From the IMG/VR virus record IMGVR_UViG_3300032245_001163: 64,000 bases of DNA; one strand, written 5' to 3'. Shown in pieces: positions 1 to 64,000 of this stretch (positions within the stretch are counted from its first letter, which is position 1; each line of letters starts with the position of its first letter). The notes below the pieces were generated by a model. That model made no database searches. It worked only from the letters and a program-made list of their open reading frames with translations, and was not told the DNA's origin. Made by a program: the position numbers and the translations under genes. Source of the DNA: a virus.

Positions 1-2846
1 GCGTATTGTGCCGATGTTGCCTTGGCAAACACAGTGTTGAAATAAGTTGTTGAATTACCAATGTTGCCAACACCATTGCCGTTGGCATTAATGATATTGC
101 CCAGAGTCACGGTGCCAGTTGATACTGTCAAACTTGTACCTGTAATGGCAGCACCAGTAATTGCACCAGTGGCGCTGATCAATCCGCCAGTTAATAAGTT
201 GCCACCGGTGATATTGGCAGTTACTGCCAAACTGCCCAGCGTACCAACACTGGTGATGTTTGTTTGCGAGGCCGTGGTCAATGTACCTACAATGCTGGTT
301 CCTGCCAAATTGCCACCTGCAATATTACCTGTGGCCGACACAATGCCGGTAGTGATCAAATTGCCACCGGTAATGTTGGCTGTGGTTGAGATGCCTGAAA
401 TTACATTACCACTCAAACTCAAGCTCACTGCATTTAAATTGCCGGCGCTGACGTTGGATGTTGCTATGACATTGCCTGTGGCGCTGATTGTAGCAGATTG
501 TACCAAAGTAGTCACCAGCACATTGCCGCCTGCTACATTAGCCGAAGATGTTATATTACCAGTGGCTGTGATCAGCCCTGCGGTGGCAATATTACCACCT
601 GTGATATTACCAGTACCAGAAATCAAACCGCCGGTTAACACATTGCCACCAGTGACGTTGCCTGCTGCAATAACTGTAGCACTAGCACTGACTGAGGCAG
701 CACTGATTGCACCTGCTGTGATTATGTTGCCACCAACCACGTTGGCTGTGGCTGTGAAACTTGTGGATGATATAACGTTGGCGCCAGTGATGTTGCCACT
801 GGGACCAGATGTGTTGATATTAGCACCAGTGATATTACCAGCCACTGACAATGCTGTGCCCGATGTGTTGGCCACTGCTACCACTGTGGCAGTATTGAAT
901 GTTACTGTGCCTGCGGCTGTGGTTGCACTAGCAGGACCAATATCAATGATTGTAGTTGATCCAGCAGCACCGTTTTCACCAATTTGAATGATTTTTGTGT
1001 TGCCAGAGCCTGTAATGCCATGGCCAATGTTTATGGTTTGTGGGTATGTGCTTTGCCCAATTAAAATTGTACCAGTCTGTGCTGTGCCGCCAACAGTGAC
1101 ATTGCCTGTGGTCTGGCTGGTACCAAGGTTGATGTTTTGTGCGGTGCCTGTGAATGCAACATTGCCGGCCACGCCCAAGTTTCCAGTTGCGCCAACCCAG
1201 CCAGAGATGTTTGCACCCAATGTGCTAAACACTGCTACGTTTGATGTACCACCAATGCCAACTGCGACATTGCCGCCTGAACTTACTACCCGAACATTAC
1301 TAGTACCAAATTGAATACTAGTAGCATCAATGCCAGTAAGTGCAGCACCGTTACCTATGAAGAAACTGCCAGTAACATTACCAGTGGCACTAACCTGACC
1401 CGCAGTGAATATGTTACCGCCGGTGATATCACCAACAGCAGAAATTAATCCGCCAGCAGTGACATCAGTAGTTGCACTAAAATTATTGCCATAAACGTCA
1501 CCAGCAGCCGAAACAATGCCGTTGGTTCTCAAACTGCCACCAACTACACTGCCTGAAGTACTGACAGCAGTGGTACCAATAACATTACCACCTGTGACAT
1601 TTCCCACAGAACTAACCGCACCACCAACCAATACGTTGCCTGCTGAAACATTGCCTGCTGATGTGACGTTGCCTGTGGCTGTGATTACACCCACGGTTGA
1701 AACATTGCCAGCAATGACATTGCCGGTGGCGCTGACTGTAGTTGAGGCTGCCACTGCTCCAACTACACTGATACCACCAGACCATACATTGGCAATTTGT
1801 GTGCCATTCACCAGCATGTTGACATTGGCATTGACTGCGGCAATGGTTACTTCAGAGTTGGAATTAAAAATTCTTGTGCTAGATGTTGAAATACCTGTAA
1901 GTGCCGCACCATTGCCAACAAAATATGTGGCATTGACATTGCCTGTGGCGCTCAAATTGGCCAGAATTAAATCAGTGTATTGGAAGCTAGGATCTGTGGT
2001 GTCAACTGTTGTAGTAGGTTGTGTCAACAAGTTGGTGAACAACTTGTACTTGGCATCTGTTATGTCACGAAAATATCCACTGTAACGAATGTTGGCGCCA
2101 TCATAAAACTGTGTGATAACACCCGAATCATAGGTGTCGCCTGGATTGTTGTTGGCCAAGAAAATAAACGGATCAGTCACAGCCAGGCTGTCTGTGCCGG
2201 TGGTAGTGAATGTTCCGTTGACTGTGAAATCGCCCACACAAGTGATGTCTCCGCCCACATTCAAATTGCCTGTTACACCCACCCCACCAGCAGTTTTAAA
2301 ACTGCCAGTTGATACACTGGTACTTTCAGTAGTATCAACAATGGCAACTCTTCCGCCAATATTGACATTGCCGTCAATTCCTGCACCACCATCCACAATC
2401 AGCGCACCTGTGTCTGTGCTGATTGATATGGCATTGGCCATGAACGTGGCACGATTGGTACCACTCACTGTCACACTCATTGATGACGCATTGGCCCAGT
2501 ACAGGCCAGTGTTGTTTGCAGCCAGGCTCACCACACTGGGGGTGGCCACGGTGCCTGCATTAAACACTGATGCTGACAAATTCAAACTGTTGAGTGCACC
2601 GCCACGATAAGTCACAGTGATGTTGTTTGCTCCGGCACCGGGTGCAGAAGTAAATTGTAAACTCACGTTGCCAGCAATGTAATCTGTAAATGGTCTTTGC
2701 AATGTACTGCCAATCATCACGTCCAGGTCAGACGCTGTCGCTACTGATCTAGCCAAGGTGAATTGTGTGGCCACCGCATTGCCGCTGAATGTTTGAGTAC
2801 TAGTATTCAGCAGCGGTGTGTTGGGTTGAAGACCAAGGTAACTCAT
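1..2846 (-). CDS. Tail fibre / virion structural protein with GN(I/V)TGGN repeats; runs off the left edge and is absent from the ORF track
   Basis: ATG at 2846 overlaps the upstream stop (TAATG). It reads MSYLGLQPNTPLLNTSTQTFSGNAVATQFTL..., then repeats. The same frame at the window edge reads YFNTVFAKATSAQYA, matching the lead-in to the C-terminal chaperone domain of 61664..63451 (FATATTALYADVAE). I did not check every internal codon. Confidence 0.85.
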   Translation of the reverse strand, partial: MSYLGLQPNTPLLNTSTQTFSGNAVATQFTLARSVATASDLDVMIGSTLQRPFTDYIAGNVSLQFTSAPGAGANNITVTYRGGALNSLNLSASVFNAGTVATPSVVSLAANNTGLYWANASSMSVTVSGTNRATFMANAISISTDTGALIVDGGAGIDGNVNIGGRVAIVDTTESTSVSTGSFKTAGGVGVTGNLNVGGDITCVGDFTVNGTFTTTGTDSLAVTDPFIFLANNNPGDTYDSGVITQFYDGANIRYSGYFRDITDAKYKLFTNLLTQPTTTVDTTDPSFQYTDLILANLSATGNVNATYFVGNGAALTGISTSSTRIFNSNSEVTIAAVNANVNMLVNGTQIANVWSGGISVVGAVAASTTVSATGNVIAGNVSTVGVITATGNVTSAGNVSAGNVLVGGAVSSVGNVTGGNVIGTTAVSTSGSVVGGSLRTNGIVSAAGDVYGNNFSATTDVTAGGLISAVGDITGGNIFTAGQVSATGNVTGSFFIGNGAALTGIDATSIQFGTSNVRVVSSGGNVAVGIGGTSNVAVFSTLGANISGWVGATGNLGVAGNVAFTGTAQNINLGTSQTTGNVTVGGTAQTGTILIGQSTYPQTINIGHGITGSGNTKIIQIGENGAAGSTTIIDIGPASATTAAGTVTFNTATVVAVANTSGTALSVAGNITGANINTSGPSGNITGANVISSTSFTATANVVGGNIITAGAISAASVSASATVIAAGNVTGGNVLTGGLISGTGNITGGNIATAGLITATGNITSSANVAGGNVLVTTLVQSATISATGNVIATSNVSAGNLNAVSLSLSGNVISGISTTANITGGNLITTGIVSATGNIAGGNLAGTSIVGTLTTASQTNITSVGTLGSLAVTANITGGNLLTGGLISATGAITGAAITGTSLTVSTGTVTLGNIINANGNGVGNIGNSTTYFNTVFAKATSAQY

Positions 2847-3178
2847 TAGGTGATTTCCATTATGCTCAAAATTGCATCAATGCTAGTGGCAGCACTGCTT
2901 TGCACGTACATCTTGTCCCCGGTAATCATCACAATCTTTTGATCTCCACCAATGGGAATCAACGAAGCCCCAGAGCTAATAGGTGCATTGGCCACAATAT
3001 AAGTGTTGGCTGTAGCATTGGCCAAAAACACATTGGCTGTGATTGCACTGCCTGTGGTATTGGTACAAGTCAATCCAATCACGATAGTGGTTGTAGACGC
3101 TGGAACTGTGTAATTGCCAATTATGCCAGGGCTTGCGCCAACATTTTGTGAAGTTTTTCGTGTGAAAGTATTTGCCAT
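2846..3178 (-). CDS. Small beta-rich virion protein (110 aa)
   Basis: Tightly packed between two fibre genes; Thr/Ile/Ala-rich beta-strand pattern. Confidence 0.7.
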   Translation of the reverse strand: MANTFTRKTSQNVGASPGIIGNYTVPASTTTIVIGLTCTNTTGSAITANVFLANATANTYIVANAPISSGASLIPIGGDQKIVMITGDKMYVQSSAATSIDAILSIMEIT

Positions 3179-3181
3179 TTG

Positions 3182-6100
3182 TTATCCTAATGCTATTGCC
3201 AGTGCAGCCGCGTCATCTATTGTGGCTACTCTAGCGTTGTTGATATTTATCGTGCTAGTAGCGTTGATATTATTGGCATTGACATTGGCCGTTGTTGTTA
3301 TGTTTGCAGTTAAATTGATTGCGCCAATCACATTGCCACTTAGGCTTAATCCTACTGCGTTTAAATTGCCACCAACAATGTTGCCTGTGGCTGATACCAG
3401 TCCTGCAGTGTTGATATTTCCGCCAACAACATTGGCTGTGACAGAGAGACTGCTTAGGGTGCCCACTGATGTGATATTTGTTTGTGCGGCTGTGGTCAAC
3501 GTGCCAACAATGTTGGTACCTGACAAGTTGCCACCAATAATGTTGCCAACTGCTGAAACCAATCCCACGGTGTTGATATTACCACCACTCACATTGCCGA
3601 CTGCTACTACTTGAGCACCAGTATTTAAATTGCCGCCAGTGACGTTGCCTGTGGCAGTAATCAATCCTGCAGTTGAAATGTTACCGCCAACAACATTGGC
3701 TGTAGCACTTACTGTAAGACCCTGCACTAATGCGGCTGTGATCAAGTTACCACCAGTGATGTTGCCAGTGGATGTGATCAATCCTGCTGTGTTAACATTG
3801 CCACCTATAACGTTACCAGTAATGCTGACAACACCACCTGAGTTAATATTACCACCTGTGACGTTGCCTGTTGCCGAAACTAATCCTCCTGTGGTAACAT
3901 TTGCACCAACCACATTGCCACCTGAACTGATCAATGACGTGGCTAAAATGTTACCGCCACCAATGTTGCCAATTGTGGTTGAGATATTGCCAGTGATTGT
4001 GGCTTTGCCTCCCACAGTCAAATCACCGCCATTTGTGGTTGTTACTGCACCGCCTACTGTGAGTGCATTGGCAGCAAAATCGTATATCAACCCTGAATCG
4101 CCGGACACTGCCCCGTTGCGGTCAAACAGCACCTGACTGTTGGCAGTGCTCAGTGAAAAACTACCAACTAGGTTACCAAAAAAGTATTGGCCAAAAATAT
4201 TGCCTGCGGCTGAAACATTGCCTGCGGCTGAAATCAGTGCACCAGAAACAATGTTGCCAGTAGCAGTTACCAAACCTGCAGTGCTGATATTGCCACCAAT
4301 TATATTGCCTGCCACGGTTGCTAGACCAGCAGTGATCAAATTACCACCAGTGACATTGGCTGTGGCGCTTACTTGTCCTACAGTAGTAATATTTCCGCCA
4401 GTGACATTGCCAGTGATGATTGCAACACCGCCTGAGTTAATATTACCACCAGTGATGTTGGCTGTGGCACTTACTTGTCCTGCGGTGTTAATATTGCCGC
4501 CTGCTACATTGGCTGTGGCAACTACAGATACAGCACTGACCGCTGCAATAGAGATGATGTTGCCGCCAGTGACGTTGCCTGTTGAACTGATCAGTCCAGG
4601 AGTTGTAACATTGCCCCCTGCAATGTTTCCTGTGACATTGAGTGTAGACACAACATTGCTTGACAAACTCAGCCCAGCAGCATTTAAGTTGCCGCCGGTG
4701 ATGTTGCCTGTTACTGAGACTGTGGCACCTGTGTGTGTTGTAGCATTGACATTGGCACCACCCATGATGTTGCCACCGGTGATGTTGCCAGACGCACTTA
4801 CACTAACTGCGCTTACTGCGGCCAGTGAAATTACATTGCCACCAGTTATGTTGCCAACTGATGTCACTGCGCCTGCGGTAACAATGTTGCCACCAGTAAT
4901 GTTGCCAGTGGCTGATACTTGAGCACCTGTAGTTAAATTGCCGCCTGACACATTGGCTGTTGTTGTCACTGCCACTGCACTCACAACACCCAATGAAATC
5001 AAATTGCCTGTGGTGATGTTGCCAGTTACGCTCAAACTTGGTAGTACACCAATGCTTGTTGCCACTACTCCGGTTAGTGCCGAACCATTTCCGACAAAAT
5101 AACTGGCTGTGATATTGCCTGTAGTGCTTACTCTAGCGCCTTCAAGGTTACCAACCACAAAGTTACCATAGTTGTTTACAGTAACTACTTCACTGGCAAC
5201 GCTAACATCAGTTGCAGCAAACATCTTTCCAGAAGAGTCTTTGAATCCAACAAATGCTTGTTTTTCAGAGCCACTGTAATACCATAGATCAGTGCCTCGA
5301 TCTTTGCCATCGTTGGACACAAGAGGTGTATTGTTAGCGCCGCGCCCTAATCCAATGATAGGATCTTCAACATTGAAACTGCTGACATTGTTATAACTGA
5401 TATCGCCATTGACAATTAGATTACCGCCCACTAGAACATTACCAGTAGTATTCACTGAAGCTGCCAACACTGCTGCCACAGCAATGACATTGCCACCAGT
5501 GATATTGCCTGTGGCTGATATCAATCCTGGAGTTGTGACATTGCCTGCTGCTAATGTAGGAGTAACATTTAATGCACTAGTGACATTGCCGGTCAGACTC
5601 AAATTTGTTGCAGTCAGTACAGCAGACTTGACTGTGCCAACTGCTGAAAGATTACCACCAACCAAATTGCCTGTTACTGTGGCAGTGGTACCAATTAGAT
5701 TGGTACTAATTACATTACCGCCGGTTATATTGGCAGTGGTAGTAATATTGGCTGCTGAATTCAACGCAGATATAACATTGCCACTGAGACTCAATCCTGC
5801 TGCATTCAAGTTGCCGCCAATCACATTGCCTGTGGCCGTGATATTGTTAGTGGCTCTAACATCTGTGGCAGTTACTGTACCAATCACTGCACCAACTGCT
5901 ATCACATTTCCCAGAGCATGTAGATAAACACCTGTGACATTGCCCACTGAACTCACATTGTGATATGCTACAACGTTGTTGGAGATGATATTACCAGTTC
6001 CGCCGTTGATGTTGGCCACAACCAAACTGTCCAATGTACCTACTGTTCTCAAACTACTGTACAATACATTGGAACTCAATGTGTTCCCATATATCAAGGC

Positions 6101-7432
6101 CGCATTGGAATTTACTGCCAGGCCAGTGAGATAAAATCCATTGCCAACAAAATAATTGGCTGTGAGGTAGTTGACTCCAACGATGTTTCCTGCAGTTGAT
6201 ATTGACCCACTAGTCAAGATGTTGCCACCAGTGATATTACCTGTGGCTGAAACGGTGCCTGCCATAGTGGCAGATCCTGATGCGGTCAATCCAGCAATGG
6301 AAATATTGCCAGACAGCACGGCACCTGCTGCATTGACATTGCCTGTGGCTGTTAATGCACCTGTTATTGAGACCCCAGTAGTACTGGCCACCAATACATT
6401 TGATACTCCGCCAATACTGATGTTGGCATTGCCATTTGCAACAGGAATGCCAATATTGCTGGTGCCATTGGCCAATCTGGCTGATCCCATAATATCAGGG
6501 CCGCTTATAACAAATTGCCCACCCACAGGGTTGGTCAATATCAAACTGTTGTTGGTGCCAGACGTTATTATACTTTCGCCCAGTCTGATGGTATTGCCGC
6601 TCAACCACAGTGTATTCCAACGCTGAGTGGCAGAGCCTATGTTATAAACGTTGTTGCCCACAGGCAACAAGTTGCCTGCAAATGTGGTACTGACATTGCC
6701 AAATACCACAGTGTTTGCCACGCCGCGAACTGACACAGCAACATTGGCACCAGCATTATTAATAAAAACATTGCTGTTGCCGTTGACAATGCTGTTGGCA
6801 TTTCCGGTACTGATACCAGAAAGAAAGGCACCATTTCCTAAAAAGTAACTGCCTGCAATATTACCTACTGCACTGACCAATCCGCCAGTGTTGATGTTGC
6901 CGCCAGTGATATTGCTGGTGGCAGAAATTTGTCCTGCAGTTGAAAGATTTCCAACTGCTAGGTTGCCTTTGATATTTGAACTTACGTTGCCAAATACTGC
7001 TACATTGGATGTGCCATTTACACTGACTGTGACATTGCCATTTGCGCTGACAATTTTTACGTTAGATGTGCCTGAATTTATACTGGTACCAGCGGTGGTA
7101 ATGCCAGTTAATTGTGATCCATTGCCTTGAAAAAATGCAGCATAGACTGTGTCAATTCTTGCAGTGGGAGTACCAATGTCGTACACAGCGTCAATGCTGG
7201 GCACAATGGTTGAATTTGCTTGGATATTGCCTATGCCATTGGCTTTGAGCACTAGGTTGTTGTTGACACCAGTGACGGTGATGGTGTTGCCGGAGATAAC
7301 GACATTGCTGCCTACTGGGCCAGCAGTATAAATCTCAGTAAAATTTTCATTTACAGCGTTAAATGCATCGCGTAACGGTTCACCAGTGCCGTCATTTGCT
7401 GCTGCACCAATGTCAATAATCTGTTGTGCCAT
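3182..7432 (-). CDS. Long fibre protein with a T4 gp9/gp10-like N-terminal baseplate-attachment domain (1416 aa)
   Basis: N-terminus IDIGAAANDGTGEPLRDAFNAVNENFTEIY matches the gp9/gp10 N-terminal motif, followed by dozens of ~18-aa ATGN(I/V)TGGN repeats. Confidence 0.8.
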   Translation of the reverse strand: MAQQIIDIGAAANDGTGEPLRDAFNAVNENFTEIYTAGPVGSNVVISGNTITVTGVNNNLVLKANGIGNIQANSTIVPSIDAVYDIGTPTARIDTVYAAFFQGNGSQLTGITTAGTSINSGTSNVKIVSANGNVTVSVNGTSNVAVFGNVSSNIKGNLAVGNLSTAGQISATSNITGGNINTGGLVSAVGNIAGSYFLGNGAFLSGISTGNANSIVNGNSNVFINNAGANVAVSVRGVANTVVFGNVSTTFAGNLLPVGNNVYNIGSATQRWNTLWLSGNTIRLGESIITSGTNNSLILTNPVGGQFVISGPDIMGSARLANGTSNIGIPVANGNANISIGGVSNVLVASTTGVSITGALTATGNVNAAGAVLSGNISIAGLTASGSATMAGTVSATGNITGGNILTSGSISTAGNIVGVNYLTANYFVGNGFYLTGLAVNSNAALIYGNTLSSNVLYSSLRTVGTLDSLVVANINGGTGNIISNNVVAYHNVSSVGNVTGVYLHALGNVIAVGAVIGTVTATDVRATNNITATGNVIGGNLNAAGLSLSGNVISALNSAANITTTANITGGNVISTNLIGTTATVTGNLVGGNLSAVGTVKSAVLTATNLSLTGNVTSALNVTPTLAAGNVTTPGLISATGNITGGNVIAVAAVLAASVNTTGNVLVGGNLIVNGDISYNNVSSFNVEDPIIGLGRGANNTPLVSNDGKDRGTDLWYYSGSEKQAFVGFKDSSGKMFAATDVSVASEVVTVNNYGNFVVGNLEGARVSTTGNITASYFVGNGSALTGVVATSIGVLPSLSVTGNITTGNLISLGVVSAVAVTTTANVSGGNLTTGAQVSATGNITGGNIVTAGAVTSVGNITGGNVISLAAVSAVSVSASGNITGGNIMGGANVNATTHTGATVSVTGNITGGNLNAAGLSLSSNVVSTLNVTGNIAGGNVTTPGLISSTGNVTGGNIISIAAVSAVSVVATANVAGGNINTAGQVSATANITGGNINSGGVAIITGNVTGGNITTVGQVSATANVTGGNLITAGLATVAGNIIGGNISTAGLVTATGNIVSGALISAAGNVSAAGNIFGQYFFGNLVGSFSLSTANSQVLFDRNGAVSGDSGLIYDFAANALTVGGAVTTTNGGDLTVGGKATITGNISTTIGNIGGGNILATSLISSGGNVVGANVTTGGLVSATGNVTGGNINSGGVVSITGNVIGGNVNTAGLITSTGNITGGNLITAALVQGLTVSATANVVGGNISTAGLITATGNVTGGNLNTGAQVVAVGNVSGGNINTVGLVSAVGNIIGGNLSGTNIVGTLTTAAQTNITSVGTLSSLSVTANVVGGNINTAGLVSATGNIVGGNLNAVGLSLSGNVIGAINLTANITTTANVNANNINATSTININNARVATIDDAAALAIALG

Positions 7433-7454
7433 AGATCTACAATGTCCTCTGATG

Positions 7455-7462
7455 TATTTACC
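7455..7462 (-). promoter_or_regulatory. Putative late promoter variant GGTAAATA
   Basis: TAAATA core in the intergenic gap upstream of 7432, followed by an AGAGGA RBS. Confidence 0.5.
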
Positions 7463-7482
7463 AAAAGGACTTGTTTGCTATT

Positions 7483-8991
7483 TTAGGATAATCTAGTGTA
7501 GGTCAAGTATGCACCAGATTGCACGTTAATAGTTGATGCGCTGGTTTGTGCCTGAATAGCCACATTAGCATTGCCGGCACTGTAGATAGTGCCTGTAATT
7601 CTTGCTGTTCTTGGTGTGGTGCCAGTCATTGCTTGAGTAGCAGCGGCTGTGCCTGACACATTGGATGTTGATGTAGAGAAAGCCGAAGTTTGTGTGGTTT
7701 GCGCTTCCACAGTGTAATAACACGTTCCTGCATCAAAATACGTGCTGAATCCAGTTGTAGTAGCACCAGCAGGCAATATAGGCAAATATGCTTCAAACTT
7801 GTAGGTATAGCCGCCTAGCATGAAGAACCCTAATGTACCAACGTTGGCTTGCACAGCACTGTTAAATGCCACTGTAGTGGGCTGCCATACTATGTTTTCT
7901 ACACCAATACCTGTGCCATAACTGTTGCCAGTTACATTAAGGTTGGCACCAACAATGTTGCCCGAAGCCGTAACGGTACCACTGCGTACATTGCCTGTAG
8001 TGCTGAAATTTTGTGTGGCATTGAAGTTGGCAGCGTTTACGTTGCCAGTTACTGAAACTTGATCATCACTAACGATATTACCGCCACGAATGTTGCCAGT
8101 GGCAGTTATACCAGCAGACCCTGCGCTGACCGCACCTAAACTAATAACATTGCCACCAGTGATATTACCAGTGGCACTAATCAATCCTACTGTACGTAAA
8201 TTTCCACCTTGTATATTACCAGTTACAGTAGCAAGACCGGCTGTGATTAAATTAGCACCTGAAATATTAGCAGCCGAAGTCACATTACCACTTATATAAG
8301 CAGTACCAGTCACTGCCAATGTATCTAGTGGTGCCGCATTAGCAATGCCTACATTGCCTGAACTGCCAATCACTGTGATTCTAGTTGAGGGTGTTGAAGT
8401 ACTACCAGTTTGAATTTGAATATTGGCATTGCCATCACTGTCTTCGTACACCGCACGTATTCTTGCTGTAATTCTAGCGCCAGCACCTGTAGCGTCAGAT
8501 GTAAACCATTCTATACCACCAATATTTGATCCCACTGATGTAACTGCAATATTTGAATCACGAAATCTAATATTCTGATTGCTGGTTGCGTTTGAACTAT
8601 ATGCTATCAACATGTTGCCGTTGACAATGGATATGTTGCCTGCGCCAGCAGCATTGGTAGTATATAGACCACCAGTGGTATTGATATTCCCTGCGTCAAC
8701 GTTGCCCGTAAACCCTACTGCTCCGCCAAAAGTTGTACCTGATGGGGATACCACCATAACATTGGCCACACCACCAGGATTAAATGTAATATTGCCATTG
8801 ATAGTGGGTATTTCAACACTACTGGTACCATTAAAAATCTTGTCAGCGTTGATATTGCCGGTCAACACTGCATTGCCGGTTACTGTGAGATTGCCAATGA
8901 TGTTGACATTGGTACTGCTGAGAGTTACCAAATCGCCTGCATTTATGGTTTCTAGTGTGTAGTCGCCACTGACTCTTTTGACTGTTGACAT
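7483..8991 (-). CDS. Fibre-like virion protein with GN repeats (502 aa)
   Basis: Same repeat family; GNVGIANAAPLDTLAVTG fibre-type motif. Confidence 0.7.
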   Translation of the reverse strand: MSTVKRVSGDYTLETINAGDLVTLSSTNVNIIGNLTVTGNAVLTGNINADKIFNGTSSVEIPTINGNITFNPGGVANVMVVSPSGTTFGGAVGFTGNVDAGNINTTGGLYTTNAAGAGNISIVNGNMLIAYSSNATSNQNIRFRDSNIAVTSVGSNIGGIEWFTSDATGAGARITARIRAVYEDSDGNANIQIQTGSTSTPSTRITVIGSSGNVGIANAAPLDTLAVTGTAYISGNVTSAANISGANLITAGLATVTGNIQGGNLRTVGLISATGNITGGNVISLGAVSAGSAGITATGNIRGGNIVSDDQVSVTGNVNAANFNATQNFSTTGNVRSGTVTASGNIVGANLNVTGNSYGTGIGVENIVWQPTTVAFNSAVQANVGTLGFFMLGGYTYKFEAYLPILPAGATTTGFSTYFDAGTCYYTVEAQTTQTSAFSTSTSNVSGTAAATQAMTGTTPRTARITGTIYSAGNANVAIQAQTSASTINVQSGAYLTYTRLS

Positions 8992-9579
8992 TTAAAGGTC
9001 CTTTGCGTTATTTATGCGGTCAAGCAAGTCTGTCAAGGGCATGTTTTGTAAATTAGGAATATTGTTTAGTTCAGGAATACTGGCTGTGGTGTCGCCCATT
9101 ATGCGATGAAAACTGGTGTCAGGAAAATCTCTACAGATGGATACAAGTTGTTTAATCCAGTTGCCAGTAAATGTAGGCAAACTTGAGCTTTTTTTATAAA
9201 ATTCTGTGTCAGCATACACATTGTTAAATTTGTTGCCAGTAGTTGGTCCCATATCAAACCCAATGAGATACACAGCAACATGCTTGTCTAATGCTGCCAA
9301 AGCCACTGCAATGGGTCCTGAACTGAATCCAAAATAACTTTGTGGCACAGTTCGTGCGCCCAATCCTGGCAAGGGTTTTCTAGTGTACATTGTGTGATTT
9401 TGAGCATACCCAGAATTTTGAATTGTTTGTGAAATGCCCCGATCTGTGCTGACTAAAACATCAGGCGCAAATTCTCTATACAAGGCATTACATCCGTAGA
9501 TTTTGCCACGTTGTTTTAATTGATTTAAATCTACTGCTAGTCGGCTAACGCCGTTGCCCAATACAAATGCTGCGGTCAT
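8992..9579 (-). CDS. Rossmann-like protein resembling MptE/Maf or sialyltransferase-like families (195 aa)
   Basis: Motifs VLGNGVSR, IYGCNALYR, PDVLVSTD, FSSG, VYLIGFD. Confidence 0.5.
   Translation of the reverse strand: MTAAFVLGNGVSRLAVDLNQLKQRGKIYGCNALYREFAPDVLVSTDRGISQTIQNSGYAQNHTMYTRKPLPGLGARTVPQSYFGFSSGPIAVALAALDKHVAVYLIGFDMGPTTGNKFNNVYADTEFYKKSSSLPTFTGNWIKQLVSICRDFPDTSFHRIMGDTTASIPELNNIPNLQNMPLTDLLDRINNAKDL
9009..9016 (-). promoter_or_regulatory. Putative late promoter CATAAATA
   Basis: One mismatch to TATAAATA, 17 nt upstream of the 8991 start, with an AAGGA RBS. Confidence 0.5.
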
Positions 9580-9612
9580 AAAAAATCCCCCCTGTATGTA
9601 TCAGGGAGGATT
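9580..9612 (-). terminator. Rho-independent terminator
   Basis: Minus-strand hairpin AATCCTCCCTG-ATACATA-CAGGGGGGATT followed by a U-tract, just downstream of the 9632 stop. Confidence 0.7.
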
Positions 9613-9631
9613 GATCAATCAACTATTTTGA

Positions 9632-10402
9632 TTATGCATCGTATCTGTTGATCTGCGCCAATGTGATATTGGTTTGTGCAGTACCAGACTTGATAGCAGT
9701 CTCGCCTTGATCAAAGAAGTTGGCCAAATAACGAATACGCTGAACAACTGAGGCAGCGTCATATGTATTACCGCCGGTCCAATCCAAAGCGTACTTGTTG
9801 GTAAGTTTGCTTACACGAGTGGTTGCACTGTCGCCAATGTCCATGGTAATGGTCATATTGCCAGCAGTCAATGAGGAATTAGCTTCGTTGCTGAGTGTGC
9901 AAATTCCCACCAATTGCACTGTGCCTGTGCCTGTGCCCACACCAGTGGCTGTGAAAATATCACCAATTACAACACTGCTGGTTGGGCCGCCGATTTCAGA
10001 CCAAGGTGTAGTGCCAGTGGTTAACACACGATATGTATTGCCGGCCACTGTTGATGTGGCATTGATTGAAGTCAATGCTGCCACTTTGTACTGATAAGCA
10101 CCTTTTTGTGTGATGATAAATCCGTCGTCTTCTGATCCGCCAGTAATGTACACGCGAATTTTCACTGTGGGGTAGTCAGCACCGGTTAGCACCATGGCTT
10201 GACCGGGCACAGTGTTTGAACCACCCACAACACCAAAGTATTGTGCATTGGTATATGTGGCAGGTTTTACTGGTGCGGTCAGTTGTCCAAAAATTGGATA
10301 TGCTGAATCCACTACAACAGGCACACCAAGGCCTGCAGAAGTGCTAGTACCGGTATCACCAGAACCAAGAGAGTATTGTTGAATTTTAAGAGGACGTCCC
10401 AT
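9632..10402 (-). CDS. Probable abundant virion protein (MGRPL... N-terminus, 256 aa)
   Basis: Has its own perfect late promoter, strong AAGGAG RBS and terminator; Gly/Thr-rich. Confidence 0.65.
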   Translation of the reverse strand: MGRPLKIQQYSLGSGDTGTSTSAGLGVPVVVDSAYPIFGQLTAPVKPATYTNAQYFGVVGGSNTVPGQAMVLTGADYPTVKIRVYITGGSEDDGFIITQKGAYQYKVAALTSINATSTVAGNTYRVLTTGTTPWSEIGGPTSSVVIGDIFTATGVGTGTGTVQLVGICTLSNEANSSLTAGNMTITMDIGDSATTRVSKLTNKYALDWTGGNTYDAASVVQRIRYLANFFDQGETAIKSGTAQTNITLAQINRYDA

Positions 10403-10418
10403 TTTGTTTTCTCCTTAA

Positions 10419-10489
10419 AGAAGTCCGATGCGAGTTCTAGTCGCTACGCGGCGGGTTAAACCGCATAAAACGCATTATTGCGTTGACTT
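10419..10489 (-). promoter_or_regulatory. Structured 5' leader (four-way junction) of the 256-aa gene
   Basis: Closing stem AAGTC/GACTT encloses three hairpins, between the late promoter and the RBS. Confidence 0.55.
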
Positions 10490-10490
10490 T

Positions 10491-10498
10491 TATTTATA
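10491..10498 (-). promoter_or_regulatory. T4-type late promoter TATAAATA
   Basis: Exact consensus, intergenic; the gp55 gene is in this window. Confidence 0.8.
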
Positions 10499-10544
10499 GA
10501 TACCGTAAAATAATAAACCGCACTGTATATACTGTAAATATTGC

Positions 10545-11693
10545 ATGGACTCATCACAACTCATCGAAGAAGGCAACCAATATCGTGCCAACAATCAACC
10601 TGCACAGGCGTTGCAGTGTTATACCTTGGCCATGTGCCAAGACCCAGATTCTGCGGCAGCATTCAACAACTATGGCAATGTCATGCGAGAAATGGGACAA
10701 CCTCGCAGAGGCATACCGTTTTTGGAACATGCTGCCATACTTGATCCCAACAACGTTACAGCACGTTTTAACTTGGCCGTGAGTTATTTGATCACGGGCG
10801 ACTATGTTCGAGGTTGGCCAGCATACGAAGCACGTTGGCAGTATGAACATCTAGCTGGTTCATTGCCACAGCATGCTCAACCTCGTTGGACTGGACAAGA
10901 CTTAAAAGATAAGACCATATTGGTAGTAGGCGAGCAAGGACATGGAGACAACATACAGTTTTGTAGATTTTTAGTTAACTTGCATGCTGCTGGCGCAAAA
11001 ATACTGTTCCAGGTTACCGATGGTATGATACCATTATTATCCAATGCCAGCATTATCAATTGGATTGGAAGATACACTGATGAGCCACCTGAGTTTGATT
11101 ATTGGGTGCCAATTATGAGTATTCCTGGAGTGTTGGGCATTACATTAGATAATCTTCCCCGACAAATCAGTTATATCAATGCACAAGAAACTGATGTCAA
11201 AACGTGGTTGCAACGCATGGGCCCTAAGACACGCATGCGTGTGGGTTTCTCGTGGTCGGGACGCAGAGATGCCTGGCTCAACAAACACAAAGGTGTACCA
11301 TTTGAAACCATGTTAGAAATGGTTAAAAACAATCCCCAGTATGAGTGGATAAACTTACAAGTGGATGCCACTGATGAAGAATCACAGGCCATGGCTGCAG
11401 CCGGAGTAACCATGTATCCAGGTGCTATTGCTAGTTTTTCTGACACTGCGGCACTGATGATGTGTTTGGATGTGGTAATTTCTGTGGATACTGCCATCAC
11501 ACATCTTGCAGGTTCATTGGGTAGACCAACTTGGTTGATGTTGCAGTGGTTTGCTACAGACTGGCGCTGGATGTTGGATCGTGATTCTAGCCCTTGGTAT
11601 CCTACTACTAGAATATTCCGTCAACCTAGCATGGGAGATTGGAACAGCGTTACCAAGAAGATAGAACAATATCTAACGTGGTTCAAAGTATAG
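10545..11693 (+). CDS. TPR-repeat protein fused to a GT-B glycosyltransferase (GT9-like)
   Basis: N-terminal TPRs (AAAFNNYGNVMREMG, ARFNLAVSYL); conserved EQGHGDNIQF, VISVDTAITHLAGSLG and DWRW..DRDSSPWYPT motifs. Confidence 0.85.
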   Translation: MDSSQLIEEGNQYRANNQPAQALQCYTLAMCQDPDSAAAFNNYGNVMREMGQPRRGIPFLEHAAILDPNNVTARFNLAVSYLITGDYVRGWPAYEARWQYEHLAGSLPQHAQPRWTGQDLKDKTILVVGEQGHGDNIQFCRFLVNLHAAGAKILFQVTDGMIPLLSNASIINWIGRYTDEPPEFDYWVPIMSIPGVLGITLDNLPRQISYINAQETDVKTWLQRMGPKTRMRVGFSWSGRRDAWLNKHKGVPFETMLEMVKNNPQYEWINLQVDATDEESQAMAAAGVTMYPGAIASFSDTAALMMCLDVVISVDTAITHLAGSLGRPTWLMLQWFATDWRWMLDRDSSPWYPTTRIFRQPSMGDWNSVTKKIEQYLTWFKV

Positions 11694-11695
11694 CC

Positions 11696-11727
11696 AACAA
11701 AAAAGCACCCGAGGGTGCTTTTTTGTT
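11696..11727. terminator. Bidirectional intrinsic terminator between the converging GT and major capsid genes
   Basis: Perfect inverted repeat AACAAAAAAGCACCC-GA-GGGTGCTTTTTTGTT with A and T tracts on both sides. Confidence 0.9.
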
Positions 11728-11756
11728 CCTTCCCATCCCTGGGTTGGATTCTCTGA

Positions 11757-12953
11757 TTAGGAGAATGAAAGGTTAGACACAGCGATCTCACCAACATAGT
11801 CACCAGCATTGCCGAAGCTAGATGCAGTGTTTGTCAGTTCGATATAACCATAACGTGTCATGAATGACACGACTGGTTCAAATGTGCTTGGATCCAACAC
11901 CACGCCTGAAGACATCAATGGGATGTATGGGCAGTAGAATGCTGGTGCGTCAGCTTCTGAAGAACCTTTGTATCCGACCAACACTGATTGTGTGTCAGCA
12001 GCATAGCTGTCAACGAACACTCTCATAGAGCCGTTCAATGTACCAACAAACTTGGTGTTGGTAGGTGCTTCAAATGTACCTTCTGTAGTGCGAGCAAAAG
12101 CAGAAGTTGTTGCAGATTGCAACACTGTCAACGCAGCTGAAGAAACCACAGCGTAGTTACCAGCGCCACGACGTGTGCGTTGAGCAATCAAGTTAGCAAC
12201 ACGGTTAACCAACACAGCCAAAGCAGCGTGTTCGTCACCAACGAATGTTGCTGTACCAGAAACGGTAGCTTGGTTGTATGTGAACTCAGTAGAAGCCAGT
12301 GAACGCAAGCTCAAGAGAATCTCTTGGTCAATTTCAGCTGTAATTTCTTGAGCCAGTGCTGCCATGATTTCTGCTTCAACGTCAATACCATGCATGGCTT
12401 GTGCGTCTTGTGCAGATTCAAATGTCCAGCGAGCTTGCAACTTACGTGTGCGAGCTTCAACGGCTTGCTTCAGGATTTGAACGCTGATTTGCTTACCGCC
12501 AGTACCTTCCATGGTAGCTGTGTTGCCGCCAGTATAGTTGGTAGCTGTGTTTGTACCGCTAGGAACGGTAGAATATGCCTGAGCAATTTTGAATGGGCTC
12601 AATGCTTCTTCACCAGCTGATACAGAAGTAGCGGCTGCGGAAGTGTCTGTCAAGCTGTTGGCATAACGCACACGCAGGGTGTGGATTTGACCAACTGGAC
12701 CTGTCATGGGCTGAACGCCAACCAACTCGTTAGCAATAACGGTGGGCATAACACGACGGATCACTGGCAGAATAACACGGTTAAGTGTTGCAATGTTGCC
12801 AGCAGCAGTAGAACCTGCTGTTGCATTCTCTTTCAAATAGCGACGAGTGTTTTCGAGGATAACATTCATGCTATTGCGTTTGGTTCCATTAAGACCTTCT
12901 AACAGTGCCTCTTTGGTTTCGCCCCAACGACTTTCTAATAGTTCTTGTGACAT
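11757..12953 (-). CDS. gp23: Major capsid protein (T4 gp23-like)
   Basis: VIRRVMPTVIANELVGVQPMTGPVGQIHTLR, RKLQARWTFE..QD, FYCPYIPL and MTRYG motifs; last gene of the head module. Confidence 0.97.
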   Translation of the reverse strand: MSQELLESRWGETKEALLEGLNGTKRNSMNVILENTRRYLKENATAGSTAAGNIATLNRVILPVIRRVMPTVIANELVGVQPMTGPVGQIHTLRVRYANSLTDTSAAATSVSAGEEALSPFKIAQAYSTVPSGTNTATNYTGGNTATMEGTGGKQISVQILKQAVEARTRKLQARWTFESAQDAQAMHGIDVEAEIMAALAQEITAEIDQEILLSLRSLASTEFTYNQATVSGTATFVGDEHAALAVLVNRVANLIAQRTRRGAGNYAVVSSAALTVLQSATTSAFARTTEGTFEAPTNTKFVGTLNGSMRVFVDSYAADTQSVLVGYKGSSEADAPAFYCPYIPLMSSGVVLDPSTFEPVVSFMTRYGYIELTNTASSFGNAGDYVGEIAVSNLSFS

Positions 12954-12972
12954 TTAAGTCTCCTTGTTAAGA

Positions 12973-14061
12973 TTAAAGACCTGCCAGGCGCTTGAGGTCA
13001 ATCACGTTGCTGCGATCTTCCGACACACTGGGAACAGTATTTTTATCACCAGTTACTGAGGTAACAGATTCTGCAATCACTTTGCGGGCTTTTACAGATC
13101 TATCTTCCAACACTGCTGGTAGATACTTTTCAAAAGCAGACTTCAAACGGGGTGTTTGAACGCTTTCGAGTAAATTACGCATGACTTCTTGCTTTTCCTG
13201 GTTTAAGGGACGTAGCAATTCATCCAGGGTGCTTTCGCGCTCATTGGACTCACGGATCATACGCAGTTCACGTTCTTTTGACTCAACCACAGCCTTAGCG
13301 GTATGGGTGATGTCGATTGCTTTACGCAATTTCTGATCTTTCTCAGCAATAATGTCATACAGTTTACGGACTTCTGCCTTCTCATTGAGATGGGTAGCAC
13401 CGAACTCTGCTGCATACGCTTCGAAGATTCTGCGACCAAAATTGTTCTCGCGAGCAATTTTGATGTCTTCTTGTAACTGATTCAACTCAGCCTTTAGATG
13501 ACGACTAACAGCTTGACTCATCTTCTCAGCAGATTCTTTTACGAAACGGCTCTTCAACTGTTCAAGTTTGCCACGTGCTTCACGTACCAGACGCACTTTT
13601 GTCTCTACGACATCGCGTTTGTCTTTGGCGAATTCTGTGATTTCACGTGCCAATGCTTGCACCACGAAGTTTTCAAGTTTTTCAACTCCTTCGGTGTGCA
13701 TTTTGCGGTCTTTGCGCAATTCGCCAATTTCTTCTGCAAGTTTAGAAACCATAAAGTTGTTAAACTTTGTGGCTGACTCTTTCATCTTGCCTTGGAACTT
13801 GACGCGATCTTCCGCCAGTGCTTGCTTCTCAGCAGCCACTTGCGCAATTTCTGCGGCCAAACCTTCTGTTACCATCTTGTCTAGGGCTTCTACCATTACT
13901 GTCTTGTCATGCTCGTAGCGTTGTGCAAACTCTTCTCTGAGTTCTGCACGTACCTGTTCACGGGCTTCGTTCAGTTTGCCTTCCCAAGCTTCGTTGAGTT
14001 CTTTACTGACGTCTTCGTTAATTAGGCCACTATCAAGCAGGGGTTTAATTGCATCAAACAT
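12973..14061 (-). CDS. gp22: Prohead core scaffold protein (gp22-like)
   Basis: Glu/Lys-rich coiled coil located between the protease and the capsid gene. Confidence 0.85.
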   Translation of the reverse strand: MFDAIKPLLDSGLINEDVSKELNEAWEGKLNEAREQVRAELREEFAQRYEHDKTVMVEALDKMVTEGLAAEIAQVAAEKQALAEDRVKFQGKMKESATKFNNFMVSKLAEEIGELRKDRKMHTEGVEKLENFVVQALAREITEFAKDKRDVVETKVRLVREARGKLEQLKSRFVKESAEKMSQAVSRHLKAELNQLQEDIKIARENNFGRRIFEAYAAEFGATHLNEKAEVRKLYDIIAEKDQKLRKAIDITHTAKAVVESKERELRMIRESNERESTLDELLRPLNQEKQEVMRNLLESVQTPRLKSAFEKYLPAVLEDRSVKARKVIAESVTSVTGDKNTVPSVSEDRSNVIDLKRLAGL

Positions 14062-14073
14062 GCCTGGTTCTCC

Positions 14074-14712
14074 TTAGATTTTGAGATCCCGAATGAGTCT
14101 TTTAACTTCATTCTTTAGGTATCTCTGCACTTTGTCGCTCTCGCCAGATTCCCGTGCCATCTCCATTAGTTTATGACCGTGCTTCATGTTCATGAGACCT
14201 TCATAAATTGCTGTTGGATAAGCATTGGGTGCGCTGGGTTGTGCAACCACATCTATAGTGACAATTTCAAAGTCACTTACATGTCCTGTTCTGTCGTCTA
14301 CGTTGCCGCTGCCACGACTGCTGACGCCAAGTTTTACACCTGACGTGATCAGCGTTTTAATCAATTCTCCCATGGGAGTTGGCAATATCTTCAACTTACC
14401 GCAACCAGCATGTCCGTCCATCCACATGCCTTCAACTGTGTGGCACACACGATCTAAATTAATCTTTAGATCATCTGGATGGTCCACTTCACCTAAAACG
14501 GAGTTGCCGTTGTGGATCTGTTCGTTGATGGTTTCTACTGCCTTGATAATTTCGTGTCGGGGGTAGATACGTTCATTTGCATTGCGTTTGTCGCCTTCAA
14601 TGCAAATGCCTTTGAGGTAGAGATTCTTTTTGCCATGCATATCAGCCTCTTCCAAGACTTGGATATTGGCCTGGCTAAAAGTTAAATCTTCTCTTAGGTA
14701 TCTAGATGACAT
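14074..14712 (-). CDS. gp21: Prohead protease (gp21-like)
   Basis: NANERIYP, LGEVDHP, GVSSRGSG and DVVAQPSAPNAY motifs. Confidence 0.95.
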   Translation of the reverse strand: MSSRYLREDLTFSQANIQVLEEADMHGKKNLYLKGICIEGDKRNANERIYPRHEIIKAVETINEQIHNGNSVLGEVDHPDDLKINLDRVCHTVEGMWMDGHAGCGKLKILPTPMGELIKTLITSGVKLGVSSRGSGNVDDRTGHVSDFEIVTIDVVAQPSAPNAYPTAIYEGLMNMKHGHKLMEMARESGESDKVQRYLKNEVKRLIRDLKI

Positions 14713-14716
14713 CTAA

Positions 14717-15553
14717 TTAAGCCTTACGTCCACCGGGAAGTGGGCTCTTGTTGTTTTGACCTTCACTACCGGCGCCCATTTTAGGCTTTGGTGCTGCTGA
14801 AGGCTTTTGTGTGCCTTGTGCAGGTGTATTACCAACTTTGCCGATCAAGTCTTTTGTATTGTTGCTGTAAGCAGATGTGTCATGATGTCCACCTTCGGCT
14901 GCACCAGTGTGAACTGGACGGCTAGCCATGCCAGCTTGTCCGCTGTTTGCTGCGTAGGTAGACTTCTTGTTCACGCCGCCTTCTTCACTGGTAACTGGCT
15001 TTGGGGCTGCTTTAAGACTAACAGCTTCCATCATGCCTGGTTCCATTTCGTCAGTGTCGTCCATTTCAATAGCATCGCCGCCTTCGTCAGGACCAAAACC
15101 GTCGCCATCGCCCATGAGGTCTTCAAATTCGGCCATCAACTGGTCCAATTTGTCTTCTAAATTCATGATGTCGTCTTTGGTTGCAGGTTCGTCGCTGCCA
15201 CCTTCTTCGTCGCCCATGCTAAATTCTGCTTCTTCGCCGTCGTCACCAACGTCGATGTCTAATTCTTCTTCTTCGCCTTCGCCTTCCATGTTCATGTCAG
15301 ATTCTTCTTCCATTTCCACGTCGTCGATTAGGTCGTCGCTGGCGTCGCCGCCCATGCCTTCTTCAATGTCTTCTTCAGAACTTTCGTCCAGCTCTTCTTC
15401 AGCGCCTTCGTCTAGTTCTTCTTCGGCTTCTTCAGCCATGATATTTTCATAGATTTGACGGCTTTTCTCCACAACAATGTCGTGGAAAAGTTCGCGGGCT
15501 TTCGCCTCTTCGTCATTGATTACATATTCAATCAATTGTTCAAAACGGTTCAT
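14717..15553 (-). CDS. Highly acidic prohead core protein (gp67/gp68 position)
   Basis: Asp/Glu-rich N-terminal two-thirds with a basic tail; lies between portal and protease. Confidence 0.6.
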   Translation of the reverse strand: MNRFEQLIEYVINDEEAKARELFHDIVVEKSRQIYENIMAEEAEEELDEGAEEELDESSEEDIEEGMGGDASDDLIDDVEMEEESDMNMEGEGEEEELDIDVGDDGEEAEFSMGDEEGGSDEPATKDDIMNLEDKLDQLMAEFEDLMGDGDGFGPDEGGDAIEMDDTDEMEPGMMEAVSLKAAPKPVTSEEGGVNKKSTYAANSGQAGMASRPVHTGAAEGGHHDTSAYSNNTKDLIGKVGNTPAQGTQKPSAAPKPKMGAGSEGQNNKSPLPGGRKA

Positions 15554-15584
15554 ATGGGAAACTCCTATAGGTAAAGTGTGCTGT

Positions 15585-15592
15585 TATTTACA
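15585..15592 (-). promoter_or_regulatory. Putative late promoter TGTAAATA
   Basis: Intergenic, upstream of the AGGAG RBS of 15553. Confidence 0.55.
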
Positions 15593-15651
15593 CACAAGGA
15601 GAAAAAGACGTGGTTTAAGGGGTAAAAAGGCGTAGAAATGTTGCAAACTTT

Positions 15652-15876
15652 TTACATACCCGCCGGTGGGGCAGGAGGAGGTGCGTATTGCTTGCGCACC
15701 AGTTTTAGTTTTTCTTTGAATTCGTACATTCTCACATCGTTCATTTTTCTCAACTTGTTGAGTTGACGCAGTGTGAGACGACTTTTGCGCAAATCACCCT
15801 CTTGCGGCTGACTGTTGTCTTGCGACAAGTCTTGAAACGCTTCAGGGTCTTTGCGAAAGAATTCAGTTAACAGCAT
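15652..15876 (-). CDS. Small head-module protein (74 aa)
   Basis: Immediately follows the portal gene; basic helix RLTLRQLNKLRKM. Confidence 0.7.
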   Translation of the reverse strand: MLLTEFFRKDPEAFQDLSQDNSQPQEGDLRKSRLTLRQLNKLRKMNDVRMYEFKEKLKLVRKQYAPPPAPPAGM

Positions 15877-15881
15877 GTTGT

Positions 15882-15889
15882 TATTTATA
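15882..15889 (-). promoter_or_regulatory. Late promoter TATAAATA overlapping the portal stop codon
   Basis: Exact consensus, 5 nt before ATG 15876. Confidence 0.7.
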
Positions 15890-17681
15890 CTGCACCGGGT
15901 GCAGGAGCGGCACCACCAGCAGGCATTGCACCGCCAGGTACCACAGGCACTGGACCGGCACCAGCAGGAGCACCGGCACCGTTGGCAGCCATGCCAGCAA
16001 CTTCTTCGCCGGTTTCAATGTCGGCTTCCAGTGCACCTGGGGTAATACCAATACTACGCATATCTTGTCCTGCATTGGTTTCCAGTTCTGGCTCGTCGCG
16101 TTCTTCGCGCCACATTTCTTCGTTTTCTGCAATTTCTTCTTCGGTCAAGCCCAAGAAACGTTGTAGCATAAAACGCTTGCTCATGTAAGGCAGTTGTTCC
16201 AACTGTGTAAATGCGCCAATACGAGTCATATCCAACTCGCTTTGACGATAACTTGCAAAGTTTTGAGGTGCATTAAACTTCAAATTAAACAGGCTAGAGT
16301 CTATGTTAAACCCACGCCATTTCATAAACATCTTGAATTCGTCGTCTAATTTTTGCACAACAAGTGCTTGTAATCGCTCGCAATACTGGTTGAATCTGTA
16401 CTCTTGAATCAGTGCTGTGCCTACTTTGCCGTCGGTCATTGCACGGTCTGAATCGTCAGGACCAGTGGGCAAATAGCTCGACGGCACACGCAGACCACGA
16501 GCCATTTTGTTGTTGAAATATTTCAAGTCATCAATTTCGCCCAGATTCTGCCCGCCTTGCAAAGTATCTACACTGGATCCACGTCCGTCTGCGCCTTGGG
16601 GGAAGAAGTAATCTTCGTTGATTGACAGTGGATTGTATGACGCATCCATCATGTTGTTGCCACCACCAGTCATTGTGGGGATTCTGCGCTGATGCATTTC
16701 GTTTTTAACACGTTCCACAAATGCCATAGCCAAGTGTGATGGCATGTTGCCCACGTCAATTTTGAAGATTCTGCGTTCCGGAGCACGGCTCACACGATAG
16801 ATCAACACAGCGTCTTCCAACAGTTCTTTCTGCTTGAACACTTTGTAAATCTGCTCTAGTATGCTACGCCCAAAAGGCCAGAACACATCCAGGCCTTCGT
16901 TCAAACTGATGTGAACCACGTGCTTGGCATCCAAGCAAACTTCGTTCATAGCAGTCATAAATCTGCTGTTGCCCACGCCGCCACCTGTGCCGCCATTGGG
17001 CATAGTATAGTTGGCGTTGCCTGAAATTGTGCCTGTAACAGGGTTAGTCATGTAGTCCGTGGTGGTTTTGGCTGCCACAGTCATGTTCTGGAAGTTGGGG
17101 TTGATGTCTCGGATCACATACTGCTCAGGGCGCTTGCCCTCTGATTCGTTGACAATAACACGGGCAACCTTGCTCATGTCCACCCACATCATTTCAAATG
17201 TTTCTGGATCACGCACAAAAATTTGATCGCCGTACTTGACGGTATTGCGGAACAGTTTGAAAATTCTTTGATCTAATTTGTTGAGTTTGACCCATTGTTG
17301 CAGTTGCTTTTTAATGATTGAAACTTCGTTGTCAGTGGGTTTGTCCCTATAATCAACTTCAAACGGTGTGCCGTTCTGCTCGTTCATCTGTGTGGAGAAC
17401 TCAGCAATAATGTCCAAACATGCATTGATTTCTGAATCCATATCCATGTTTTCGTACTGATTGTAGCGTTCAATACGATTGGGGTGTCCTGAATAAACCT
17501 CTGGCAGTCTTGACGCATAGTTGCGGAAGATAAAGTCCGCAGGCATGCCTGTGTCGGTGCCGTCATTTTTGGTATAACCTGGCAGACCAAATTGGTTCCT
17601 GCCTGAAATTGGGCTCATGACACCTGTGGTGTCTGCTACCTTGAAATATTTGCGCCAGCCGGGTTGTTTGGGTTCTGCCAT
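15885..17681 (-). CDS. gp20: Portal vertex protein (gp20-like)
   Basis: LLEDAVLIYRVSRAPERRIFKIDVGNMP, EDYFFP and GGQNLGEIDDLKYF motifs. Confidence 0.97.
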   Translation of the reverse strand: MAEPKQPGWRKYFKVADTTGVMSPISGRNQFGLPGYTKNDGTDTGMPADFIFRNYASRLPEVYSGHPNRIERYNQYENMDMDSEINACLDIIAEFSTQMNEQNGTPFEVDYRDKPTDNEVSIIKKQLQQWVKLNKLDQRIFKLFRNTVKYGDQIFVRDPETFEMMWVDMSKVARVIVNESEGKRPEQYVIRDINPNFQNMTVAAKTTTDYMTNPVTGTISGNANYTMPNGGTGGGVGNSRFMTAMNEVCLDAKHVVHISLNEGLDVFWPFGRSILEQIYKVFKQKELLEDAVLIYRVSRAPERRIFKIDVGNMPSHLAMAFVERVKNEMHQRRIPTMTGGGNNMMDASYNPLSINEDYFFPQGADGRGSSVDTLQGGQNLGEIDDLKYFNNKMARGLRVPSSYLPTGPDDSDRAMTDGKVGTALIQEYRFNQYCERLQALVVQKLDDEFKMFMKWRGFNIDSSLFNLKFNAPQNFASYRQSELDMTRIGAFTQLEQLPYMSKRFMLQRFLGLTEEEIAENEEMWREERDEPELETNAGQDMRSIGITPGALEADIETGEEVAGMAANGAGAPAGAGPVPVVPGGAMPAGGAAPAPGAV

Positions 17682-17688
17682 AGTTGAT

Positions 17689-17696
17689 TATTTATT
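17689..17696 (-). promoter_or_regulatory. Putative late promoter AATAAATA
   Basis: In a 16-nt gap, 7 nt before the portal ATG. Confidence 0.55.
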
Positions 17697-17697
17697 G

Positions 17698-20139
17698 TTA
17701 GTTGCTGGCTACCTGCGCTAATCGTTCACTGGCTTTGGCTGTGGCCTGCATGCTGCGGCGCATTTCTTCCAACAATCCTACCATCTGTTGTTGTAATCCA
17801 GTATCATTTCGATTTTGCAGTTGTTCAGCTAGCCGATTGATATTGGCCACTGCTGTTTTAAAATCATTGCCCATGTTTTCTGTTAGAGACTGACTTATTT
17901 GTGCAGCGGCCTCTTTGTCAATTTCCAACTTGGGCATGTTGTCCAACAATGCTGTTTGACTAGACAATGATGCAGGCATAGCATTGTTCATAAAACTGTC
18001 AAGCTGGTTGAGTATTTCTGCTTGACCATCTATCAATGTTTTTTGTACAGGGCCAGTGATTGGCATGCCTGAAGATACGTCTGCAAAAGCAGCATCAAAG
18101 TTTTTATTGCTGCTTGATTTGGTGCTGAGTCGCATGCCTGAAGTAATGCTGTCGATTACTTTGAGCATTTCGCTTTGAGTATCCAGCATTTTCTTCTGCG
18201 ACTTTTCACCGCTGACCATGTTGAACAACTTGGTCAAGTCAGCATTTTCGTCCTTGTTGAGCACACGCTCGCCCTTGTGTAACTGTGCAATAATGTCTTT
18301 GGGTTCAAACAGCGATCCCAATTCTCCTGCAGTACCGTGGGCTCGACCTGGCAGCGGCGGGTTAAAAGGATCGTATCTGGGACCGCCAGGTAGACGTGGT
18401 TCCGGTGCTGGCGGTGGTGGGTTTACTACACTGGCTGGTCCAACAATGTCTACTGGCAGTGGGTTCTGACGAGTATACGGATTAGGAATTGGATTAGGAA
18501 ATCTTGGACCACCTGGAGGTGGATTTTGTTGGTCCGGACTTGGATTTATTAATCCACCTCCAGGGCGATTTTGAGTTAAAGTTTCGTCTATGATAGCAGG
18601 TCTAGTAGGCTGACCAAGTACTCCTTGTGGTCCAGTGGGACGACGAGTTTCAGTGCCAAATACTGTGCCGCTGCCAAGTTTCTTGCGAAGATCAATCACC
18701 AACTCCTGAAACTCTTTGGCCACAACCTGCATGGTATTCTTGGCAAGATTGGGGATACCAGTTTCAATAAACGCCTGGTAAGTCAACATGCTGTCATTTT
18801 GGACTTTACGCAAATTGGCCTGTTGATCCAGTGCCGTACCTGTTTTGTCAATTTGATTTTTTTGTTCTTGTCTAGCTTCGCCCATCATTTCGGCAAAACT
18901 TTTGGTGGACATTATCTGTGCTTTGTTGGCTTCAATAAAGCCCACACCAAATGATTTCCCATACAATGCTAAATCTTCGTTGGTGTCAGCAAATCTACCC
19001 AATGCCTTGATAGATCTTTCAACACCTTTTTCAAATTCAGGCTGATTTCCTTGATACTGCCCAGCATTTAATTTTTGTATCAGTTGAAACAGTTCTGGCG
19101 AACTTTGCAGCAAATCGGTGGCTTCTTTTGAACCCATCTGCCCGCCCAGCATGTCTTGGAATCCTTTGAATGTTCGCTCACCCAGGCTTTTTGTGATAGT
19201 GGTTAATTCTCGCACTTGTCGCATAGCATCGCTGTCAGGACCGCCAAATTTACGCTCAAGTTTTTTCTGCGCTGCCACAAAACGTTCATTGCGCATGGCT
19301 TCGTCATAGGCCTGTTGTTGTTGTTTGCGACTAAGACCAGTTACTTTGGCCAGTGCATCTTGTTCCAGCATAAAATTGTATGCACTGCTACTCAATGCGC
19401 TGAAATCTTTGATTGTGCCTTGTGAAACACGATTTTGTGTTCTAGCATAAGCCATCAGTGCCGCTGCTTGTTCTTCTTCGTTCATGCCCAGCTTACGGAG
19501 CGAAACTTCGTACTGTGCCATTTCTGCACCAAGTTCGCTGAACTGCTTGCGACCTTTGAGAACTGTGCCGCCCATCAATGCCAGTTCGTCGGCGTTTTCT
19601 CCAACCATGCCTAGATAACGATCTAACTTGTTGACATTCAGCCCTAGTTTTTGTATGTCGTCAAAAAGGCCTTCCATGCCATCAGCACCCACAGCACCTG
19701 CTTCGGCTATTTGACTAAATGCATTGTACAAGTTGTCTGACTGAATATTTGCTGTTTTTGTTAGTTCCGCACCTTGTTTTAGAATTTGTGTGGTTAAAAA
19801 AGTAATACCAGCTGCCAGCCCTTTGACCAAGGCACCCCCGGGTGTCAGCAAACTTAATCCTACGGCAAAGGTCTGTGCAGCATCAACCATTTTATCAATG
19901 GAGTTGTTGAATACTGCGGCACCTTTTTCTCCGCGATACATAGCTCGGGTATAGTCGCCCACAGCGTCGGCCAGATTGCCCATGATGCTAGTGGCCATTT
20001 GAACTTTGAACCCAAAGTTTTGTATGCCAGTTTGTGCTTCTAGCAGTCGTTGATTGGTTTCGGGCAAGATATACCCAAACCGTCGCATCTGTTCATTGAC
20101 TTCTTCTGTGATCCTGGCGAGATTTTCTTCTGGCGTCAT
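17698..20139 (-). CDS. Tape-measure-like protein; likely start MTPEEN at 20139
   Basis: Long Ala/Gln/Leu helical protein with a hydrophobic segment, a Pro-rich linker and an AHG...AQLHKGERVL motif typical of tape-measure C-termini. The track start (20190) overlaps the promoters and the divergent gene. Confidence 0.65.
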   Translation of the reverse strand: MTPEENLARITEEVNEQMRRFGYILPETNQRLLEAQTGIQNFGFKVQMATSIMGNLADAVGDYTRAMYRGEKGAAVFNNSIDKMVDAAQTFAVGLSLLTPGGALVKGLAAGITFLTTQILKQGAELTKTANIQSDNLYNAFSQIAEAGAVGADGMEGLFDDIQKLGLNVNKLDRYLGMVGENADELALMGGTVLKGRKQFSELGAEMAQYEVSLRKLGMNEEEQAAALMAYARTQNRVSQGTIKDFSALSSSAYNFMLEQDALAKVTGLSRKQQQQAYDEAMRNERFVAAQKKLERKFGGPDSDAMRQVRELTTITKSLGERTFKGFQDMLGGQMGSKEATDLLQSSPELFQLIQKLNAGQYQGNQPEFEKGVERSIKALGRFADTNEDLALYGKSFGVGFIEANKAQIMSTKSFAEMMGEARQEQKNQIDKTGTALDQQANLRKVQNDSMLTYQAFIETGIPNLAKNTMQVVAKEFQELVIDLRKKLGSGTVFGTETRRPTGPQGVLGQPTRPAIIDETLTQNRPGGGLINPSPDQQNPPPGGPRFPNPIPNPYTRQNPLPVDIVGPASVVNPPPPAPEPRLPGGPRYDPFNPPLPGRAHGTAGELGSLFEPKDIIAQLHKGERVLNKDENADLTKLFNMVSGEKSQKKMLDTQSEMLKVIDSITSGMRLSTKSSSNKNFDAAFADVSSGMPITGPVQKTLIDGQAEILNQLDSFMNNAMPASLSSQTALLDNMPKLEIDKEAAAQISQSLTENMGNDFKTAVANINRLAEQLQNRNDTGLQQQMVGLLEEMRRSMQATAKASERLAQVASN

Positions 20140-20147
20140 GGTGTTGT

Positions 20148-20175
20148 ACCTATAAGTAGAACTATATTTATAGGT
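20148..20175. promoter_or_regulatory. Two overlapping, oppositely oriented late promoters (TATAAGTA on +, TATAAATA on -)
   Basis: ACCTATAAGTA-GAACTA-TATTTATAGGT quasi-palindrome in the 42-nt gap between divergent genes. Confidence 0.7.
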
Positions 20176-20181
20176 ATCAAA

Positions 20182-21024
20182 ATGACCCAAACAACCAATC
20201 CGCTACGACAATTTTTTAGACAACCGGCGATATATTTGAAATTGCCCAGTGCTGGAAGATTTTGGCCAGCAGCCTCATTGGATTTGCCTGCCAATGGTGA
20301 ATTGCCTGTGTATCCAATGACTGCCATTGACGAAATCACTTATCGGACCCCAGATGCCTTGTTCAACGGTCAGGCAGTGGTCAGTGTTATACAAAGTTGT
20401 GTACCTGCTATCAAAAATGCCTGGCACATGCCCAACATTGATCTCAGTCCAGTGTTAATAGCTATAAGGATTGCCAGTTACGGGCACGAAATGAGTTTGG
20501 GCACCACATGTCCTGCATGCAAACACGAAGAAGAATACTCACTGGACATGCGCATCATGCTGGACCAGCTTAAATCTCCCAACTTTGCAGAAACATTGAA
20601 CTATGGTGATTTAGAAATTGTTTTCAAACCAGTGTCATATGAACAACAAAATCAAAGCAGCATTGCACAGTTTGAACAACAAAAAATACTGAGTATGTTG
20701 CCAGAGTCAGACCTGCCAGAAGAAGAAAAAATGTCAAAGTTGTCTCAGTCAATGAAAATAATCACTGATCTCACAATAAACATTGTGAGTCAAAGTATCA
20801 CTGCAATCAAAACTGTGAATGCTGCAGTAACTGATTCGGCACAGATTGAAGAATTTTTAAGAAATTGCGAAAGTAAAATTTACAATCAGATTCGAGATCA
20901 TGTGATTTCATTGAGACAACAAAGCGAAATACCACCATTGAACATAAAATGTACTGAATGCAATCATGAATACAGTCAGCCAGTAGATTTGGATATTGCA
21001 AATTTTTTCGCCTCCGCCTCCTAA
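20182..21024 (+). CDS. gp26: Baseplate hub / tail assembly chaperone (T4 gp26-like); likely start MTQTTNPL at 20182
   Basis: YLKLPSAG, PMTAIDE and LIAIRIASYG motifs; two CxxC zinc-ribbon pairs (CPAC, CTEC); ends in NFF. Confidence 0.75.
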   Translation: MTQTTNPLRQFFRQPAIYLKLPSAGRFWPAASLDLPANGELPVYPMTAIDEITYRTPDALFNGQAVVSVIQSCVPAIKNAWHMPNIDLSPVLIAIRIASYGHEMSLGTTCPACKHEEEYSLDMRIMLDQLKSPNFAETLNYGDLEIVFKPVSYEQQNQSSIAQFEQQKILSMLPESDLPEEEKMSKLSQSMKIITDLTINIVSQSITAIKTVNAAVTDSAQIEEFLRNCESKIYNQIRDHVISLRQQSEIPPLNIKCTECNHEYSQPVDLDIANFFASAS

Positions 21025-21239
21025 TCTCTTCTCCTGAACAAATCAGTTCGTATGTAGACAGCCTAGATCGGGAGGCCGAACAAATCCGGGCAGAAAGTTT
21101 AAGATTGTCCTGGTACATGCGAGGCGGTGCCAATTATAATGATGTTATGCAAATGAGCTCTACGGAACGACGACTGATCAGTGAACTGGCCAAAGAAAAC
21201 ATTGAGACCACAAAAAAATCTAACTTGCCCTACTTCTGA
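21000..21239 (+). CDS. -1 frameshift extension of the gp26-like gene (tail-assembly-chaperone GT-like); not in the ORF track
   Basis: The -1 frame is open 20970-21239 and encodes RLRLLISSPEQ...SWYMRGG...ENIETTKKSNLPYF. It has no early start codon, follows the slippery A_AAT_TTT_TTC, and its TGA overlaps the next ATG. Confidence 0.7.
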   Translation, partial: KFFRLRLLISSPEQISSYVDSLDREAEQIRAESLRLSWYMRGGANYNDVMQMSSTERRLISELAKENIETTKKSNLPYF

Positions 21240-21739
21240 TGGATAGAGAAACTGTTATCGCTGACATATTGACCTGGTGCGAAACTTTTGTAGAAGTTCC
21301 GCATCCAGCCCTGGGTGGCTGGCCGCCTTGCCCTTTTGCACGGCAAGCACGCCTCAACAACACTGTACAGGTGTTGATTGGCGCTGATCCTTATTTTGAT
21401 TTGCGCAATAGAGCACGTTGGGGCATGGGACAACACGAAGTTATTGTGTATGCTTATGATCCTGCAGAGTGGCCGTATTCGCGTTTTCACTCTTCAATCG
21501 AGTCGGCTAACACAGAGTTTTTGTTAGGCAAAGATATACTTGCGCTGGAAGATCATCCTGATGATGTAGAAGATGTCAACGGCGTTATAATGAATCAGGG
21601 CCGGTATGCATTAGTACTAGTGCAAAGCCTCAGCAAGTTAAACACAGCCGCAAAGCAAATGGCTGCAAAAGGTTTCTATCACAACTGGCCTGAAGGGTAC
21701 TTGACCGGACTGTTTAATCATAGAGCGGATCCAAGATGA
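21239..21739 (+). CDS. Hypothetical protein with a CPFA motif (DUF1415-like)
   Basis: W...FVE.PHPALGGWPPCPFARQA and EDHP motifs; translationally coupled on both sides. Confidence 0.55.
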   Translation: MDRETVIADILTWCETFVEVPHPALGGWPPCPFARQARLNNTVQVLIGADPYFDLRNRARWGMGQHEVIVYAYDPAEWPYSRFHSSIESANTEFLLGKDILALEDHPDDVEDVNGVIMNQGRYALVLVQSLSKLNTAAKQMAAKGFYHNWPEGYLTGLFNHRADPR

Positions 21740-22173
21740 GCAGTTATCAGTTTGCAAGAATAGATTTGAGTCAAACCAATTACAAGATCACAGTAGAGTG
21801 GATGTATATGACACATCCAGATATTCCCTCACTCAACGCTATCTATCGCGCTTATTGCACACACAAACGCTTTGCCAGTGTGATGCCCATCTTTGATGCA
21901 CGTTATCTTGATCCCATGACTGATGTAATCGGATACTATGACCGAGCAAAACTAGTGGCGTTCTCATTAATTAAACGCTATGACGAGCACAATGCCCTGT
22001 GCGATCAGTTTGCTTGGACATACCATGACCCAAAACTACGCATGGGAATAGAAACAATGAAAGCCGAGTGTGCCATATACAAAGCACGGGGATTCAAGTA
22101 CCTGTATCTTGAACAAGCACACTTGTACAAAAGTGAAATAGACGGATTTGAAATATTAGGACCACTGGAGTAA
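21736..22173 (+). CDS. GNAT-fold protein resembling the C-terminal domain of Arg/Leu-tRNA-protein transferases (ATE1/Bpt)
   Basis: YDRAKLVAFS, DPKLRMG..TMKAEC...KARGFKYLYL...YK pattern parallels ATE_C. Confidence 0.6.
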   Translation: MSSYQFARIDLSQTNYKITVEWMYMTHPDIPSLNAIYRAYCTHKRFASVMPIFDARYLDPMTDVIGYYDRAKLVAFSLIKRYDEHNALCDQFAWTYHDPKLRMGIETMKAECAIYKARGFKYLYLEQAHLYKSEIDGFEILGPLE

Positions 22174-22175
22174 AC

Positions 22176-22517
22176 ATGGATTTATACACAATTTGGGCAG
22201 ACAAAGAAGGAGACATCTCAGATATTGACTGGGTCAACGGAATGAAAAGTTTCTTTGATCATCTAGTCGAAGAGGGCCGAATGGAAACCTATAGAATCAC
22301 ACGTTGCAAAATGGGGTTCCGTAGTATTGCAGACATGCCTGAATGGATGATCATCATGGAGTTCCGAGACATGGGCCAAATGGATAGTGCATTCAAACGT
22401 GTTGCTCCACTCAAAGGCGATCTCGAAACAAAACACAAAAGTTTCAATCAGTTTGTTAGTGGCAACATTCAACATGCACTGTTTAGAGACTGGCCAGATA
22501 CCAACTTAGACGATTAA
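22176..22517 (+). CDS. Small dimeric alpha/beta-barrel-like protein (DUF6614-like)
   Basis: GGAG RBS; YRITRCKMGF..MPEWMIIMEF.DMGQMDSAF pattern. Confidence 0.5.
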   Translation: MDLYTIWADKEGDISDIDWVNGMKSFFDHLVEEGRMETYRITRCKMGFRSIADMPEWMIIMEFRDMGQMDSAFKRVAPLKGDLETKHKSFNQFVSGNIQHALFRDWPDTNLDD

Positions 22518-22898
22518 AGATCTCTAACGAGATCTGTTGATTTCACTTCGTTCATCAACTGATTGTCTTCTAAGTATCATCTAGATACTGTGGTCACAAT
22601 TCACCGTATGCACGGTGAATTGAATGCATCATCTGAGTGACCGCAGTCATCTATTTTAAAGAGATTGTTGTTTCCAACACGGAGGCGGTTGACCGGTACC
22701 CCCTACTCTAGCTTCACATATCAACGGAACCCTAGTAACCCGAAATAGATCCAAGTCCTATGAGCAGGGGTTGCTTTTTCTCATTGCCCCAACCATTTGC
22801 TGCCTTAAGTTAACAGTTGCCTTTGACACCCAAGTCTGCACCGGGTATCGCACCGTTGCTCAATGGGGTTGGGTCAAACACCCAACACAGAGTCGTGA
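22518..22898 (-). ncRNA. Candidate large structured non-coding RNA (~380 nt), family not recognised
   Basis: The only long ORF-free gap in the window. At least 8 stems, including a GAAA-tetraloop hairpin (22666-22679), G-U-containing stems that favour the minus strand, and long-range pairings. Confidence 0.6.
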
Positions 22899-23327
22899 TT
22901 AAATTTTATCTTTGATGTGTGAGCCATGTACACGTACTTGTATATGGCCGTTGTAATAATCTGTTGATTCCAATACCTTCCTACTGAATTGTTCGCGGGC
23001 TTCAACATAACTGCATTCTGCCTTGCTTTTACAATAGTAAAGTATTTCTCTGGAGAAGTTTTCGGTGCCTAGTTTGATTACGTCTGCGGTCAATTCTGGG
23101 CTTGACCCATAGTACTCACGCCAGTCTGAATCGACTTTTGTTCGTATCTTTTTCTTCTTTTTGATGCCGTTCTTTTGATTTACTGTCTTGTACGTTGTTT
23201 TACTAAATTTCGCTAATTTTTTGCCTATGTACTTGCGTCCAGATAGATTATTTGTGATCTGATAAACAAATCCCACACATTCTTCGGGTAGTGTCTCAAC
23301 TGGGGTGTCTTGATAAAACCATGTCAT
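22899..23327 (-). CDS. Minimal GIY-YIG family nuclease (Seg-like catalytic domain only)
   Basis: GFVYQITNNLSGRKYIGKK, YYGSS, YVEAREQF and YYN motifs; Lys-rich insert; no C-terminal DNA-binding domain. Confidence 0.8.
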   Translation of the reverse strand: MTWFYQDTPVETLPEECVGFVYQITNNLSGRKYIGKKLAKFSKTTYKTVNQKNGIKKKKKIRTKVDSDWREYYGSSPELTADVIKLGTENFSREILYYCKSKAECSYVEAREQFSRKVLESTDYYNGHIQVRVHGSHIKDKI

Positions 23328-23369
23328 GTGCTTTTTGGGAAATGCCTTTCGTGTTATAGTTATGCTGCC

Positions 23370-24431
23370 TTAGTATAATTGGAGATTTTTCAAGAGATTT
23401 TGATTTTCGTATAACATGCCTAAATTGTAGCGGTTTTGCTGTTCGTTGTAGCGGCTTAGATAGTTTGATTCTTGCTGTCTGCCTGTATTTGTATAGTCGT
23501 TGCCCAGGCCAAAATGCACAACTCCTGTAGGTTTTAACCCCAGTCGCTCGCACCAATGACGCTGTTGATTTAGATATTTGTACACCATGTAGTCCACAGG
23601 AAACTGCTGTATTAGACTCATGGCCAAGCCAGCACTGAGCCGGTTGCAGATGTTTTCATCATTGCTCATCTGCATGGGATCGCTGGGTTTTTGTTTTAAC
23701 ATACGCACAGCAATCTTGGCGGTTTGCACAGGAAACGTTTTGCTGAGACTGAATGTGATTTCTTTGATGCAATCTGCACTCAGGTCAATGTTCACAACAT
23801 TGACACTGTTGGGCAAGTAGATAAAGTCCACCAACAGATCCACGCCTTGACGATTGCACTGTTCTACCAGCCACTTGAAACGTTCATGTTCTTGTCCGGT
23901 TAGTGCAAATGGCAGGCTGCATATACACGCATCGCCTGGCTGTATGTCAAAGTCATCGTCGATGTACTTCCAGTTGAATCCGGCCTTCTGCCAGATCTCC
24001 ATGTGCCACCAGTAATCGCCACGAAACACTCGCAGTCGTTTGTCTTTGTGCATCATGTACCAGTTCAGGAATGATTCTTGTGTGCCTTGTGAAAACCCCA
24101 CGTATTTGAACTGATCCAAGTTGTGCAATCTGTATGCAGTGCCAGACGCAATCCATTCAGGAAATGCTTCTTGAAACTCATCAACAATCCAACAGTTTCG
24201 CAAATGCTCACTCAAACTTAAACTGTTTACAAAATCAATCACTGTCTGATCTTTGATAGCATTGCCACTGCTGAATATGCTGTGGCCACGTGCTCGCACT
24301 TCCCAGAACTTGGAGTTCTTGGGGTAGGCCCACACAAACTCGCCAGGCGTGTCCAAGCAGTCTTCAGCACTGGCCTTGGCCAAAGCCCAACTGATTCGCC
24401 GTATTAGATTGATTTGTTCAGCAGTCTGCAT
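23370..24431 (-). CDS. PLP-dependent fold-type-I enzyme (aminotransferase-like), copy 2
   Basis: FSQGTQESF, LLVDFIY (PLP-binding Asp) and FSLSKTFPV (Schiff-base Lys). Confidence 0.8.
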   Translation of the reverse strand: MQTAEQINLIRRISWALAKASAEDCLDTPGEFVWAYPKNSKFWEVRARGHSIFSSGNAIKDQTVIDFVNSLSLSEHLRNCWIVDEFQEAFPEWIASGTAYRLHNLDQFKYVGFSQGTQESFLNWYMMHKDKRLRVFRGDYWWHMEIWQKAGFNWKYIDDDFDIQPGDACICSLPFALTGQEHERFKWLVEQCNRQGVDLLVDFIYLPNSVNVVNIDLSADCIKEITFSLSKTFPVQTAKIAVRMLKQKPSDPMQMSNDENICNRLSAGLAMSLIQQFPVDYMVYKYLNQQRHWCERLGLKPTGVVHFGLGNDYTNTGRQQESNYLSRYNEQQNRYNLGMLYENQNLLKNLQLY

Positions 24432-24889
24432 GCTCTCACATAACTTTCGTAATCTTCAGACCAGTTGGGATCATTGCCATTGATCTCATGCCTAGTACGC
24501 AGTATCCAACGCAATGCAGGAAGTTCAAATGCAATGCGCCATGTGCCATTCTTACCAAAGAACAAACATTTGTCCAACACTGTGCCGTCATCACAGTGAT
24601 ATGCACTGTGCCACTTTAGTTCTTGCAAGTCGTAGCCATCTATTTCAATGGTGTCCAGTTCACAACTGCGGTCTTGCACAATCGCACCGTCAGCAACCAC
24701 AGTATCTGTTGAAGGATCTTTGTCATAGTGTTCAATGCTCAAATTTATCTTGTTGTCCACAGGATGACATTGTAGCATGATCAACGGACACACTGAGTTT
24801 TCAAACACCACAGCGTCATTGATCACAATGCGTATGCGGGGCAACCCGTTGCAGTCTTGTATATTTTTAAATTTCAATGCTAAGTTCAT
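24404..24889 (-). CDS. Hypothetical beta-rich protein, paralogue of 25892..26449
   Basis: Shares P.IR..I.D, HY.K, D..G.I..D...E...I.ID and L..G.NG.W...F..P motifs with its paralogue. Confidence 0.75.
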   Translation of the reverse strand: MNLALKFKNIQDCNGLPRIRIVINDAVVFENSVCPLIMLQCHPVDNKINLSIEHYDKDPSTDTVVADGAIVQDRSCELDTIEIDGYDLQELKWHSAYHCDDGTVLDKCLFFGKNGTWRIAFELPALRWILRTRHEINGNDPNWSEDYESYVRACRLLNKSI

Positions 24890-25904
24890 GGCGACAAAAA
24901 GTCCTAAACAAATCCCAGTGTTGATACACTCGGTTCACACAAATACGATTTACAAACAAGGAAGGATCAAAGTCCAGTTGATAAGATTTCAACAGTTCTT
25001 TACGATTGTAGCGATCCCAAGATTGATCACCAATGCCAAAGTTTACACTGTTGGTGGACTGTAAGTCAAATACTTCACATACAGTTTTATATTTACTCTG
25101 CCGACTGGTATAAATCCAGTCTGATTTAAAGTTGTCTAATAAAACGTTTCCTATCAAGGCACCCACATTGTTGTTGTAGCCAATGCTGTGATGCAGTCGT
25201 TGTCCATCAAATGTGCCCGGACGAGTGTATCGCATGCCTATTCGGGCAGTGCCCACAGGCCAGGCCTTGCTGAGAGAGAACGCCACAGTGTCTATGCAAG
25301 TATAACGCAAATCAATGTGTAAGTCATGACTAATGGGCCAATAGCACAGGTCCAACAGCACAGGAATGTTCTGTGCATCGCATATGGACATTATTCGGTC
25401 ATAGTTTTCGACTAGCGCCACAGTGTCGCAAAATGGCACACTTAATACTAAAGCATCGCCGGGCAACAGTGGATCTGACTCATCAATAAAACTCCAATCC
25501 GCATTGCCACTTATCCAAGTCTTGAGATGATAAAAGTATTCGCCCACAAAGCAACGAAAGCGTCTGTGTCTGTGTCTAAAGTAAAAACTATCAAAAGCCT
25601 GTGTGCTGCCTTCGCTGTAGTCTGGCTCGTATTCATCCAATCCTACGATGGTGCTGGTGTTGTGGCTTTGAATCCAGCCAGCAAAACGTTGCTCTAACTG
25701 TCGCAGTTGATCACTGCTGTTGGCAGCACGGACCACATCGTCAGGCCGGATTGATGCAGCCAGCACAGTTTCCACAGCAGGATCTCTATCCACTCTACTG
25801 CCAATGTAATAGCCATTCACTGCCGAACGCACAGCCCAAAAGTCAGCATTGGGGTTCTGTGCCTTGGCCATGGCGATAGCAAACTGTCTGCCTATGTGTT
25901 CCAT
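24867..25904 (-). CDS. PLP-dependent fold-type-I enzyme (aminotransferase-like), copy 1
   Basis: YSEGSTQAF, VLLDLCY and FSLSKAWPVGTARIG motifs. Confidence 0.85.
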   Translation of the reverse strand: MEHIGRQFAIAMAKAQNPNADFWAVRSAVNGYYIGSRVDRDPAVETVLAASIRPDDVVRAANSSDQLRQLEQRFAGWIQSHNTSTIVGLDEYEPDYSEGSTQAFDSFYFRHRHRRFRCFVGEYFYHLKTWISGNADWSFIDESDPLLPGDALVLSVPFCDTVALVENYDRIMSICDAQNIPVLLDLCYWPISHDLHIDLRYTCIDTVAFSLSKAWPVGTARIGMRYTRPGTFDGQRLHHSIGYNNNVGALIGNVLLDNFKSDWIYTSRQSKYKTVCEVFDLQSTNSVNFGIGDQSWDRYNRKELLKSYQLDFDPSLFVNRICVNRVYQHWDLFRTFCRHELSIEI

Positions 25905-26449
25905 ACAATGTCCGGTTGTGCCTGTATCCAGGCCTTGGTTTGTGCCAACAACTCAACATCACTTTGAAAAATAGTGTTGTCCAAGTTTACTGCTAGATTC
26001 TTGCGGCGTTGTATAATGTATTCCACAAACGGTGTGTGAAAGTTCAGTTTCCAAATGCCGTTGTGGCCCAAGTACAAGTTGGGTGTGATACTGGGCGGCA
26101 GCGGGGTGCCTTGGTCCAGTTGTTGTTGATAATACACAGGATTATACACAGGATAGAAGTGCGCTTGTCGCAGTTCGTCTATGTTAAATGCAATGTCATC
26201 TATGCCAATGCTCAGTATCTCAACGTGCTTGTCTATGATGATACGGCCTGATGCATCCAACACATGATCATGATCTTGTTTGTTGTAGTGGCTGATCACC
26301 AGTTCGTGGAATCCAGGTGCAACACCCACAGTGGCTGAGATGTGTTCCTGTGCTGGGCCATCAAAGAAAGGTGCACCTTCGTCTATGGTACAACGTATGT
26401 GTGGCGCACCCAGTCTGGTTTCGCAGTGTAAAAAGATCTCAATGTTCAT
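25892..26449 (-). CDS. Hypothetical beta-rich protein, paralogue of 24404..24889
   Basis: See paralogue; overlaps both neighbouring genes. Confidence 0.75.
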   Translation of the reverse strand: MNIEIFLHCETRLGAPHIRCTIDEGAPFFDGPAQEHISATVGVAPGFHELVISHYNKQDHDHVLDASGRIIIDKHVEILSIGIDDIAFNIDELRQAHFYPVYNPVYYQQQLDQGTPLPPSITPNLYLGHNGIWKLNFHTPFVEYIIQRRKNLAVNLDNTIFQSDVELLAQTKAWIQAQPDIVWNT

Positions 26450-27923
26450 TCAAGATTCTTTCGTACTTGTTGCGAATAAAAGTCAACTGGTCATCGCCTT
26501 TCCAGAATGTATATCCCAGGCTAATAGCCAGTTCCTGTGCTTCGATCCTGCGTAGCACACGTTCTTTGTATGTGAGTTCAGTATTGTGTTTGTGCATCCA
26601 AAACACATCTGCAGGCCGCTTGCCGTCTACACCCACAAGGTTAAACCGTTCAGGATTGAGGTATACAGGTGTGCCTTCGCCTATGGTCAGGCTGGTGCCA
26701 AAGTTGATGCCCATCAGTGTGCCATCAGCCACATAGCGTTGATATTTTCTCAGCAAGTCTAGTGTCTCATCAAAGTCCTCACGTGTCTCACTGGGCCAGC
26801 CCACAATCATTAGAAAGTACAGTTTGATTTTGTATCGACTGGCCATTTGCACAGTAAAGTCCAAGTCTGCACTATTGAAGCCCTTGGCCATTTCTTTGCG
26901 CACACGGTCTGACCCTGTTTCCACACCAATCAACAGTGTATCAGCACCGCCACGACTGATCAAGGCCCAATCCGCTTCCTGCCACTGATTGGGTTTGCGC
27001 ACAATGTACATGCCGCTGTATTTTAATGTGCGTTCTGGCAATCCATGCCGTTCATAATACTCAACCAGTCTGCGATTGAACTGTCTAAAGTCCTTTAAAT
27101 CACCATTGATCAAACTGTCATTGAAGTAGTAATTGGTTGTACCATGCTGATGATAGTAGCCCACACACTCTTCGAACAATTGGTCTCCGGGCTTGCTGCG
27201 GAATCCTCCGGCATACACAGGCCAGTCACAGAACGAGCAACTTCGCACACAACCACGACTGCTTTCCAAGGGCAACTGCCCATCTGAATAGCCACTGTGG
27301 TATGCACAGATGTCATGATCAGAGAAGTCATATGCAGGAACTTCCGTCATTGAACTGCGTTCAGCAAAAGCATCTGAGTTGATGCCAGGGAAAGTGTCGT
27401 TGCCACGTAGCAGTTCAGGCAAGGCTTTTTCTGCTTCGCCTTGTATGTAATAGTCTATCACACCTGCAGCCATGAGTTCTTTGGCAAAGTAAGGGTCTTC
27501 GTTAAAACTGGTGTTTTCACTTTTGATCATGCCCTGCCCACCTATCACAATTTTGGCAGTAGTTGCAGTTCTAAGTTGCGTGATAAAGTCTCTAGCAAAG
27601 TTTTGACATTGCCAGGTAAAGATGCTGATCAAAATCCATTTGGGATCCTGAGCAACTATGTGCTCAATCCAGTGTGTTAAAAACTGTTGATAACTTTGTT
27701 TGGTCTCAGCGGACAACACAATGTTGTCATTGTACAAATATCTATCAAGTTCTTGAAACTGTTCTGCACCGTACTGCACAGCAAAGCGATTGAAAAAATC
27801 AATGTTGATGTCTACCAGTTGATTTGACACATGAATATTGTTCAACAAACTTTTGATCAGCGCCGTGCCTGCACTGGGCCTGCTGGGTGCCATTCTTGGT
27901 ATGTTAACAATCACTGCGTCCAT
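26439..27923 (-). CDS. Cobalamin-binding radical SAM enzyme
   Basis: SRGCVRSCSFC (CxxxCxxC), an N-terminal B12-binding-like domain (IVIGG, QGEAE), FNDSLING and IGVETGS motifs. Confidence 0.88.
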   Translation of the reverse strand: MDAVIVNIPRMAPSRPSAGTALIKSLLNNIHVSNQLVDINIDFFNRFAVQYGAEQFQELDRYLYNDNIVLSAETKQSYQQFLTHWIEHIVAQDPKWILISIFTWQCQNFARDFITQLRTATTAKIVIGGQGMIKSENTSFNEDPYFAKELMAAGVIDYYIQGEAEKALPELLRGNDTFPGINSDAFAERSSMTEVPAYDFSDHDICAYHSGYSDGQLPLESSRGCVRSCSFCDWPVYAGGFRSKPGDQLFEECVGYYHQHGTTNYYFNDSLINGDLKDFRQFNRRLVEYYERHGLPERTLKYSGMYIVRKPNQWQEADWALISRGGADTLLIGVETGSDRVRKEMAKGFNSADLDFTVQMASRYKIKLYFLMIVGWPSETREDFDETLDLLRKYQRYVADGTLMGINFGTSLTIGEGTPVYLNPERFNLVGVDGKRPADVFWMHKHNTELTYKERVLRRIEAQELAISLGYTFWKGDDQLTFIRNKYERILNEH

Positions 27924-30005
27924 TTATGCAATATCTACATCCGTACTATAACTGGTAAATCCGTTTTCTTTTACGACTTTGAGAATGTTCTCCACACGCC
28001 CTGCTAGTTCATCTCTGTGGCTTACAAGCCAAATGCTCTTGTGGCGTTCACGTGTCATTTTCTTCAACAGTGCAAGACTGGCTTCCACACCTTGTGTGTC
28101 CAAACCGGAGTCAATCATTTCGTCGATGAACAAAATGTTGATGGGGTGATACAAACTTTCCCATACATCACGGAATGCCCATGACATACTTAAAATCAAT
28201 CTGTTGCGTTCGCCACGACTCAAATTATCAAAGTCCAGTTCACGGCCTAGTTCTTCAATGCTTACACTCAAATCGTTTTGGAACTTCACTGTGTGCGGCA
28301 ATCCAATGCGATCCAGGTAATGTGTGAGTCGTGCGTTCAAATAGCTCAAGTTCTGATCAATAATCTTCTTGCGAACAAATGAATCTTTGCTTGTCAGTAG
28401 TTTGAGCAAGAACTCTTGATGGTCTTGTACTTTGGTTAACTCGTTAATTTTGTCGTAGTCAACTACCTGCAGGGCTTGTTGTTGCATGTCCTCAATCTGT
28501 TCGCTGTAAGGATCAGTTTCAGCATGCTTGTTGGTAATTTGTTGTAGTAAATTATTTACCTGGGTAGAGTGTTTGATGGCCTGTGCTTCGGTGTCGTAGT
28601 GGGTAGCAGGTTGTACGCCCAGTTCCACCGCTACATAGCCCACCAGTTGTTCAGCATAAGGATCAACCTCGGCTGCCTTGGCTGCGATCTTTTGCTGTAT
28701 GTTTTCTAATTCACTGCTATGACGGATAGCCTCTGCTTCGGTCTTGTAGTGTGTTGTGGGTTTGATGCCTAGTTCGCCCAAAGCCTTGAGTGCATCTGTA
28801 TTTTCCATCCACTGACCATTGGTGGCCAAGGCCTGTAGCGCAGACTCTTGCAGGCTTTTGCGTTTGGCATCCAGCACTTGCTCGTGTTTGGCATCATGCA
28901 TTTCCTGTCCACAGGCATAGCACTTGTGATCTTCTAACTGTGCAATTTCTGCTTTTAACTTGTCAATGATCTTTTGTTCTTTGGCTTCATCGGCTACACA
29001 ACGAGCAATGAGTTTTTCAAGTTCAGCAATGTCCTTGGCTCGTTGATTGTATGCTGCCAAGTCTTGATGTGCTTGTAGTTCTGCGCTGATATCAATGTGG
29101 CTGAGTTGATTATAACTGGCTTGCAAGGCGGCAATATCTTTGGCTTGTGTTTGTTGCCATGCAGTTTGATATGCCAACAAACGACTGTGTGCATCTGCTG
29201 CCTTCTTGCGCTCAGTCCACAGTGCAAGTTCTTTGTGTGCCAGCAACTCTGCTTCAATGTTGACTTTGGCCAGTTCATCATACTGACCCACAAGATATGC
29301 TAGGTCGCTGTCGTATTTCTTTTGCCACAAGCCTTGTCTGCGTCTTAGACTTTCAATCTGTTCTTCAATGCGTTTGTTGGCTTCCTGCACAGCACGTACT
29401 CTAAACTCTTCGGCTGTAATGGCATCCTTGGTGGCTTTGTTGAGTTCTTTGATGCGTTCAGCACGTTCGCTCAGCACAGTGATGCCCAACAACTGCTCAA
29501 TAATAGTACGCTGTTCGTTGGCTTTCAAACTCAAGAAAGGTTCTGTGTAGGTATTCAATGCCAGAATGTGCTTGAACATGTCATGGCTCATACCAAACAC
29601 ACGTTCAATAGCATCCTGTGTTTCGCGACTGTCGCCTTGTGCGTCATCTGTAGCAGTTTGTTCTTCACTGTCCACATAAAAGCGCAACACATTGGGCTTG
29701 CGTCCACGCTCAATTTTGTATGTTTTACCGTTGACAGAGAAGTCTAGGCTCACCAACATGCCTTTGCCATTGGTTTTGTTTACTAGATTGTCCTTGCGAA
29801 TATTGCTCAAGGCTTGCCCGTACATGGCATAACTTAGTGCATTGATGATTGTGGTTTTGCCTGTGCCGTTGCGGCTTCCGTCGCCGCCTAAGTCCAAGTT
29901 CTCGCCCAGCACCAATGTAAGGTCTTGACGGTCAAAGTCAATGCCTTGTGTGGCATTGCCCACACTCATAAAGTTTTTAACAGTGAGATTCTTGATTTGT
30001 ATCAT
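27924..30005 (-). CDS. gp46: Rad50/SbcC-like recombination ATPase (gp46)
   Basis: Walker A NGTGKT, central CYAC zinc hook, signature LSRGE, Walker B/D-loop LFIDEMIDSGLD, and VSH. Confidence 0.96.
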   Translation of the reverse strand: MIQIKNLTVKNFMSVGNATQGIDFDRQDLTLVLGENLDLGGDGSRNGTGKTTIINALSYAMYGQALSNIRKDNLVNKTNGKGMLVSLDFSVNGKTYKIERGRKPNVLRFYVDSEEQTATDDAQGDSRETQDAIERVFGMSHDMFKHILALNTYTEPFLSLKANEQRTIIEQLLGITVLSERAERIKELNKATKDAITAEEFRVRAVQEANKRIEEQIESLRRRQGLWQKKYDSDLAYLVGQYDELAKVNIEAELLAHKELALWTERKKAADAHSRLLAYQTAWQQTQAKDIAALQASYNQLSHIDISAELQAHQDLAAYNQRAKDIAELEKLIARCVADEAKEQKIIDKLKAEIAQLEDHKCYACGQEMHDAKHEQVLDAKRKSLQESALQALATNGQWMENTDALKALGELGIKPTTHYKTEAEAIRHSSELENIQQKIAAKAAEVDPYAEQLVGYVAVELGVQPATHYDTEAQAIKHSTQVNNLLQQITNKHAETDPYSEQIEDMQQQALQVVDYDKINELTKVQDHQEFLLKLLTSKDSFVRKKIIDQNLSYLNARLTHYLDRIGLPHTVKFQNDLSVSIEELGRELDFDNLSRGERNRLILSMSWAFRDVWESLYHPINILFIDEMIDSGLDTQGVEASLALLKKMTRERHKSIWLVSHRDELAGRVENILKVVKENGFTSYSTDVDIA

Positions 30006-31018
30006 AAGTTTTGATAGATTTGCAACAGCAGTTTGTTGTCGTAGAATTCTGATTCTATGTTAGTGAGTTGGTCAGTGACGATTTGGTCTACCGACTCAAA
30101 CTTGACGTCTCCGGGTGCAAGGTCCACATCTACGCCTGAAGTTTTGTTGGGTATCAACGCCATTTCACGCAGGCTGTAATCTTTAATAAAAGTTTCTTTG
30201 ATAAAGTTTGCTTCTTCGTATGAGATTTCAATGTCTAAGTTTACACGAACATGCATCTTGGGTGCAAGCAATGTGGCTGCATTGTCAATCAGGTTAGCAA
30301 GTCCGTAAACTCTGTATCGGGGCTGATTGGGCCAAGCATGATACTCGGGCTCTTTGCCCCATTCTAAGATCATCATGCCACGCTCATCGTCTCCGGCGTC
30401 GGCATAGTTGTGTGGGAAGCAGTTGCCAATGTAAGTGATGTTGTTGGCAGTTTGACGTTTGTGAAAGTGTCCTGTGAACACATGATCAAACCCCCCAAAG
30501 TCGCCACGTTGTACTGTGCCATGGTCCGGCATCTGTACCATGGCATTCATGTAGTAGCCGGGCAGTTCAAAGTGCCCAAACATGTACTTGCCAGTTAGTT
30601 TTGGGATACGCTTGTGGTCATCACCGCATAGCCAAGGAGCAATAACAACGTCACCGCTGCTGAACCAATCATTGCAAATTTCAACTTTCGGCAAATGTTT
30701 GGCCCACTCCACACTTTGAATATCGCGCTTGTCTCGATAATAAAGATCGTGATTGCCAGGAATAAAATATACCCGATCAAAGTTGTCATTCATGTGCTCC
30801 AGGGCCCGGAGACTGTAGCTCAAGGTAACAATATTTAAGCTGGCCCTGTTGTTGTGCCAATCGCCCAGGAACAAACAAGTTTCGCAACCTTGTTCTCGTG
30901 CTTTGGCTGTAGCCCATTTAACAAAATCCAAACAGTCATCGTTGTGTGTTTGACTGTTGGACTTTAACCCAAAATGTATGTCTGTGAAGACCGCAGCCTT
31001 CTTGAATAGATTTGTCAT
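30002..31018 (-). CDS. gp47: Mre11/SbcD-like nuclease (gp47)
   Basis: DIHFG, GDWH, GNHD, GH and GHFH metallophosphoesterase motifs; adjacent to gp46. Confidence 0.96.
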   Translation of the reverse strand: MTNLFKKAAVFTDIHFGLKSNSQTHNDDCLDFVKWATAKAREQGCETCLFLGDWHNNRASLNIVTLSYSLRALEHMNDNFDRVYFIPGNHDLYYRDKRDIQSVEWAKHLPKVEICNDWFSSGDVVIAPWLCGDDHKRIPKLTGKYMFGHFELPGYYMNAMVQMPDHGTVQRGDFGGFDHVFTGHFHKRQTANNITYIGNCFPHNYADAGDDERGMMILEWGKEPEYHAWPNQPRYRVYGLANLIDNAATLLAPKMHVRVNLDIEISYEEANFIKETFIKDYSLREMALIPNKTSGVDVDLAPGDVKFESVDQIVTDQLTNIESEFYDNKLLLQIYQNL

Positions 31019-31024
31019 TCTATA

Positions 31025-32539
31025 TTATACTGTGAATCCCATGGCAATAGCAATGGCTTGATGACTCAAAACAAAATTTTGTTGACGTCGCTGATCGAAT
31101 TGTTTCACGGCAGCAACAAATTTGGTACCATCACTGCCAACACTGTTCTGGACCTGTGTTGCAATGGCCCTGAGTTCGGTACGAGACGAATTTTGGTATT
31201 TTTCTATGACTAATTGTTTGCCTTTGGCAGTCAACTGATCAATGGAAAAATGCAAAGGATTTTCTAAAATATTCAAAACAATGTCAACACCGTTTGATTC
31301 GCCCCAGGCAAACATGTCATCAAGGTCAAGAATATTTTGTATGTTCACTGTGCAATAAACATAGACTCTGAATTTGTTTTGATCCAAAGACAAGAACTTT
31401 TGCACATTGTTGACTACATCTTGCCAGTGCCCGCCTCGTTCTGATTCGAATTTTTCTTCGATGTTATCTATACTTATTGCAATGTCATTCAAACGAAATT
31501 GCGATAATTTTGAAATTAAATTTTCTGGAAACACTGAACCATTGGTATGAAAATGCAATCGTATATGTTCAGCATGACCTAAACTTATAATACGATCAAG
31601 CGCACCTGGCAAACTTTTCAATAAAAACGGTTCCCCGCCAGTTATGTCTAAATTCAGTAAATCTGGCCAGGTTGAATCAAGTTGATGTAAAAAATTTTCA
31701 ATATTGTCGTACCACTGACTTTCGTCTACAATTTTTTGTATTTTTTCTTTTTGTGCAGGCGCGGTTGCAAATTTTAATTCTTCGCTTATGCGCAGAGAAC
31801 TAGCGGCAAGATCACATATTTTGCATTTGAAATTGCAAGTGTTTCCTAACTTGAGGTCAAGGCTGCGTATCTTAGGCGATGAAATCCAGGTAGACAATAA
31901 ATCTTTTTGATACATGCTCAAACAACGTTGTCTATGACTGATTTGTTTGTAAGATTCTTTTTGCCAACAAAATTGACACGATGTTGGTTTTTCTCCTCGC
32001 AACATTTGCGATCGAAGATCTTGCATGTCTTTGTTGTAAAATAAATTTTGAGTCTGGGAGTCTTTTAAATTGCCCAATGTCAAAGAACTAAAACAACAAG
32101 GAGTCACTGATCCTGTGCGTTCGACTTCTAAGTGCATCCAAGGCAACGGGCACAACGTATCAAGCAACACTGAATCAGTACCAAAAAACTCAGTTGGCTC
32201 TATTGCAGTTAACAAGTTGCCAATTACGGTTTGATCGTATCCGTGCTTTTCATTGGCAATGAATAGATCATTTTGTAAATCATACGGACTGCACAACAAA
32301 ACAAAACAGTTGCTGATATCTATCAATGACAGTGCTGTTTGAAGTTGGCACAGCTGATTTAGACTGGGCTGATAGCATGTGTAAAATACCAGTCGTTGGT
32401 CAGGATGATATTCTGGCAAATGATATTGTTTTATTGTTTCATAAAGCTGTTCAGTACTCTTTGTCAAACAAGCAAAATCTTCAAAGCACACTAAATTGTA
32501 CTGCTTGGACAGTTGACTTTTGAGTTCTTCCAGCGTCAT
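31025..32539 (-). CDS. Radical SAM enzyme with a twitch/SPASM-like domain N-terminal to the core; likely start MTLEEL at 32539
   Basis: CPLPW...TPCC...CQFCW precedes CNFKCKIC and TGGEPF; ATGA overlap with the gp55 stop. Confidence 0.85.
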   Translation of the reverse strand: MTLEELKSQLSKQYNLVCFEDFACLTKSTEQLYETIKQYHLPEYHPDQRLVFYTCYQPSLNQLCQLQTALSLIDISNCFVLLCSPYDLQNDLFIANEKHGYDQTVIGNLLTAIEPTEFFGTDSVLLDTLCPLPWMHLEVERTGSVTPCCFSSLTLGNLKDSQTQNLFYNKDMQDLRSQMLRGEKPTSCQFCWQKESYKQISHRQRCLSMYQKDLLSTWISSPKIRSLDLKLGNTCNFKCKICDLAASSLRISEELKFATAPAQKEKIQKIVDESQWYDNIENFLHQLDSTWPDLLNLDITGGEPFLLKSLPGALDRIISLGHAEHIRLHFHTNGSVFPENLISKLSQFRLNDIAISIDNIEEKFESERGGHWQDVVNNVQKFLSLDQNKFRVYVYCTVNIQNILDLDDMFAWGESNGVDIVLNILENPLHFSIDQLTAKGKQLVIEKYQNSSRTELRAIATQVQNSVGSDGTKFVAAVKQFDQRRQQNFVLSHQAIAIAMGFTV

Positions 32540-33432
32540 TCTTCGTAGGTAGTTACAACCGGTCCGCTCATGGCCTCCATGCTGGCTTTGCCAGAGTTCT
32601 GACGGGTCCAAGATGGATTCAAGCCGTTCATTTCCAAGATGTCATCACGGATGTTTTGATTTTTCTTTTCAATGTTTAAGATGCGAGTAAAGCTATTAGT
32701 GATAGCGGCAGTATAATACGCAAAAGGGTTCTGCGATTTTGATTCGTCAAATTGCAGTCCGATTTGACTGAGTTGCAACAGGGCTTGTCCGCGCATTTCT
32801 TCATTGTAAGTGTATCCTCTCCAGTTTGATCTTGTGGCATAGCGTTCGCACAGTTTCATAAACATAGTGGCCAGTTTGCGTGTCATGTTGCCATGATCCT
32901 TGCAGAACTCACCTGTTTCCAAATCGCCTTTCCAGTGGCTTTTGCCCACCAGCGCAGGGTTCTTGTCTTCGTCTACTCGGTAGTGATAAAACGGGGGAAA
33001 GTTAACTCGCATGTGTGTGGGATCCAGCACAACATCCTCAACAAGGTCCGCTAATGGATCTTCTACAATGTCATCCAAGTCCAAAATGTCTTCGATCTTT
33101 TTCTTTTTAGTGGCAGTTTTAGGAACTTTCTTGGGCGCCATGGGTATGTGTTCCCAAGTCATGATACGGAAAACCACCTCCGTATTTGGTATTTTTTTAG
33201 GGTCAATCACTTCGCCTGTTTCGCGTTTGTGGCGGTCAGCACGATTGCGGCGTGCTTCTGCAATGGTCTTTTGATTGATTTTGCTCACTGACGGCAAGAT
33301 CATGTCAAACTGATGATCAGTGGCACGGTCCCGGAATGAGCAGTAGGTGTTTTTGCTTAGATGTATTTCTTTTAAGATATCACGGTTGTTAAGGTAGTTA
33401 ACCTTGGCTGCAGGTTTTGCAATTAAAGTCAT
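32536..33432 (-). CDS. gp55: Late-transcription sigma factor (gp55-like); likely start MTLIAK at 33432
   Basis: YLNNRD and NWRGYTYNEEM...FDESKSQNPFAYYT..ITNSF.R.LNIEKK motifs; GGAGA RBS; TATAAATA boxes across the window. Confidence 0.9.
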   Translation of the reverse strand: MTLIAKPAAKVNYLNNRDILKEIHLSKNTYCSFRDRATDHQFDMILPSVSKINQKTIAEARRNRADRHKRETGEVIDPKKIPNTEVVFRIMTWEHIPMAPKKVPKTATKKKKIEDILDLDDIVEDPLADLVEDVVLDPTHMRVNFPPFYHYRVDEDKNPALVGKSHWKGDLETGEFCKDHGNMTRKLATMFMKLCERYATRSNWRGYTYNEEMRGQALLQLSQIGLQFDESKSQNPFAYYTAAITNSFTRILNIEKKNQNIRDDILEMNGLNPSWTRQNSGKASMEAMSGPVVTTYEE

Positions 33433-33459
33433 TGGTGGGGTTTCTCCAGATATGTACTT

Positions 33460-33487
33460 ATTGTAGCACAAATACAACAGTTGTCAA
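33460..33487 (-). promoter_or_regulatory. Host sigma70-type promoter for the gp55 operon
   Basis: TTGACA-16 nt-TACAAT with a TGn extended -10. Confidence 0.75.
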
Positions 33488-33518
33488 CCGGTTCTTAAAC
33501 TACGTGGTTAAAAAAATG

Positions 33519-33526
33519 GGTAAATA
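33519..33526 (+). promoter_or_regulatory. Putative late promoter GGTAAATA for the baseplate operon
   Basis: TAAATA core followed by an AGGA RBS and ATG 33545. Confidence 0.55.
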
Positions 33527-33544
33527 ACACATAGGAATACAAAC

Positions 33545-35524
33545 ATGGCCGCTGGTTACGATCCCAAGAAAGCAGAAACATATAACAAACTTATCAAGCA
33601 AGGGGTAAGTGAGGAAGCCGCGCAGGCGCAGGCTGGCATATCTGACAACGAAGCCACAAACTATGTAATTGACGCCACTGGCAATCCAAAAACAAACCCC
33701 AACTATGGAACCATGGGGGCATGGGTCGACGGCTCGGGCAAAAGTAACACAGGTGCGTTTCAGCCCGGTGTAGTAGAAAAAGTTCCGTACAATGTAGCGG
33801 CCAATAATCCTCCCAGCACACGAACTTCAAACGAGTATACCAGCACTAGCACAACCCAAAGCGGTGGCAAAGCAGTGTTTATTGCAGCCACTAAACCCAA
33901 AGATACTGAAGCAAGTCTAGCATTGCAACCACAAATTGATGCCAAACAGGCTGAGCTCTCAGAATTTGCCAAAAACAATCCCAGCAATTTTGCTAGAAAA
34001 GTAAAAGGTCTACCGCCAATGACTCCTGAAGAGTTTGAGGCAAGAGAAAAACGTTACGCTGAGTTATCGCAAGAAAAACTCAATCTACAAACACAACAGG
34101 CTGAACTCAAAACTCCCGGCGAGCCTGCTAGATTTGAAACACCGAACACCACCACCAATACCACAACTACAACCTATGGCACAGAAGCAAACAATACTCC
34201 AGTTGAATCTCCTGATGCTCAAGATCCAGCCATTGCACAACAAGCAGATCTACAGTTGGCTCTTAACACAAATCAGATAGCCAGTCTTGACCCCGTCCCA
34301 GTTAATACAGAGGAAACATTCCGCCCTGGTGAAAGTACAATCACCACAGTAACAGCACCTGAGCCGTTGCCCGAGCCACGTGAAGCAGGCATTGCCGCTG
34401 CCAATGAAGCCGCTGGAATTGTCACAACACCTGCACCGGGCACAGTTGAAACATTCCGTCCTGAGGAAAGCACAATCACTGCTGTGAACAAAGAACCAGG
34501 GCCTGACACATATGAAGCTGGTGGTGGTGGTGGCAACCAAGGTACAATTACCAGAGTAACTTATCAGCCCCAAGACGTTCCGCCCACTGAAGATCCTGCT
34601 GCCGGCGAAGCCGATGCTGCTGCCAATCCTCAACAAAGTACCATAACTGGTGATCGTGGGGGCAATCTTGAACAAAATCAAGCGGCTCAAGCGGCAATGG
34701 AGCAGAGGCTAAAAGAGCAACAGGCCATACGAGATCAGTTTCAATCACCAGCCAATGGTGACTGGCGTGTAAAATTAAAATTACCGCCTGATGCTACGTA
34801 TTTGTACAAAGACGACAAGCAGGCATCAATATTGGCTCCGTTGTTGGCCAGCGACGGTGTGGTATTTCCTTACATGCCTGAAATACAAACCACATACAAT
34901 GCCAACTATGACACAACAGATTTAACACACAGCAACTATCGTGGGTACTTTTACAAAAATTCATATGTAGGAGATATTGGTATCACTGGAGTATTCACTG
35001 CACAAAATACTCAGGAAGCCAACTATCTGTTGGCGGTGATACATTTTTTCCGCTCAGCCACAAAAATGTTTTATGGCAGCAAAGATGACCAACGCGGCAC
35101 ACCACCACCATTGGTGTATTTGTTTGGCCTGGGACAATATCAATTCAATGCACATCCTTGTGTGATACGCAGTTTCAACTACAACTTGCCCAATGATGTA
35201 GACTACATTAGAACCAAACCCAATAATTACAATGTCAACTTCAACGATACTTTGCCTAAAACACAAAGTGGCAACAATCCCATATCTGCAGTGGTCAACA
35301 GATTGAGAAATGCATTGTTGCCCAAAGGAGCAATACCCAATGTGCCGCAAGAGTTGTTGTCCGTGAGTCAAAGCGTCAGCGGCATAGACAATTCCACTTA
35401 TGTGCCTACCAAGATCACAGTGCAAATTAATCTGTTGCCTATACAAACAAGAAATCAACAAAGCCAGCAATTCAGCGTCAAAGAATTTGCCAACGGCAAC
35501 CTACTCAAAGGAGGGTTCTGGTAA
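33545..35524 (+). CDS. Baseplate / tail-tube initiator-like protein (gp48/gp54-type C-terminal domain) with a long low-complexity N-terminus
   Basis: VVFPYMP, THSNY and HFFRSATKMFYG...GTPPP...PCVI motifs; first gene of the baseplate cluster. Confidence 0.6.
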   Translation: MAAGYDPKKAETYNKLIKQGVSEEAAQAQAGISDNEATNYVIDATGNPKTNPNYGTMGAWVDGSGKSNTGAFQPGVVEKVPYNVAANNPPSTRTSNEYTSTSTTQSGGKAVFIAATKPKDTEASLALQPQIDAKQAELSEFAKNNPSNFARKVKGLPPMTPEEFEAREKRYAELSQEKLNLQTQQAELKTPGEPARFETPNTTTNTTTTTYGTEANNTPVESPDAQDPAIAQQADLQLALNTNQIASLDPVPVNTEETFRPGESTITTVTAPEPLPEPREAGIAAANEAAGIVTTPAPGTVETFRPEESTITAVNKEPGPDTYEAGGGGGNQGTITRVTYQPQDVPPTEDPAAGEADAAANPQQSTITGDRGGNLEQNQAAQAAMEQRLKEQQAIRDQFQSPANGDWRVKLKLPPDATYLYKDDKQASILAPLLASDGVVFPYMPEIQTTYNANYDTTDLTHSNYRGYFYKNSYVGDIGITGVFTAQNTQEANYLLAVIHFFRSATKMFYGSKDDQRGTPPPLVYLFGLGQYQFNAHPCVIRSFNYNLPNDVDYIRTKPNNYNVNFNDTLPKTQSGNNPISAVVNRLRNALLPKGAIPNVPQELLSVSQSVSGIDNSTYVPTKITVQINLLPIQTRNQQSQQFSVKEFANGNLLKGGFW

Positions 35525-35823
35525 TGGCCAATTACGATTCAACCAGCCCATATTTTACCACAGGCTACAATCAGTTTTACCTTGACGTCATGGTGGACCG
35601 ACCCATACCCAAAGAAAGCGACGACTTGTCATTTAACATTAATCTCACATATCAATACCGTCCTGATTTGTTGGCACATGACTTGTATGGAGATTCAAGA
35701 TTGTGGTGGGTATTTTATCAACGCAACCCCAACACACTTACAAAACCTCCTCTGGACTTTGCAATAGGTACCAATATCTACTTGCCTAAAATTACTACAC
35801 TTAAATCTGTGTTGGGGTTCTAA
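35524..35823 (+). CDS. gp53: Baseplate wedge LysM-like protein (gp53-like)
   Basis: YQYRPDLLAHDLYGDSRLWWVF...N motif. Confidence 0.8.
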   Translation: MANYDSTSPYFTTGYNQFYLDVMVDRPIPKESDDLSFNINLTYQYRPDLLAHDLYGDSRLWWVFYQRNPNTLTKPPLDFAIGTNIYLPKITTLKSVLGF

Positions 35824-35826
35824 TAG

Positions 35827-38532
35827 ATGGCAACAGCACCACCAGTTCTACCCGGCGCACAAGATTCTAATTTGGGATTTGACATTGCCACCGGTAAGGT
35901 TTCAACTATAACCCCGGGCACAATGAAAGATGATACCACACTAAATGAAGTAGTGGTCACTGCGAACCCATTGGAAAAACCCGATGTAGCTGGTAATCTC
36001 ACAGCCACAGACGAAATCGTACCACAACCTAATGTACTAGATAGATTTGCCAGTTATACCTATAGTGCCAGTGTGTACTTGTTAAGCACAACACAGTATC
36101 AACGATTGTTGCGTAGCAAGAAAAAAAGTGTCAACGGATATTTTTTGTTGTTTCAAAGTGGTGGTGCGCCCACTAACAAAGGTGGATTTCTGGGCAAAGG
36201 CTCGGGATCTGTATCAGGACAAGATCCCAACGCTGATTTTGCCTACGATTCGCCTGATGACTATGGTCGCAACCCTGCTTTCCCTCAAGACTTCTATATT
36301 GATTCAATTACCATAGACAATGCGTTGCCGGGCAAATTGACTCAAAGTCCGCACATGGTTACTGATCTAAAATTCACAGTGGTAGAACCAGGCAACATCA
36401 CACTGTTGGACAGAATACACAGAGCAGTACAAGATGTGGGGCAACTGGCTGATGAGAATTATCCCATCAACTACACTTCTGCAGCATATCTCATGGTCAT
36501 ACGTTGGTATGGTTATGATATCAACGGACTTCCAGTGCAGGTGGGTGCAGTTGATCCTGCCACTGGCCTCACGGATCCCAATGCAGTGTGCGAAAAATTC
36601 ATACCATTTCTCATTACAGGTATTGAATGGCAAGTGAGTTCAAAATTGGTCACTTATGACTTTTCTTGCGCACCTATCAATCAATGGATTGCAGGTGGTA
36701 CACGTCGTGGTACACTGACCTACGATGCAGAATTTTCTGCTACAACAGTGAGTGAACTACTGGGCGATAACCTGCAGTATGTGTCAGCCACTGCTCCCGC
36801 TGGCCAACCAGGTGCTACCACAACCACAGGTGGCAAAGGCGGCGTGTTTGCCACCCCAACTTATACACAGACAGCAATCAATGGTTCTGCTGCAACTCCT
36901 GCCCCGCCCAAGGCCTCAGCGGCGCCCACTTCTTCGTTGACAATAAAACAAGGTGTCATGGGCGCCATGAATGCCAAGCAACAAGAATTGGTCAAGCTGG
37001 GAATCTATGAAGTAGCAGATACCTATGCTATTGAATTTGGCACACATCCTTCTTTCCCTAATCTCAATATTGGTGATGCCACATTAAAATTAACAGGCAA
37101 TGTAGTAACACAAAGCAATACTCCGATGGCACCCAGTGTGAATCAAAATGCCAATCAAGCAAAAAATCCAGCGGCCAATGCCATGGAAGTCACTGGTCGT
37201 AAATGGAGTGTGGCATCTGGTATGCAACTGGTGCAGATCATTGACCAAGCTGTGAGAAAAAGCAGTTTTATCTACAATCAACAATTGACTGTGGTAGATG
37301 CGCAAACAGGTGAAGATGTACCAGTAAAAGATGCCAAGTCAAAACCCATGGTTTGGTTTGAAATTACTATGGAGGCATATCGAGGCAAGTATGATCGAAA
37401 ACGCAATGACTATGCCTACGACATAACTTTTATTGTAACGCCGTACCCGCTGCAAAATTTTGATTCAAAATATTTTCCATTAACACAGTTTCGAGGAGTA
37501 CACAAATCGTATTCTTATTGGTTCACTGGACAAAATACCGCGGTGCTGGATTACACAGCTAGATTTAACAGCCTTTACAATATCACAGTAACTGGCACTG
37601 AACCAAAAGACTCTGGCGCACTTCGTCAGCGCGAACTCAATACATCCAGCATGCGAGAAATACCTTTTTATACTTTCGCTGCCAGCAGCACAGAAGATAG
37701 ACAAGGCGAAGAAGGCCGTGCTCTGGAAGCACAGGCCAATGCCGCTGAATATCTTTACAGTCCTGGCGATCAAGGCGAAGGTAGAATACGCATCATTGGT
37801 GATCCTTCTTGGATACAACAAGGCAGCTTGTCCGGCGGAGTCAATATCAAAGAATTCAGCTATTCACCATTCTTACCTGACGGTACCATTAACTTTGACG
37901 CACAACAAGTGATGTTTGAAATTGCCTGGCAGCGACCAAATGACTATGATTTAAACACTGGTCTGGCAGATCCCTATGCTGGTGGCAATTCCAAAGATCG
38001 ATTGCCCATACAAAGCAATGTTTACAAAGCCAATAGAGTGATAAGTGAGTTTAGACAAGGAAAATTTGAACAGACCATTGAAGGCTCGTTGTATATGTTT
38101 CCCAAACCTGATGGTACCAACACTGTGGGCAAAATTGCAGCATCTAACAATGCATTAGGTCAAGCTGCCAGTGGTGCCAATGAAACTGCTGCCGAAACTG
38201 CTCAATTGGCTAGACCTAATGCACAATCTCCAACATCAATAGAAGCGGCAAACTTTAACACTGCATTGAACAACAGTGTGTTGAATTCAGCAGCATTTGG
38301 AAAAACTGGCACACTGTCTGCGCCTAGAACACAAGTAAACAATGTTGCTGGATCAACAGCACCACCGGCTGGACTAAATGGTGATTATTCTGTGGGCCCA
38401 TCAGCATATCCAAAAGCATCCACAGGCTCAGGAGTCAACCCTATTACATTTGGCATCAACACTCCTGAACCATTAAATACCAACCCGTATGCCAATGCTG
38501 GTCGCACACAAACCATAGTCAGAGAATCCTAA
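35827..38532 (+). CDS. Baseplate hub protein (gp27-like position)
   Basis: Between gp53-like and gp5-like genes; IRIIGDP and F..GKFEQTI hub-type motifs. Confidence 0.55.
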   Translation: MATAPPVLPGAQDSNLGFDIATGKVSTITPGTMKDDTTLNEVVVTANPLEKPDVAGNLTATDEIVPQPNVLDRFASYTYSASVYLLSTTQYQRLLRSKKKSVNGYFLLFQSGGAPTNKGGFLGKGSGSVSGQDPNADFAYDSPDDYGRNPAFPQDFYIDSITIDNALPGKLTQSPHMVTDLKFTVVEPGNITLLDRIHRAVQDVGQLADENYPINYTSAAYLMVIRWYGYDINGLPVQVGAVDPATGLTDPNAVCEKFIPFLITGIEWQVSSKLVTYDFSCAPINQWIAGGTRRGTLTYDAEFSATTVSELLGDNLQYVSATAPAGQPGATTTTGGKGGVFATPTYTQTAINGSAATPAPPKASAAPTSSLTIKQGVMGAMNAKQQELVKLGIYEVADTYAIEFGTHPSFPNLNIGDATLKLTGNVVTQSNTPMAPSVNQNANQAKNPAANAMEVTGRKWSVASGMQLVQIIDQAVRKSSFIYNQQLTVVDAQTGEDVPVKDAKSKPMVWFEITMEAYRGKYDRKRNDYAYDITFIVTPYPLQNFDSKYFPLTQFRGVHKSYSYWFTGQNTAVLDYTARFNSLYNITVTGTEPKDSGALRQRELNTSSMREIPFYTFAASSTEDRQGEEGRALEAQANAAEYLYSPGDQGEGRIRIIGDPSWIQQGSLSGGVNIKEFSYSPFLPDGTINFDAQQVMFEIAWQRPNDYDLNTGLADPYAGGNSKDRLPIQSNVYKANRVISEFRQGKFEQTIEGSLYMFPKPDGTNTVGKIAASNNALGQAASGANETAAETAQLARPNAQSPTSIEAANFNTALNNSVLNSAAFGKTGTLSAPRTQVNNVAGSTAPPAGLNGDYSVGPSAYPKASTGSGVNPITFGINTPEPLNTNPYANAGRTQTIVRES

Positions 38533-38541
38533 GGAGCAATT

Positions 38542-40044
38542 TTGTCAGAAGAAATTCAACGCAGTAGAGGTCGTCCGCAGAATTACAAAGTAGACCGCGG
38601 TGGAGTGCCCACGGACTTTGGCCCATTTGTGGGCATAGTCAAAAACAATGTGGACCCAACACGCAGTGGACGTTTGCAAGTGTTCATTGAAACATTCAGC
38701 AATGGCGACCCTGAAGATCCAACCAAATGGACCACTGTGCGATATCTGCCAGGATTCTACGGTTATACTCCTGCAGGCAACACCGCCAACACTGGGGTAG
38801 GCGACTACACACAAAATCAAAATGCCTATGGCATGTGGTTTACTCCGCCAGACATTGGCATTCAAGTGTTGTGTGTGTTTGCCAACGGCGATCGACAACT
38901 GGGATATTATCTTGGGGTGGTGCCCAGCGATGGCCTAGGGCACATGGTGCCTGCTGTGGGCAGCACCACACAGTATGTGGTAAGCAACAAAAATCAAGAA
39001 ACTTATTTCACTGACGATAAACTGTTGCCAGTGACTGAAATCAACACCAGCGCATTGGATTTGATAAACAATGGGCGATTCTTTGATCAACAAAAGCCAG
39101 TGCATGCTGTGGCTGCTGGTGTGCTGTTTCGACAAGGACTCAACAAAGACATAGAACGCGGGCCAATACGTTCAAGCAGTCAGAGAGAAACTCCCAGTGC
39201 TGTGTTTGGTGTCAGCACACCGGGTATACCAGTGTACAAAGGCGGCATGAGTCCCAATGACATACGCAAAAAAATTCAAAACAATGAGTTAACTCCTGCA
39301 GACGCACAAATCATTGGCCGCATGGGTGGACACACCTTGGTCATGGACGACGGCGACCTCGATGGCAACAATGCGCTGTTTAGATTGCGCACACCCAAAG
39401 GTCATCAGATCACAATGAATGACTCAGGTAATTTCTTTTACATCACACATGCCAACGGACAAACATGGTTGGAGTTTGGCAAAGAAGGCACAGTAGACAT
39501 ATTTTCAACCAACTCAGTAAACATCCGCACACAAGGCGACATCAACATGCATGCTGACCGTGATATCAACATGTTTGCTGGCGGCAACATACAAGTCAAA
39601 AGCACCAAGAGTACCACAATAGAAGCAAATACAGATCTAAGCATCACAGCACAAAATGATTTTAAAATTTACAGCAAAGCCACTTTGGGAGTCAAAGCCG
39701 ATGGTACTTTGGCTATACAAAGCGCAGGCGGATCTTGGAACGGTGGCGAATCGCTGTTGTTCACTGCTGGTGGCATAGATTTGAATGGTCCTGCGGCACC
39801 CACGGTTGCAGCGCCCAAACCCATTGCCACTGTTGAATTAGATGACACTGTATTTGATACCAGCAAAGGCTGGCAAGTCAAAGAAAAAACATTGAAAACC
39901 ATTGTGCCTAGAGCACCCACACACGAGCCTTACCCTTATCACAACAAAGGTGTTGATGTAAAAGTACAACTGGAACCTGGACAACCCACTCCTCCCCCGG
40001 GTGCTGTACCTGTCCCAGCAGGATGGGATGTCAAAGCAAAATGA
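38542..40044 (+). CDS. gp5: Central spike protein (gp5/VgrG-like OB fold plus beta-helix), TTG start
   Basis: DPTRSGRLQVFI, PPDIG..VLC.F..GD and RTPKGHQITMND motifs; AAGGAG RBS; no internal T4-lysozyme domain seen. Confidence 0.8.
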   Translation: MSEEIQRSRGRPQNYKVDRGGVPTDFGPFVGIVKNNVDPTRSGRLQVFIETFSNGDPEDPTKWTTVRYLPGFYGYTPAGNTANTGVGDYTQNQNAYGMWFTPPDIGIQVLCVFANGDRQLGYYLGVVPSDGLGHMVPAVGSTTQYVVSNKNQETYFTDDKLLPVTEINTSALDLINNGRFFDQQKPVHAVAAGVLFRQGLNKDIERGPIRSSSQRETPSAVFGVSTPGIPVYKGGMSPNDIRKKIQNNELTPADAQIIGRMGGHTLVMDDGDLDGNNALFRLRTPKGHQITMNDSGNFFYITHANGQTWLEFGKEGTVDIFSTNSVNIRTQGDINMHADRDINMFAGGNIQVKSTKSTTIEANTDLSITAQNDFKIYSKATLGVKADGTLAIQSAGGSWNGGESLLFTAGGIDLNGPAAPTVAAPKPIATVELDDTVFDTSKGWQVKEKTLKTIVPRAPTHEPYPYHNKGVDVKVQLEPGQPTPPPGAVPVPAGWDVKAK

Positions 40045-41423
40045 GTATTTTTAATTTTGATTTTGGCGGTAAAAAGTTTGAAATACAAGGACCGCCGGGT
40101 GCCACAGAAGCACAGGCACGAGCTGTATTTGATCAACAAGTCAAAACAGGAGCACTGGTCGGACTCAAATCTGGTGATGTTTTAAATGCAGCCAAACAAG
40201 CTGAAGGTGGACTTGCAGCCGCAGCAGGACAAGTATCACAGGCATTCAACGGCGTACCAGGTTTGTCTAGCGGTACACTCGGCACATCATTTAGCACAGC
40301 TGGTAAAGAATTTAGTGCTGCTTTTAGTTCTGCAACGTCTGTGGCTCAGCAAACGCTGTCAGGTATTACCAAATCCATAGGTGGCACACCAGTGGCAAAT
40401 GGCATCAACATTGCTGATTTTGCCAAACAAGTGCCTTCATTGACTTCGATCAGTGGGCTCACTGGCATAGACGTAAGGGCGGCTGTGTCTCAAGCATCAA
40501 CGTTATCATCGCAAACTGCAACACAATTCAGCGATGCCAACGGTGTGGGAAAATTTGGATTTGACGCCACACAATTAGAAAATGCTGGCCTGTTGAAAAC
40601 CGGCACAGTGGCATCCTTTCTTACCCAAGGTACCAACTCATTGACTTCAGTGTTGAAAAGTCCAGCAGTATGGACTGGCAAAGACGGCATCAACAATCTT
40701 GATGGGCTGTTGAATAATCCAGCAATGCAAAATTTAACACAACAAAATCTAATGAGTTCGGGGTTAAACGCAGTCAAACAACTGGGCATCCCCATTGACA
40801 AACTCAATCCCAAAGCACTGGCAGGAGTGTCGTTAAATGCAGCCAAAAGTCCAACAGACACCTTGGCCTGGGCCAAGGGCGAATTGCCAGCTGATCTAAA
40901 ATCTCAATTTGACAGCGTGGCCAAAGACGCTTCTTTTGCTGTGGACCTAGCAGATCAGAAATTGAACGATGCAATGGCACAATTGGCTCCACCAGGAGAA
41001 GCCGAAGACACAGTGGATCGTGCCACACTTGACGCTGCTGTCAAGCGAGTGTTTGGCAATGACAAGATACCCAGTTTGGACTATGGCGGCCCTGTTCCTC
41101 CCCCGGCACCGTTGTTTGCTGAAAACAAGAGATTAAAAGCGTTGACCGCAGAACAACAGGCCAAAGTTTCAACCCTGGTCAGTCAGGAAACCACTGTGCA
41201 GAATGTTGATGCTCGCATTGCACAGTACACAGCAATTCGTGCTGAGTTACTTAAATTGGCCAAACTGTATCAATCACTGCAAGCAGATGTCAAAGGCAAA
41301 CCATACACAGATTTCATCGACGAAGTTGATCGAGGTCTTGCTGCGGTACAAGCACTGATTGAAGCCATTGGCATGCAGTATATTCCTGCGCTGAGACAGT
41401 TTAAACAGCGCGGTCAGGCATAA
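40041..41423 (+). CDS. Baseplate-associated protein with a possible degenerate lysozyme-like segment
   Basis: ATGA overlap with gp5; GKFGF...LENAGLLK...WTGKDGINNLDGLLNNP..Q segment. Confidence 0.45.
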   Translation: MSIFNFDFGGKKFEIQGPPGATEAQARAVFDQQVKTGALVGLKSGDVLNAAKQAEGGLAAAAGQVSQAFNGVPGLSSGTLGTSFSTAGKEFSAAFSSATSVAQQTLSGITKSIGGTPVANGINIADFAKQVPSLTSISGLTGIDVRAAVSQASTLSSQTATQFSDANGVGKFGFDATQLENAGLLKTGTVASFLTQGTNSLTSVLKSPAVWTGKDGINNLDGLLNNPAMQNLTQQNLMSSGLNAVKQLGIPIDKLNPKALAGVSLNAAKSPTDTLAWAKGELPADLKSQFDSVAKDASFAVDLADQKLNDAMAQLAPPGEAEDTVDRATLDAAVKRVFGNDKIPSLDYGGPVPPPAPLFAENKRLKALTAEQQAKVSTLVSQETTVQNVDARIAQYTAIRAELLKLAKLYQSLQADVKGKPYTDFIDEVDRGLAAVQALIEAIGMQYIPALRQFKQRGQA

Positions 41424-41430
41424 AACACAC

Positions 41431-41438
41431 CATAAATA
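41431..41438 (+). promoter_or_regulatory. Putative late promoter CATAAATA
   Basis: Intergenic, 5 nt before the gp25 ATG. Confidence 0.55.
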
Positions 41439-41443
41439 TTGTC

Positions 41444-41818
41444 ATGACCACATTCATCGGCTTTAATACCATTGATCAATACAAAAAGTTCACGCTCACA
41501 GACTTTGATCTAATCCAACGAGACTTGTTAAACGCTTTTAGTATTCGTCAAGGAGAACTGCCTGGCCGTCCAGGCTACGGTACCACACTGTGGGATTTTT
41601 TGTTTGAAAATCAAATTGAACAACTGACACAACAAATACGTGCTGAAGTGCAACGTGTGGCAGGCGGCGACCCTAGACTCATTGTCAATGACATACAAGT
41701 GTTTCCTCAAGAAAACGGTATATTGATACAACTTCAGATCACTGTTATAAACACCACTAACGCCGAGATTCTCAGCATATTTTTTGACGAACAAACTCGT
41801 AATGCCAGCTACGTATAA
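41444..41818 (+). CDS. gp25: Baseplate wedge / sheath initiator (gp25-like)
   Basis: DLLNAFSIRQGE...PGYGT.LWDFLFE...DPRL motif. Confidence 0.9.
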   Translation: MTTFIGFNTIDQYKKFTLTDFDLIQRDLLNAFSIRQGELPGRPGYGTTLWDFLFENQIEQLTQQIRAEVQRVAGGDPRLIVNDIQVFPQENGILIQLQITVINTTNAEILSIFFDEQTRNASYV

Positions 41819-41837
41819 CTGCGCCGTTTTTATTATC

Positions 41838-41845
41838 AATAAATA
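41838..41845 (+). promoter_or_regulatory. Putative late promoter AATAAATA
   Basis: Intergenic, upstream of gp6. Confidence 0.5.
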
Positions 41846-41864
41846 AAGCACGGACGAGAAGAAA

Positions 41865-44800
41865 ATGGCAACAACCACAAGACAAACAGCAATATTTGGC
41901 GTAGAAGATTGGAAACAAATCTACCAAACCTACCGCGAAGCCGACTTCCAAAGCTACGACTTTGAAACTCTTCGCAAAAGTTTCATTGACTATTTGCGTT
42001 TGTATTACCCCGAAACATTCAATGACTACATTGAATCGTCAGAATTCATTGCCTTGTTGGACGTCATGGCTTTCATGGGTCAAGCACTGGCTTTCCGCAC
42101 AGATTTAAACACCAGAGAAAACTACATTGACACTGCTGAACGCAGAGACTCAGTGGTGCGTCTTGCTAATTTGGTAAGCTACACTGCCAAACGTAATGCA
42201 GCGGCTGAAGGATTTCTCAAAGTATTCAATGTTACCACAACAGAAAATGTTGTGGACTACAACGGTGTAAACCTCAGCAATATTACAGTGAATTGGGCAG
42301 ATCCAACCAACAATGACTGGCAAGAACAGTTTACAGCCATTATCAATGCTGCCTTGGTAGACAGCCAAAAAGTAGGCCGTCCAGGCAACCGTCAAACTGT
42401 GCTGGGTGTTGACACTGCTGAATATGGTATCAATCTTGTGCCTGGCTTTTTGCCAGTGATTCCTTACACCGCCACAGTGGATGGCATCAGTATGCCGTTT
42501 GAAGCAACAACTAGCACCTCAGTGGGACGCGACTATGTGTACGAGCCTGCTCCTGTGCCCAACACAGTGTTCAACGTGCTGTTTAGAAACGATCAACTGG
42601 GGTTTCAATCAGCCAACACTGGCTATTTCTTTTTCTTCAAACAAGGTATTCTACAAAACCAAGATTTTAACTTGAGCGAACGCATTGCCAATCGCACAGT
42701 AGATATCAATGTTGAAGGCGTAAACAATGACGACCGTTGGTTGTTTCAGCTGGACAACATTGGCAACATCAGCCGCGAGTGGCAGTATGTAGAAAACGTT
42801 TACACAGCAGCCGAGCAACGCAACAATGTGTTGCAACCCATTTACAGTGTTACTTCCAGAGCCAATGATCAAATTACCATGGTGTTTGGCGATGGTGTGT
42901 TCAGTGAAATTCCCGTGGGCATATTCCGTGCGTATGTTCGCGCCAGCAACGGCTTGCAGTATATCATCAACCCTGAAGAAATGCAAAACGTTGTGTTGCC
43001 CATCTCATACACTGATCGCAACGGCAACCTGCAGACTATTACATTCACTTGTGGTATCACACGTCCTGTTTCAAACAGCCAAGCACGTGAGCCCATTGGC
43101 GAAATCAAACAACGTGCTCCTGCACGTTATTACACACAGAATCGCATGGTCAACGGAGAAGATTACAATCTTTTCCCTTACACACAATACAATTCAATTA
43201 TCAAGAGCAAGGCCTTGAACCGTGCCAGCATTGGTACCAGTCGTTATCTTGATCTTGTGGACAACACCGGCAAGTACAGTTCAACCAACACATTCTCAAG
43301 TGATGGCGGAATTTGGCGTCAAAACATTTTGCCTACTATTTTATTCTCCTACACCAATCGCAATGAGATTGCAGATATTATTACCAATCAAGTGCAACCA
43401 TCTATTGATGGAGCCACAGTAAGACAATTTTACTATTCAAACTTTCCTCGTATTACATCTACTACGCAACCAACAGGAGTTGCTTGGCTAAGTGGATACA
43501 CATGGAATCAAAGCACCACACTGGCCAACGAAACCACTGGCTACTTTAGAAACACAATTACCAGCGCCACTTGGCCCGATGGTACTCCTATTCCAGTGGG
43601 AGAAACCACAAACACCATGTTCAAATATGTGATACCTGGCTCACTGATCAAGTTTGTGCCACCCACTGGTTATTATTTTGATCGCAACAATAAATTGGTA
43701 CAAGGTACTCCTATGCGGGCCGACGAACGCACAGAAATCTGGGCCAGTCCGCAACAAATAGTAGGTGATGGCTACAATGGTGGGCTAGGCAATTTGAGTT
43801 CAGGCGCAGGACCTGTAACAATCAACAACTTTGTGCCGTCTGGAGCCATTGTAGACACAATTATTCCGTTGTTTGTAACAGATCTTCCCAACACCATTGA
43901 ACAGCAAATGGCTGAACAAATCCTGTTGTATCGTAATTTTGGCTTGGGATATGACAGCAATGGCGACATAACTGGTACTCCTTACACTTGGTATCTTATA
44001 ACTAGTACCAATCTTGATGCGTATTCACAAAGCAATCCTGCAACATGGAGTCAGCAATATGCTGGCAACACATCTGGAGCCAATCTTGACGCCAGTTGGT
44101 TGATACAGTTTGTTGTAGAAAATCAAAATTACACCATTACATTCCGTGGACTGAGTTATAACTTTGGATCAGTATTACAAACACGATTTTTCTTCTACGA
44201 AGATCAACTTGTGTACGATAGCCGCACAGGTACTATCATCAAAGATTTTATCAATGTGTTGGCAGTGAACACACAACCCAACTCAACTGAACCGTTGCCT
44301 GGTGATATCTATACCACAATCATTGGACAACCTGTGGAAAGCGATGGCTACGTCGATGACTTCCAAGTCCTAGTAAGCTATCGAGATTCAGACAACGATG
44401 GTGTGCCTGATAATCCAGACTTTTTTGATGAAATTGTTGGCCCTGCAACCACAGCTGGACCCTATGTATTCTTGCAACAGACTGTGGACTTTGACAATCT
44501 TCAACGTTATCTGTTGGTAGAACAAGGTGTTGTGATCTATGATTACGGTACATTGGACGAAATTGAACTGGCCAAAACTGAATGGACACCAGGACAAGTG
44601 TTCTATGCCTATGAAGAAAATGCATTCTATCAACTCAGCATCTCAGTCACAGGTGTGCGCACCATTGTCAGTGTAACTGGCTGGATCGCTAAAACAGGCA
44701 GACAAAGTCTGTATTTCCAATACCGCCACAATTCACCATTGACCAACAGAATTGATCCAGGGTCTACCAACATCATTGATTTGTATGTTGTTACATTGTC

Positions 44801-45341
44801 TTACTACACTGCTTATCAAAACTGGTTGCGTGATACCACAGGCACTGTGGCTCAGCCAGCATCGCCCACAATTGATCAACTGTCAACTGATTACCAGGCC
44901 TTGCAAGATTACAAAATGATCAGTGACAACATTGTGGTTAACTCAGTGGTATTCAAACCCTTGTTTGGTCCCAAGGCTGCACAAGAACTACGTGCCACAA
45001 TCAAAGTTATCCGTGCGCAAAACAGCACAGCCAGTACCAGCGAAATCAAAAGCAGTGTTTTAGCAGAAATGAACAATTATTTTTCAATTGACAAATGGAA
45101 TTTTGGCGATACTTTTTACTTCTCTGAGCTGGCAGCATACTTGCATAGACAACTAGGATCAATTATCAGTTCTGTGGTATTGGTTCCTCTGGACCAACAA
45201 AAGAGCTTTGGCGATCTGTATGAAATCCGCAGCCAGCCAAACGAAATTTTTGCCAATGGTGCAACCATTGACAATATCGATGTTATCGAAGCATTGACTA
45301 GTACCAACCTGCGTACTGCACCAGGCAGCGGAGTAATTTAA
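41865..45341 (+). CDS. gp6: Baseplate wedge subunit (gp6-like)
   Basis: DFETLR, ENYIDTAERRDSV.RLA, FGDG.F..IP and EIKQRAP..YYTQNRMVNGEDY motifs. Confidence 0.9.
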   Translation: MATTTRQTAIFGVEDWKQIYQTYREADFQSYDFETLRKSFIDYLRLYYPETFNDYIESSEFIALLDVMAFMGQALAFRTDLNTRENYIDTAERRDSVVRLANLVSYTAKRNAAAEGFLKVFNVTTTENVVDYNGVNLSNITVNWADPTNNDWQEQFTAIINAALVDSQKVGRPGNRQTVLGVDTAEYGINLVPGFLPVIPYTATVDGISMPFEATTSTSVGRDYVYEPAPVPNTVFNVLFRNDQLGFQSANTGYFFFFKQGILQNQDFNLSERIANRTVDINVEGVNNDDRWLFQLDNIGNISREWQYVENVYTAAEQRNNVLQPIYSVTSRANDQITMVFGDGVFSEIPVGIFRAYVRASNGLQYIINPEEMQNVVLPISYTDRNGNLQTITFTCGITRPVSNSQAREPIGEIKQRAPARYYTQNRMVNGEDYNLFPYTQYNSIIKSKALNRASIGTSRYLDLVDNTGKYSSTNTFSSDGGIWRQNILPTILFSYTNRNEIADIITNQVQPSIDGATVRQFYYSNFPRITSTTQPTGVAWLSGYTWNQSTTLANETTGYFRNTITSATWPDGTPIPVGETTNTMFKYVIPGSLIKFVPPTGYYFDRNNKLVQGTPMRADERTEIWASPQQIVGDGYNGGLGNLSSGAGPVTINNFVPSGAIVDTIIPLFVTDLPNTIEQQMAEQILLYRNFGLGYDSNGDITGTPYTWYLITSTNLDAYSQSNPATWSQQYAGNTSGANLDASWLIQFVVENQNYTITFRGLSYNFGSVLQTRFFFYEDQLVYDSRTGTIIKDFINVLAVNTQPNSTEPLPGDIYTTIIGQPVESDGYVDDFQVLVSYRDSDNDGVPDNPDFFDEIVGPATTAGPYVFLQQTVDFDNLQRYLLVEQGVVIYDYGTLDEIELAKTEWTPGQVFYAYEENAFYQLSISVTGVRTIVSVTGWIAKTGRQSLYFQYRHNSPLTNRIDPGSTNIIDLYVVTLSYYTAYQNWLRDTTGTVAQPASPTIDQLSTDYQALQDYKMISDNIVVNSVVFKPLFGPKAAQELRATIKVIRAQNSTASTSEIKSSVLAEMNNYFSIDKWNFGDTFYFSELAAYLHRQLGSIISSVVLVPLDQQKSFGDLYEIRSQPNEIFANGATIDNIDVIEALTSTNLRTAPGSGVI

Positions 45342-48300
45342 TGGCACGCACACGATCAGTTGATTTCCTACCAGAAATTTTTAGAACTCCTGTTAACAAA
45401 CAATTCTTAGCAGCCACTCTTGACCAAATGGTTCAAGAGCCCAAGTTTAAAAAGACACAGGGATTTATTGGCCGTACTGTGGGTCCAGGTGTTAATCCCA
45501 ATGACAGTTATGTTGTAGAGCCTGATAAAATTCGCCAAGAGTATCAATTAGAACCTGGCGTGATCAGTCTTGAACCTGACACACAAAATATCAAAAATGT
45601 CATCACTTATCCTGGCATGAACGACGCCATTGGATTTCAAGGGGGTGATCAGACTCGCGCAGATCAGTTGTATAACAGTGAGTACTATACCTGGGATCCT
45701 TTTGTTGACTATGATGCGTTTATTAATTTCAGCCAATATTTTTGGTTGCCCAGCGGCCCAGAAACAGTAGATGTAGCATCCATTGGCATACCAACCAATG
45801 ATAATTTTGTAGTCAATCGTGAAAATGGTGTTTACACATTTTCTGGTCTTAGCGGTAATAATCCCACAATTGATCTAGTTCGAGGTGGAAGCTACACGTT
45901 TCAAGTAGCGCAAAACGCCAAAGAAACTGTGAATTATCGTGTTACCAACAACGGTACCACGGCTTACCTGATTGATTTTCAAAACAATCCAACATTGACT
46001 TTGGCACGAGGCAACACTTATGTGTTCAATATTACCCTCAATGGTGTGTATCCTTTCTGGATCAAGACAGCATTGAGCCTAGGCACTGGTGATGCATACA
46101 ACTCAGGAGTGCTACGAAACGGCAGCAGTTTTGGTCTAGTTACATTTACTGTACCACAAGATGCTCCTGACACCCTGTACTATGTCAGCGAAAATCAAAC
46201 CAACTTGCGTGGCACCATTAATGTTATAGACGGCACCCCAGGCACTGGTCCAGGATTTTGGATTCAAACTTCGCCAGGAGTGGCGGGAGTGGTACCTACT
46301 ACCCCTAACCTTAGCAACAGAGATGTCTATGGCGTTACCAACAACGGTGAAGATCTTGGTATAGTAACATTTGATGTGCCACAAAAAACAGCGCAAGAAT
46401 TTTATTATAATCTCACCGACGTAGGTCCAATTGATTTATTAACTGAATTAAAATTCAATCAGATCAATAACCAACCTTTGGAACAGTTTATTACCACCTA
46501 TGGCGGAATTGATGGCACCACATATCTTGATGGTCGTACATTGGTGTTTACAAATACTATTGCAGATGCTGAAGATGGTGGCTGGGTTGAAACCACATTT
46601 TATGATCCGCTGCCTAGACTGGATTCATTCAACGGTGCAGTAGGAAGTTATGATTCTATCAATTTTGATCAATCCACTGAAGTACCATTGGCTGATCGAT
46701 ATCAAATATGGCAAATTGCCATAGTAAATCGCAATGGTATAGATTATATCAGTCTATCAAAAATTGCCAACGTTGATATCAACCAAAAGTTTACTATCAG
46801 TTATGGTAATACCTACAGCAATACCAGTTGGTACAAAATGCCCAACGGATACTTTCAACGTATTCCTTTGTTGACAGCATTGTTCAACGAACTGTATTAT
46901 CAAGATGGCACCGACCCAGAAATTTTTGGTAAAATTCGGCTGTTGGATCAAACTGAGACCAACACAATTTTTATCGATCAGATTATTGGACAAAAGAATT
47001 ATACCAGTCCCAATGGCGTGGCATTCACCAATGGACTCAAGGTGCGCTTCACTGGCGATGTGTTGCCAGTTTCTTACAGTTCAGGTACTACCACACTAAC
47101 CTGTACTGCCACCCAAGCAGGCAGCAACTACATCACATGTGGCTCGACTGCTGGATTGTACGAAGGTGAAGAAATTGTTTTTTCGGGCACAACTGCTGGC
47201 GGCATCATTGCTGGACAAAGCTATTACATCAAATCAATTGCATCTAATGGCATTCAATTTTCAATAGCCACAGTGGCCGATGGAGCAACATTTGAACTAA
47301 GCACTGCCACTGTGGCAGGATTTACAGCCGTGGCCATTGCCAACAATGAATATTATGTAGCAGGAGTTGGCACAGCAATTGAGCTGCTGCCAGTACGAAA
47401 CTTTATCACGCCTGAAACTTATGTGGTGGATGCTAGAGATAGTACCATTGCATCTGAACCAGGCGAAGTAGATTACCTCACAATCGATCGCGCCAGCAAA
47501 GATCTAAATGCATGGACACGCAGTAATCGTTGGTTCCATGTGGACGTGATTCAAGCTTCGGCCGCTTACAATGGTAATGTGGCCACACTAGACAACAACT
47601 ATAGAGCCAAGCGTCCAATTATCAACTTCAGACCCAACATTAGATTGTACAACATGGGTACCGAAGGCAAGCAGCCAGTTGACATCATTGACTTTTCAGA
47701 AACAGACGCACTCAGCAACATTGAAGGCAGTACAGGATATTCAGTGGATGGATATACTTTTGTCAATGGTACACGAGTAATTTTTGCTGCTGATGCAGAT
47801 CCCGAAGTGCGTGATAAAATCTATATTGTGCAATTTATCACACCTGACAGTGTGGAACCATTGATTACGCAACCAATTATCAATCTTGTGTTGGCCAGCG
47901 ATGGCGTTGTGTTGCTTGATCAAAGTGTGGTATGTCTTGAAGGAACCACACAAAAAGGCGTGTCATTCTGGTACAACGGTGTAGAATGGACTGAGGCACA
48001 ACAGAAAACTGGAGTGCAACAAGCACCACTGTTTAACGTGTATGATCTAGCTGGTATCAGTTTTGGAGACCGAGCCAAATATCCATCTAGTACATTCATT
48101 GGCAGCAAATTGTTTAGCTATGCCGTGGGAGACACTGGCATACTAGATCCTATTTTGCAATTCCCACTGCAATATTTGAACATCAACAACGTTGGTGATA
48201 TTGTATTTGAGAACAACTTGTACAAAGATACATTCTTGTATGTGCAAGACAACGTATCAATCACGTCTGACATCAGTTCAGGTGTGGCTCGAGAATATGT

Positions 48301-51300
48301 CGATCGTACTGTGTTTGGCAAACTCATTGGTTGGCAAACTGCGGCTGCAACTAGCCAGCAATACCAACAATTTAAATTTACATATACTGGACAAACACTG
48401 AAAGTTGATGTTGCAGTTGGTACAAACACTGTATTGCCCCCAATAAAAATCTATGTCAGCTCAGACTTTTTAATGCCTGACGAATACAGTTATATTGTAG
48501 GCACTAACAGCACAACTATTACATTGCTCAACACTTACTTGCCCACAGACATCATTGAAGTCTTGGTGTTGAGTGATCAAACCAGTGCTACTGCATTTTA
48601 TCAAGTTCCGATTAATTTACAGAACAATCCGCTGAATACCAACAGTCCCAGTTTTACTCTGGGTACAATTCGCACACATTACGAAAGCATTTGTGAAAAC
48701 TTGTTAACACTGTCTGGACCAGTCAACGGTGCCAACAACACCAGAGACCTGGGCAATTTAGTACCATATGGCGCAACCATACTGCAACAGAGTTCTCCAT
48801 TGACCCTGGCTGGATATTTCTTGCGCAGTGAAAAATACAACATATTCTCAAGCCTGCAATACAACAGCAACGAATATCTAAAATTCAAAGGTCAGATGCT
48901 GAACACTGCAATTCAGCAAGTGGTTCAATATCAAACTGCTGGTGAAATTTTAGATATTGCCATGGCTGATATTACTTTGGGTCGCGTTGAATCGCAGCCA
49001 TTTTATTGGAGTGATATGATACCTGCAGGTGCAGTGTATCAAACCACAACATACACCATATCAAATACCACCAACGACACATTTGATACTATCAATGTAT
49101 ACAACTATACATCAGCCAACTATTTGGGGTTGAATGTGTATCTGAACGGTACAATTCTTACCAGAAGTGTTGATTATGTGGTGGCCACAGACGGGCCTCG
49201 AATTGTTGTATTGGCCACACTGACTCTAGGTGATATACTAACATTAAAAGAATATTCTGCCACTTATGGTAGTTTTGTACCAAATACTCCTACCAAATTG
49301 GGATTGTATCCTGCATTCCGTCCTGAAATTATCACACAAAAAACCAGTGCAGGCACACAGACTGTTATTGTGGGACACGACGGAAGCATTACTCGCACTT
49401 TTGGTGATATCCGCGATGACGTGTTGTTGGAATTTGAAACCAGAATATTCAACAACTTGAAACTGGATGGTAATCCTGTGCCCATTAGTATTGCAGAAGT
49501 ATTGCCTGGACAATTTAGAACCACTGGCTACAGCATAGACGACGTTAACAACATCCTGGCCACAGACTTTTTGAGTTATGTGGCCTGGAACAAGCTGGAT
49601 TACAAAACACAAGATTATGTTGCTGCCAATGAATTTTCTTGGAACTACAGTGGCAGCCAAAGCAAGTTAGATAATGAGCCATTGCCCGGAGCCTGGCGCG
49701 GCATTTATCGCTACTACTATGACACACAGCAACCTGAGGAAACTCCTTGGGAAATGTTGGGATTTTCCATCCGTCCTGACTGGTGGGATCTTGTGTACGG
49801 TCCAGGACCTTACACACAAGACAACTTGGTGTTGTGGGATGATTTAGAAGCAGGTTATGTGGCAGACCCTGTTGCTCCTTATTACTTGCCTGAATATGCA
49901 AGACCTGGTCTTACCAAAGTAATACCAACAGGTACTGAAGGGGAATTGTTGAGTCCGTTTGATTCAGTGGTTGGTACTTACAATGATTCTACATTCCGCA
50001 AGAGTTGGAGTGTGGGCGATGGCGGCCCTGTGGAAGCATCATGGTGGAACAGCAGTGCATACCCATTTGCTGTTATGAGATTGTTGGCATTAACTCGTCC
50101 TGCTAAGTTCTTTGCGCTGTTTGCTGATAGAGATTTGTACAAGTTTGACACAGACCTCAATCAATATTTGTACAACAATCGTTATCGCCTCAATGCCAAT
50201 GATTTGGAAATCTATGGCAATGGTGTCAGCAAAGCCAGCTACATTGACTGGATTGTGGACTTCAACCGTCAAAGCGGTGTGGACAGCACAGCTGATCTCA
50301 CAGCTGATCTTGGTGCACTGGACGTTAGATTGTGCTATAGAATGGCCAGTTTCTCAGACAAACAGTACATTAAGATTTACACTGAGAAATCCAGTCCCAA
50401 TTCAACCAACACCACTTTCTTAATCCCTGATGAAAGTTATGATCTAGTTTTGTATAAAAATCAACCGTTTGATCGTGCCAGCTATTCAGCAGTGGTGATA
50501 CAAAAAGTTGCAGGTGGATATGCAGTATTTGGTTATAGCACATCACAACCGTATTTTAACATAATTCAAAGTCAGTACGCTGGACGTTTGCAAACCTACA
50601 GTGCTGGTGGTATTACGGTGCAAGTGCCCACATTCTATTCAAACACTATTACACAAATTCCGTATGGCTACATTTTTGCCAGCGAAACTGCGGTGTCTGA
50701 CTTTTTGCTGAGTTATGGACAATACTTAGAGCGTCAAGGACTAGTGTTTGACAATCGTGTCAATGGCTATGAACTGAACTGGGGACAAATGGTCAATGAA
50801 TTCCTGTACTGGAGCCAACAAGGCTGGGACGAAAATGCCTTGATCAATTTGAATCCACTGGCATTTAGACTCAGTATTTCTCGTGAGCAGGCTGTGGTAG
50901 ACAGTATTGCCGCACAAACATCTGACAATATATTGTTGGACCAAAATCGCAAAGAATTGCCCACACGCAATCTCGTTATTACACGTTTGGATAATACATT
51001 TACAGCTGAACCTGCTACTGACCAGACGCTGAGTTATATTGATTTAAAATACACTGCTTACGAGCACATGATTGTGTTGAACAACGCCAGTGTGTTTGGT
51101 GATTTGATTTATCAACCTGTTACAGGCGCTCGACAAAGTCGACTGAATTTAATTGCAGTGACCACAACTGAGTGGAATGGCTCAGTGGATGCACAAGGCT
51201 TTATTTTAAATCAAGACAATATTGAAGAATGGAATTCATATACCACGTATACCAAAGGACAAATTGTCAAGTACAAAGGTGCTTATTGGTCAGCGGCCAA

Positions 51301-54300
51301 AATTGTGCAACCTACAGCAGTGTTCAATGCCAACGACTGGCTGGCCAGCGACTACACACAAATTGAATTGGGACTGTTGCCTAACCTGGCCAACAAAGCT
51401 GACCAATTACAAAACAGCTACAATATCAACACAGCCAATCTTGAAACAGACAACGATTTGTTGAGCTATGGATTGATTGGGTTCCGTCCTCGTCAATATA
51501 TGACATCACTGAACCTTGACGATGTTAGTCAGTTGAATGTGTATCGTCAATTCCTTGGCAGCAAAGGCACCATACTCAGTGCTGAACTATTTGCGCAGGC
51601 CAATCTTGGCAAGGAATCTGCTGACTACAGCATTTATGAAAATTGGGCAGTACAACGTGCAGTATACGGTGCCAACGCTAACCGTAGTTTCTTCCAGCTG
51701 CGATTGAATCGTGCCTTGTTGGATGCAAACCCTAGTTTGATCCAAATCATTAATCCTCAAGAAACCAGTCAAGCCGATCAAACTGTTCTAGTTTCAGATA
51801 TTTGGAAACAGAGCTATAATATTACTTCGCCTGATATATTACCTGTTACTACCACACTTCCAACAGACATTGCATTGCCCACAGCAGGTTATGTAAATCT
51901 TGACGACGTTGATATTACAGTGTTTGACATTGAAAACACTGACAGTCTAGCTGCAAACATCAATTCTATTGGAGTTGGTACAAATGTATGGGTGGCAAAA
52001 ATCAATGCCTATGATTGGGCTATTTACAGAACTCAATCAGTTCCAGGCACTATCAACCATGTGTGCGATAACTTGGATGGCACTAGTTTGGTTATATTCT
52101 CAGGCCAACACGGGCTTGCAGTCAATGACAAATTGATCATACGATTCTTTGATACAGAAGTAAATGGCGTATACACAGTGCTCAATATAGTGAGCCTAGA
52201 CACAATTACTGTGGCGTTTAGTTTCACAGGTGATCGCACAGTAGTCAATGGCACTGGGCTAGGGTTTACCTTGCAAACTCAACGTGTGGCTCAAGCCAGC
52301 GATGTATTGAATCTGCCTTATGCCAATACCATTGAACCAGGTGCCAAAGTCTGGGTAGACGACAACGGCAGTGGGCTATGGAGTGTGATACAAAAACAAG
52401 AAGTGTTCACTGAATTGTTGGGATTGAGTCCGTCAGAAGTTGACCAGGGCGAACAATTTGGTAGTTCTGTGGCACAAGCACAAAACAGATATGCTGCCTT
52501 GGTGGGCAGCCCACGATATCGATTCCCTGTGGGTGCTACACTGTGGAATATCGCCAACACTTACAATGAATTTTCAATCGTGTATGTCAGCGATCCTTTA
52601 CAAACAGAATTTTTCTATGCGCCAGCACCTGTACCGCAAGGCATTAGCATTTACAACACTGCGTACTGGACTCCATACCCATTAGCAAACTTGCCACGAC
52701 GTGGCGGTGTTTATGTGTATGTCAAGAGCGACAGCAACATATACACGCCAGTTAGTGCGTTGGCGCCTAACGATGCTGTGTTGAGTTTAGACGTATTGGA
52801 TGTCAGTGGTGGACCTTATGATGGAGAAACCGCAGCACGTAGCTACGGTACCTCAGTAGACTTCGGTAATCAAACTTGGGCCGTGGCTGGAGCTCCGGGC
52901 AGTTTAGGATCAACTGGCGCAGTTGACAATGGGTATGCTGTGGTAATTTACAAAGATCCACAATTGGCTGCACCAGGCAACATACCTTACGGACAGTGGC
53001 AGTTGCTGACTACCCCAGGCTCTACCAGTGCTGCAGAAGAATTTGGTTATAGTGTAGCAATCAGCCAGGATGAACGTTGGATGTACATTGGCGCACCAGG
53101 AGTTAATTCTGTGTATGCGTTTGGTCGTGTGGACTGGGAGTTGCAGAATCTCAAAGCAGTGGGCGATGGACAAACCACTGATTACTTCATCGGCGATGTG
53201 ATCAAAATTGACGCAAACACTCAACTCACAGTCAGTGTGGATGGTGATGAACAAATTTTAGGAACAGACTATGTTGTAGTCAATTCGTTGACCATGGTGG
53301 TGTTTACCACACCTCCTGAAGAAGGCAATGCCATTGAGATTATCAGAACCAGTCGCAAAATTCTTGACTATCAAGCCACATACAATCTGCAACAATCTGC
53401 AACATCAGCTGCGGGCACAGGTGCAAAATTCACAGTGGTGCTTCAACGCAATGAAGTTGGACAACCAGCTGCTGGCAAAGGTCTAGTATCAGTTACAACA
53501 GGCGGTGCAAATTACGCAGTGTCTGACACTATAACTTTAAATGCTGCCAGTTTTGGTGGTGCACTGGCCAATGGCAATATTACTCTTACAGTAACCAGCA
53601 TTGGCGCAGGTGGGGCAGTCACTGGATTTTCTACTGCTTATTCTCCAACAGTGTTGGTCAGCACATTCTCATTGAACGAATATTTGTTCAGCGCCGACAA
53701 CATTTACAGTTTCACTTTGTTGGTAGATGGAGTAATACAACGTCCCAACATTGATTATACATTCAACAATATCACTGGTGATGTAACATTTGCGGCAGCA
53801 TCTAATCCTCCTGCTGGCGCCAGCATTCTTGTACGTGCTGAAGGATATTTTGAATATTCAAGCACAATCACATACTCTGGATCACAGGCAGGTGATAGAT
53901 TTGGACACACTGTTAGTACCAGTACTGATGGTCGACAAGTGTTGATTGGCGCACCATACACCACAGAATCCAGCCAGTCAGAAGCTGGCACAGTATACGT
54001 GTTTGATCGTGATGTACAAAGATTTATCTACGGTACTGAAGGGTCAACCGTGGCATTCACAGTGCTGGGATCTGTAGTAGAACCAGTTAGTGTGTTGGTC
54101 AATGATACTTTCTTTGTAAATGAATTGAGTGCAGCGCCTGACCAAACTGACACATTCTCTGTAAGCGGCAATACCATTACCATTCTTGGGGATTTGCAAG
54201 TAGGTGATATCATTGAAATTGAAACCAATGGTTTCCAATTTGTTCAATCTGTTACACAAAACACAGTAGAAGAGTTTTCTAACTTTGGATATGCCACAGA

Positions 54301-57300
54301 TTTGTGCAGTTATAATTGCAGTTTGTATGTTGGAGCACCAAACAGCAGTTTGCAACAATTAAAAGGCGGTGTGGTTGAACGTCATATCAATCAAAGTCGC
54401 GCATACGGCATCACCACTGCCACAGTTGCCAATCCCAACTTAGACAGTGGCGATACCATTAGAATCAACAATCAAGATGTGGTAGTTCCGAATGCCTGGA
54501 GCAATGCTTCATCTTATGCTGCAAATACCATTGTATACAACTACAGTGCTGCTACTACCATTACCACAATATATTTGAGTTTGCAAAGTGTTCCTGCAGG
54601 AACAGCATTGTCCAACACTTCTTATTGGAAAACAATTACATCGACCACTGTTGCTGCCAGTGTAGACGTCCGGGCATTGGCTGCACAAATCAATGTAGAT
54701 GTGCCCAATGTTCAGGCCACTGTAGATGCAGACGGGTATTTGACTGTAGCCGTAAAAAATTCTGCAGCAGCAGCAGTAGGCAATAAACTAAACGTTGCGC
54801 CAGGATCTGTTGGTACTGCTTTTGCTGATCTTGGGTTTGAAACTTATGTGTTTACTCAAACAATCAAGAGCCCATACCCTGCAGACTACGCAGGATTTGG
54901 CAGCAGTTTAAGCATTGAAGACAGTGCTATTAATCTAGTGGTAGGTGCTCCTCGTGGTACGTTGTACTTGATCACAATCTTTGATCTCAACAATACAGTG
55001 TTTGATGAAGATGCCACAGACTTCTACGATCAAACTGTACAGAGCGGTGCAGTTTATACCTATGATTTGTTGGCCAGCGCCAGCCCATCTGTTAGCAGCC
55101 CAGACAAATTTGTGTTTGGTCAACAGATTGACAATCCCGATGTGGTATCATATGATCAATATGGCACAGCAGTAAACTACACTGATGGAGTGTTGTTCAC
55201 CGGCGCACCAGGCAATGAATTTGAAGACAGCACTCTTACTGCAAATTATGGACGAGTGTTTGTCAGTGTCAATGAAAATCGTGTGCCTTCGTGGACAGTA
55301 TTGCGTGAACAAAAACCTGTGGTAGATGTAAGATTGTTGAACTCTGTTTACTCTTATGACAGACTCACATCAGCTACCACACAGTATTACGACTTCTTTA
55401 ATCCATTACAAGGTAAAATTCTTGGCGCAGCCAGACAAAACTTAGATTACATTGGTGCAGTGGACCCTGCCAGCTATAACGTTGGTCCCACAGGTGTACG
55501 TGGCACCACATGGGGACAAAGTCGTGTGGGCGAAACTTGGTGGGATACCAGCACAGTGAGATTCATTGACCCCAACCAAGATGACATTGTGTACGCCAGC
55601 CGTCGTTGGGGACAAGTGTTTCCGGGTAGCACAGTAGATGTTTATCAGTGGATTGTGAGCACAACACCTCCTGCAGATTACACAGGCGAAGGTGTTCCCT
55701 TAAACATCACTAATTATGTGGTGAACACTGTATTGAGTGCTGATGGTATTTTTAACACTGAATATTATTTCTGGGTGCGTGGCATAACTGCTACTGCCAC
55801 ACAAAAAGGCAAAACATTGCCAGTGAGCACAGTAGCCAACTATATTGAAAATCCCAGAGCATCGGGTATAACTTATCTTGCACCCATTGATGCCAGCACC
55901 GTTGCACTGTACAATGCTGGTGATTACATCAATGCACAAGACACTATCATCAGCATTGAGTTTGACAAAGAACTCACCGAAGACAATGTTCACGTTGAAT
56001 ACGAACTAGTAGCACAAGACCGTGAAGATGCATTTATCAGTAAAAACTTATACCGCAAAATGCAAGACAGTTTTTGTGGAGTTGATACCAACGGTAGTTT
56101 AGTACCTGACATCAATCTTGGCGTAGCAGAGCGATATGGTGTGCAGTTCCGTCCACGCCAGAGCATGTTTGTGGATAGATTTGCAGCATTAAGAAACTAT
56201 CTAACTCGTGCCAACTCAGTGCTGGCAAGATATCCTATTGCGGAAAGCCGTCAGTTTGTATTGTTGAACAGCAGCGAACCTGAGCCACCAGCAGGGTCAG
56301 GTGCATGGAACAAACGTGTAGAAAACTTAGAGATATTAGAGTTCCAGAATATCTATACTGTATCTTTGGGCTACAAATATCTAGTAGTCAGCGATTCCAG
56401 CAATCGAGGACTATGGACAATTTACACAGTTGAAGAAAGAGAAACCACCAGTGGTACCATAAGAGTATTGCAGTTGACTCAAGTGCAAAATTATGACACC
56501 ACACAATATTGGAGTTATATCAACTGGTATTTGCCCGGGTACAACAGCAGCAGTAAAATCATTGCCGAAGTTCCAAATGTAGCTGGATTGGATACCTTGA
56601 ATGTTGCGGTTGGCAGTAGCGTAAAAGTCACAGCCAACAGCCTAGGTAAATTTGAAATTTATCTGCGTGGTGCCACAGGATTTGAACGTGTGGGACTAGA
56701 AGATGGTACCATTGAATTTTCTGCGCAACTGTGGGATTATCAATTGGGACGTTTTGGATTCGACGTTGAAGTCTTTGATGCACAATACTACGATCAAGAA
56801 CCAGTGATCGAAACACGCAAGATCATACAGGCCATCAATGAAGAGTTGTTCATCGATGACTTGGCAATTGAACGCAATCGTCAATTAACATCAATGTTTA
56901 ACTTTGTACTCAGCGAATTCGCGGCTCCTGAATGGTTGATTAAAACTTCCTTGATTGATGTAGAACACAGAATTCGTAGTTTGACAAAGTTCCAGAACTA
57001 CAGTCGCGACAACCAAGAGTTTGTGCTTGATTACATTCAGGAAGTCAAACCTTATCATGTTCAAGTTCGGGAATTTAATCTTCGATACAACGGTTTTGAT
57101 CAGTGGTTTGGGGATATGACTGACTTTGATTTGCCAGCATATTACAATACCACTTTGCAGGTTCCTCAATTTACCAGTCCTATTTTACTACCGTACGCTC
57201 ACAGTACTTCGTTTAATTCTGAAACAAACAACCTCAGCGACTTGCCATCTAATTCCACTGTGTGGAGCTCTTGGCCATACAGTCAATGGTACGGCAATTA

Positions 57301-60300
57301 CTTGTTGAGACTGGATTCTGTTGAACTGATCGAAACAGGATCAGGCTACACTGAGCCGCCTGTAGTAGAAATTACTCCTAACCCCAATGACCCTGCACCA
57401 GAAGTTCTTGCGCAGGCCGTTGCAGTGTTAAACAGCATAGGCCAAGTAGTGGGTGTAAGTGTCACTGTCAGTGGCTCAGGATATCGCTCTACTCCAACAG
57501 TTACATTCATTGGCGGCAATGGATCTGGCGCAGTGGCGTATCCACGCATGACCAACGATGTTATACGCCAATTCCGCACTACCATTAGGTATGATAGATT
57601 CCAGTATCAAACTAGCATTTTAACTTGGAGCAGCGAAGGCACTTACGAAAATGGCACATTGGTACGATACAACAACCGTGTGTGGTCAGCACAAAATGCT
57701 GACGGAAGTTCAGCAGTGGTAGGGCCAACATTTGATTTAGAAAATTGGCAATTGGTTGATGCAGCCACATACACTTATCCTGGCACCACAGTGGCCACCG
57801 GTCTAACCGGTGTTGACCGTACCATGGGCTTGTATGTGCCTGGAGCCAACGAATTTGGATTAGAATTACCATTACTGGTTGATGGTGTTGATTACCCTGG
57901 TGTGCAAGTTTGGGGCGATTATTTTACTGGCACACAGACACTAGATGCCAACTATCAAAGCGAATTTGCTGACATATATCTTGGTGAACGATTCTCAGAT
58001 ATCAATGTTGATGGCGGTGAATTCATTGGTCCATACGAAGGTCATGCGCCTGAAGAACTGGTCAATGGTAGCGAATACGACACACTGGACATGCGCATTT
58101 ATACTCGCCCAGGTGCAGATTGGCAAAATGACGGACATGGATTCCAAATTGGCACAATTCGTTATACATTTGAGCCAGGTATCTCTCTTACCTACAGTTG
58201 GGCAAACATTGTTGAACACCCATTTAATATAGTTGTGTCTAACTTGTCCACTGGACGAGTGTTGGCCAGAGATATTGATTATTCTGTTAATTGGGTAAAC
58301 AACACAATTACCATTGACAACAACGTCGATTCAGGCAACATCATCAGTATAGATGTTTATGAAATTGGTGGCGGAAGTCAGCTGTTCAAAGGCAACTACG
58401 TTGGCGCAGATGTAATTGCAGACAACAATGCAATAATTGTTCCAGTTGGGTACAAAGAAATTGTGGGCGTCTATGTGTTTGTAAATGGGGAATTGGTAGC
58501 TATCCCAGAACTCGAAGCATACACAGACAGCCAAGTTTATGATGTAAATGACACATATCAAGCAATTGATATAGTATTCAACGACAATCAACTAGCAGTG
58601 ACCAATACAATAAGTGGGTATAACTTAATCACTTGTAATAGCACCAGTGCATTGACCATTGGTCAACCAATAGTGTTTTCTGGCACAGTATTTGGAGGAA
58701 TTGTTGCAAACCAAGAATACTATGTACAAAGTATTCTCAATGGAACACAATTCTATATAACAGCAGTGGCAGGATCTGCCACAGTGGTGTCGTTGACCAC
58801 AGCATCTGGACTGATGACTGGATCACCCAAAGGCACATATTATCGTGCTGTGCAAACAGTGCCTCCGGGTGCTTTGTTAACCGACACTACTTATTGGTTG
58901 CCATTTGTTCCTTCTGTTCGCAGCAAGATCACAATTACTGCTAATATCACAGCAACCGATGAAATTGCAGTGTTGATTCTTGGAAATGCAACCAGTATCA
59001 CAGTAACTGACACACAGGCACTGGGAAATGCCATTGTGTTGTTGGGTTCAACTGCATCATTGAGTGTGGGACAAACTGTTACTTTCTCAGGTTATAGCTT
59101 GGGCGGCGTGCTGACCGGAACCACTTACCAGATACTCAGCATCATTGACGATTCAATGAGTGCTATTACTATTACCGAAGATGGAACCACAGAAGTTTCC
59201 TTGATCGACGATGAAGCAACTTGGGCTGGTGAATTAGTGGCAAAATTTGTGCCTACAAATTATCAAAGTTGGAGCACTCCAGTCATTGAAACATTTGTTG
59301 TAGATCAAGACATCATTGACAATAGCGCAGTAGAAATAGAAAATGCACCCACTTTCAGCAATGCAGCCAACATGATTGTCATGGTCAATGGGTATAGAAT
59401 ACTTGGTCCAAGTTGTATAGAATGGATTGGTGATGGTACCACTGCTAGTTTTGGGTTGCCTCAGCGCATGGGCACCAGTTTCTCACAATCTATCATTGAT
59501 GCTGTCAATGATATTCAAGTCTACGTAGACGGTGTGCTACAAAAACAATCATTTGGTGCTGAAACCGGTGTATACAGTGTTACAAACTGGGATGGTAGTA
59601 ATACTCCTGGTCGACAAGTTGTGTTTGATTCAGTCCCAGCTGATGGCACAGTTATTGTAATTGCAGTGAGCACCATTGCTGATTGCGAGTTTGCATACAA
59701 TCCTGCTCAACCAGGATTCACATCTACTTTGCAAATCTCCAGCACACTCAATCTAGGAGACATTGTACAAGTTATTACTTGGAATGACACACAACAACAA
59801 AATGCATTGACATTGACATTTGCTGGGCCAGTGCAGACAGGTACCACCACTTATCAAGCATACGATACCACAGACTATGACAGTCCCACACTGAACGATC
59901 CAACTCAACCATTACCTGGAGAGTTTGCCTATGAAGTTGGCACATCAAACCCTGTAAATGACTTTGATCTGTTGCGCACCAACATTGATGCCAGCAGACT
60001 ATGGGTTACATTAGATGGCTACAGATTGTTTGAAGGCAGTGATTACACTATCCAAGGACAATACTTGATACTGGCACAAGGTGCTATTGGTGCAGCCCAA
60101 GAATTAATCGTTACTGAATTTACTAATTCTATTGTACCTGAAGCTGTGGCATTCCGTATATTCCAAGACATGCGAGGAGTACAAGCCACTTACAGAATGA
60201 CCTTGGCCACAACTACACAAGTGGCACAGCCTGTCAGCGCCACAGCTGATATCATTTATGTGGAAAATGCAGCAGCACTAAGCGAACCAGATTTACCTGC

Positions 60301-60862
60301 TGGGGTGTTTGGTTTGATAACCATTAACGGTGAACGTATCATGTATCGATATCGTGATTTGGTTGCAAACAGTGTTTCAGGATTACAACGAGGAACAGCT
60401 GGAACAGCAACAGCCAGCCACAACGTGGGTGCAGATGTATATGACATCGGACGAGGCAACTTGTTGAATGTTCAGTACCAAGACTATGTGGTAAAAGACA
60501 CTGGCATGGGCGACGGAACAACCGCAGTATTCTATGCACCCAGCATTGACATTGCTGATTTTGGAGATTCTAGCACAGTTTATGTGGAAAGTATCGAAGT
60601 GTATGTTGGCGGAATCCGTCAGTACAACTACAGCGACACAGGGGCAACCAGCGAATACCGCTACATTGTATCACTGTTTGACCCACTGGCCATTGAGTTC
60701 ATAGTTGATGACACATACGCTGCACCAGCTGCTGGCAGCGAAGTAACCATACTGCAACGCCGTGGCAAAAGTTGGTATGAACCCGGTGATGGCAATCCCA
60801 GCAATGGAATCGCCTTGCAAGAAACCAATACAATAGCCGCAAGGTTTTTGTGTGACAGATAA
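45341..60862 (+). CDS. Giant mosaic baseplate/adhesion protein (5173 aa, gp7-like position)
   Basis: Follows gp6. N-terminal FLPEIFRT..NKQFL and internal YIQEVKPYH wedge-type motifs, seven FG-GAP-like blades, and CBM5/12-like repeats. Confidence 0.75.
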   Translation: MARTRSVDFLPEIFRTPVNKQFLAATLDQMVQEPKFKKTQGFIGRTVGPGVNPNDSYVVEPDKIRQEYQLEPGVISLEPDTQNIKNVITYPGMNDAIGFQGGDQTRADQLYNSEYYTWDPFVDYDAFINFSQYFWLPSGPETVDVASIGIPTNDNFVVNRENGVYTFSGLSGNNPTIDLVRGGSYTFQVAQNAKETVNYRVTNNGTTAYLIDFQNNPTLTLARGNTYVFNITLNGVYPFWIKTALSLGTGDAYNSGVLRNGSSFGLVTFTVPQDAPDTLYYVSENQTNLRGTINVIDGTPGTGPGFWIQTSPGVAGVVPTTPNLSNRDVYGVTNNGEDLGIVTFDVPQKTAQEFYYNLTDVGPIDLLTELKFNQINNQPLEQFITTYGGIDGTTYLDGRTLVFTNTIADAEDGGWVETTFYDPLPRLDSFNGAVGSYDSINFDQSTEVPLADRYQIWQIAIVNRNGIDYISLSKIANVDINQKFTISYGNTYSNTSWYKMPNGYFQRIPLLTALFNELYYQDGTDPEIFGKIRLLDQTETNTIFIDQIIGQKNYTSPNGVAFTNGLKVRFTGDVLPVSYSSGTTTLTCTATQAGSNYITCGSTAGLYEGEEIVFSGTTAGGIIAGQSYYIKSIASNGIQFSIATVADGATFELSTATVAGFTAVAIANNEYYVAGVGTAIELLPVRNFITPETYVVDARDSTIASEPGEVDYLTIDRASKDLNAWTRSNRWFHVDVIQASAAYNGNVATLDNNYRAKRPIINFRPNIRLYNMGTEGKQPVDIIDFSETDALSNIEGSTGYSVDGYTFVNGTRVIFAADADPEVRDKIYIVQFITPDSVEPLITQPIINLVLASDGVVLLDQSVVCLEGTTQKGVSFWYNGVEWTEAQQKTGVQQAPLFNVYDLAGISFGDRAKYPSSTFIGSKLFSYAVGDTGILDPILQFPLQYLNINNVGDIVFENNLYKDTFLYVQDNVSITSDISSGVAREYVDRTVFGKLIGWQTAAATSQQYQQFKFTYTGQTLKVDVAVGTNTVLPPIKIYVSSDFLMPDEYSYIVGTNSTTITLLNTYLPTDIIEVLVLSDQTSATAFYQVPINLQNNPLNTNSPSFTLGTIRTHYESICENLLTLSGPVNGANNTRDLGNLVPYGATILQQSSPLTLAGYFLRSEKYNIFSSLQYNSNEYLKFKGQMLNTAIQQVVQYQTAGEILDIAMADITLGRVESQPFYWSDMIPAGAVYQTTTYTISNTTNDTFDTINVYNYTSANYLGLNVYLNGTILTRSVDYVVATDGPRIVVLATLTLGDILTLKEYSATYGSFVPNTPTKLGLYPAFRPEIITQKTSAGTQTVIVGHDGSITRTFGDIRDDVLLEFETRIFNNLKLDGNPVPISIAEVLPGQFRTTGYSIDDVNNILATDFLSYVAWNKLDYKTQDYVAANEFSWNYSGSQSKLDNEPLPGAWRGIYRYYYDTQQPEETPWEMLGFSIRPDWWDLVYGPGPYTQDNLVLWDDLEAGYVADPVAPYYLPEYARPGLTKVIPTGTEGELLSPFDSVVGTYNDSTFRKSWSVGDGGPVEASWWNSSAYPFAVMRLLALTRPAKFFALFADRDLYKFDTDLNQYLYNNRYRLNANDLEIYGNGVSKASYIDWIVDFNRQSGVDSTADLTADLGALDVRLCYRMASFSDKQYIKIYTEKSSPNSTNTTFLIPDESYDLVLYKNQPFDRASYSAVVIQKVAGGYAVFGYSTSQPYFNIIQSQYAGRLQTYSAGGITVQVPTFYSNTITQIPYGYIFASETAVSDFLLSYGQYLERQGLVFDNRVNGYELNWGQMVNEFLYWSQQGWDENALINLNPLAFRLSISREQAVVDSIAAQTSDNILLDQNRKELPTRNLVITRLDNTFTAEPATDQTLSYIDLKYTAYEHMIVLNNASVFGDLIYQPVTGARQSRLNLIAVTTTEWNGSVDAQGFILNQDNIEEWNSYTTYTKGQIVKYKGAYWSAAKIVQPTAVFNANDWLASDYTQIELGLLPNLANKADQLQNSYNINTANLETDNDLLSYGLIGFRPRQYMTSLNLDDVSQLNVYRQFLGSKGTILSAELFAQANLGKESADYSIYENWAVQRAVYGANANRSFFQLRLNRALLDANPSLIQIINPQETSQADQTVLVSDIWKQSYNITSPDILPVTTTLPTDIALPTAGYVNLDDVDITVFDIENTDSLAANINSIGVGTNVWVAKINAYDWAIYRTQSVPGTINHVCDNLDGTSLVIFSGQHGLAVNDKLIIRFFDTEVNGVYTVLNIVSLDTITVAFSFTGDRTVVNGTGLGFTLQTQRVAQASDVLNLPYANTIEPGAKVWVDDNGSGLWSVIQKQEVFTELLGLSPSEVDQGEQFGSSVAQAQNRYAALVGSPRYRFPVGATLWNIANTYNEFSIVYVSDPLQTEFFYAPAPVPQGISIYNTAYWTPYPLANLPRRGGVYVYVKSDSNIYTPVSALAPNDAVLSLDVLDVSGGPYDGETAARSYGTSVDFGNQTWAVAGAPGSLGSTGAVDNGYAVVIYKDPQLAAPGNIPYGQWQLLTTPGSTSAAEEFGYSVAISQDERWMYIGAPGVNSVYAFGRVDWELQNLKAVGDGQTTDYFIGDVIKIDANTQLTVSVDGDEQILGTDYVVVNSLTMVVFTTPPEEGNAIEIIRTSRKILDYQATYNLQQSATSAAGTGAKFTVVLQRNEVGQPAAGKGLVSVTTGGANYAVSDTITLNAASFGGALANGNITLTVTSIGAGGAVTGFSTAYSPTVLVSTFSLNEYLFSADNIYSFTLLVDGVIQRPNIDYTFNNITGDVTFAAASNPPAGASILVRAEGYFEYSSTITYSGSQAGDRFGHTVSTSTDGRQVLIGAPYTTESSQSEAGTVYVFDRDVQRFIYGTEGSTVAFTVLGSVVEPVSVLVNDTFFVNELSAAPDQTDTFSVSGNTITILGDLQVGDIIEIETNGFQFVQSVTQNTVEEFSNFGYATDLCSYNCSLYVGAPNSSLQQLKGGVVERHINQSRAYGITTATVANPNLDSGDTIRINNQDVVVPNAWSNASSYAANTIVYNYSAATTITTIYLSLQSVPAGTALSNTSYWKTITSTTVAASVDVRALAAQINVDVPNVQATVDADGYLTVAVKNSAAAAVGNKLNVAPGSVGTAFADLGFETYVFTQTIKSPYPADYAGFGSSLSIEDSAINLVVGAPRGTLYLITIFDLNNTVFDEDATDFYDQTVQSGAVYTYDLLASASPSVSSPDKFVFGQQIDNPDVVSYDQYGTAVNYTDGVLFTGAPGNEFEDSTLTANYGRVFVSVNENRVPSWTVLREQKPVVDVRLLNSVYSYDRLTSATTQYYDFFNPLQGKILGAARQNLDYIGAVDPASYNVGPTGVRGTTWGQSRVGETWWDTSTVRFIDPNQDDIVYASRRWGQVFPGSTVDVYQWIVSTTPPADYTGEGVPLNITNYVVNTVLSADGIFNTEYYFWVRGITATATQKGKTLPVSTVANYIENPRASGITYLAPIDASTVALYNAGDYINAQDTIISIEFDKELTEDNVHVEYELVAQDREDAFISKNLYRKMQDSFCGVDTNGSLVPDINLGVAERYGVQFRPRQSMFVDRFAALRNYLTRANSVLARYPIAESRQFVLLNSSEPEPPAGSGAWNKRVENLEILEFQNIYTVSLGYKYLVVSDSSNRGLWTIYTVEERETTSGTIRVLQLTQVQNYDTTQYWSYINWYLPGYNSSSKIIAEVPNVAGLDTLNVAVGSSVKVTANSLGKFEIYLRGATGFERVGLEDGTIEFSAQLWDYQLGRFGFDVEVFDAQYYDQEPVIETRKIIQAINEELFIDDLAIERNRQLTSMFNFVLSEFAAPEWLIKTSLIDVEHRIRSLTKFQNYSRDNQEFVLDYIQEVKPYHVQVREFNLRYNGFDQWFGDMTDFDLPAYYNTTLQVPQFTSPILLPYAHSTSFNSETNNLSDLPSNSTVWSSWPYSQWYGNYLLRLDSVELIETGSGYTEPPVVEITPNPNDPAPEVLAQAVAVLNSIGQVVGVSVTVSGSGYRSTPTVTFIGGNGSGAVAYPRMTNDVIRQFRTTIRYDRFQYQTSILTWSSEGTYENGTLVRYNNRVWSAQNADGSSAVVGPTFDLENWQLVDAATYTYPGTTVATGLTGVDRTMGLYVPGANEFGLELPLLVDGVDYPGVQVWGDYFTGTQTLDANYQSEFADIYLGERFSDINVDGGEFIGPYEGHAPEELVNGSEYDTLDMRIYTRPGADWQNDGHGFQIGTIRYTFEPGISLTYSWANIVEHPFNIVVSNLSTGRVLARDIDYSVNWVNNTITIDNNVDSGNIISIDVYEIGGGSQLFKGNYVGADVIADNNAIIVPVGYKEIVGVYVFVNGELVAIPELEAYTDSQVYDVNDTYQAIDIVFNDNQLAVTNTISGYNLITCNSTSALTIGQPIVFSGTVFGGIVANQEYYVQSILNGTQFYITAVAGSATVVSLTTASGLMTGSPKGTYYRAVQTVPPGALLTDTTYWLPFVPSVRSKITITANITATDEIAVLILGNATSITVTDTQALGNAIVLLGSTASLSVGQTVTFSGYSLGGVLTGTTYQILSIIDDSMSAITITEDGTTEVSLIDDEATWAGELVAKFVPTNYQSWSTPVIETFVVDQDIIDNSAVEIENAPTFSNAANMIVMVNGYRILGPSCIEWIGDGTTASFGLPQRMGTSFSQSIIDAVNDIQVYVDGVLQKQSFGAETGVYSVTNWDGSNTPGRQVVFDSVPADGTVIVIAVSTIADCEFAYNPAQPGFTSTLQISSTLNLGDIVQVITWNDTQQQNALTLTFAGPVQTGTTTYQAYDTTDYDSPTLNDPTQPLPGEFAYEVGTSNPVNDFDLLRTNIDASRLWVTLDGYRLFEGSDYTIQGQYLILAQGAIGAAQELIVTEFTNSIVPEAVAFRIFQDMRGVQATYRMTLATTTQVAQPVSATADIIYVENAAALSEPDLPAGVFGLITINGERIMYRYRDLVANSVSGLQRGTAGTATASHNVGADVYDIGRGNLLNVQYQDYVVKDTGMGDGTTAVFYAPSIDIADFGDSSTVYVESIEVYVGGIRQYNYSDTGATSEYRYIVSLFDPLAIEFIVDDTYAAPAAGSEVTILQRRGKSWYEPGDGNPSNGIALQETNTIAARFLCDR

Positions 60863-60866
60863 CGCA

Positions 60867-60874
60867 GATAAATA
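60867..60874 (+). promoter_or_regulatory. Putative late promoter GATAAATA
   Basis: Intergenic, 7 nt before ATG 60882. Confidence 0.5.
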
Positions 60875-60881
60875 AAAGACC

Positions 60882-61034
60882 ATGTCAAATACAGCACCAA
60901 AACAGGCAACCGAAGCACAAAAAACTGCAACTCAGTCGCGCCGCCCAAACGAAACTGGTACAATAAGTGTGCAAGCTCACATGCGCATTTTTGACCCAAA
61001 AACACAAAAAACCTACGTGGAGGGACGAGCATGA
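60882..61034 (+). CDS. 50-aa small protein (not in the ORF track)
   Basis: MSNTAPKQATEAQKTATQSRRPNETGTISVQAHMRIFDPKTQKTYVEGRA*; fills the gap and has an ATGA overlap with the next gene. Confidence 0.7.
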   Translation: MSNTAPKQATEAQKTATQSRRPNETGTISVQAHMRIFDPKTQKTYVEGRA

Positions 61035-61639
61035 TTATACAGCCTGGTCTGTGCAAAATTGAAGGATTTGTTAAGATACACGATCCCAACACAGGTGAAG
61101 TTCTTGTAGACAAAAAGAACGCAATTCACTACGAAAATATCAGTTTGGCCATGGCTCAAACACTCAGTGATCGCAACACTGGCTACATTTATGAAATGGC
61201 ATTTGGCAACGGTGGCAGTTCAGTTGACCCTACCGGTGTTATCACTTATTTGCCCCCAAACACCACAGGTCAAAACGCTGACTTGTACAATCAAACCTAT
61301 TCCAAAGTTGTGGATGACAATTCAGCTGCTGACACAGATCCTGAAAACAACAAAATGACCCCGCTACACGTCAGCGGCAACGTTTACAGTGATATTTTAG
61401 TAACGTGTTTGTTGGACTACGGCGAACCCCCGGAACAACAAGCATTCGACAATTCAACCAATTTTAGTGGCGAATTTGTGTTTGACGAACTTGGGTTAAA
61501 AACATGGAACGGGTCAGTGGATAACTTACGCTTGATCACACATGTGATTTTTCACCCTGTACAAAAGAGTTTGAATCGTCAGATTCAAATTGATTACACC
61601 CTGCGTATACAGACGCTGAGCAACATAAATGCTGTATAA
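61031..61639 (+). CDS. Conserved-looking baseplate / fibre-attachment protein (202 aa)
   Basis: MAFGNGG, FDELGL and LITHVIFHPVQKSLNR.IQIDYTLRI motifs; structural context. Confidence 0.6.
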   Translation: MIIQPGLCKIEGFVKIHDPNTGEVLVDKKNAIHYENISLAMAQTLSDRNTGYIYEMAFGNGGSSVDPTGVITYLPPNTTGQNADLYNQTYSKVVDDNSAADTDPENNKMTPLHVSGNVYSDILVTCLLDYGEPPEQQAFDNSTNFSGEFVFDELGLKTWNGSVDNLRLITHVIFHPVQKSLNRQIQIDYTLRIQTLSNINAV

Positions 61640-61642
61640 ATA
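61635..61642 (+). promoter_or_regulatory. Late promoter TATAAATA overlapping a stop codon
   Basis: Exact consensus, followed by an AGGA RBS and ATG 61664. Confidence 0.75.
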
Positions 61643-61663
61643 TAGCAACTAGGAACCTTTGAC

Positions 61664-63451
61664 ATGGCATATACAATCAATCTAACCGACGGCACAGTTT
61701 TTGCTACCATTGCTGATGGTACAATCAATACATCAAGTTCAATGATCTTGGTGGGTAAAAACTACGCCGGCTACGGTGAATTTTTGGACGAAAACTTTAT
61801 CCACTTGTTGGAAAATGGGTCAAACACCACAGCACCCGCATCACCACTAACTGGGCAACTTTGGTGGGACAAGACCAACAACTTGCTGAAAGTTTACAAT
61901 GGTTCCATATTCAAAACTATCAGTGCTGCCACAAGTTCTGCCAGTCAACCCAGCAGCAACGTAACAGGTGATTTGTGGTATGATACTACCAATCAACAGT
62001 TGAAAGTTTACACTGGCGCAAGCTTCTTGGTTGTGGGTCCTGGATATTCTCAAGCACAGGGCACATCTGGTGCTATTCCTGAAACAATTTTAAACAACGT
62101 TGGCGCCACACGATACATTACTAGTTTGTATGTAAACAACGTGCGTGTGGCTATTGTATACGATGGCGCAAGTTTTACTCCAGAAGCTACCCTGGTTACA
62201 GCGTTTCCAACTATCTATCCTGGCGTTACATTAAGTGCCTCAGTTTCTGGTGCTGTGTTCGCTGGATCCGCTACTAATGCACAGTTGTTGGACAGCTTAG
62301 ACAGCAGTCAATTCATGCGTTCTGATACAAATACATCCAGTACTGGCGTTGTACGTGTTCAAAACAACACTGGGTTGTTTGTGGGTGTGGCCAACGTGTT
62401 CAACGTCAACACCACCGCAACAGATGCCAACATCAAGAGCAATATTTCTGGTGGTAATTTAATCATACAAGCCAACGTTAGCGGTACGACATATACTGTG
62501 GCCACTGCATATGGTGCCAATGGCGTATTTGCTATTGCTAACGCTGCCACAGTGGGCACAACATTGGGCGTAACTGGCAACAGCTCAGGCGGCAATTTGA
62601 CTACTGGCGGCCAGGTATCAGCAGTTGGTAATATTACCGGCGGTAATATTATCACCGGTGCATTGATGCTGGGCAATACAATTAGTGCAACAGCCAACGT
62701 ACAAGCTGGCAATTTGCGCACTGCTGGACAAGTTAGTTCCACTGGCAATATTACCTCAGCAGCCAATATTGCGGGTACTTATTTCTTGGGCAATGGTTCA
62801 CAACTCACAGGTTTGAGTTTGGGTGTCAGTGTTACCAAATTTGTAAACGGTAGCACTGAAGGCAACATTGGAATAGCCGGGGGCAATGTCAACTTTGACG
62901 TGGGCGGTACTGCCAACGTATTGGTGCTTACCACTGGTACAGCATACTTTGCTGGCAACGTCAGTACAATTGGTATTGAGAAAACTGGCACCAATGCAAT
63001 TGGAAATATTGGATCAAGCTCAAACTATTTCAACCGCGTGTTTGCCACTGCTACCACAGCACTGTACGCTGACGTTGCAGAACGCTTTGCTGCTGATGAA
63101 TTGCTGGAACCCGGCACAGTTGTAGAATTGGGCGGCACAAAAGAAATTACCAGATCAACTCAAGATTTAAGCGAAAATGTATTTGGCGTTATAAGTACAA
63201 GACCAGCCTACACAATGAACGGCGGAGCCGGCGAAGATGATACTCATCCAGCGGTTGCAATGACAGGCCGAGTTCCTGTAAAATGTGTGGGTATAGTACG
63301 CAAGGGCGACAGACTTGTAAGTGCTGGAGAAGGCGTTGCTAGAGCAGCCCAACCAGGAGAAGCCACAGCATTTAATGTAATTGGACGCTCGCTGGAAAAC
63401 AAACACACAGCAGAATTGGGAACAATTGAAGCAATTGTGACTATCAAATAA
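61664..63451 (+). CDS. Tail fibre with GN repeats and a C-terminal intramolecular-chaperone (peptidase G2-like) domain
   Basis: LVGKNYAGYG..LDENF.HLLEN and GQLWWD N-terminus; YADVAE...GVIST.PAY.MN...VAMTGRVPVK...KGDRLVS...IGRSLE C-terminus. Confidence 0.75.
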   Translation: MAYTINLTDGTVFATIADGTINTSSSMILVGKNYAGYGEFLDENFIHLLENGSNTTAPASPLTGQLWWDKTNNLLKVYNGSIFKTISAATSSASQPSSNVTGDLWYDTTNQQLKVYTGASFLVVGPGYSQAQGTSGAIPETILNNVGATRYITSLYVNNVRVAIVYDGASFTPEATLVTAFPTIYPGVTLSASVSGAVFAGSATNAQLLDSLDSSQFMRSDTNTSSTGVVRVQNNTGLFVGVANVFNVNTTATDANIKSNISGGNLIIQANVSGTTYTVATAYGANGVFAIANAATVGTTLGVTGNSSGGNLTTGGQVSAVGNITGGNIITGALMLGNTISATANVQAGNLRTAGQVSSTGNITSAANIAGTYFLGNGSQLTGLSLGVSVTKFVNGSTEGNIGIAGGNVNFDVGGTANVLVLTTGTAYFAGNVSTIGIEKTGTNAIGNIGSSSNYFNRVFATATTALYADVAERFAADELLEPGTVVELGGTKEITRSTQDLSENVFGVISTRPAYTMNGGAGEDDTHPAVAMTGRVPVKCVGIVRKGDRLVSAGEGVARAAQPGEATAFNVIGRSLENKHTAELGTIEAIVTIK

Positions 63452-63463
63452 TAGGAACGAGAT

Positions 63464-64000
63464 ATGACATATTCAGTAGGCGGCTTGATTCAAGCAGCAG
63501 ATTACAATGGTTTTGTAAGCACCAACGTTGGCGCTAACCTCAATGCTGTATTAAACTCAGCATACGGGCAAACCGCAATTGCCACTGTGAGTTCTTCAGG
63601 AATTGTTACTGCTACACAATGGGCTAGTCTGGTTAACAGCACCGCTGCCATGGGCACCCATACCAACACTGTGATCACCGCAAGAACAGCACCTAGTGCA
63701 GGACAAACCATCAACGTATTATCTGCTGTTAACACTGACTTGACTAACATTTACAACAATCGATACAATGCCTATGCAGTGGGCACACAATACACAGCAT
63801 GGTCAGGAACAAATTCAAAGACTAGTCAAACCGGTAGTGCCGGTGGCAGTACTTGGACCATCACATTCACAAACACTGTGTCATTTGCCAGTGCCGCTGC
63901 TGCCAGTTATTTTTTCAATGCTGGCGGATTGGTTAAAATTCAAACTTCTAAATCTTCAACTGGACTCACTGGTGATCCTGAATGGAACGACTTGGCTTCT
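63464..64000 (+). CDS. Virion structural protein, truncated by the window end
   Basis: AGGA RBS; MTYSVGGLIQAADYNGFV...YFFNAGG..., open to the end of the window. Confidence 0.75.
   Translation, partial: MTYSVGGLIQAADYNGFVSTNVGANLNAVLNSAYGQTAIATVSSSGIVTATQWASLVNSTAAMGTHTNTVITARTAPSAGQTINVLSAVNTDLTNIYNNRYNAYAVGTQYTAWSGTNSKTSQTGSAGGSTWTITFTNTVSFASAAAASYFFNAGGLVKIQTSKSSTGLTGDPEWNDLAS

What the first reader, a model, noticed from the sequence alone, without database searches (positions are those of the whole stretch)
22518..23327. Minimal GIY-YIG nuclease followed directly by a ~380-nt highly structured non-coding element: candidate phage nuclease-RNA system
Seen: in a window where genes abut or overlap, 22518-22898 is ORF-free and packed with stems. 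Local stems are at 22868-22886, 22825-22849 (G-U pairs only on the minus strand), 22681-22703, a TGTTG-GAAA-CAACA tetraloop hairpin at 22666-22679, an 11-bp perfect hairpin at 22597-22622 nested in 22588-22597/22637-22646, and terminal hairpins at 22536-22559 and 22518-22535. Long-range pairs are 22853-58/22722-27 and 22889-93/22705-09, and AGATGA recurs three times. The element starts at the stop codon of a 142-aa GIY-YIG that lacks the usual DNA-binding domains but has a Lys-rich insert (KNGIKKKKKIRTK). Established: GIY-YIG homing nucleases normally get their specificity from appended domains. Inference: the RNA may be a scaffold, guide or substrate for the nuclease, or an independent ribozyme-like RNA. 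A DNA-level role (origin, cruciform or packaging site) remains possible.
Basis: partly seen in the sequence, partly recalled or inferred. Interest (0 to 1): 0.85.

Follow-up and report, generated by a model that had tools for sequence, protein, structure and literature searches.

The report
Twin-box phage RNA beside nuclease gene
The gene-free stretch behind a small nuclease gene of this uncultured giant T4-like lake phage encodes a real, knotted non-coding RNA of about 330 bases that carries the same 7-letter word twice; it is an uncatalogued sister of the orphan Polynucleobacter-1 RNA, and the nuclease looks like a neighbour rather than a partner.

Summary
Window 22568-22898 (minus strand) is a genuine structured RNA gene. 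Across 42 relatives, 99.4% of cells in 70 proposed pairs are paired. Twenty-eight pairs show compensatory double changes, including an 8-bp pseudoknot. Many G-U pairs fix the strand.

Rfam has no match here. The RNA's 3' domain is homologous to the uncatalogued 3' part of RNAs whose 5' third is Rfam Polynucleobacter-1 (RF01718). At least three RNA types (A = this window, B, C) occupy the same slot in near-identical phage backgrounds.

The oddest feature is two 7-nt words (AGAUGAU at 22628-22634 and 22576-22582). They are identical to each other in 135 of 138 independently sampled RNAs, yet take at least 13 different sequences. They covary only with each other.

The nuclease-RNA system reading is not supported:
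- Identical GIY-YIG proteins sit next to different RNA types and words.
- The GIY-YIG family occurs in 421 cultured phages. Three were inspected and none has the RNA.
- Bacterial contigs carry the RNA without the nuclease.

Function is unknown. My best guess is an autonomous RNA whose two words are read as a matched pair. This scan has already reported the same family many times on other DNA.

The parts
22899..23327 (-). 142-aa stand-alone GIY-YIG nuclease gene (SegE-type catalytic domain only, with a basic insert KNGIKKKKKIRTK)
   Evidence: Pfam PF19835, E 1.9e-32, covering residues 3-129. Catalytic-type residues are invariant in 33 homologues: Y22, Y33, G35, R93, E109, N126. AlphaFold pLDDT 93.2. 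The best PDB fold match is the I-TevI catalytic domain 1mk0 (probability 0.99, E 0.056).
22568..22898 (-). Core of the type A twin-box RNA (about 331 nt)
   Evidence: 42-sequence alignment A1. 70 pairs, 99.4% of cells paired, 28 pairs with double changes, 0 of 500 shuffles reach this, and slid controls give 32-48% paired. No Rfam hit at E<=10.
22868..22886 (-). P1 hairpin
   Evidence: Helix 1: 6 of 7 pairs with changes on both sides.
22829..22867 (-). P2 (CCCA/UGGG) enclosing the P3 hairpin (22838-22859, loop UGCGAUAC)
   Evidence: Helices 2 and 3. P3 has 5 of 6 pairs with double changes (AACGG/CCGGU, AUAUG/CAUAU, AUUGG/CCAAU, GCUGG/CCAGC).
22767..22790 (-). P4 hairpin (GGGG.../...CCCC)
   Evidence: Helices 4 and 5. 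Pair 131-158 occurs as GC 20, UA 11, CG 9.
22737..22757 (-). P5 hairpin whose loop AUCUAUU (22744-22750) forms pseudoknot PK1
   Evidence: Helix 6 (G-U rich, valid on the minus strand only) and helix 7.
22649..22655 (-). 3' strand of pseudoknot PK1 (AAUAGAU; holds the third 'AGAUGA')
   Evidence: Helix 7: 8 pairs, 5 with double changes (AUCUAAUA/UAUUAGAU, AUUUAUC/GAUAAAU, AUCUUG/CAAGAU).
22705..22736 (-). P6, a nearly invariant irregular hairpin (ACUAGGGUUCCGUUGAUAUGUGAAGCUAGAGU)
   Evidence: Helix 8: 99.6% paired, but 7 of 11 pairs never vary, so the structure is only weakly tested.
22681..22703 (-). H1 hairpin GGGGGUACCGGUCAACCGCCUCC, shared with type B RNAs
   Evidence: Helices 9 and 10. 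The motif GGTACCGGNCAACCGCCTC retrieves more than 120 viral contigs.
22667..22678 (-). H2 GAAA-tetraloop hairpin
   Evidence: Helix 11: 4 of 4 pairs with double changes. It is replaced by longer inserts in L029 and L078.
22570..22661 (-). Twin-box 3' domain (word 1 loop, hairpin H3, UGAC, word 2)
   Evidence: Covariance model R1, built from 40 type A and B relatives, scores 81.6 bits, E 6e-14. It is the only hit in the window. It also hits type C loci taken from the unbiased first set at E 2.5e-4 to 2.6e-3.
22628..22634 (-). Word 1 (AGAUGAU), preceded by ACUC, in a loop closed by a short variable stem
   Evidence: Closing stem: mean best stem 2.89 against 2.48 after permutation (maximum 2.69).
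22599..22620 (-). H3 hairpin between the two words
   Evidence: Helix 12. Across types the stems differ but stay complementary (UUCACCG/CGGUGAA, UUUGCCC/GGGCAAA, GGAACC/GGUUCC).
22576..22582 (-). Word 2 (AGAUGAU), preceded by AUCU, with no closing stem
   Evidence: Flanks pair no better than permuted flanks (2.17 against 2.15).
22518..22559 (.). Two terminator-type hairpins shared by the converging transcription units
   Evidence: Terminator-like hit on the + strand at 22518-22535. The hairpins keep their pairing through sequence change in relatives. In relatives with genes inserted after DUF6614, the hairpins stay with the RNA.

Best explanation
SHOWN:
- This is an autonomous non-coding RNA gene, the type A member of a large family of 'twin-box' RNAs of uncultured aquatic T4-like phages. 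Related records are estimated at about 350 kb.
- It is read on the minus strand as the last element of the gp46/47...GIY-YIG transcription unit and ends at the terminator hairpins shared with the converging tail-gene unit.
- It folds into a pseudoknotted multi-helix core.
- Its conserved 3' domain displays one 7-nt word twice: once in a hairpin loop after ACUC, and once in an open stretch after AUCU, with a hairpin between them.

INFERRED:
- The RNA acts on its own, not as guide, scaffold or substrate of the GIY-YIG nuclease. The nuclease is a long-standing neighbour.
- The two words are a matched pair of recognition elements that must stay alike, because one and the same reader meets both.
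- No genetically linked complementary sequence exists, and each switch of word needs only two substitutions.
- The exchangeable 5' domains (types A, B, C) would then be alternative modules on a common working 3' domain.
For: RNA gene and strand:
- 99.4% of cells paired, 28 of 70 pairs with double changes, 0 of 500 shuffles reach this.
- G-U-dominated pairs exist only on the minus strand.
- There is no ORF, and indels are not in multiples of three.

Family:
- Model R1 hits the window at 81.6 bits and also types B and C.
- The nhmmer profile of type A hits type B loci over positions ~200-330 at E 1e-8 to 1e-11.
- RF01718 scores 60-118 bits on the 5' part of type B loci.
- There is one copy per record in five large records.

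Twin words:
- Identical in 188 of 194 RNAs and in 135 of 138 RNAs sampled on a motif 50 nt upstream.
- At least 13 words are seen.
- For every variable position the best covarying column is its twin (0.77-1.27 bits; next best <=0.5).
- At least 22 and 25 changes of word occur on the RNA trees of types A and B.

No linked partner:
- No complement within 700 nt upstream or 400 nt downstream of word 1, nor within the 530-nt RNA region even allowing G-U pairs.
- None in the 64-kb window.
- In 621 kb from six records bearing five words, only the boxes themselves track the word.

Independence from the nuclease.
Against: - No transcript data exist, so the ends, abundance and timing of the RNA are unknown.
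- GIY-YIG adjacency is strikingly conserved (87 of 119 loci, down to about 51% protein identity), which still hints at some functional or selfish link.
- A like-with-like contact of seven mixed bases has no natural precedent that I know of.
- An external reader cannot be searched for here: the host is unknown and only 25-43% of each phage genome was covered.
- Recombination could move both words together and inflate the count of changes.
- A protein reader is not formally excluded.
Confidence: 0.55

Rival explanations
1. The GIY-YIG gene is a selfish (Seg-type) homing endonuclease that sits next to the RNA gene because a conserved RNA gene is a good cleavage target. The link is parasitic, not functional, and double-strand-break repair drives the swapping of RNA types. 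This rival concerns the linkage and is compatible with the best explanation of the RNA itself.
For: - The domain is SegE-type.
- RNA types A, B and C are exchanged exactly between the GIY-YIG stop and the terminators in backgrounds about 90% identical at the DNA level.
- Extra small ORFs are inserted on either side of the RNA in relatives, as expected at a recombination hot spot.
- From my own knowledge: T4 SegB lies in the tRNA gene cluster and cleaves tRNA-gene DNA of related phages.
Against: - The gene is nearly universal, not sporadic, among relatives (about 70 of 80 loci).
- It is found in 421 cultured phages. In the three records inspected it sits in other contexts.
- It has no DNA-binding domain (142 aa).
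- No allele without the gene but with an intact target was seen.
Confidence: 0.15
2. The element is a cis-acting 3' untranslated structure of the upstream operon (a stabiliser, a processing signal or a regulator of GIY-YIG expression), not a trans-acting RNA.
For: - It starts at the stop codon of whichever ORF lies upstream, with no room for a separate promoter in many relatives.
- It ends at terminators.
- Rfam's source paper scored Polynucleobacter-1 as a possible cis-regulator (PMC2864571).
Against: - 330-470 nt with a pseudoknot and nearly invariant unpaired stretches is far more than known stabilisers need.
- In bacterial contigs the RNA stands alone, about 190 nt from a divergently read gene.
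- The upstream gene varies among relatives (GIY-YIG, a QSregVF_b protein, others).
- A weak sigma-70-like site at 22932-22903 could start the RNA itself, although it is not above chance.
Confidence: 0.12
3. One reading: the RNA is the guide or scaffold of an RNA-dependent GIY-YIG nuclease.
For: - The gene and the RNA are directly adjacent in most loci.
- The nuclease lacks a DNA-binding domain and has a basic insert.
- Variable words next to a conserved 3' domain superficially recall a guide plus a scaffold.
Against: - The protein does not covary with RNA type or word.
- The protein family is common without the RNA, and the RNA occurs without the protein.
- Genes of 1-2 kb are inserted between the two in several relatives.
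- The words are only 7 nt long and are duplicated.
- From my own knowledge: stand-alone GIY-YIG domains can work without RNA, for example T4 endonuclease II.
Confidence: 0.05
4. The words act at the DNA level or as copy-choice sites. They could be a pair of recombination-type sites whose central 7 bp must match. Alternatively they could be take-off and landing sites for a polymerase that jumps or rolls around the unit between them, as in nidovirus TRS elements, retroviral R repeats or the DRT2 template.
For: Identity without any constraint on the sequence itself is the hallmark of such sites (my own knowledge). The spacing of 50-75 nt with a hairpin in between is constant.
Against: - No recombinase, reverse transcriptase or RNA-dependent polymerase was noticed among the neighbours that were examined.
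- There are no inverted binding arms around the words.
- The unit length is not a multiple of three, so there is no repeat-encoded ORF (residues 1, 2, 0 = 47, 41, 31).
- The locus is a convergent junction, not origin-like.
- The rest of the element clearly evolves under RNA pairing rules including G-U.
Confidence: 0.06

Closest known systems
Polynucleobacter-1 RNA motif (Rfam RF01718; Weinberg et al. 2010, Genome Biol 11:R31, PMC2864571)
   Same: - The genomic slot is the same. Additional file 1 of the paper says most examples lie downstream of the GOS11034 gene family, which resembles P-SSM2 gene 218. Here RF01718-positive phage RNAs follow the same GIY-YIG family.
- RF01718-bearing RNAs continue into the same twin-box 3' domain as the window RNA.
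- The flank of the Polynucleobacter chromosome copy in the paper's alignment shows twin words AGCGAAA.
- It is likewise found only in uncultured freshwater or estuarine DNA, with unknown function.
   Different: - RF01718 models 141 nt, which form the 5' domain of type B only.
- The window's 5' two-thirds (P1-P6, PK1) give no RF01718 hit even at E<=10, and I could not align them to it.
- The shared 3' domain and the twin words are not part of the Rfam family.
Large ornate bacterial and phage ncRNAs of unknown function (GOLLD, ROOL, HEARO, OLE, raiA; from my own knowledge)
   Same: Size class (330-470 nt), a complex pseudoknotted fold, nearly invariant unpaired stretches, association with phages, and discovery by comparative genomics.
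   Different: There is no sequence or structure match to any of their Rfam models. None of them is known to carry a pair of identical, freely varying words.
RNA-guided nucleases with a 3'-flanking RNA (TnpB/IscB omega RNA = HEARO; from my own knowledge)
   Same: A small nuclease gene is followed directly by a structured RNA of a few hundred nt.
   Different: Co-occurrence is not obligate, the scaffold does not co-evolve with the protein, no guide of useful length exists, and GIY-YIG is not a known RNA-guided fold.
T4 seg genes beside conserved RNA genes (SegB in the tRNA cluster; from my own knowledge)
   Same: A free-standing GIY-YIG gene of the Seg type lies beside a conserved structured-RNA gene in a T4-like genome. 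The surrounding DNA is mosaic.
   Different: Here the protein is the catalytic domain only and is almost fixed in the lineage. Homing has not been tested.

Membership tests
Polynucleobacter-1 RNA (RF01718) | Match to the Rfam covariance model at or above the gathering score (37 bits) | tested here: not met
   No RF01718 hit in window 22300-23500 even at E<=10, nor in the whole window at gathering threshold. The same search gives 60-118 bits on type B loci.
Polynucleobacter-1 RNA (RF01718) | Location downstream of the GOS11034 / P-SSM2_218-like gene family | tested here: inconclusive
   The window RNA follows a GIY-YIG gene whose homologues precede RF01718-positive RNAs and occur in cyanophages. 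I did not compare it directly with GOS11034 or with P-SSM2 gene 218.
Twin-box RNA superfamily (informal; types A, B, C) | Homologous 3' domain: word 1 loop, hairpin, UGAC, word 2 | tested here: met
   Model R1 scores 81.6 bits, E 6e-14, at 22570-22661, full length 1-94. L001, a near-copy of the window, was in the seed alignment, so the score is partly by construction.
Twin-box RNA superfamily (informal; types A, B, C) | Two identical 7-mers following ACUC and AUCU | tested here: met
   AGAUGAU at 22628-22634 and at 22576-22582.
RNA-guided nuclease systems | Obligate co-occurrence and co-evolution of the nuclease with its RNA scaffold | tested here: not met
   identical proteins with different RNA types; protein without RNA; RNA without protein.
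RNA-guided nuclease systems | A variable guide segment long enough to specify a target (about 12-20 nt or more) | tested here: not met
   The only freely varying conserved-position segments are the two 7-nt words.
Group I intron carrying a GIY-YIG gene | Match to the group I intron model, and flanking exons of a host gene | tested here: not met
   No Rfam hit. The element lies between converging genes and is followed by terminators, with no downstream exon.
GIY-YIG nuclease, SegE type (PF19835) | Domain match with conserved GIY, YIG, Arg, Glu and Asn positions | tested here: met
   E 1.9e-32. Y22, Y33, G35, R93, E109 and N126 are invariant in 33 homologues. The fold is nearest to the I-TevI catalytic domain, with a weak E of 0.056 and probability 0.99.
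GIY-YIG homing endonuclease (Seg or I-TevI type) | An appended DNA-binding domain, sporadic distribution, and cleavage of endonuclease-free alleles | tested here: not met
   The protein is 142 aa with the domain covering residues 3-129. The 120 best-scoring homologues listed are 142-194 aa, within a search limited to 78-249 aa; longer fused forms were not searched for. The gene is present in about 70 of 80 related loci. Cleavage cannot be tested with these tools.

The most novel reading that the evidence does not exclude
The two words contact each other directly, base by base and like with like (A with A, G with G, U with U, C with C). This would form a short parallel-stranded clamp held in register by the intervening hairpin. 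Such a contact would explain three observations:
- each position covaries only with its twin;
- any base is allowed as long as both copies agree;
- no complementary partner exists anywhere nearby.

It would be a kind of RNA tertiary element, and a kind of covariation signal (identity rather than complementarity), that structure-prediction and motif-finding tools do not look for.
Probability: 0.1. Interest if true: 0.85.

Novelty: new variant of a known kind. Interest (0 to 1): 0.6.

Why it matters
New large, intricately folded non-coding RNAs are rare and have often turned out to be ribozymes, riboswitches or RNP cores. This family is abundant in uncultured aquatic T4-like phages.

Only a third of one of its forms is catalogued, and it has no known function. 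Its twin words show covariation by identity instead of complementarity. No standard RNA model explains that signal, and current covariation tools would miss it.

Conversely, the attractive idea of an RNA-guided GIY-YIG nuclease can be set aside for now.

Tried and rejected
1. Known RNA family: Rfam at gathering threshold on the whole window, and at E<=10 on the region, gave nothing here. There are no tRNA or tmRNA genes.
2. Group I intron with an internal GIY-YIG gene: no model hit and no exons.
3. Decayed C-terminal half of a longer Seg protein: no frame, indels not in threes, and pairing-type covariation instead.
4. Mini-ORF from the AUG in word 1 to the UGA of UGAC. It looked in frame in three examples, but across 119 RNAs the stop falls anywhere and the word-to-word distance mod 3 is 47/41/31.
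5. RNAalifold helix GCUYAU with word 1: no covariation, with C-A mismatch in 10 of 25 A-state RNAs.
6. An internal partner of the words: no exact 6-mer complement within 700 nt upstream or 400 nt downstream of word 1, no consistent 7-mer partner with G-U allowed inside the 530-nt RNA region, and no third covarying column.
7. Antiparallel pairing of word 1 with word 2: position 1 does not covary with position 7 of the twin.
8. A partner elsewhere in the phage. The complement with purine flank occurs only at the boxes in the 64-kb window. In six records (621 kb, five words) no other homologous site tracks the word, in either sense or complement.
10. Cultured relatives: no blastn match of type A, B or C RNA in 50,697 phage records.
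11. Resemblances to the RNase P CR-IV sequence, C/D boxes, DnaA boxes, the Shine-Dalgarno sequence and anticodon loops were considered by eye. All were dropped because the words vary freely.
12. Twin-box pattern hits in bacterial genomes: most of the 46 are at chance level (about 130 expected). Only those with the hairpin and RF01718 were kept.
Full report
WHAT IS THERE

The finding lies at a convergent junction of a T4-like phage. On the + strand a gp26-like baseplate-hub gene (PHROG 150) and three small genes end at 22517, the last being a DUF6614 gene at 22176-22517. On the - strand an operon ends with a 353-aa gene and a 142-aa GIY-YIG gene at 22899-23327. Earlier notes of this scan place gp55, gp47 and gp46 in that operon. 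The 381 nt between the two stop codons hold no ORF over 43 aa. No whole genome is held for the window. Related viral records of 81-148 kb are rated 23-43% complete, so the phages are about 350 kb.

IS THE STRUCTURE REAL?

Yes.
- The region folds better than dinucleotide shuffles: minus strand -123.3 kcal/mol, z -3.73; plus strand z -2.49.
- Eighty related loci were fetched with the DUF6614 protein. About fifty carry the element at 80-99% identity.
- A 42-sequence alignment of the core (A1, window 22568-22898, minus strand) gave an RNAalifold structure with 24 compensated pairs.
- After removing helices that relatives do not support and adding a pseudoknot seen by eye, I counted a 70-pair structure. 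In it 99.4% of cells are standard pairs and 28 pairs have changes on both sides. None of 500 shuffles reaches any of the five measures. Sliding the partners by 1-3 columns drops pairing to 32-48%.
- Seven pairs are G-U or U-G in 24 to 42 of 42 sequences. These would be A-C on the other strand, so the RNA is on the minus strand, the strand of the GIY-YIG gene.
- The pseudoknot (22744-22750 with 22649-22655) has 5 of 8 pairs with double changes.
- The first 50 nt (22518-22567) are two terminator-type hairpins that keep pairing through sequence change.
Its stem 22825-22849, the nested helix and both long-range pairs are not (details in the observation check).

WHAT FAMILY IS IT?

Rfam has nothing here, even at E<=10. 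Relatives showed that the slot between the GIY-YIG stop and the terminators is filled by at least three different RNAs in backgrounds whose flanking genes are about 90% identical:
- Type A: the window.
- Type B.
- Type C.

RF01718 scores 60-118 bits on the 5' 140-150 nt of type B loci but does not hit types A or C.

Types A and B share their 3' 130 nt (nhmmer E 1e-8 to 1e-11). A covariance model of the last ~94 nt, built from 40 type A and B sequences (A2, R1), finds the window once (22570-22661, 81.6 bits). It also finds type C loci of the unbiased first set (E 2.5e-4 to 2.6e-3) and bacterial copies. It finds nothing in three cultured phages.

The source paper (PMC2864571, additional file 1) says three things. 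Polynucleobacter-1 mostly lies downstream of gene family GOS11034, which resembles P-SSM2 gene 218. Its 3' half is not always detected. It was absent from sequenced phages. The window RNA is therefore a sister form. It has the same uncatalogued working 3' domain and a different 5' domain.

THE TWIN WORDS

- The 7 nt after ACUC (22628-22634) and the 7 nt after AUCU (22576-22582) are both AGAUGAU.
- A pattern scan for two variants of this arrangement returned over 120 viral contigs, against roughly 13 expected by chance on my rough estimate of the collection's size. In 118 of 119 the free position agreed between the two copies.
- Across 194 RNAs the 7-mers are identical in 188, and the few differences are at the last position.
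- In a sample chosen on a motif 50 nt upstream, and so blind to the words, 135 of 138 pairs are identical, with ten different words.
- Types A and C add ACAUGAA/U/G and AGACGAA. The Polynucleobacter chromosome copy in the 2010 alignment has AGCGAAA twice.
- In separate alignments of 79 type A and 57 type B RNAs, the best covarying column for every variable word position is its twin (0.77-1.27 bits). The runner-up is at 0.5 or less.
- On trees built from the rest of the RNA the word changes at least 22 and 25 times. Recombination may inflate this count.
- A second, looser repeat (UGAC before each word) changes in parallel in some lineages.
- Word 1 sits in a loop closed by a short covarying stem. 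Word 2 has no such stem.

WHO READS THE WORDS?

I found no answer. These candidates were excluded:
- A complementary segment within 700 nt upstream or 400 nt downstream, or inside the 530-nt RNA region with G-U allowed.
- The RNAalifold helix with GCUYAU.
- Antiparallel pairing of the two words (no 1-7' covariation).
- A small ORF.
- A repeat-encoded ORF.
- A complement elsewhere in the 64-kb window.
- Any homologous site, sense or complement, that tracks the word in 621 kb from six records bearing five different words.
- The GIY-YIG protein.

Two possibilities remain. One is a reader outside the phage DNA covered. The other is a direct like-with-like contact between the two words, which would need only two substitutions per switch, as an ordinary base pair does.

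THE NUCLEASE

- The 142-aa protein is a complete SegE-type GIY-YIG catalytic domain and nothing else.
- Its catalytic-type residues are invariant in 33 homologues down to 38% identity. The basic insert is conserved in charge.
- The model is confident (pLDDT 93.2) and nearest to the I-TevI catalytic domain.
- It occurs in 421 cultured phage records (cyanomyoviruses, Melnitz, phiM12, ACP17 and others), usually labelled 'NAD synthetase'.
- In the three records inspected it is followed by protein genes, with no twin-box RNA.
- Conversely, contigs binned into Methylococcales MAGs (up to 228 kb) carry a type B RNA beside a divergent small basic protein, tRNA genes, and NYN and TIR genes, with no GIY-YIG. 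A short Polynucleobacter MAG contig carries a twin-box match without GIY-YIG, and the paper's alignment includes a Polynucleobacter chromosome copy.
- In several phage relatives 1-2 kb of genes separate the nuclease from the RNA.
- Proteins identical over the aligned residues precede type A and type C RNAs.

Adjacency is nevertheless the rule: 87 of 119 loci, down to about 51% protein identity.

HOW IT MOST LIKELY WORKS

Shown: an RNA gene with a conserved, pseudoknotted fold, at the end of a transcription unit, carrying two matched words.

Inferred: it acts independently of the nuclease. The 3' domain with its matched words is the working part. The 5' domains are exchangeable modules.

The conserved adjacency is best explained either by old synteny or by a Seg-like selfish gene parked beside a conserved RNA gene, which would also explain the cassette swapping. 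I put 0.55 on the autonomous matched-pair reading, 0.15 on the homing explanation of the linkage, 0.12 on a purely cis-acting 3' UTR element, 0.06 on DNA-level or copy-choice sites, and 0.05 on an RNA-dependent nuclease.

NOVELTY AND PRIOR WORK

One third of one form of this family has been in Rfam since 2010 as an orphan motif. The type A form, the shared 3' domain and the twin words are not catalogued, and the only paper found is the 2010 survey. Within this scan the family has already been reported many times on other genomes, with the same conclusions. I reached the structure, the types and the twin words from the sequences before reading those notes. I took from them the pointer to RF01718, which I then tested.

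New here, as far as those notes show:
- The demonstration that identical nucleases accompany different RNA types and words.
- The whole-record search for word-tracking sites.
- The rejection of reading-frame and antiparallel models.
- The loop-versus-open setting of the two words.

LIMITS
- No expression data.
- Host unknown.
- Only partial phage genomes were covered.
- Model R1 was seeded with a near-copy of the window.
- Tree counts ignore recombination.
- Statements about T4 SegB, endonuclease II and other large ncRNAs rest on my own knowledge.

Noticed in passing
window 10400-10485 (-): Rfam freshwater-2 RNA (RF02980), 73.8 bits against a gathering score of 49.9, full length. It is the only Rfam hit in the window and lies just upstream of a minus-strand gene ending at 10402.
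   Followed up: no
window 45341-60862 (+): A single ORF of 5173 aa, preceded by ORFs of 1158, 466, 500 and 901 aa on the same strand. It is very large for a phage protein.
   Followed up: no
L021:6796-7044 (-), L024:1305-1562 (-), and relatives L010, L035, L039, L074: The RNA locus is an insertion hot spot. Small ORFs sit between GIY-YIG and the RNA in some relatives: an 83-aa QSregVF_b/PF12843 protein in L021 and L067, and an unassigned 86-aa protein in L024, L036 and L061. These ORFs run about 18 nt into the conserved 5' leader of the type C RNA. Elsewhere, 0.5-1.7 kb of genes lie between DUF6614 and the RNA.
   Followed up: partly
L226:2631-7227 (Methylococcales MAG contig of 228 kb); also L204, L206, L207, L209: Bacterial-bin copies of the type B RNA lie beside a divergently read 138-aa basic, proline-rich protein (33-35% identical between contigs), tRNA genes, a NYN-domain protein and a CAP12/Pycsar-type TIR protein. 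This looks like an island or integrated element. Whether these contigs are truly chromosomal was not checked.
   Followed up: partly
window 22899-23327 and GenBank phage records: This GIY-YIG family is labelled 'NAD synthetase' in PHROG 447 and in many GenBank cyanophage and rhizobiophage records. The label is almost certainly a propagated mis-annotation, because the domain is SegE-type GIY-YIG.
   Followed up: partly
window 22903-22932 (-): A sigma-70-like site (TGTACA, 18 nt, TAAAAT) lies inside the last codons of the GIY-YIG gene and would start transcription at the first bases of the RNA. It was the only such site in the scanned region, but fewer sites were found than expected in shuffles, so it is not significant.
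   Followed up: no
window 22646-22649 and 22593-22596 (-): A second, looser twin: UGAC precedes each word at about 11-15 nt. In some lineages both copies change together, to UGGC/UGGU in six sampled RNAs and to CGA in L324.
   Followed up: partly
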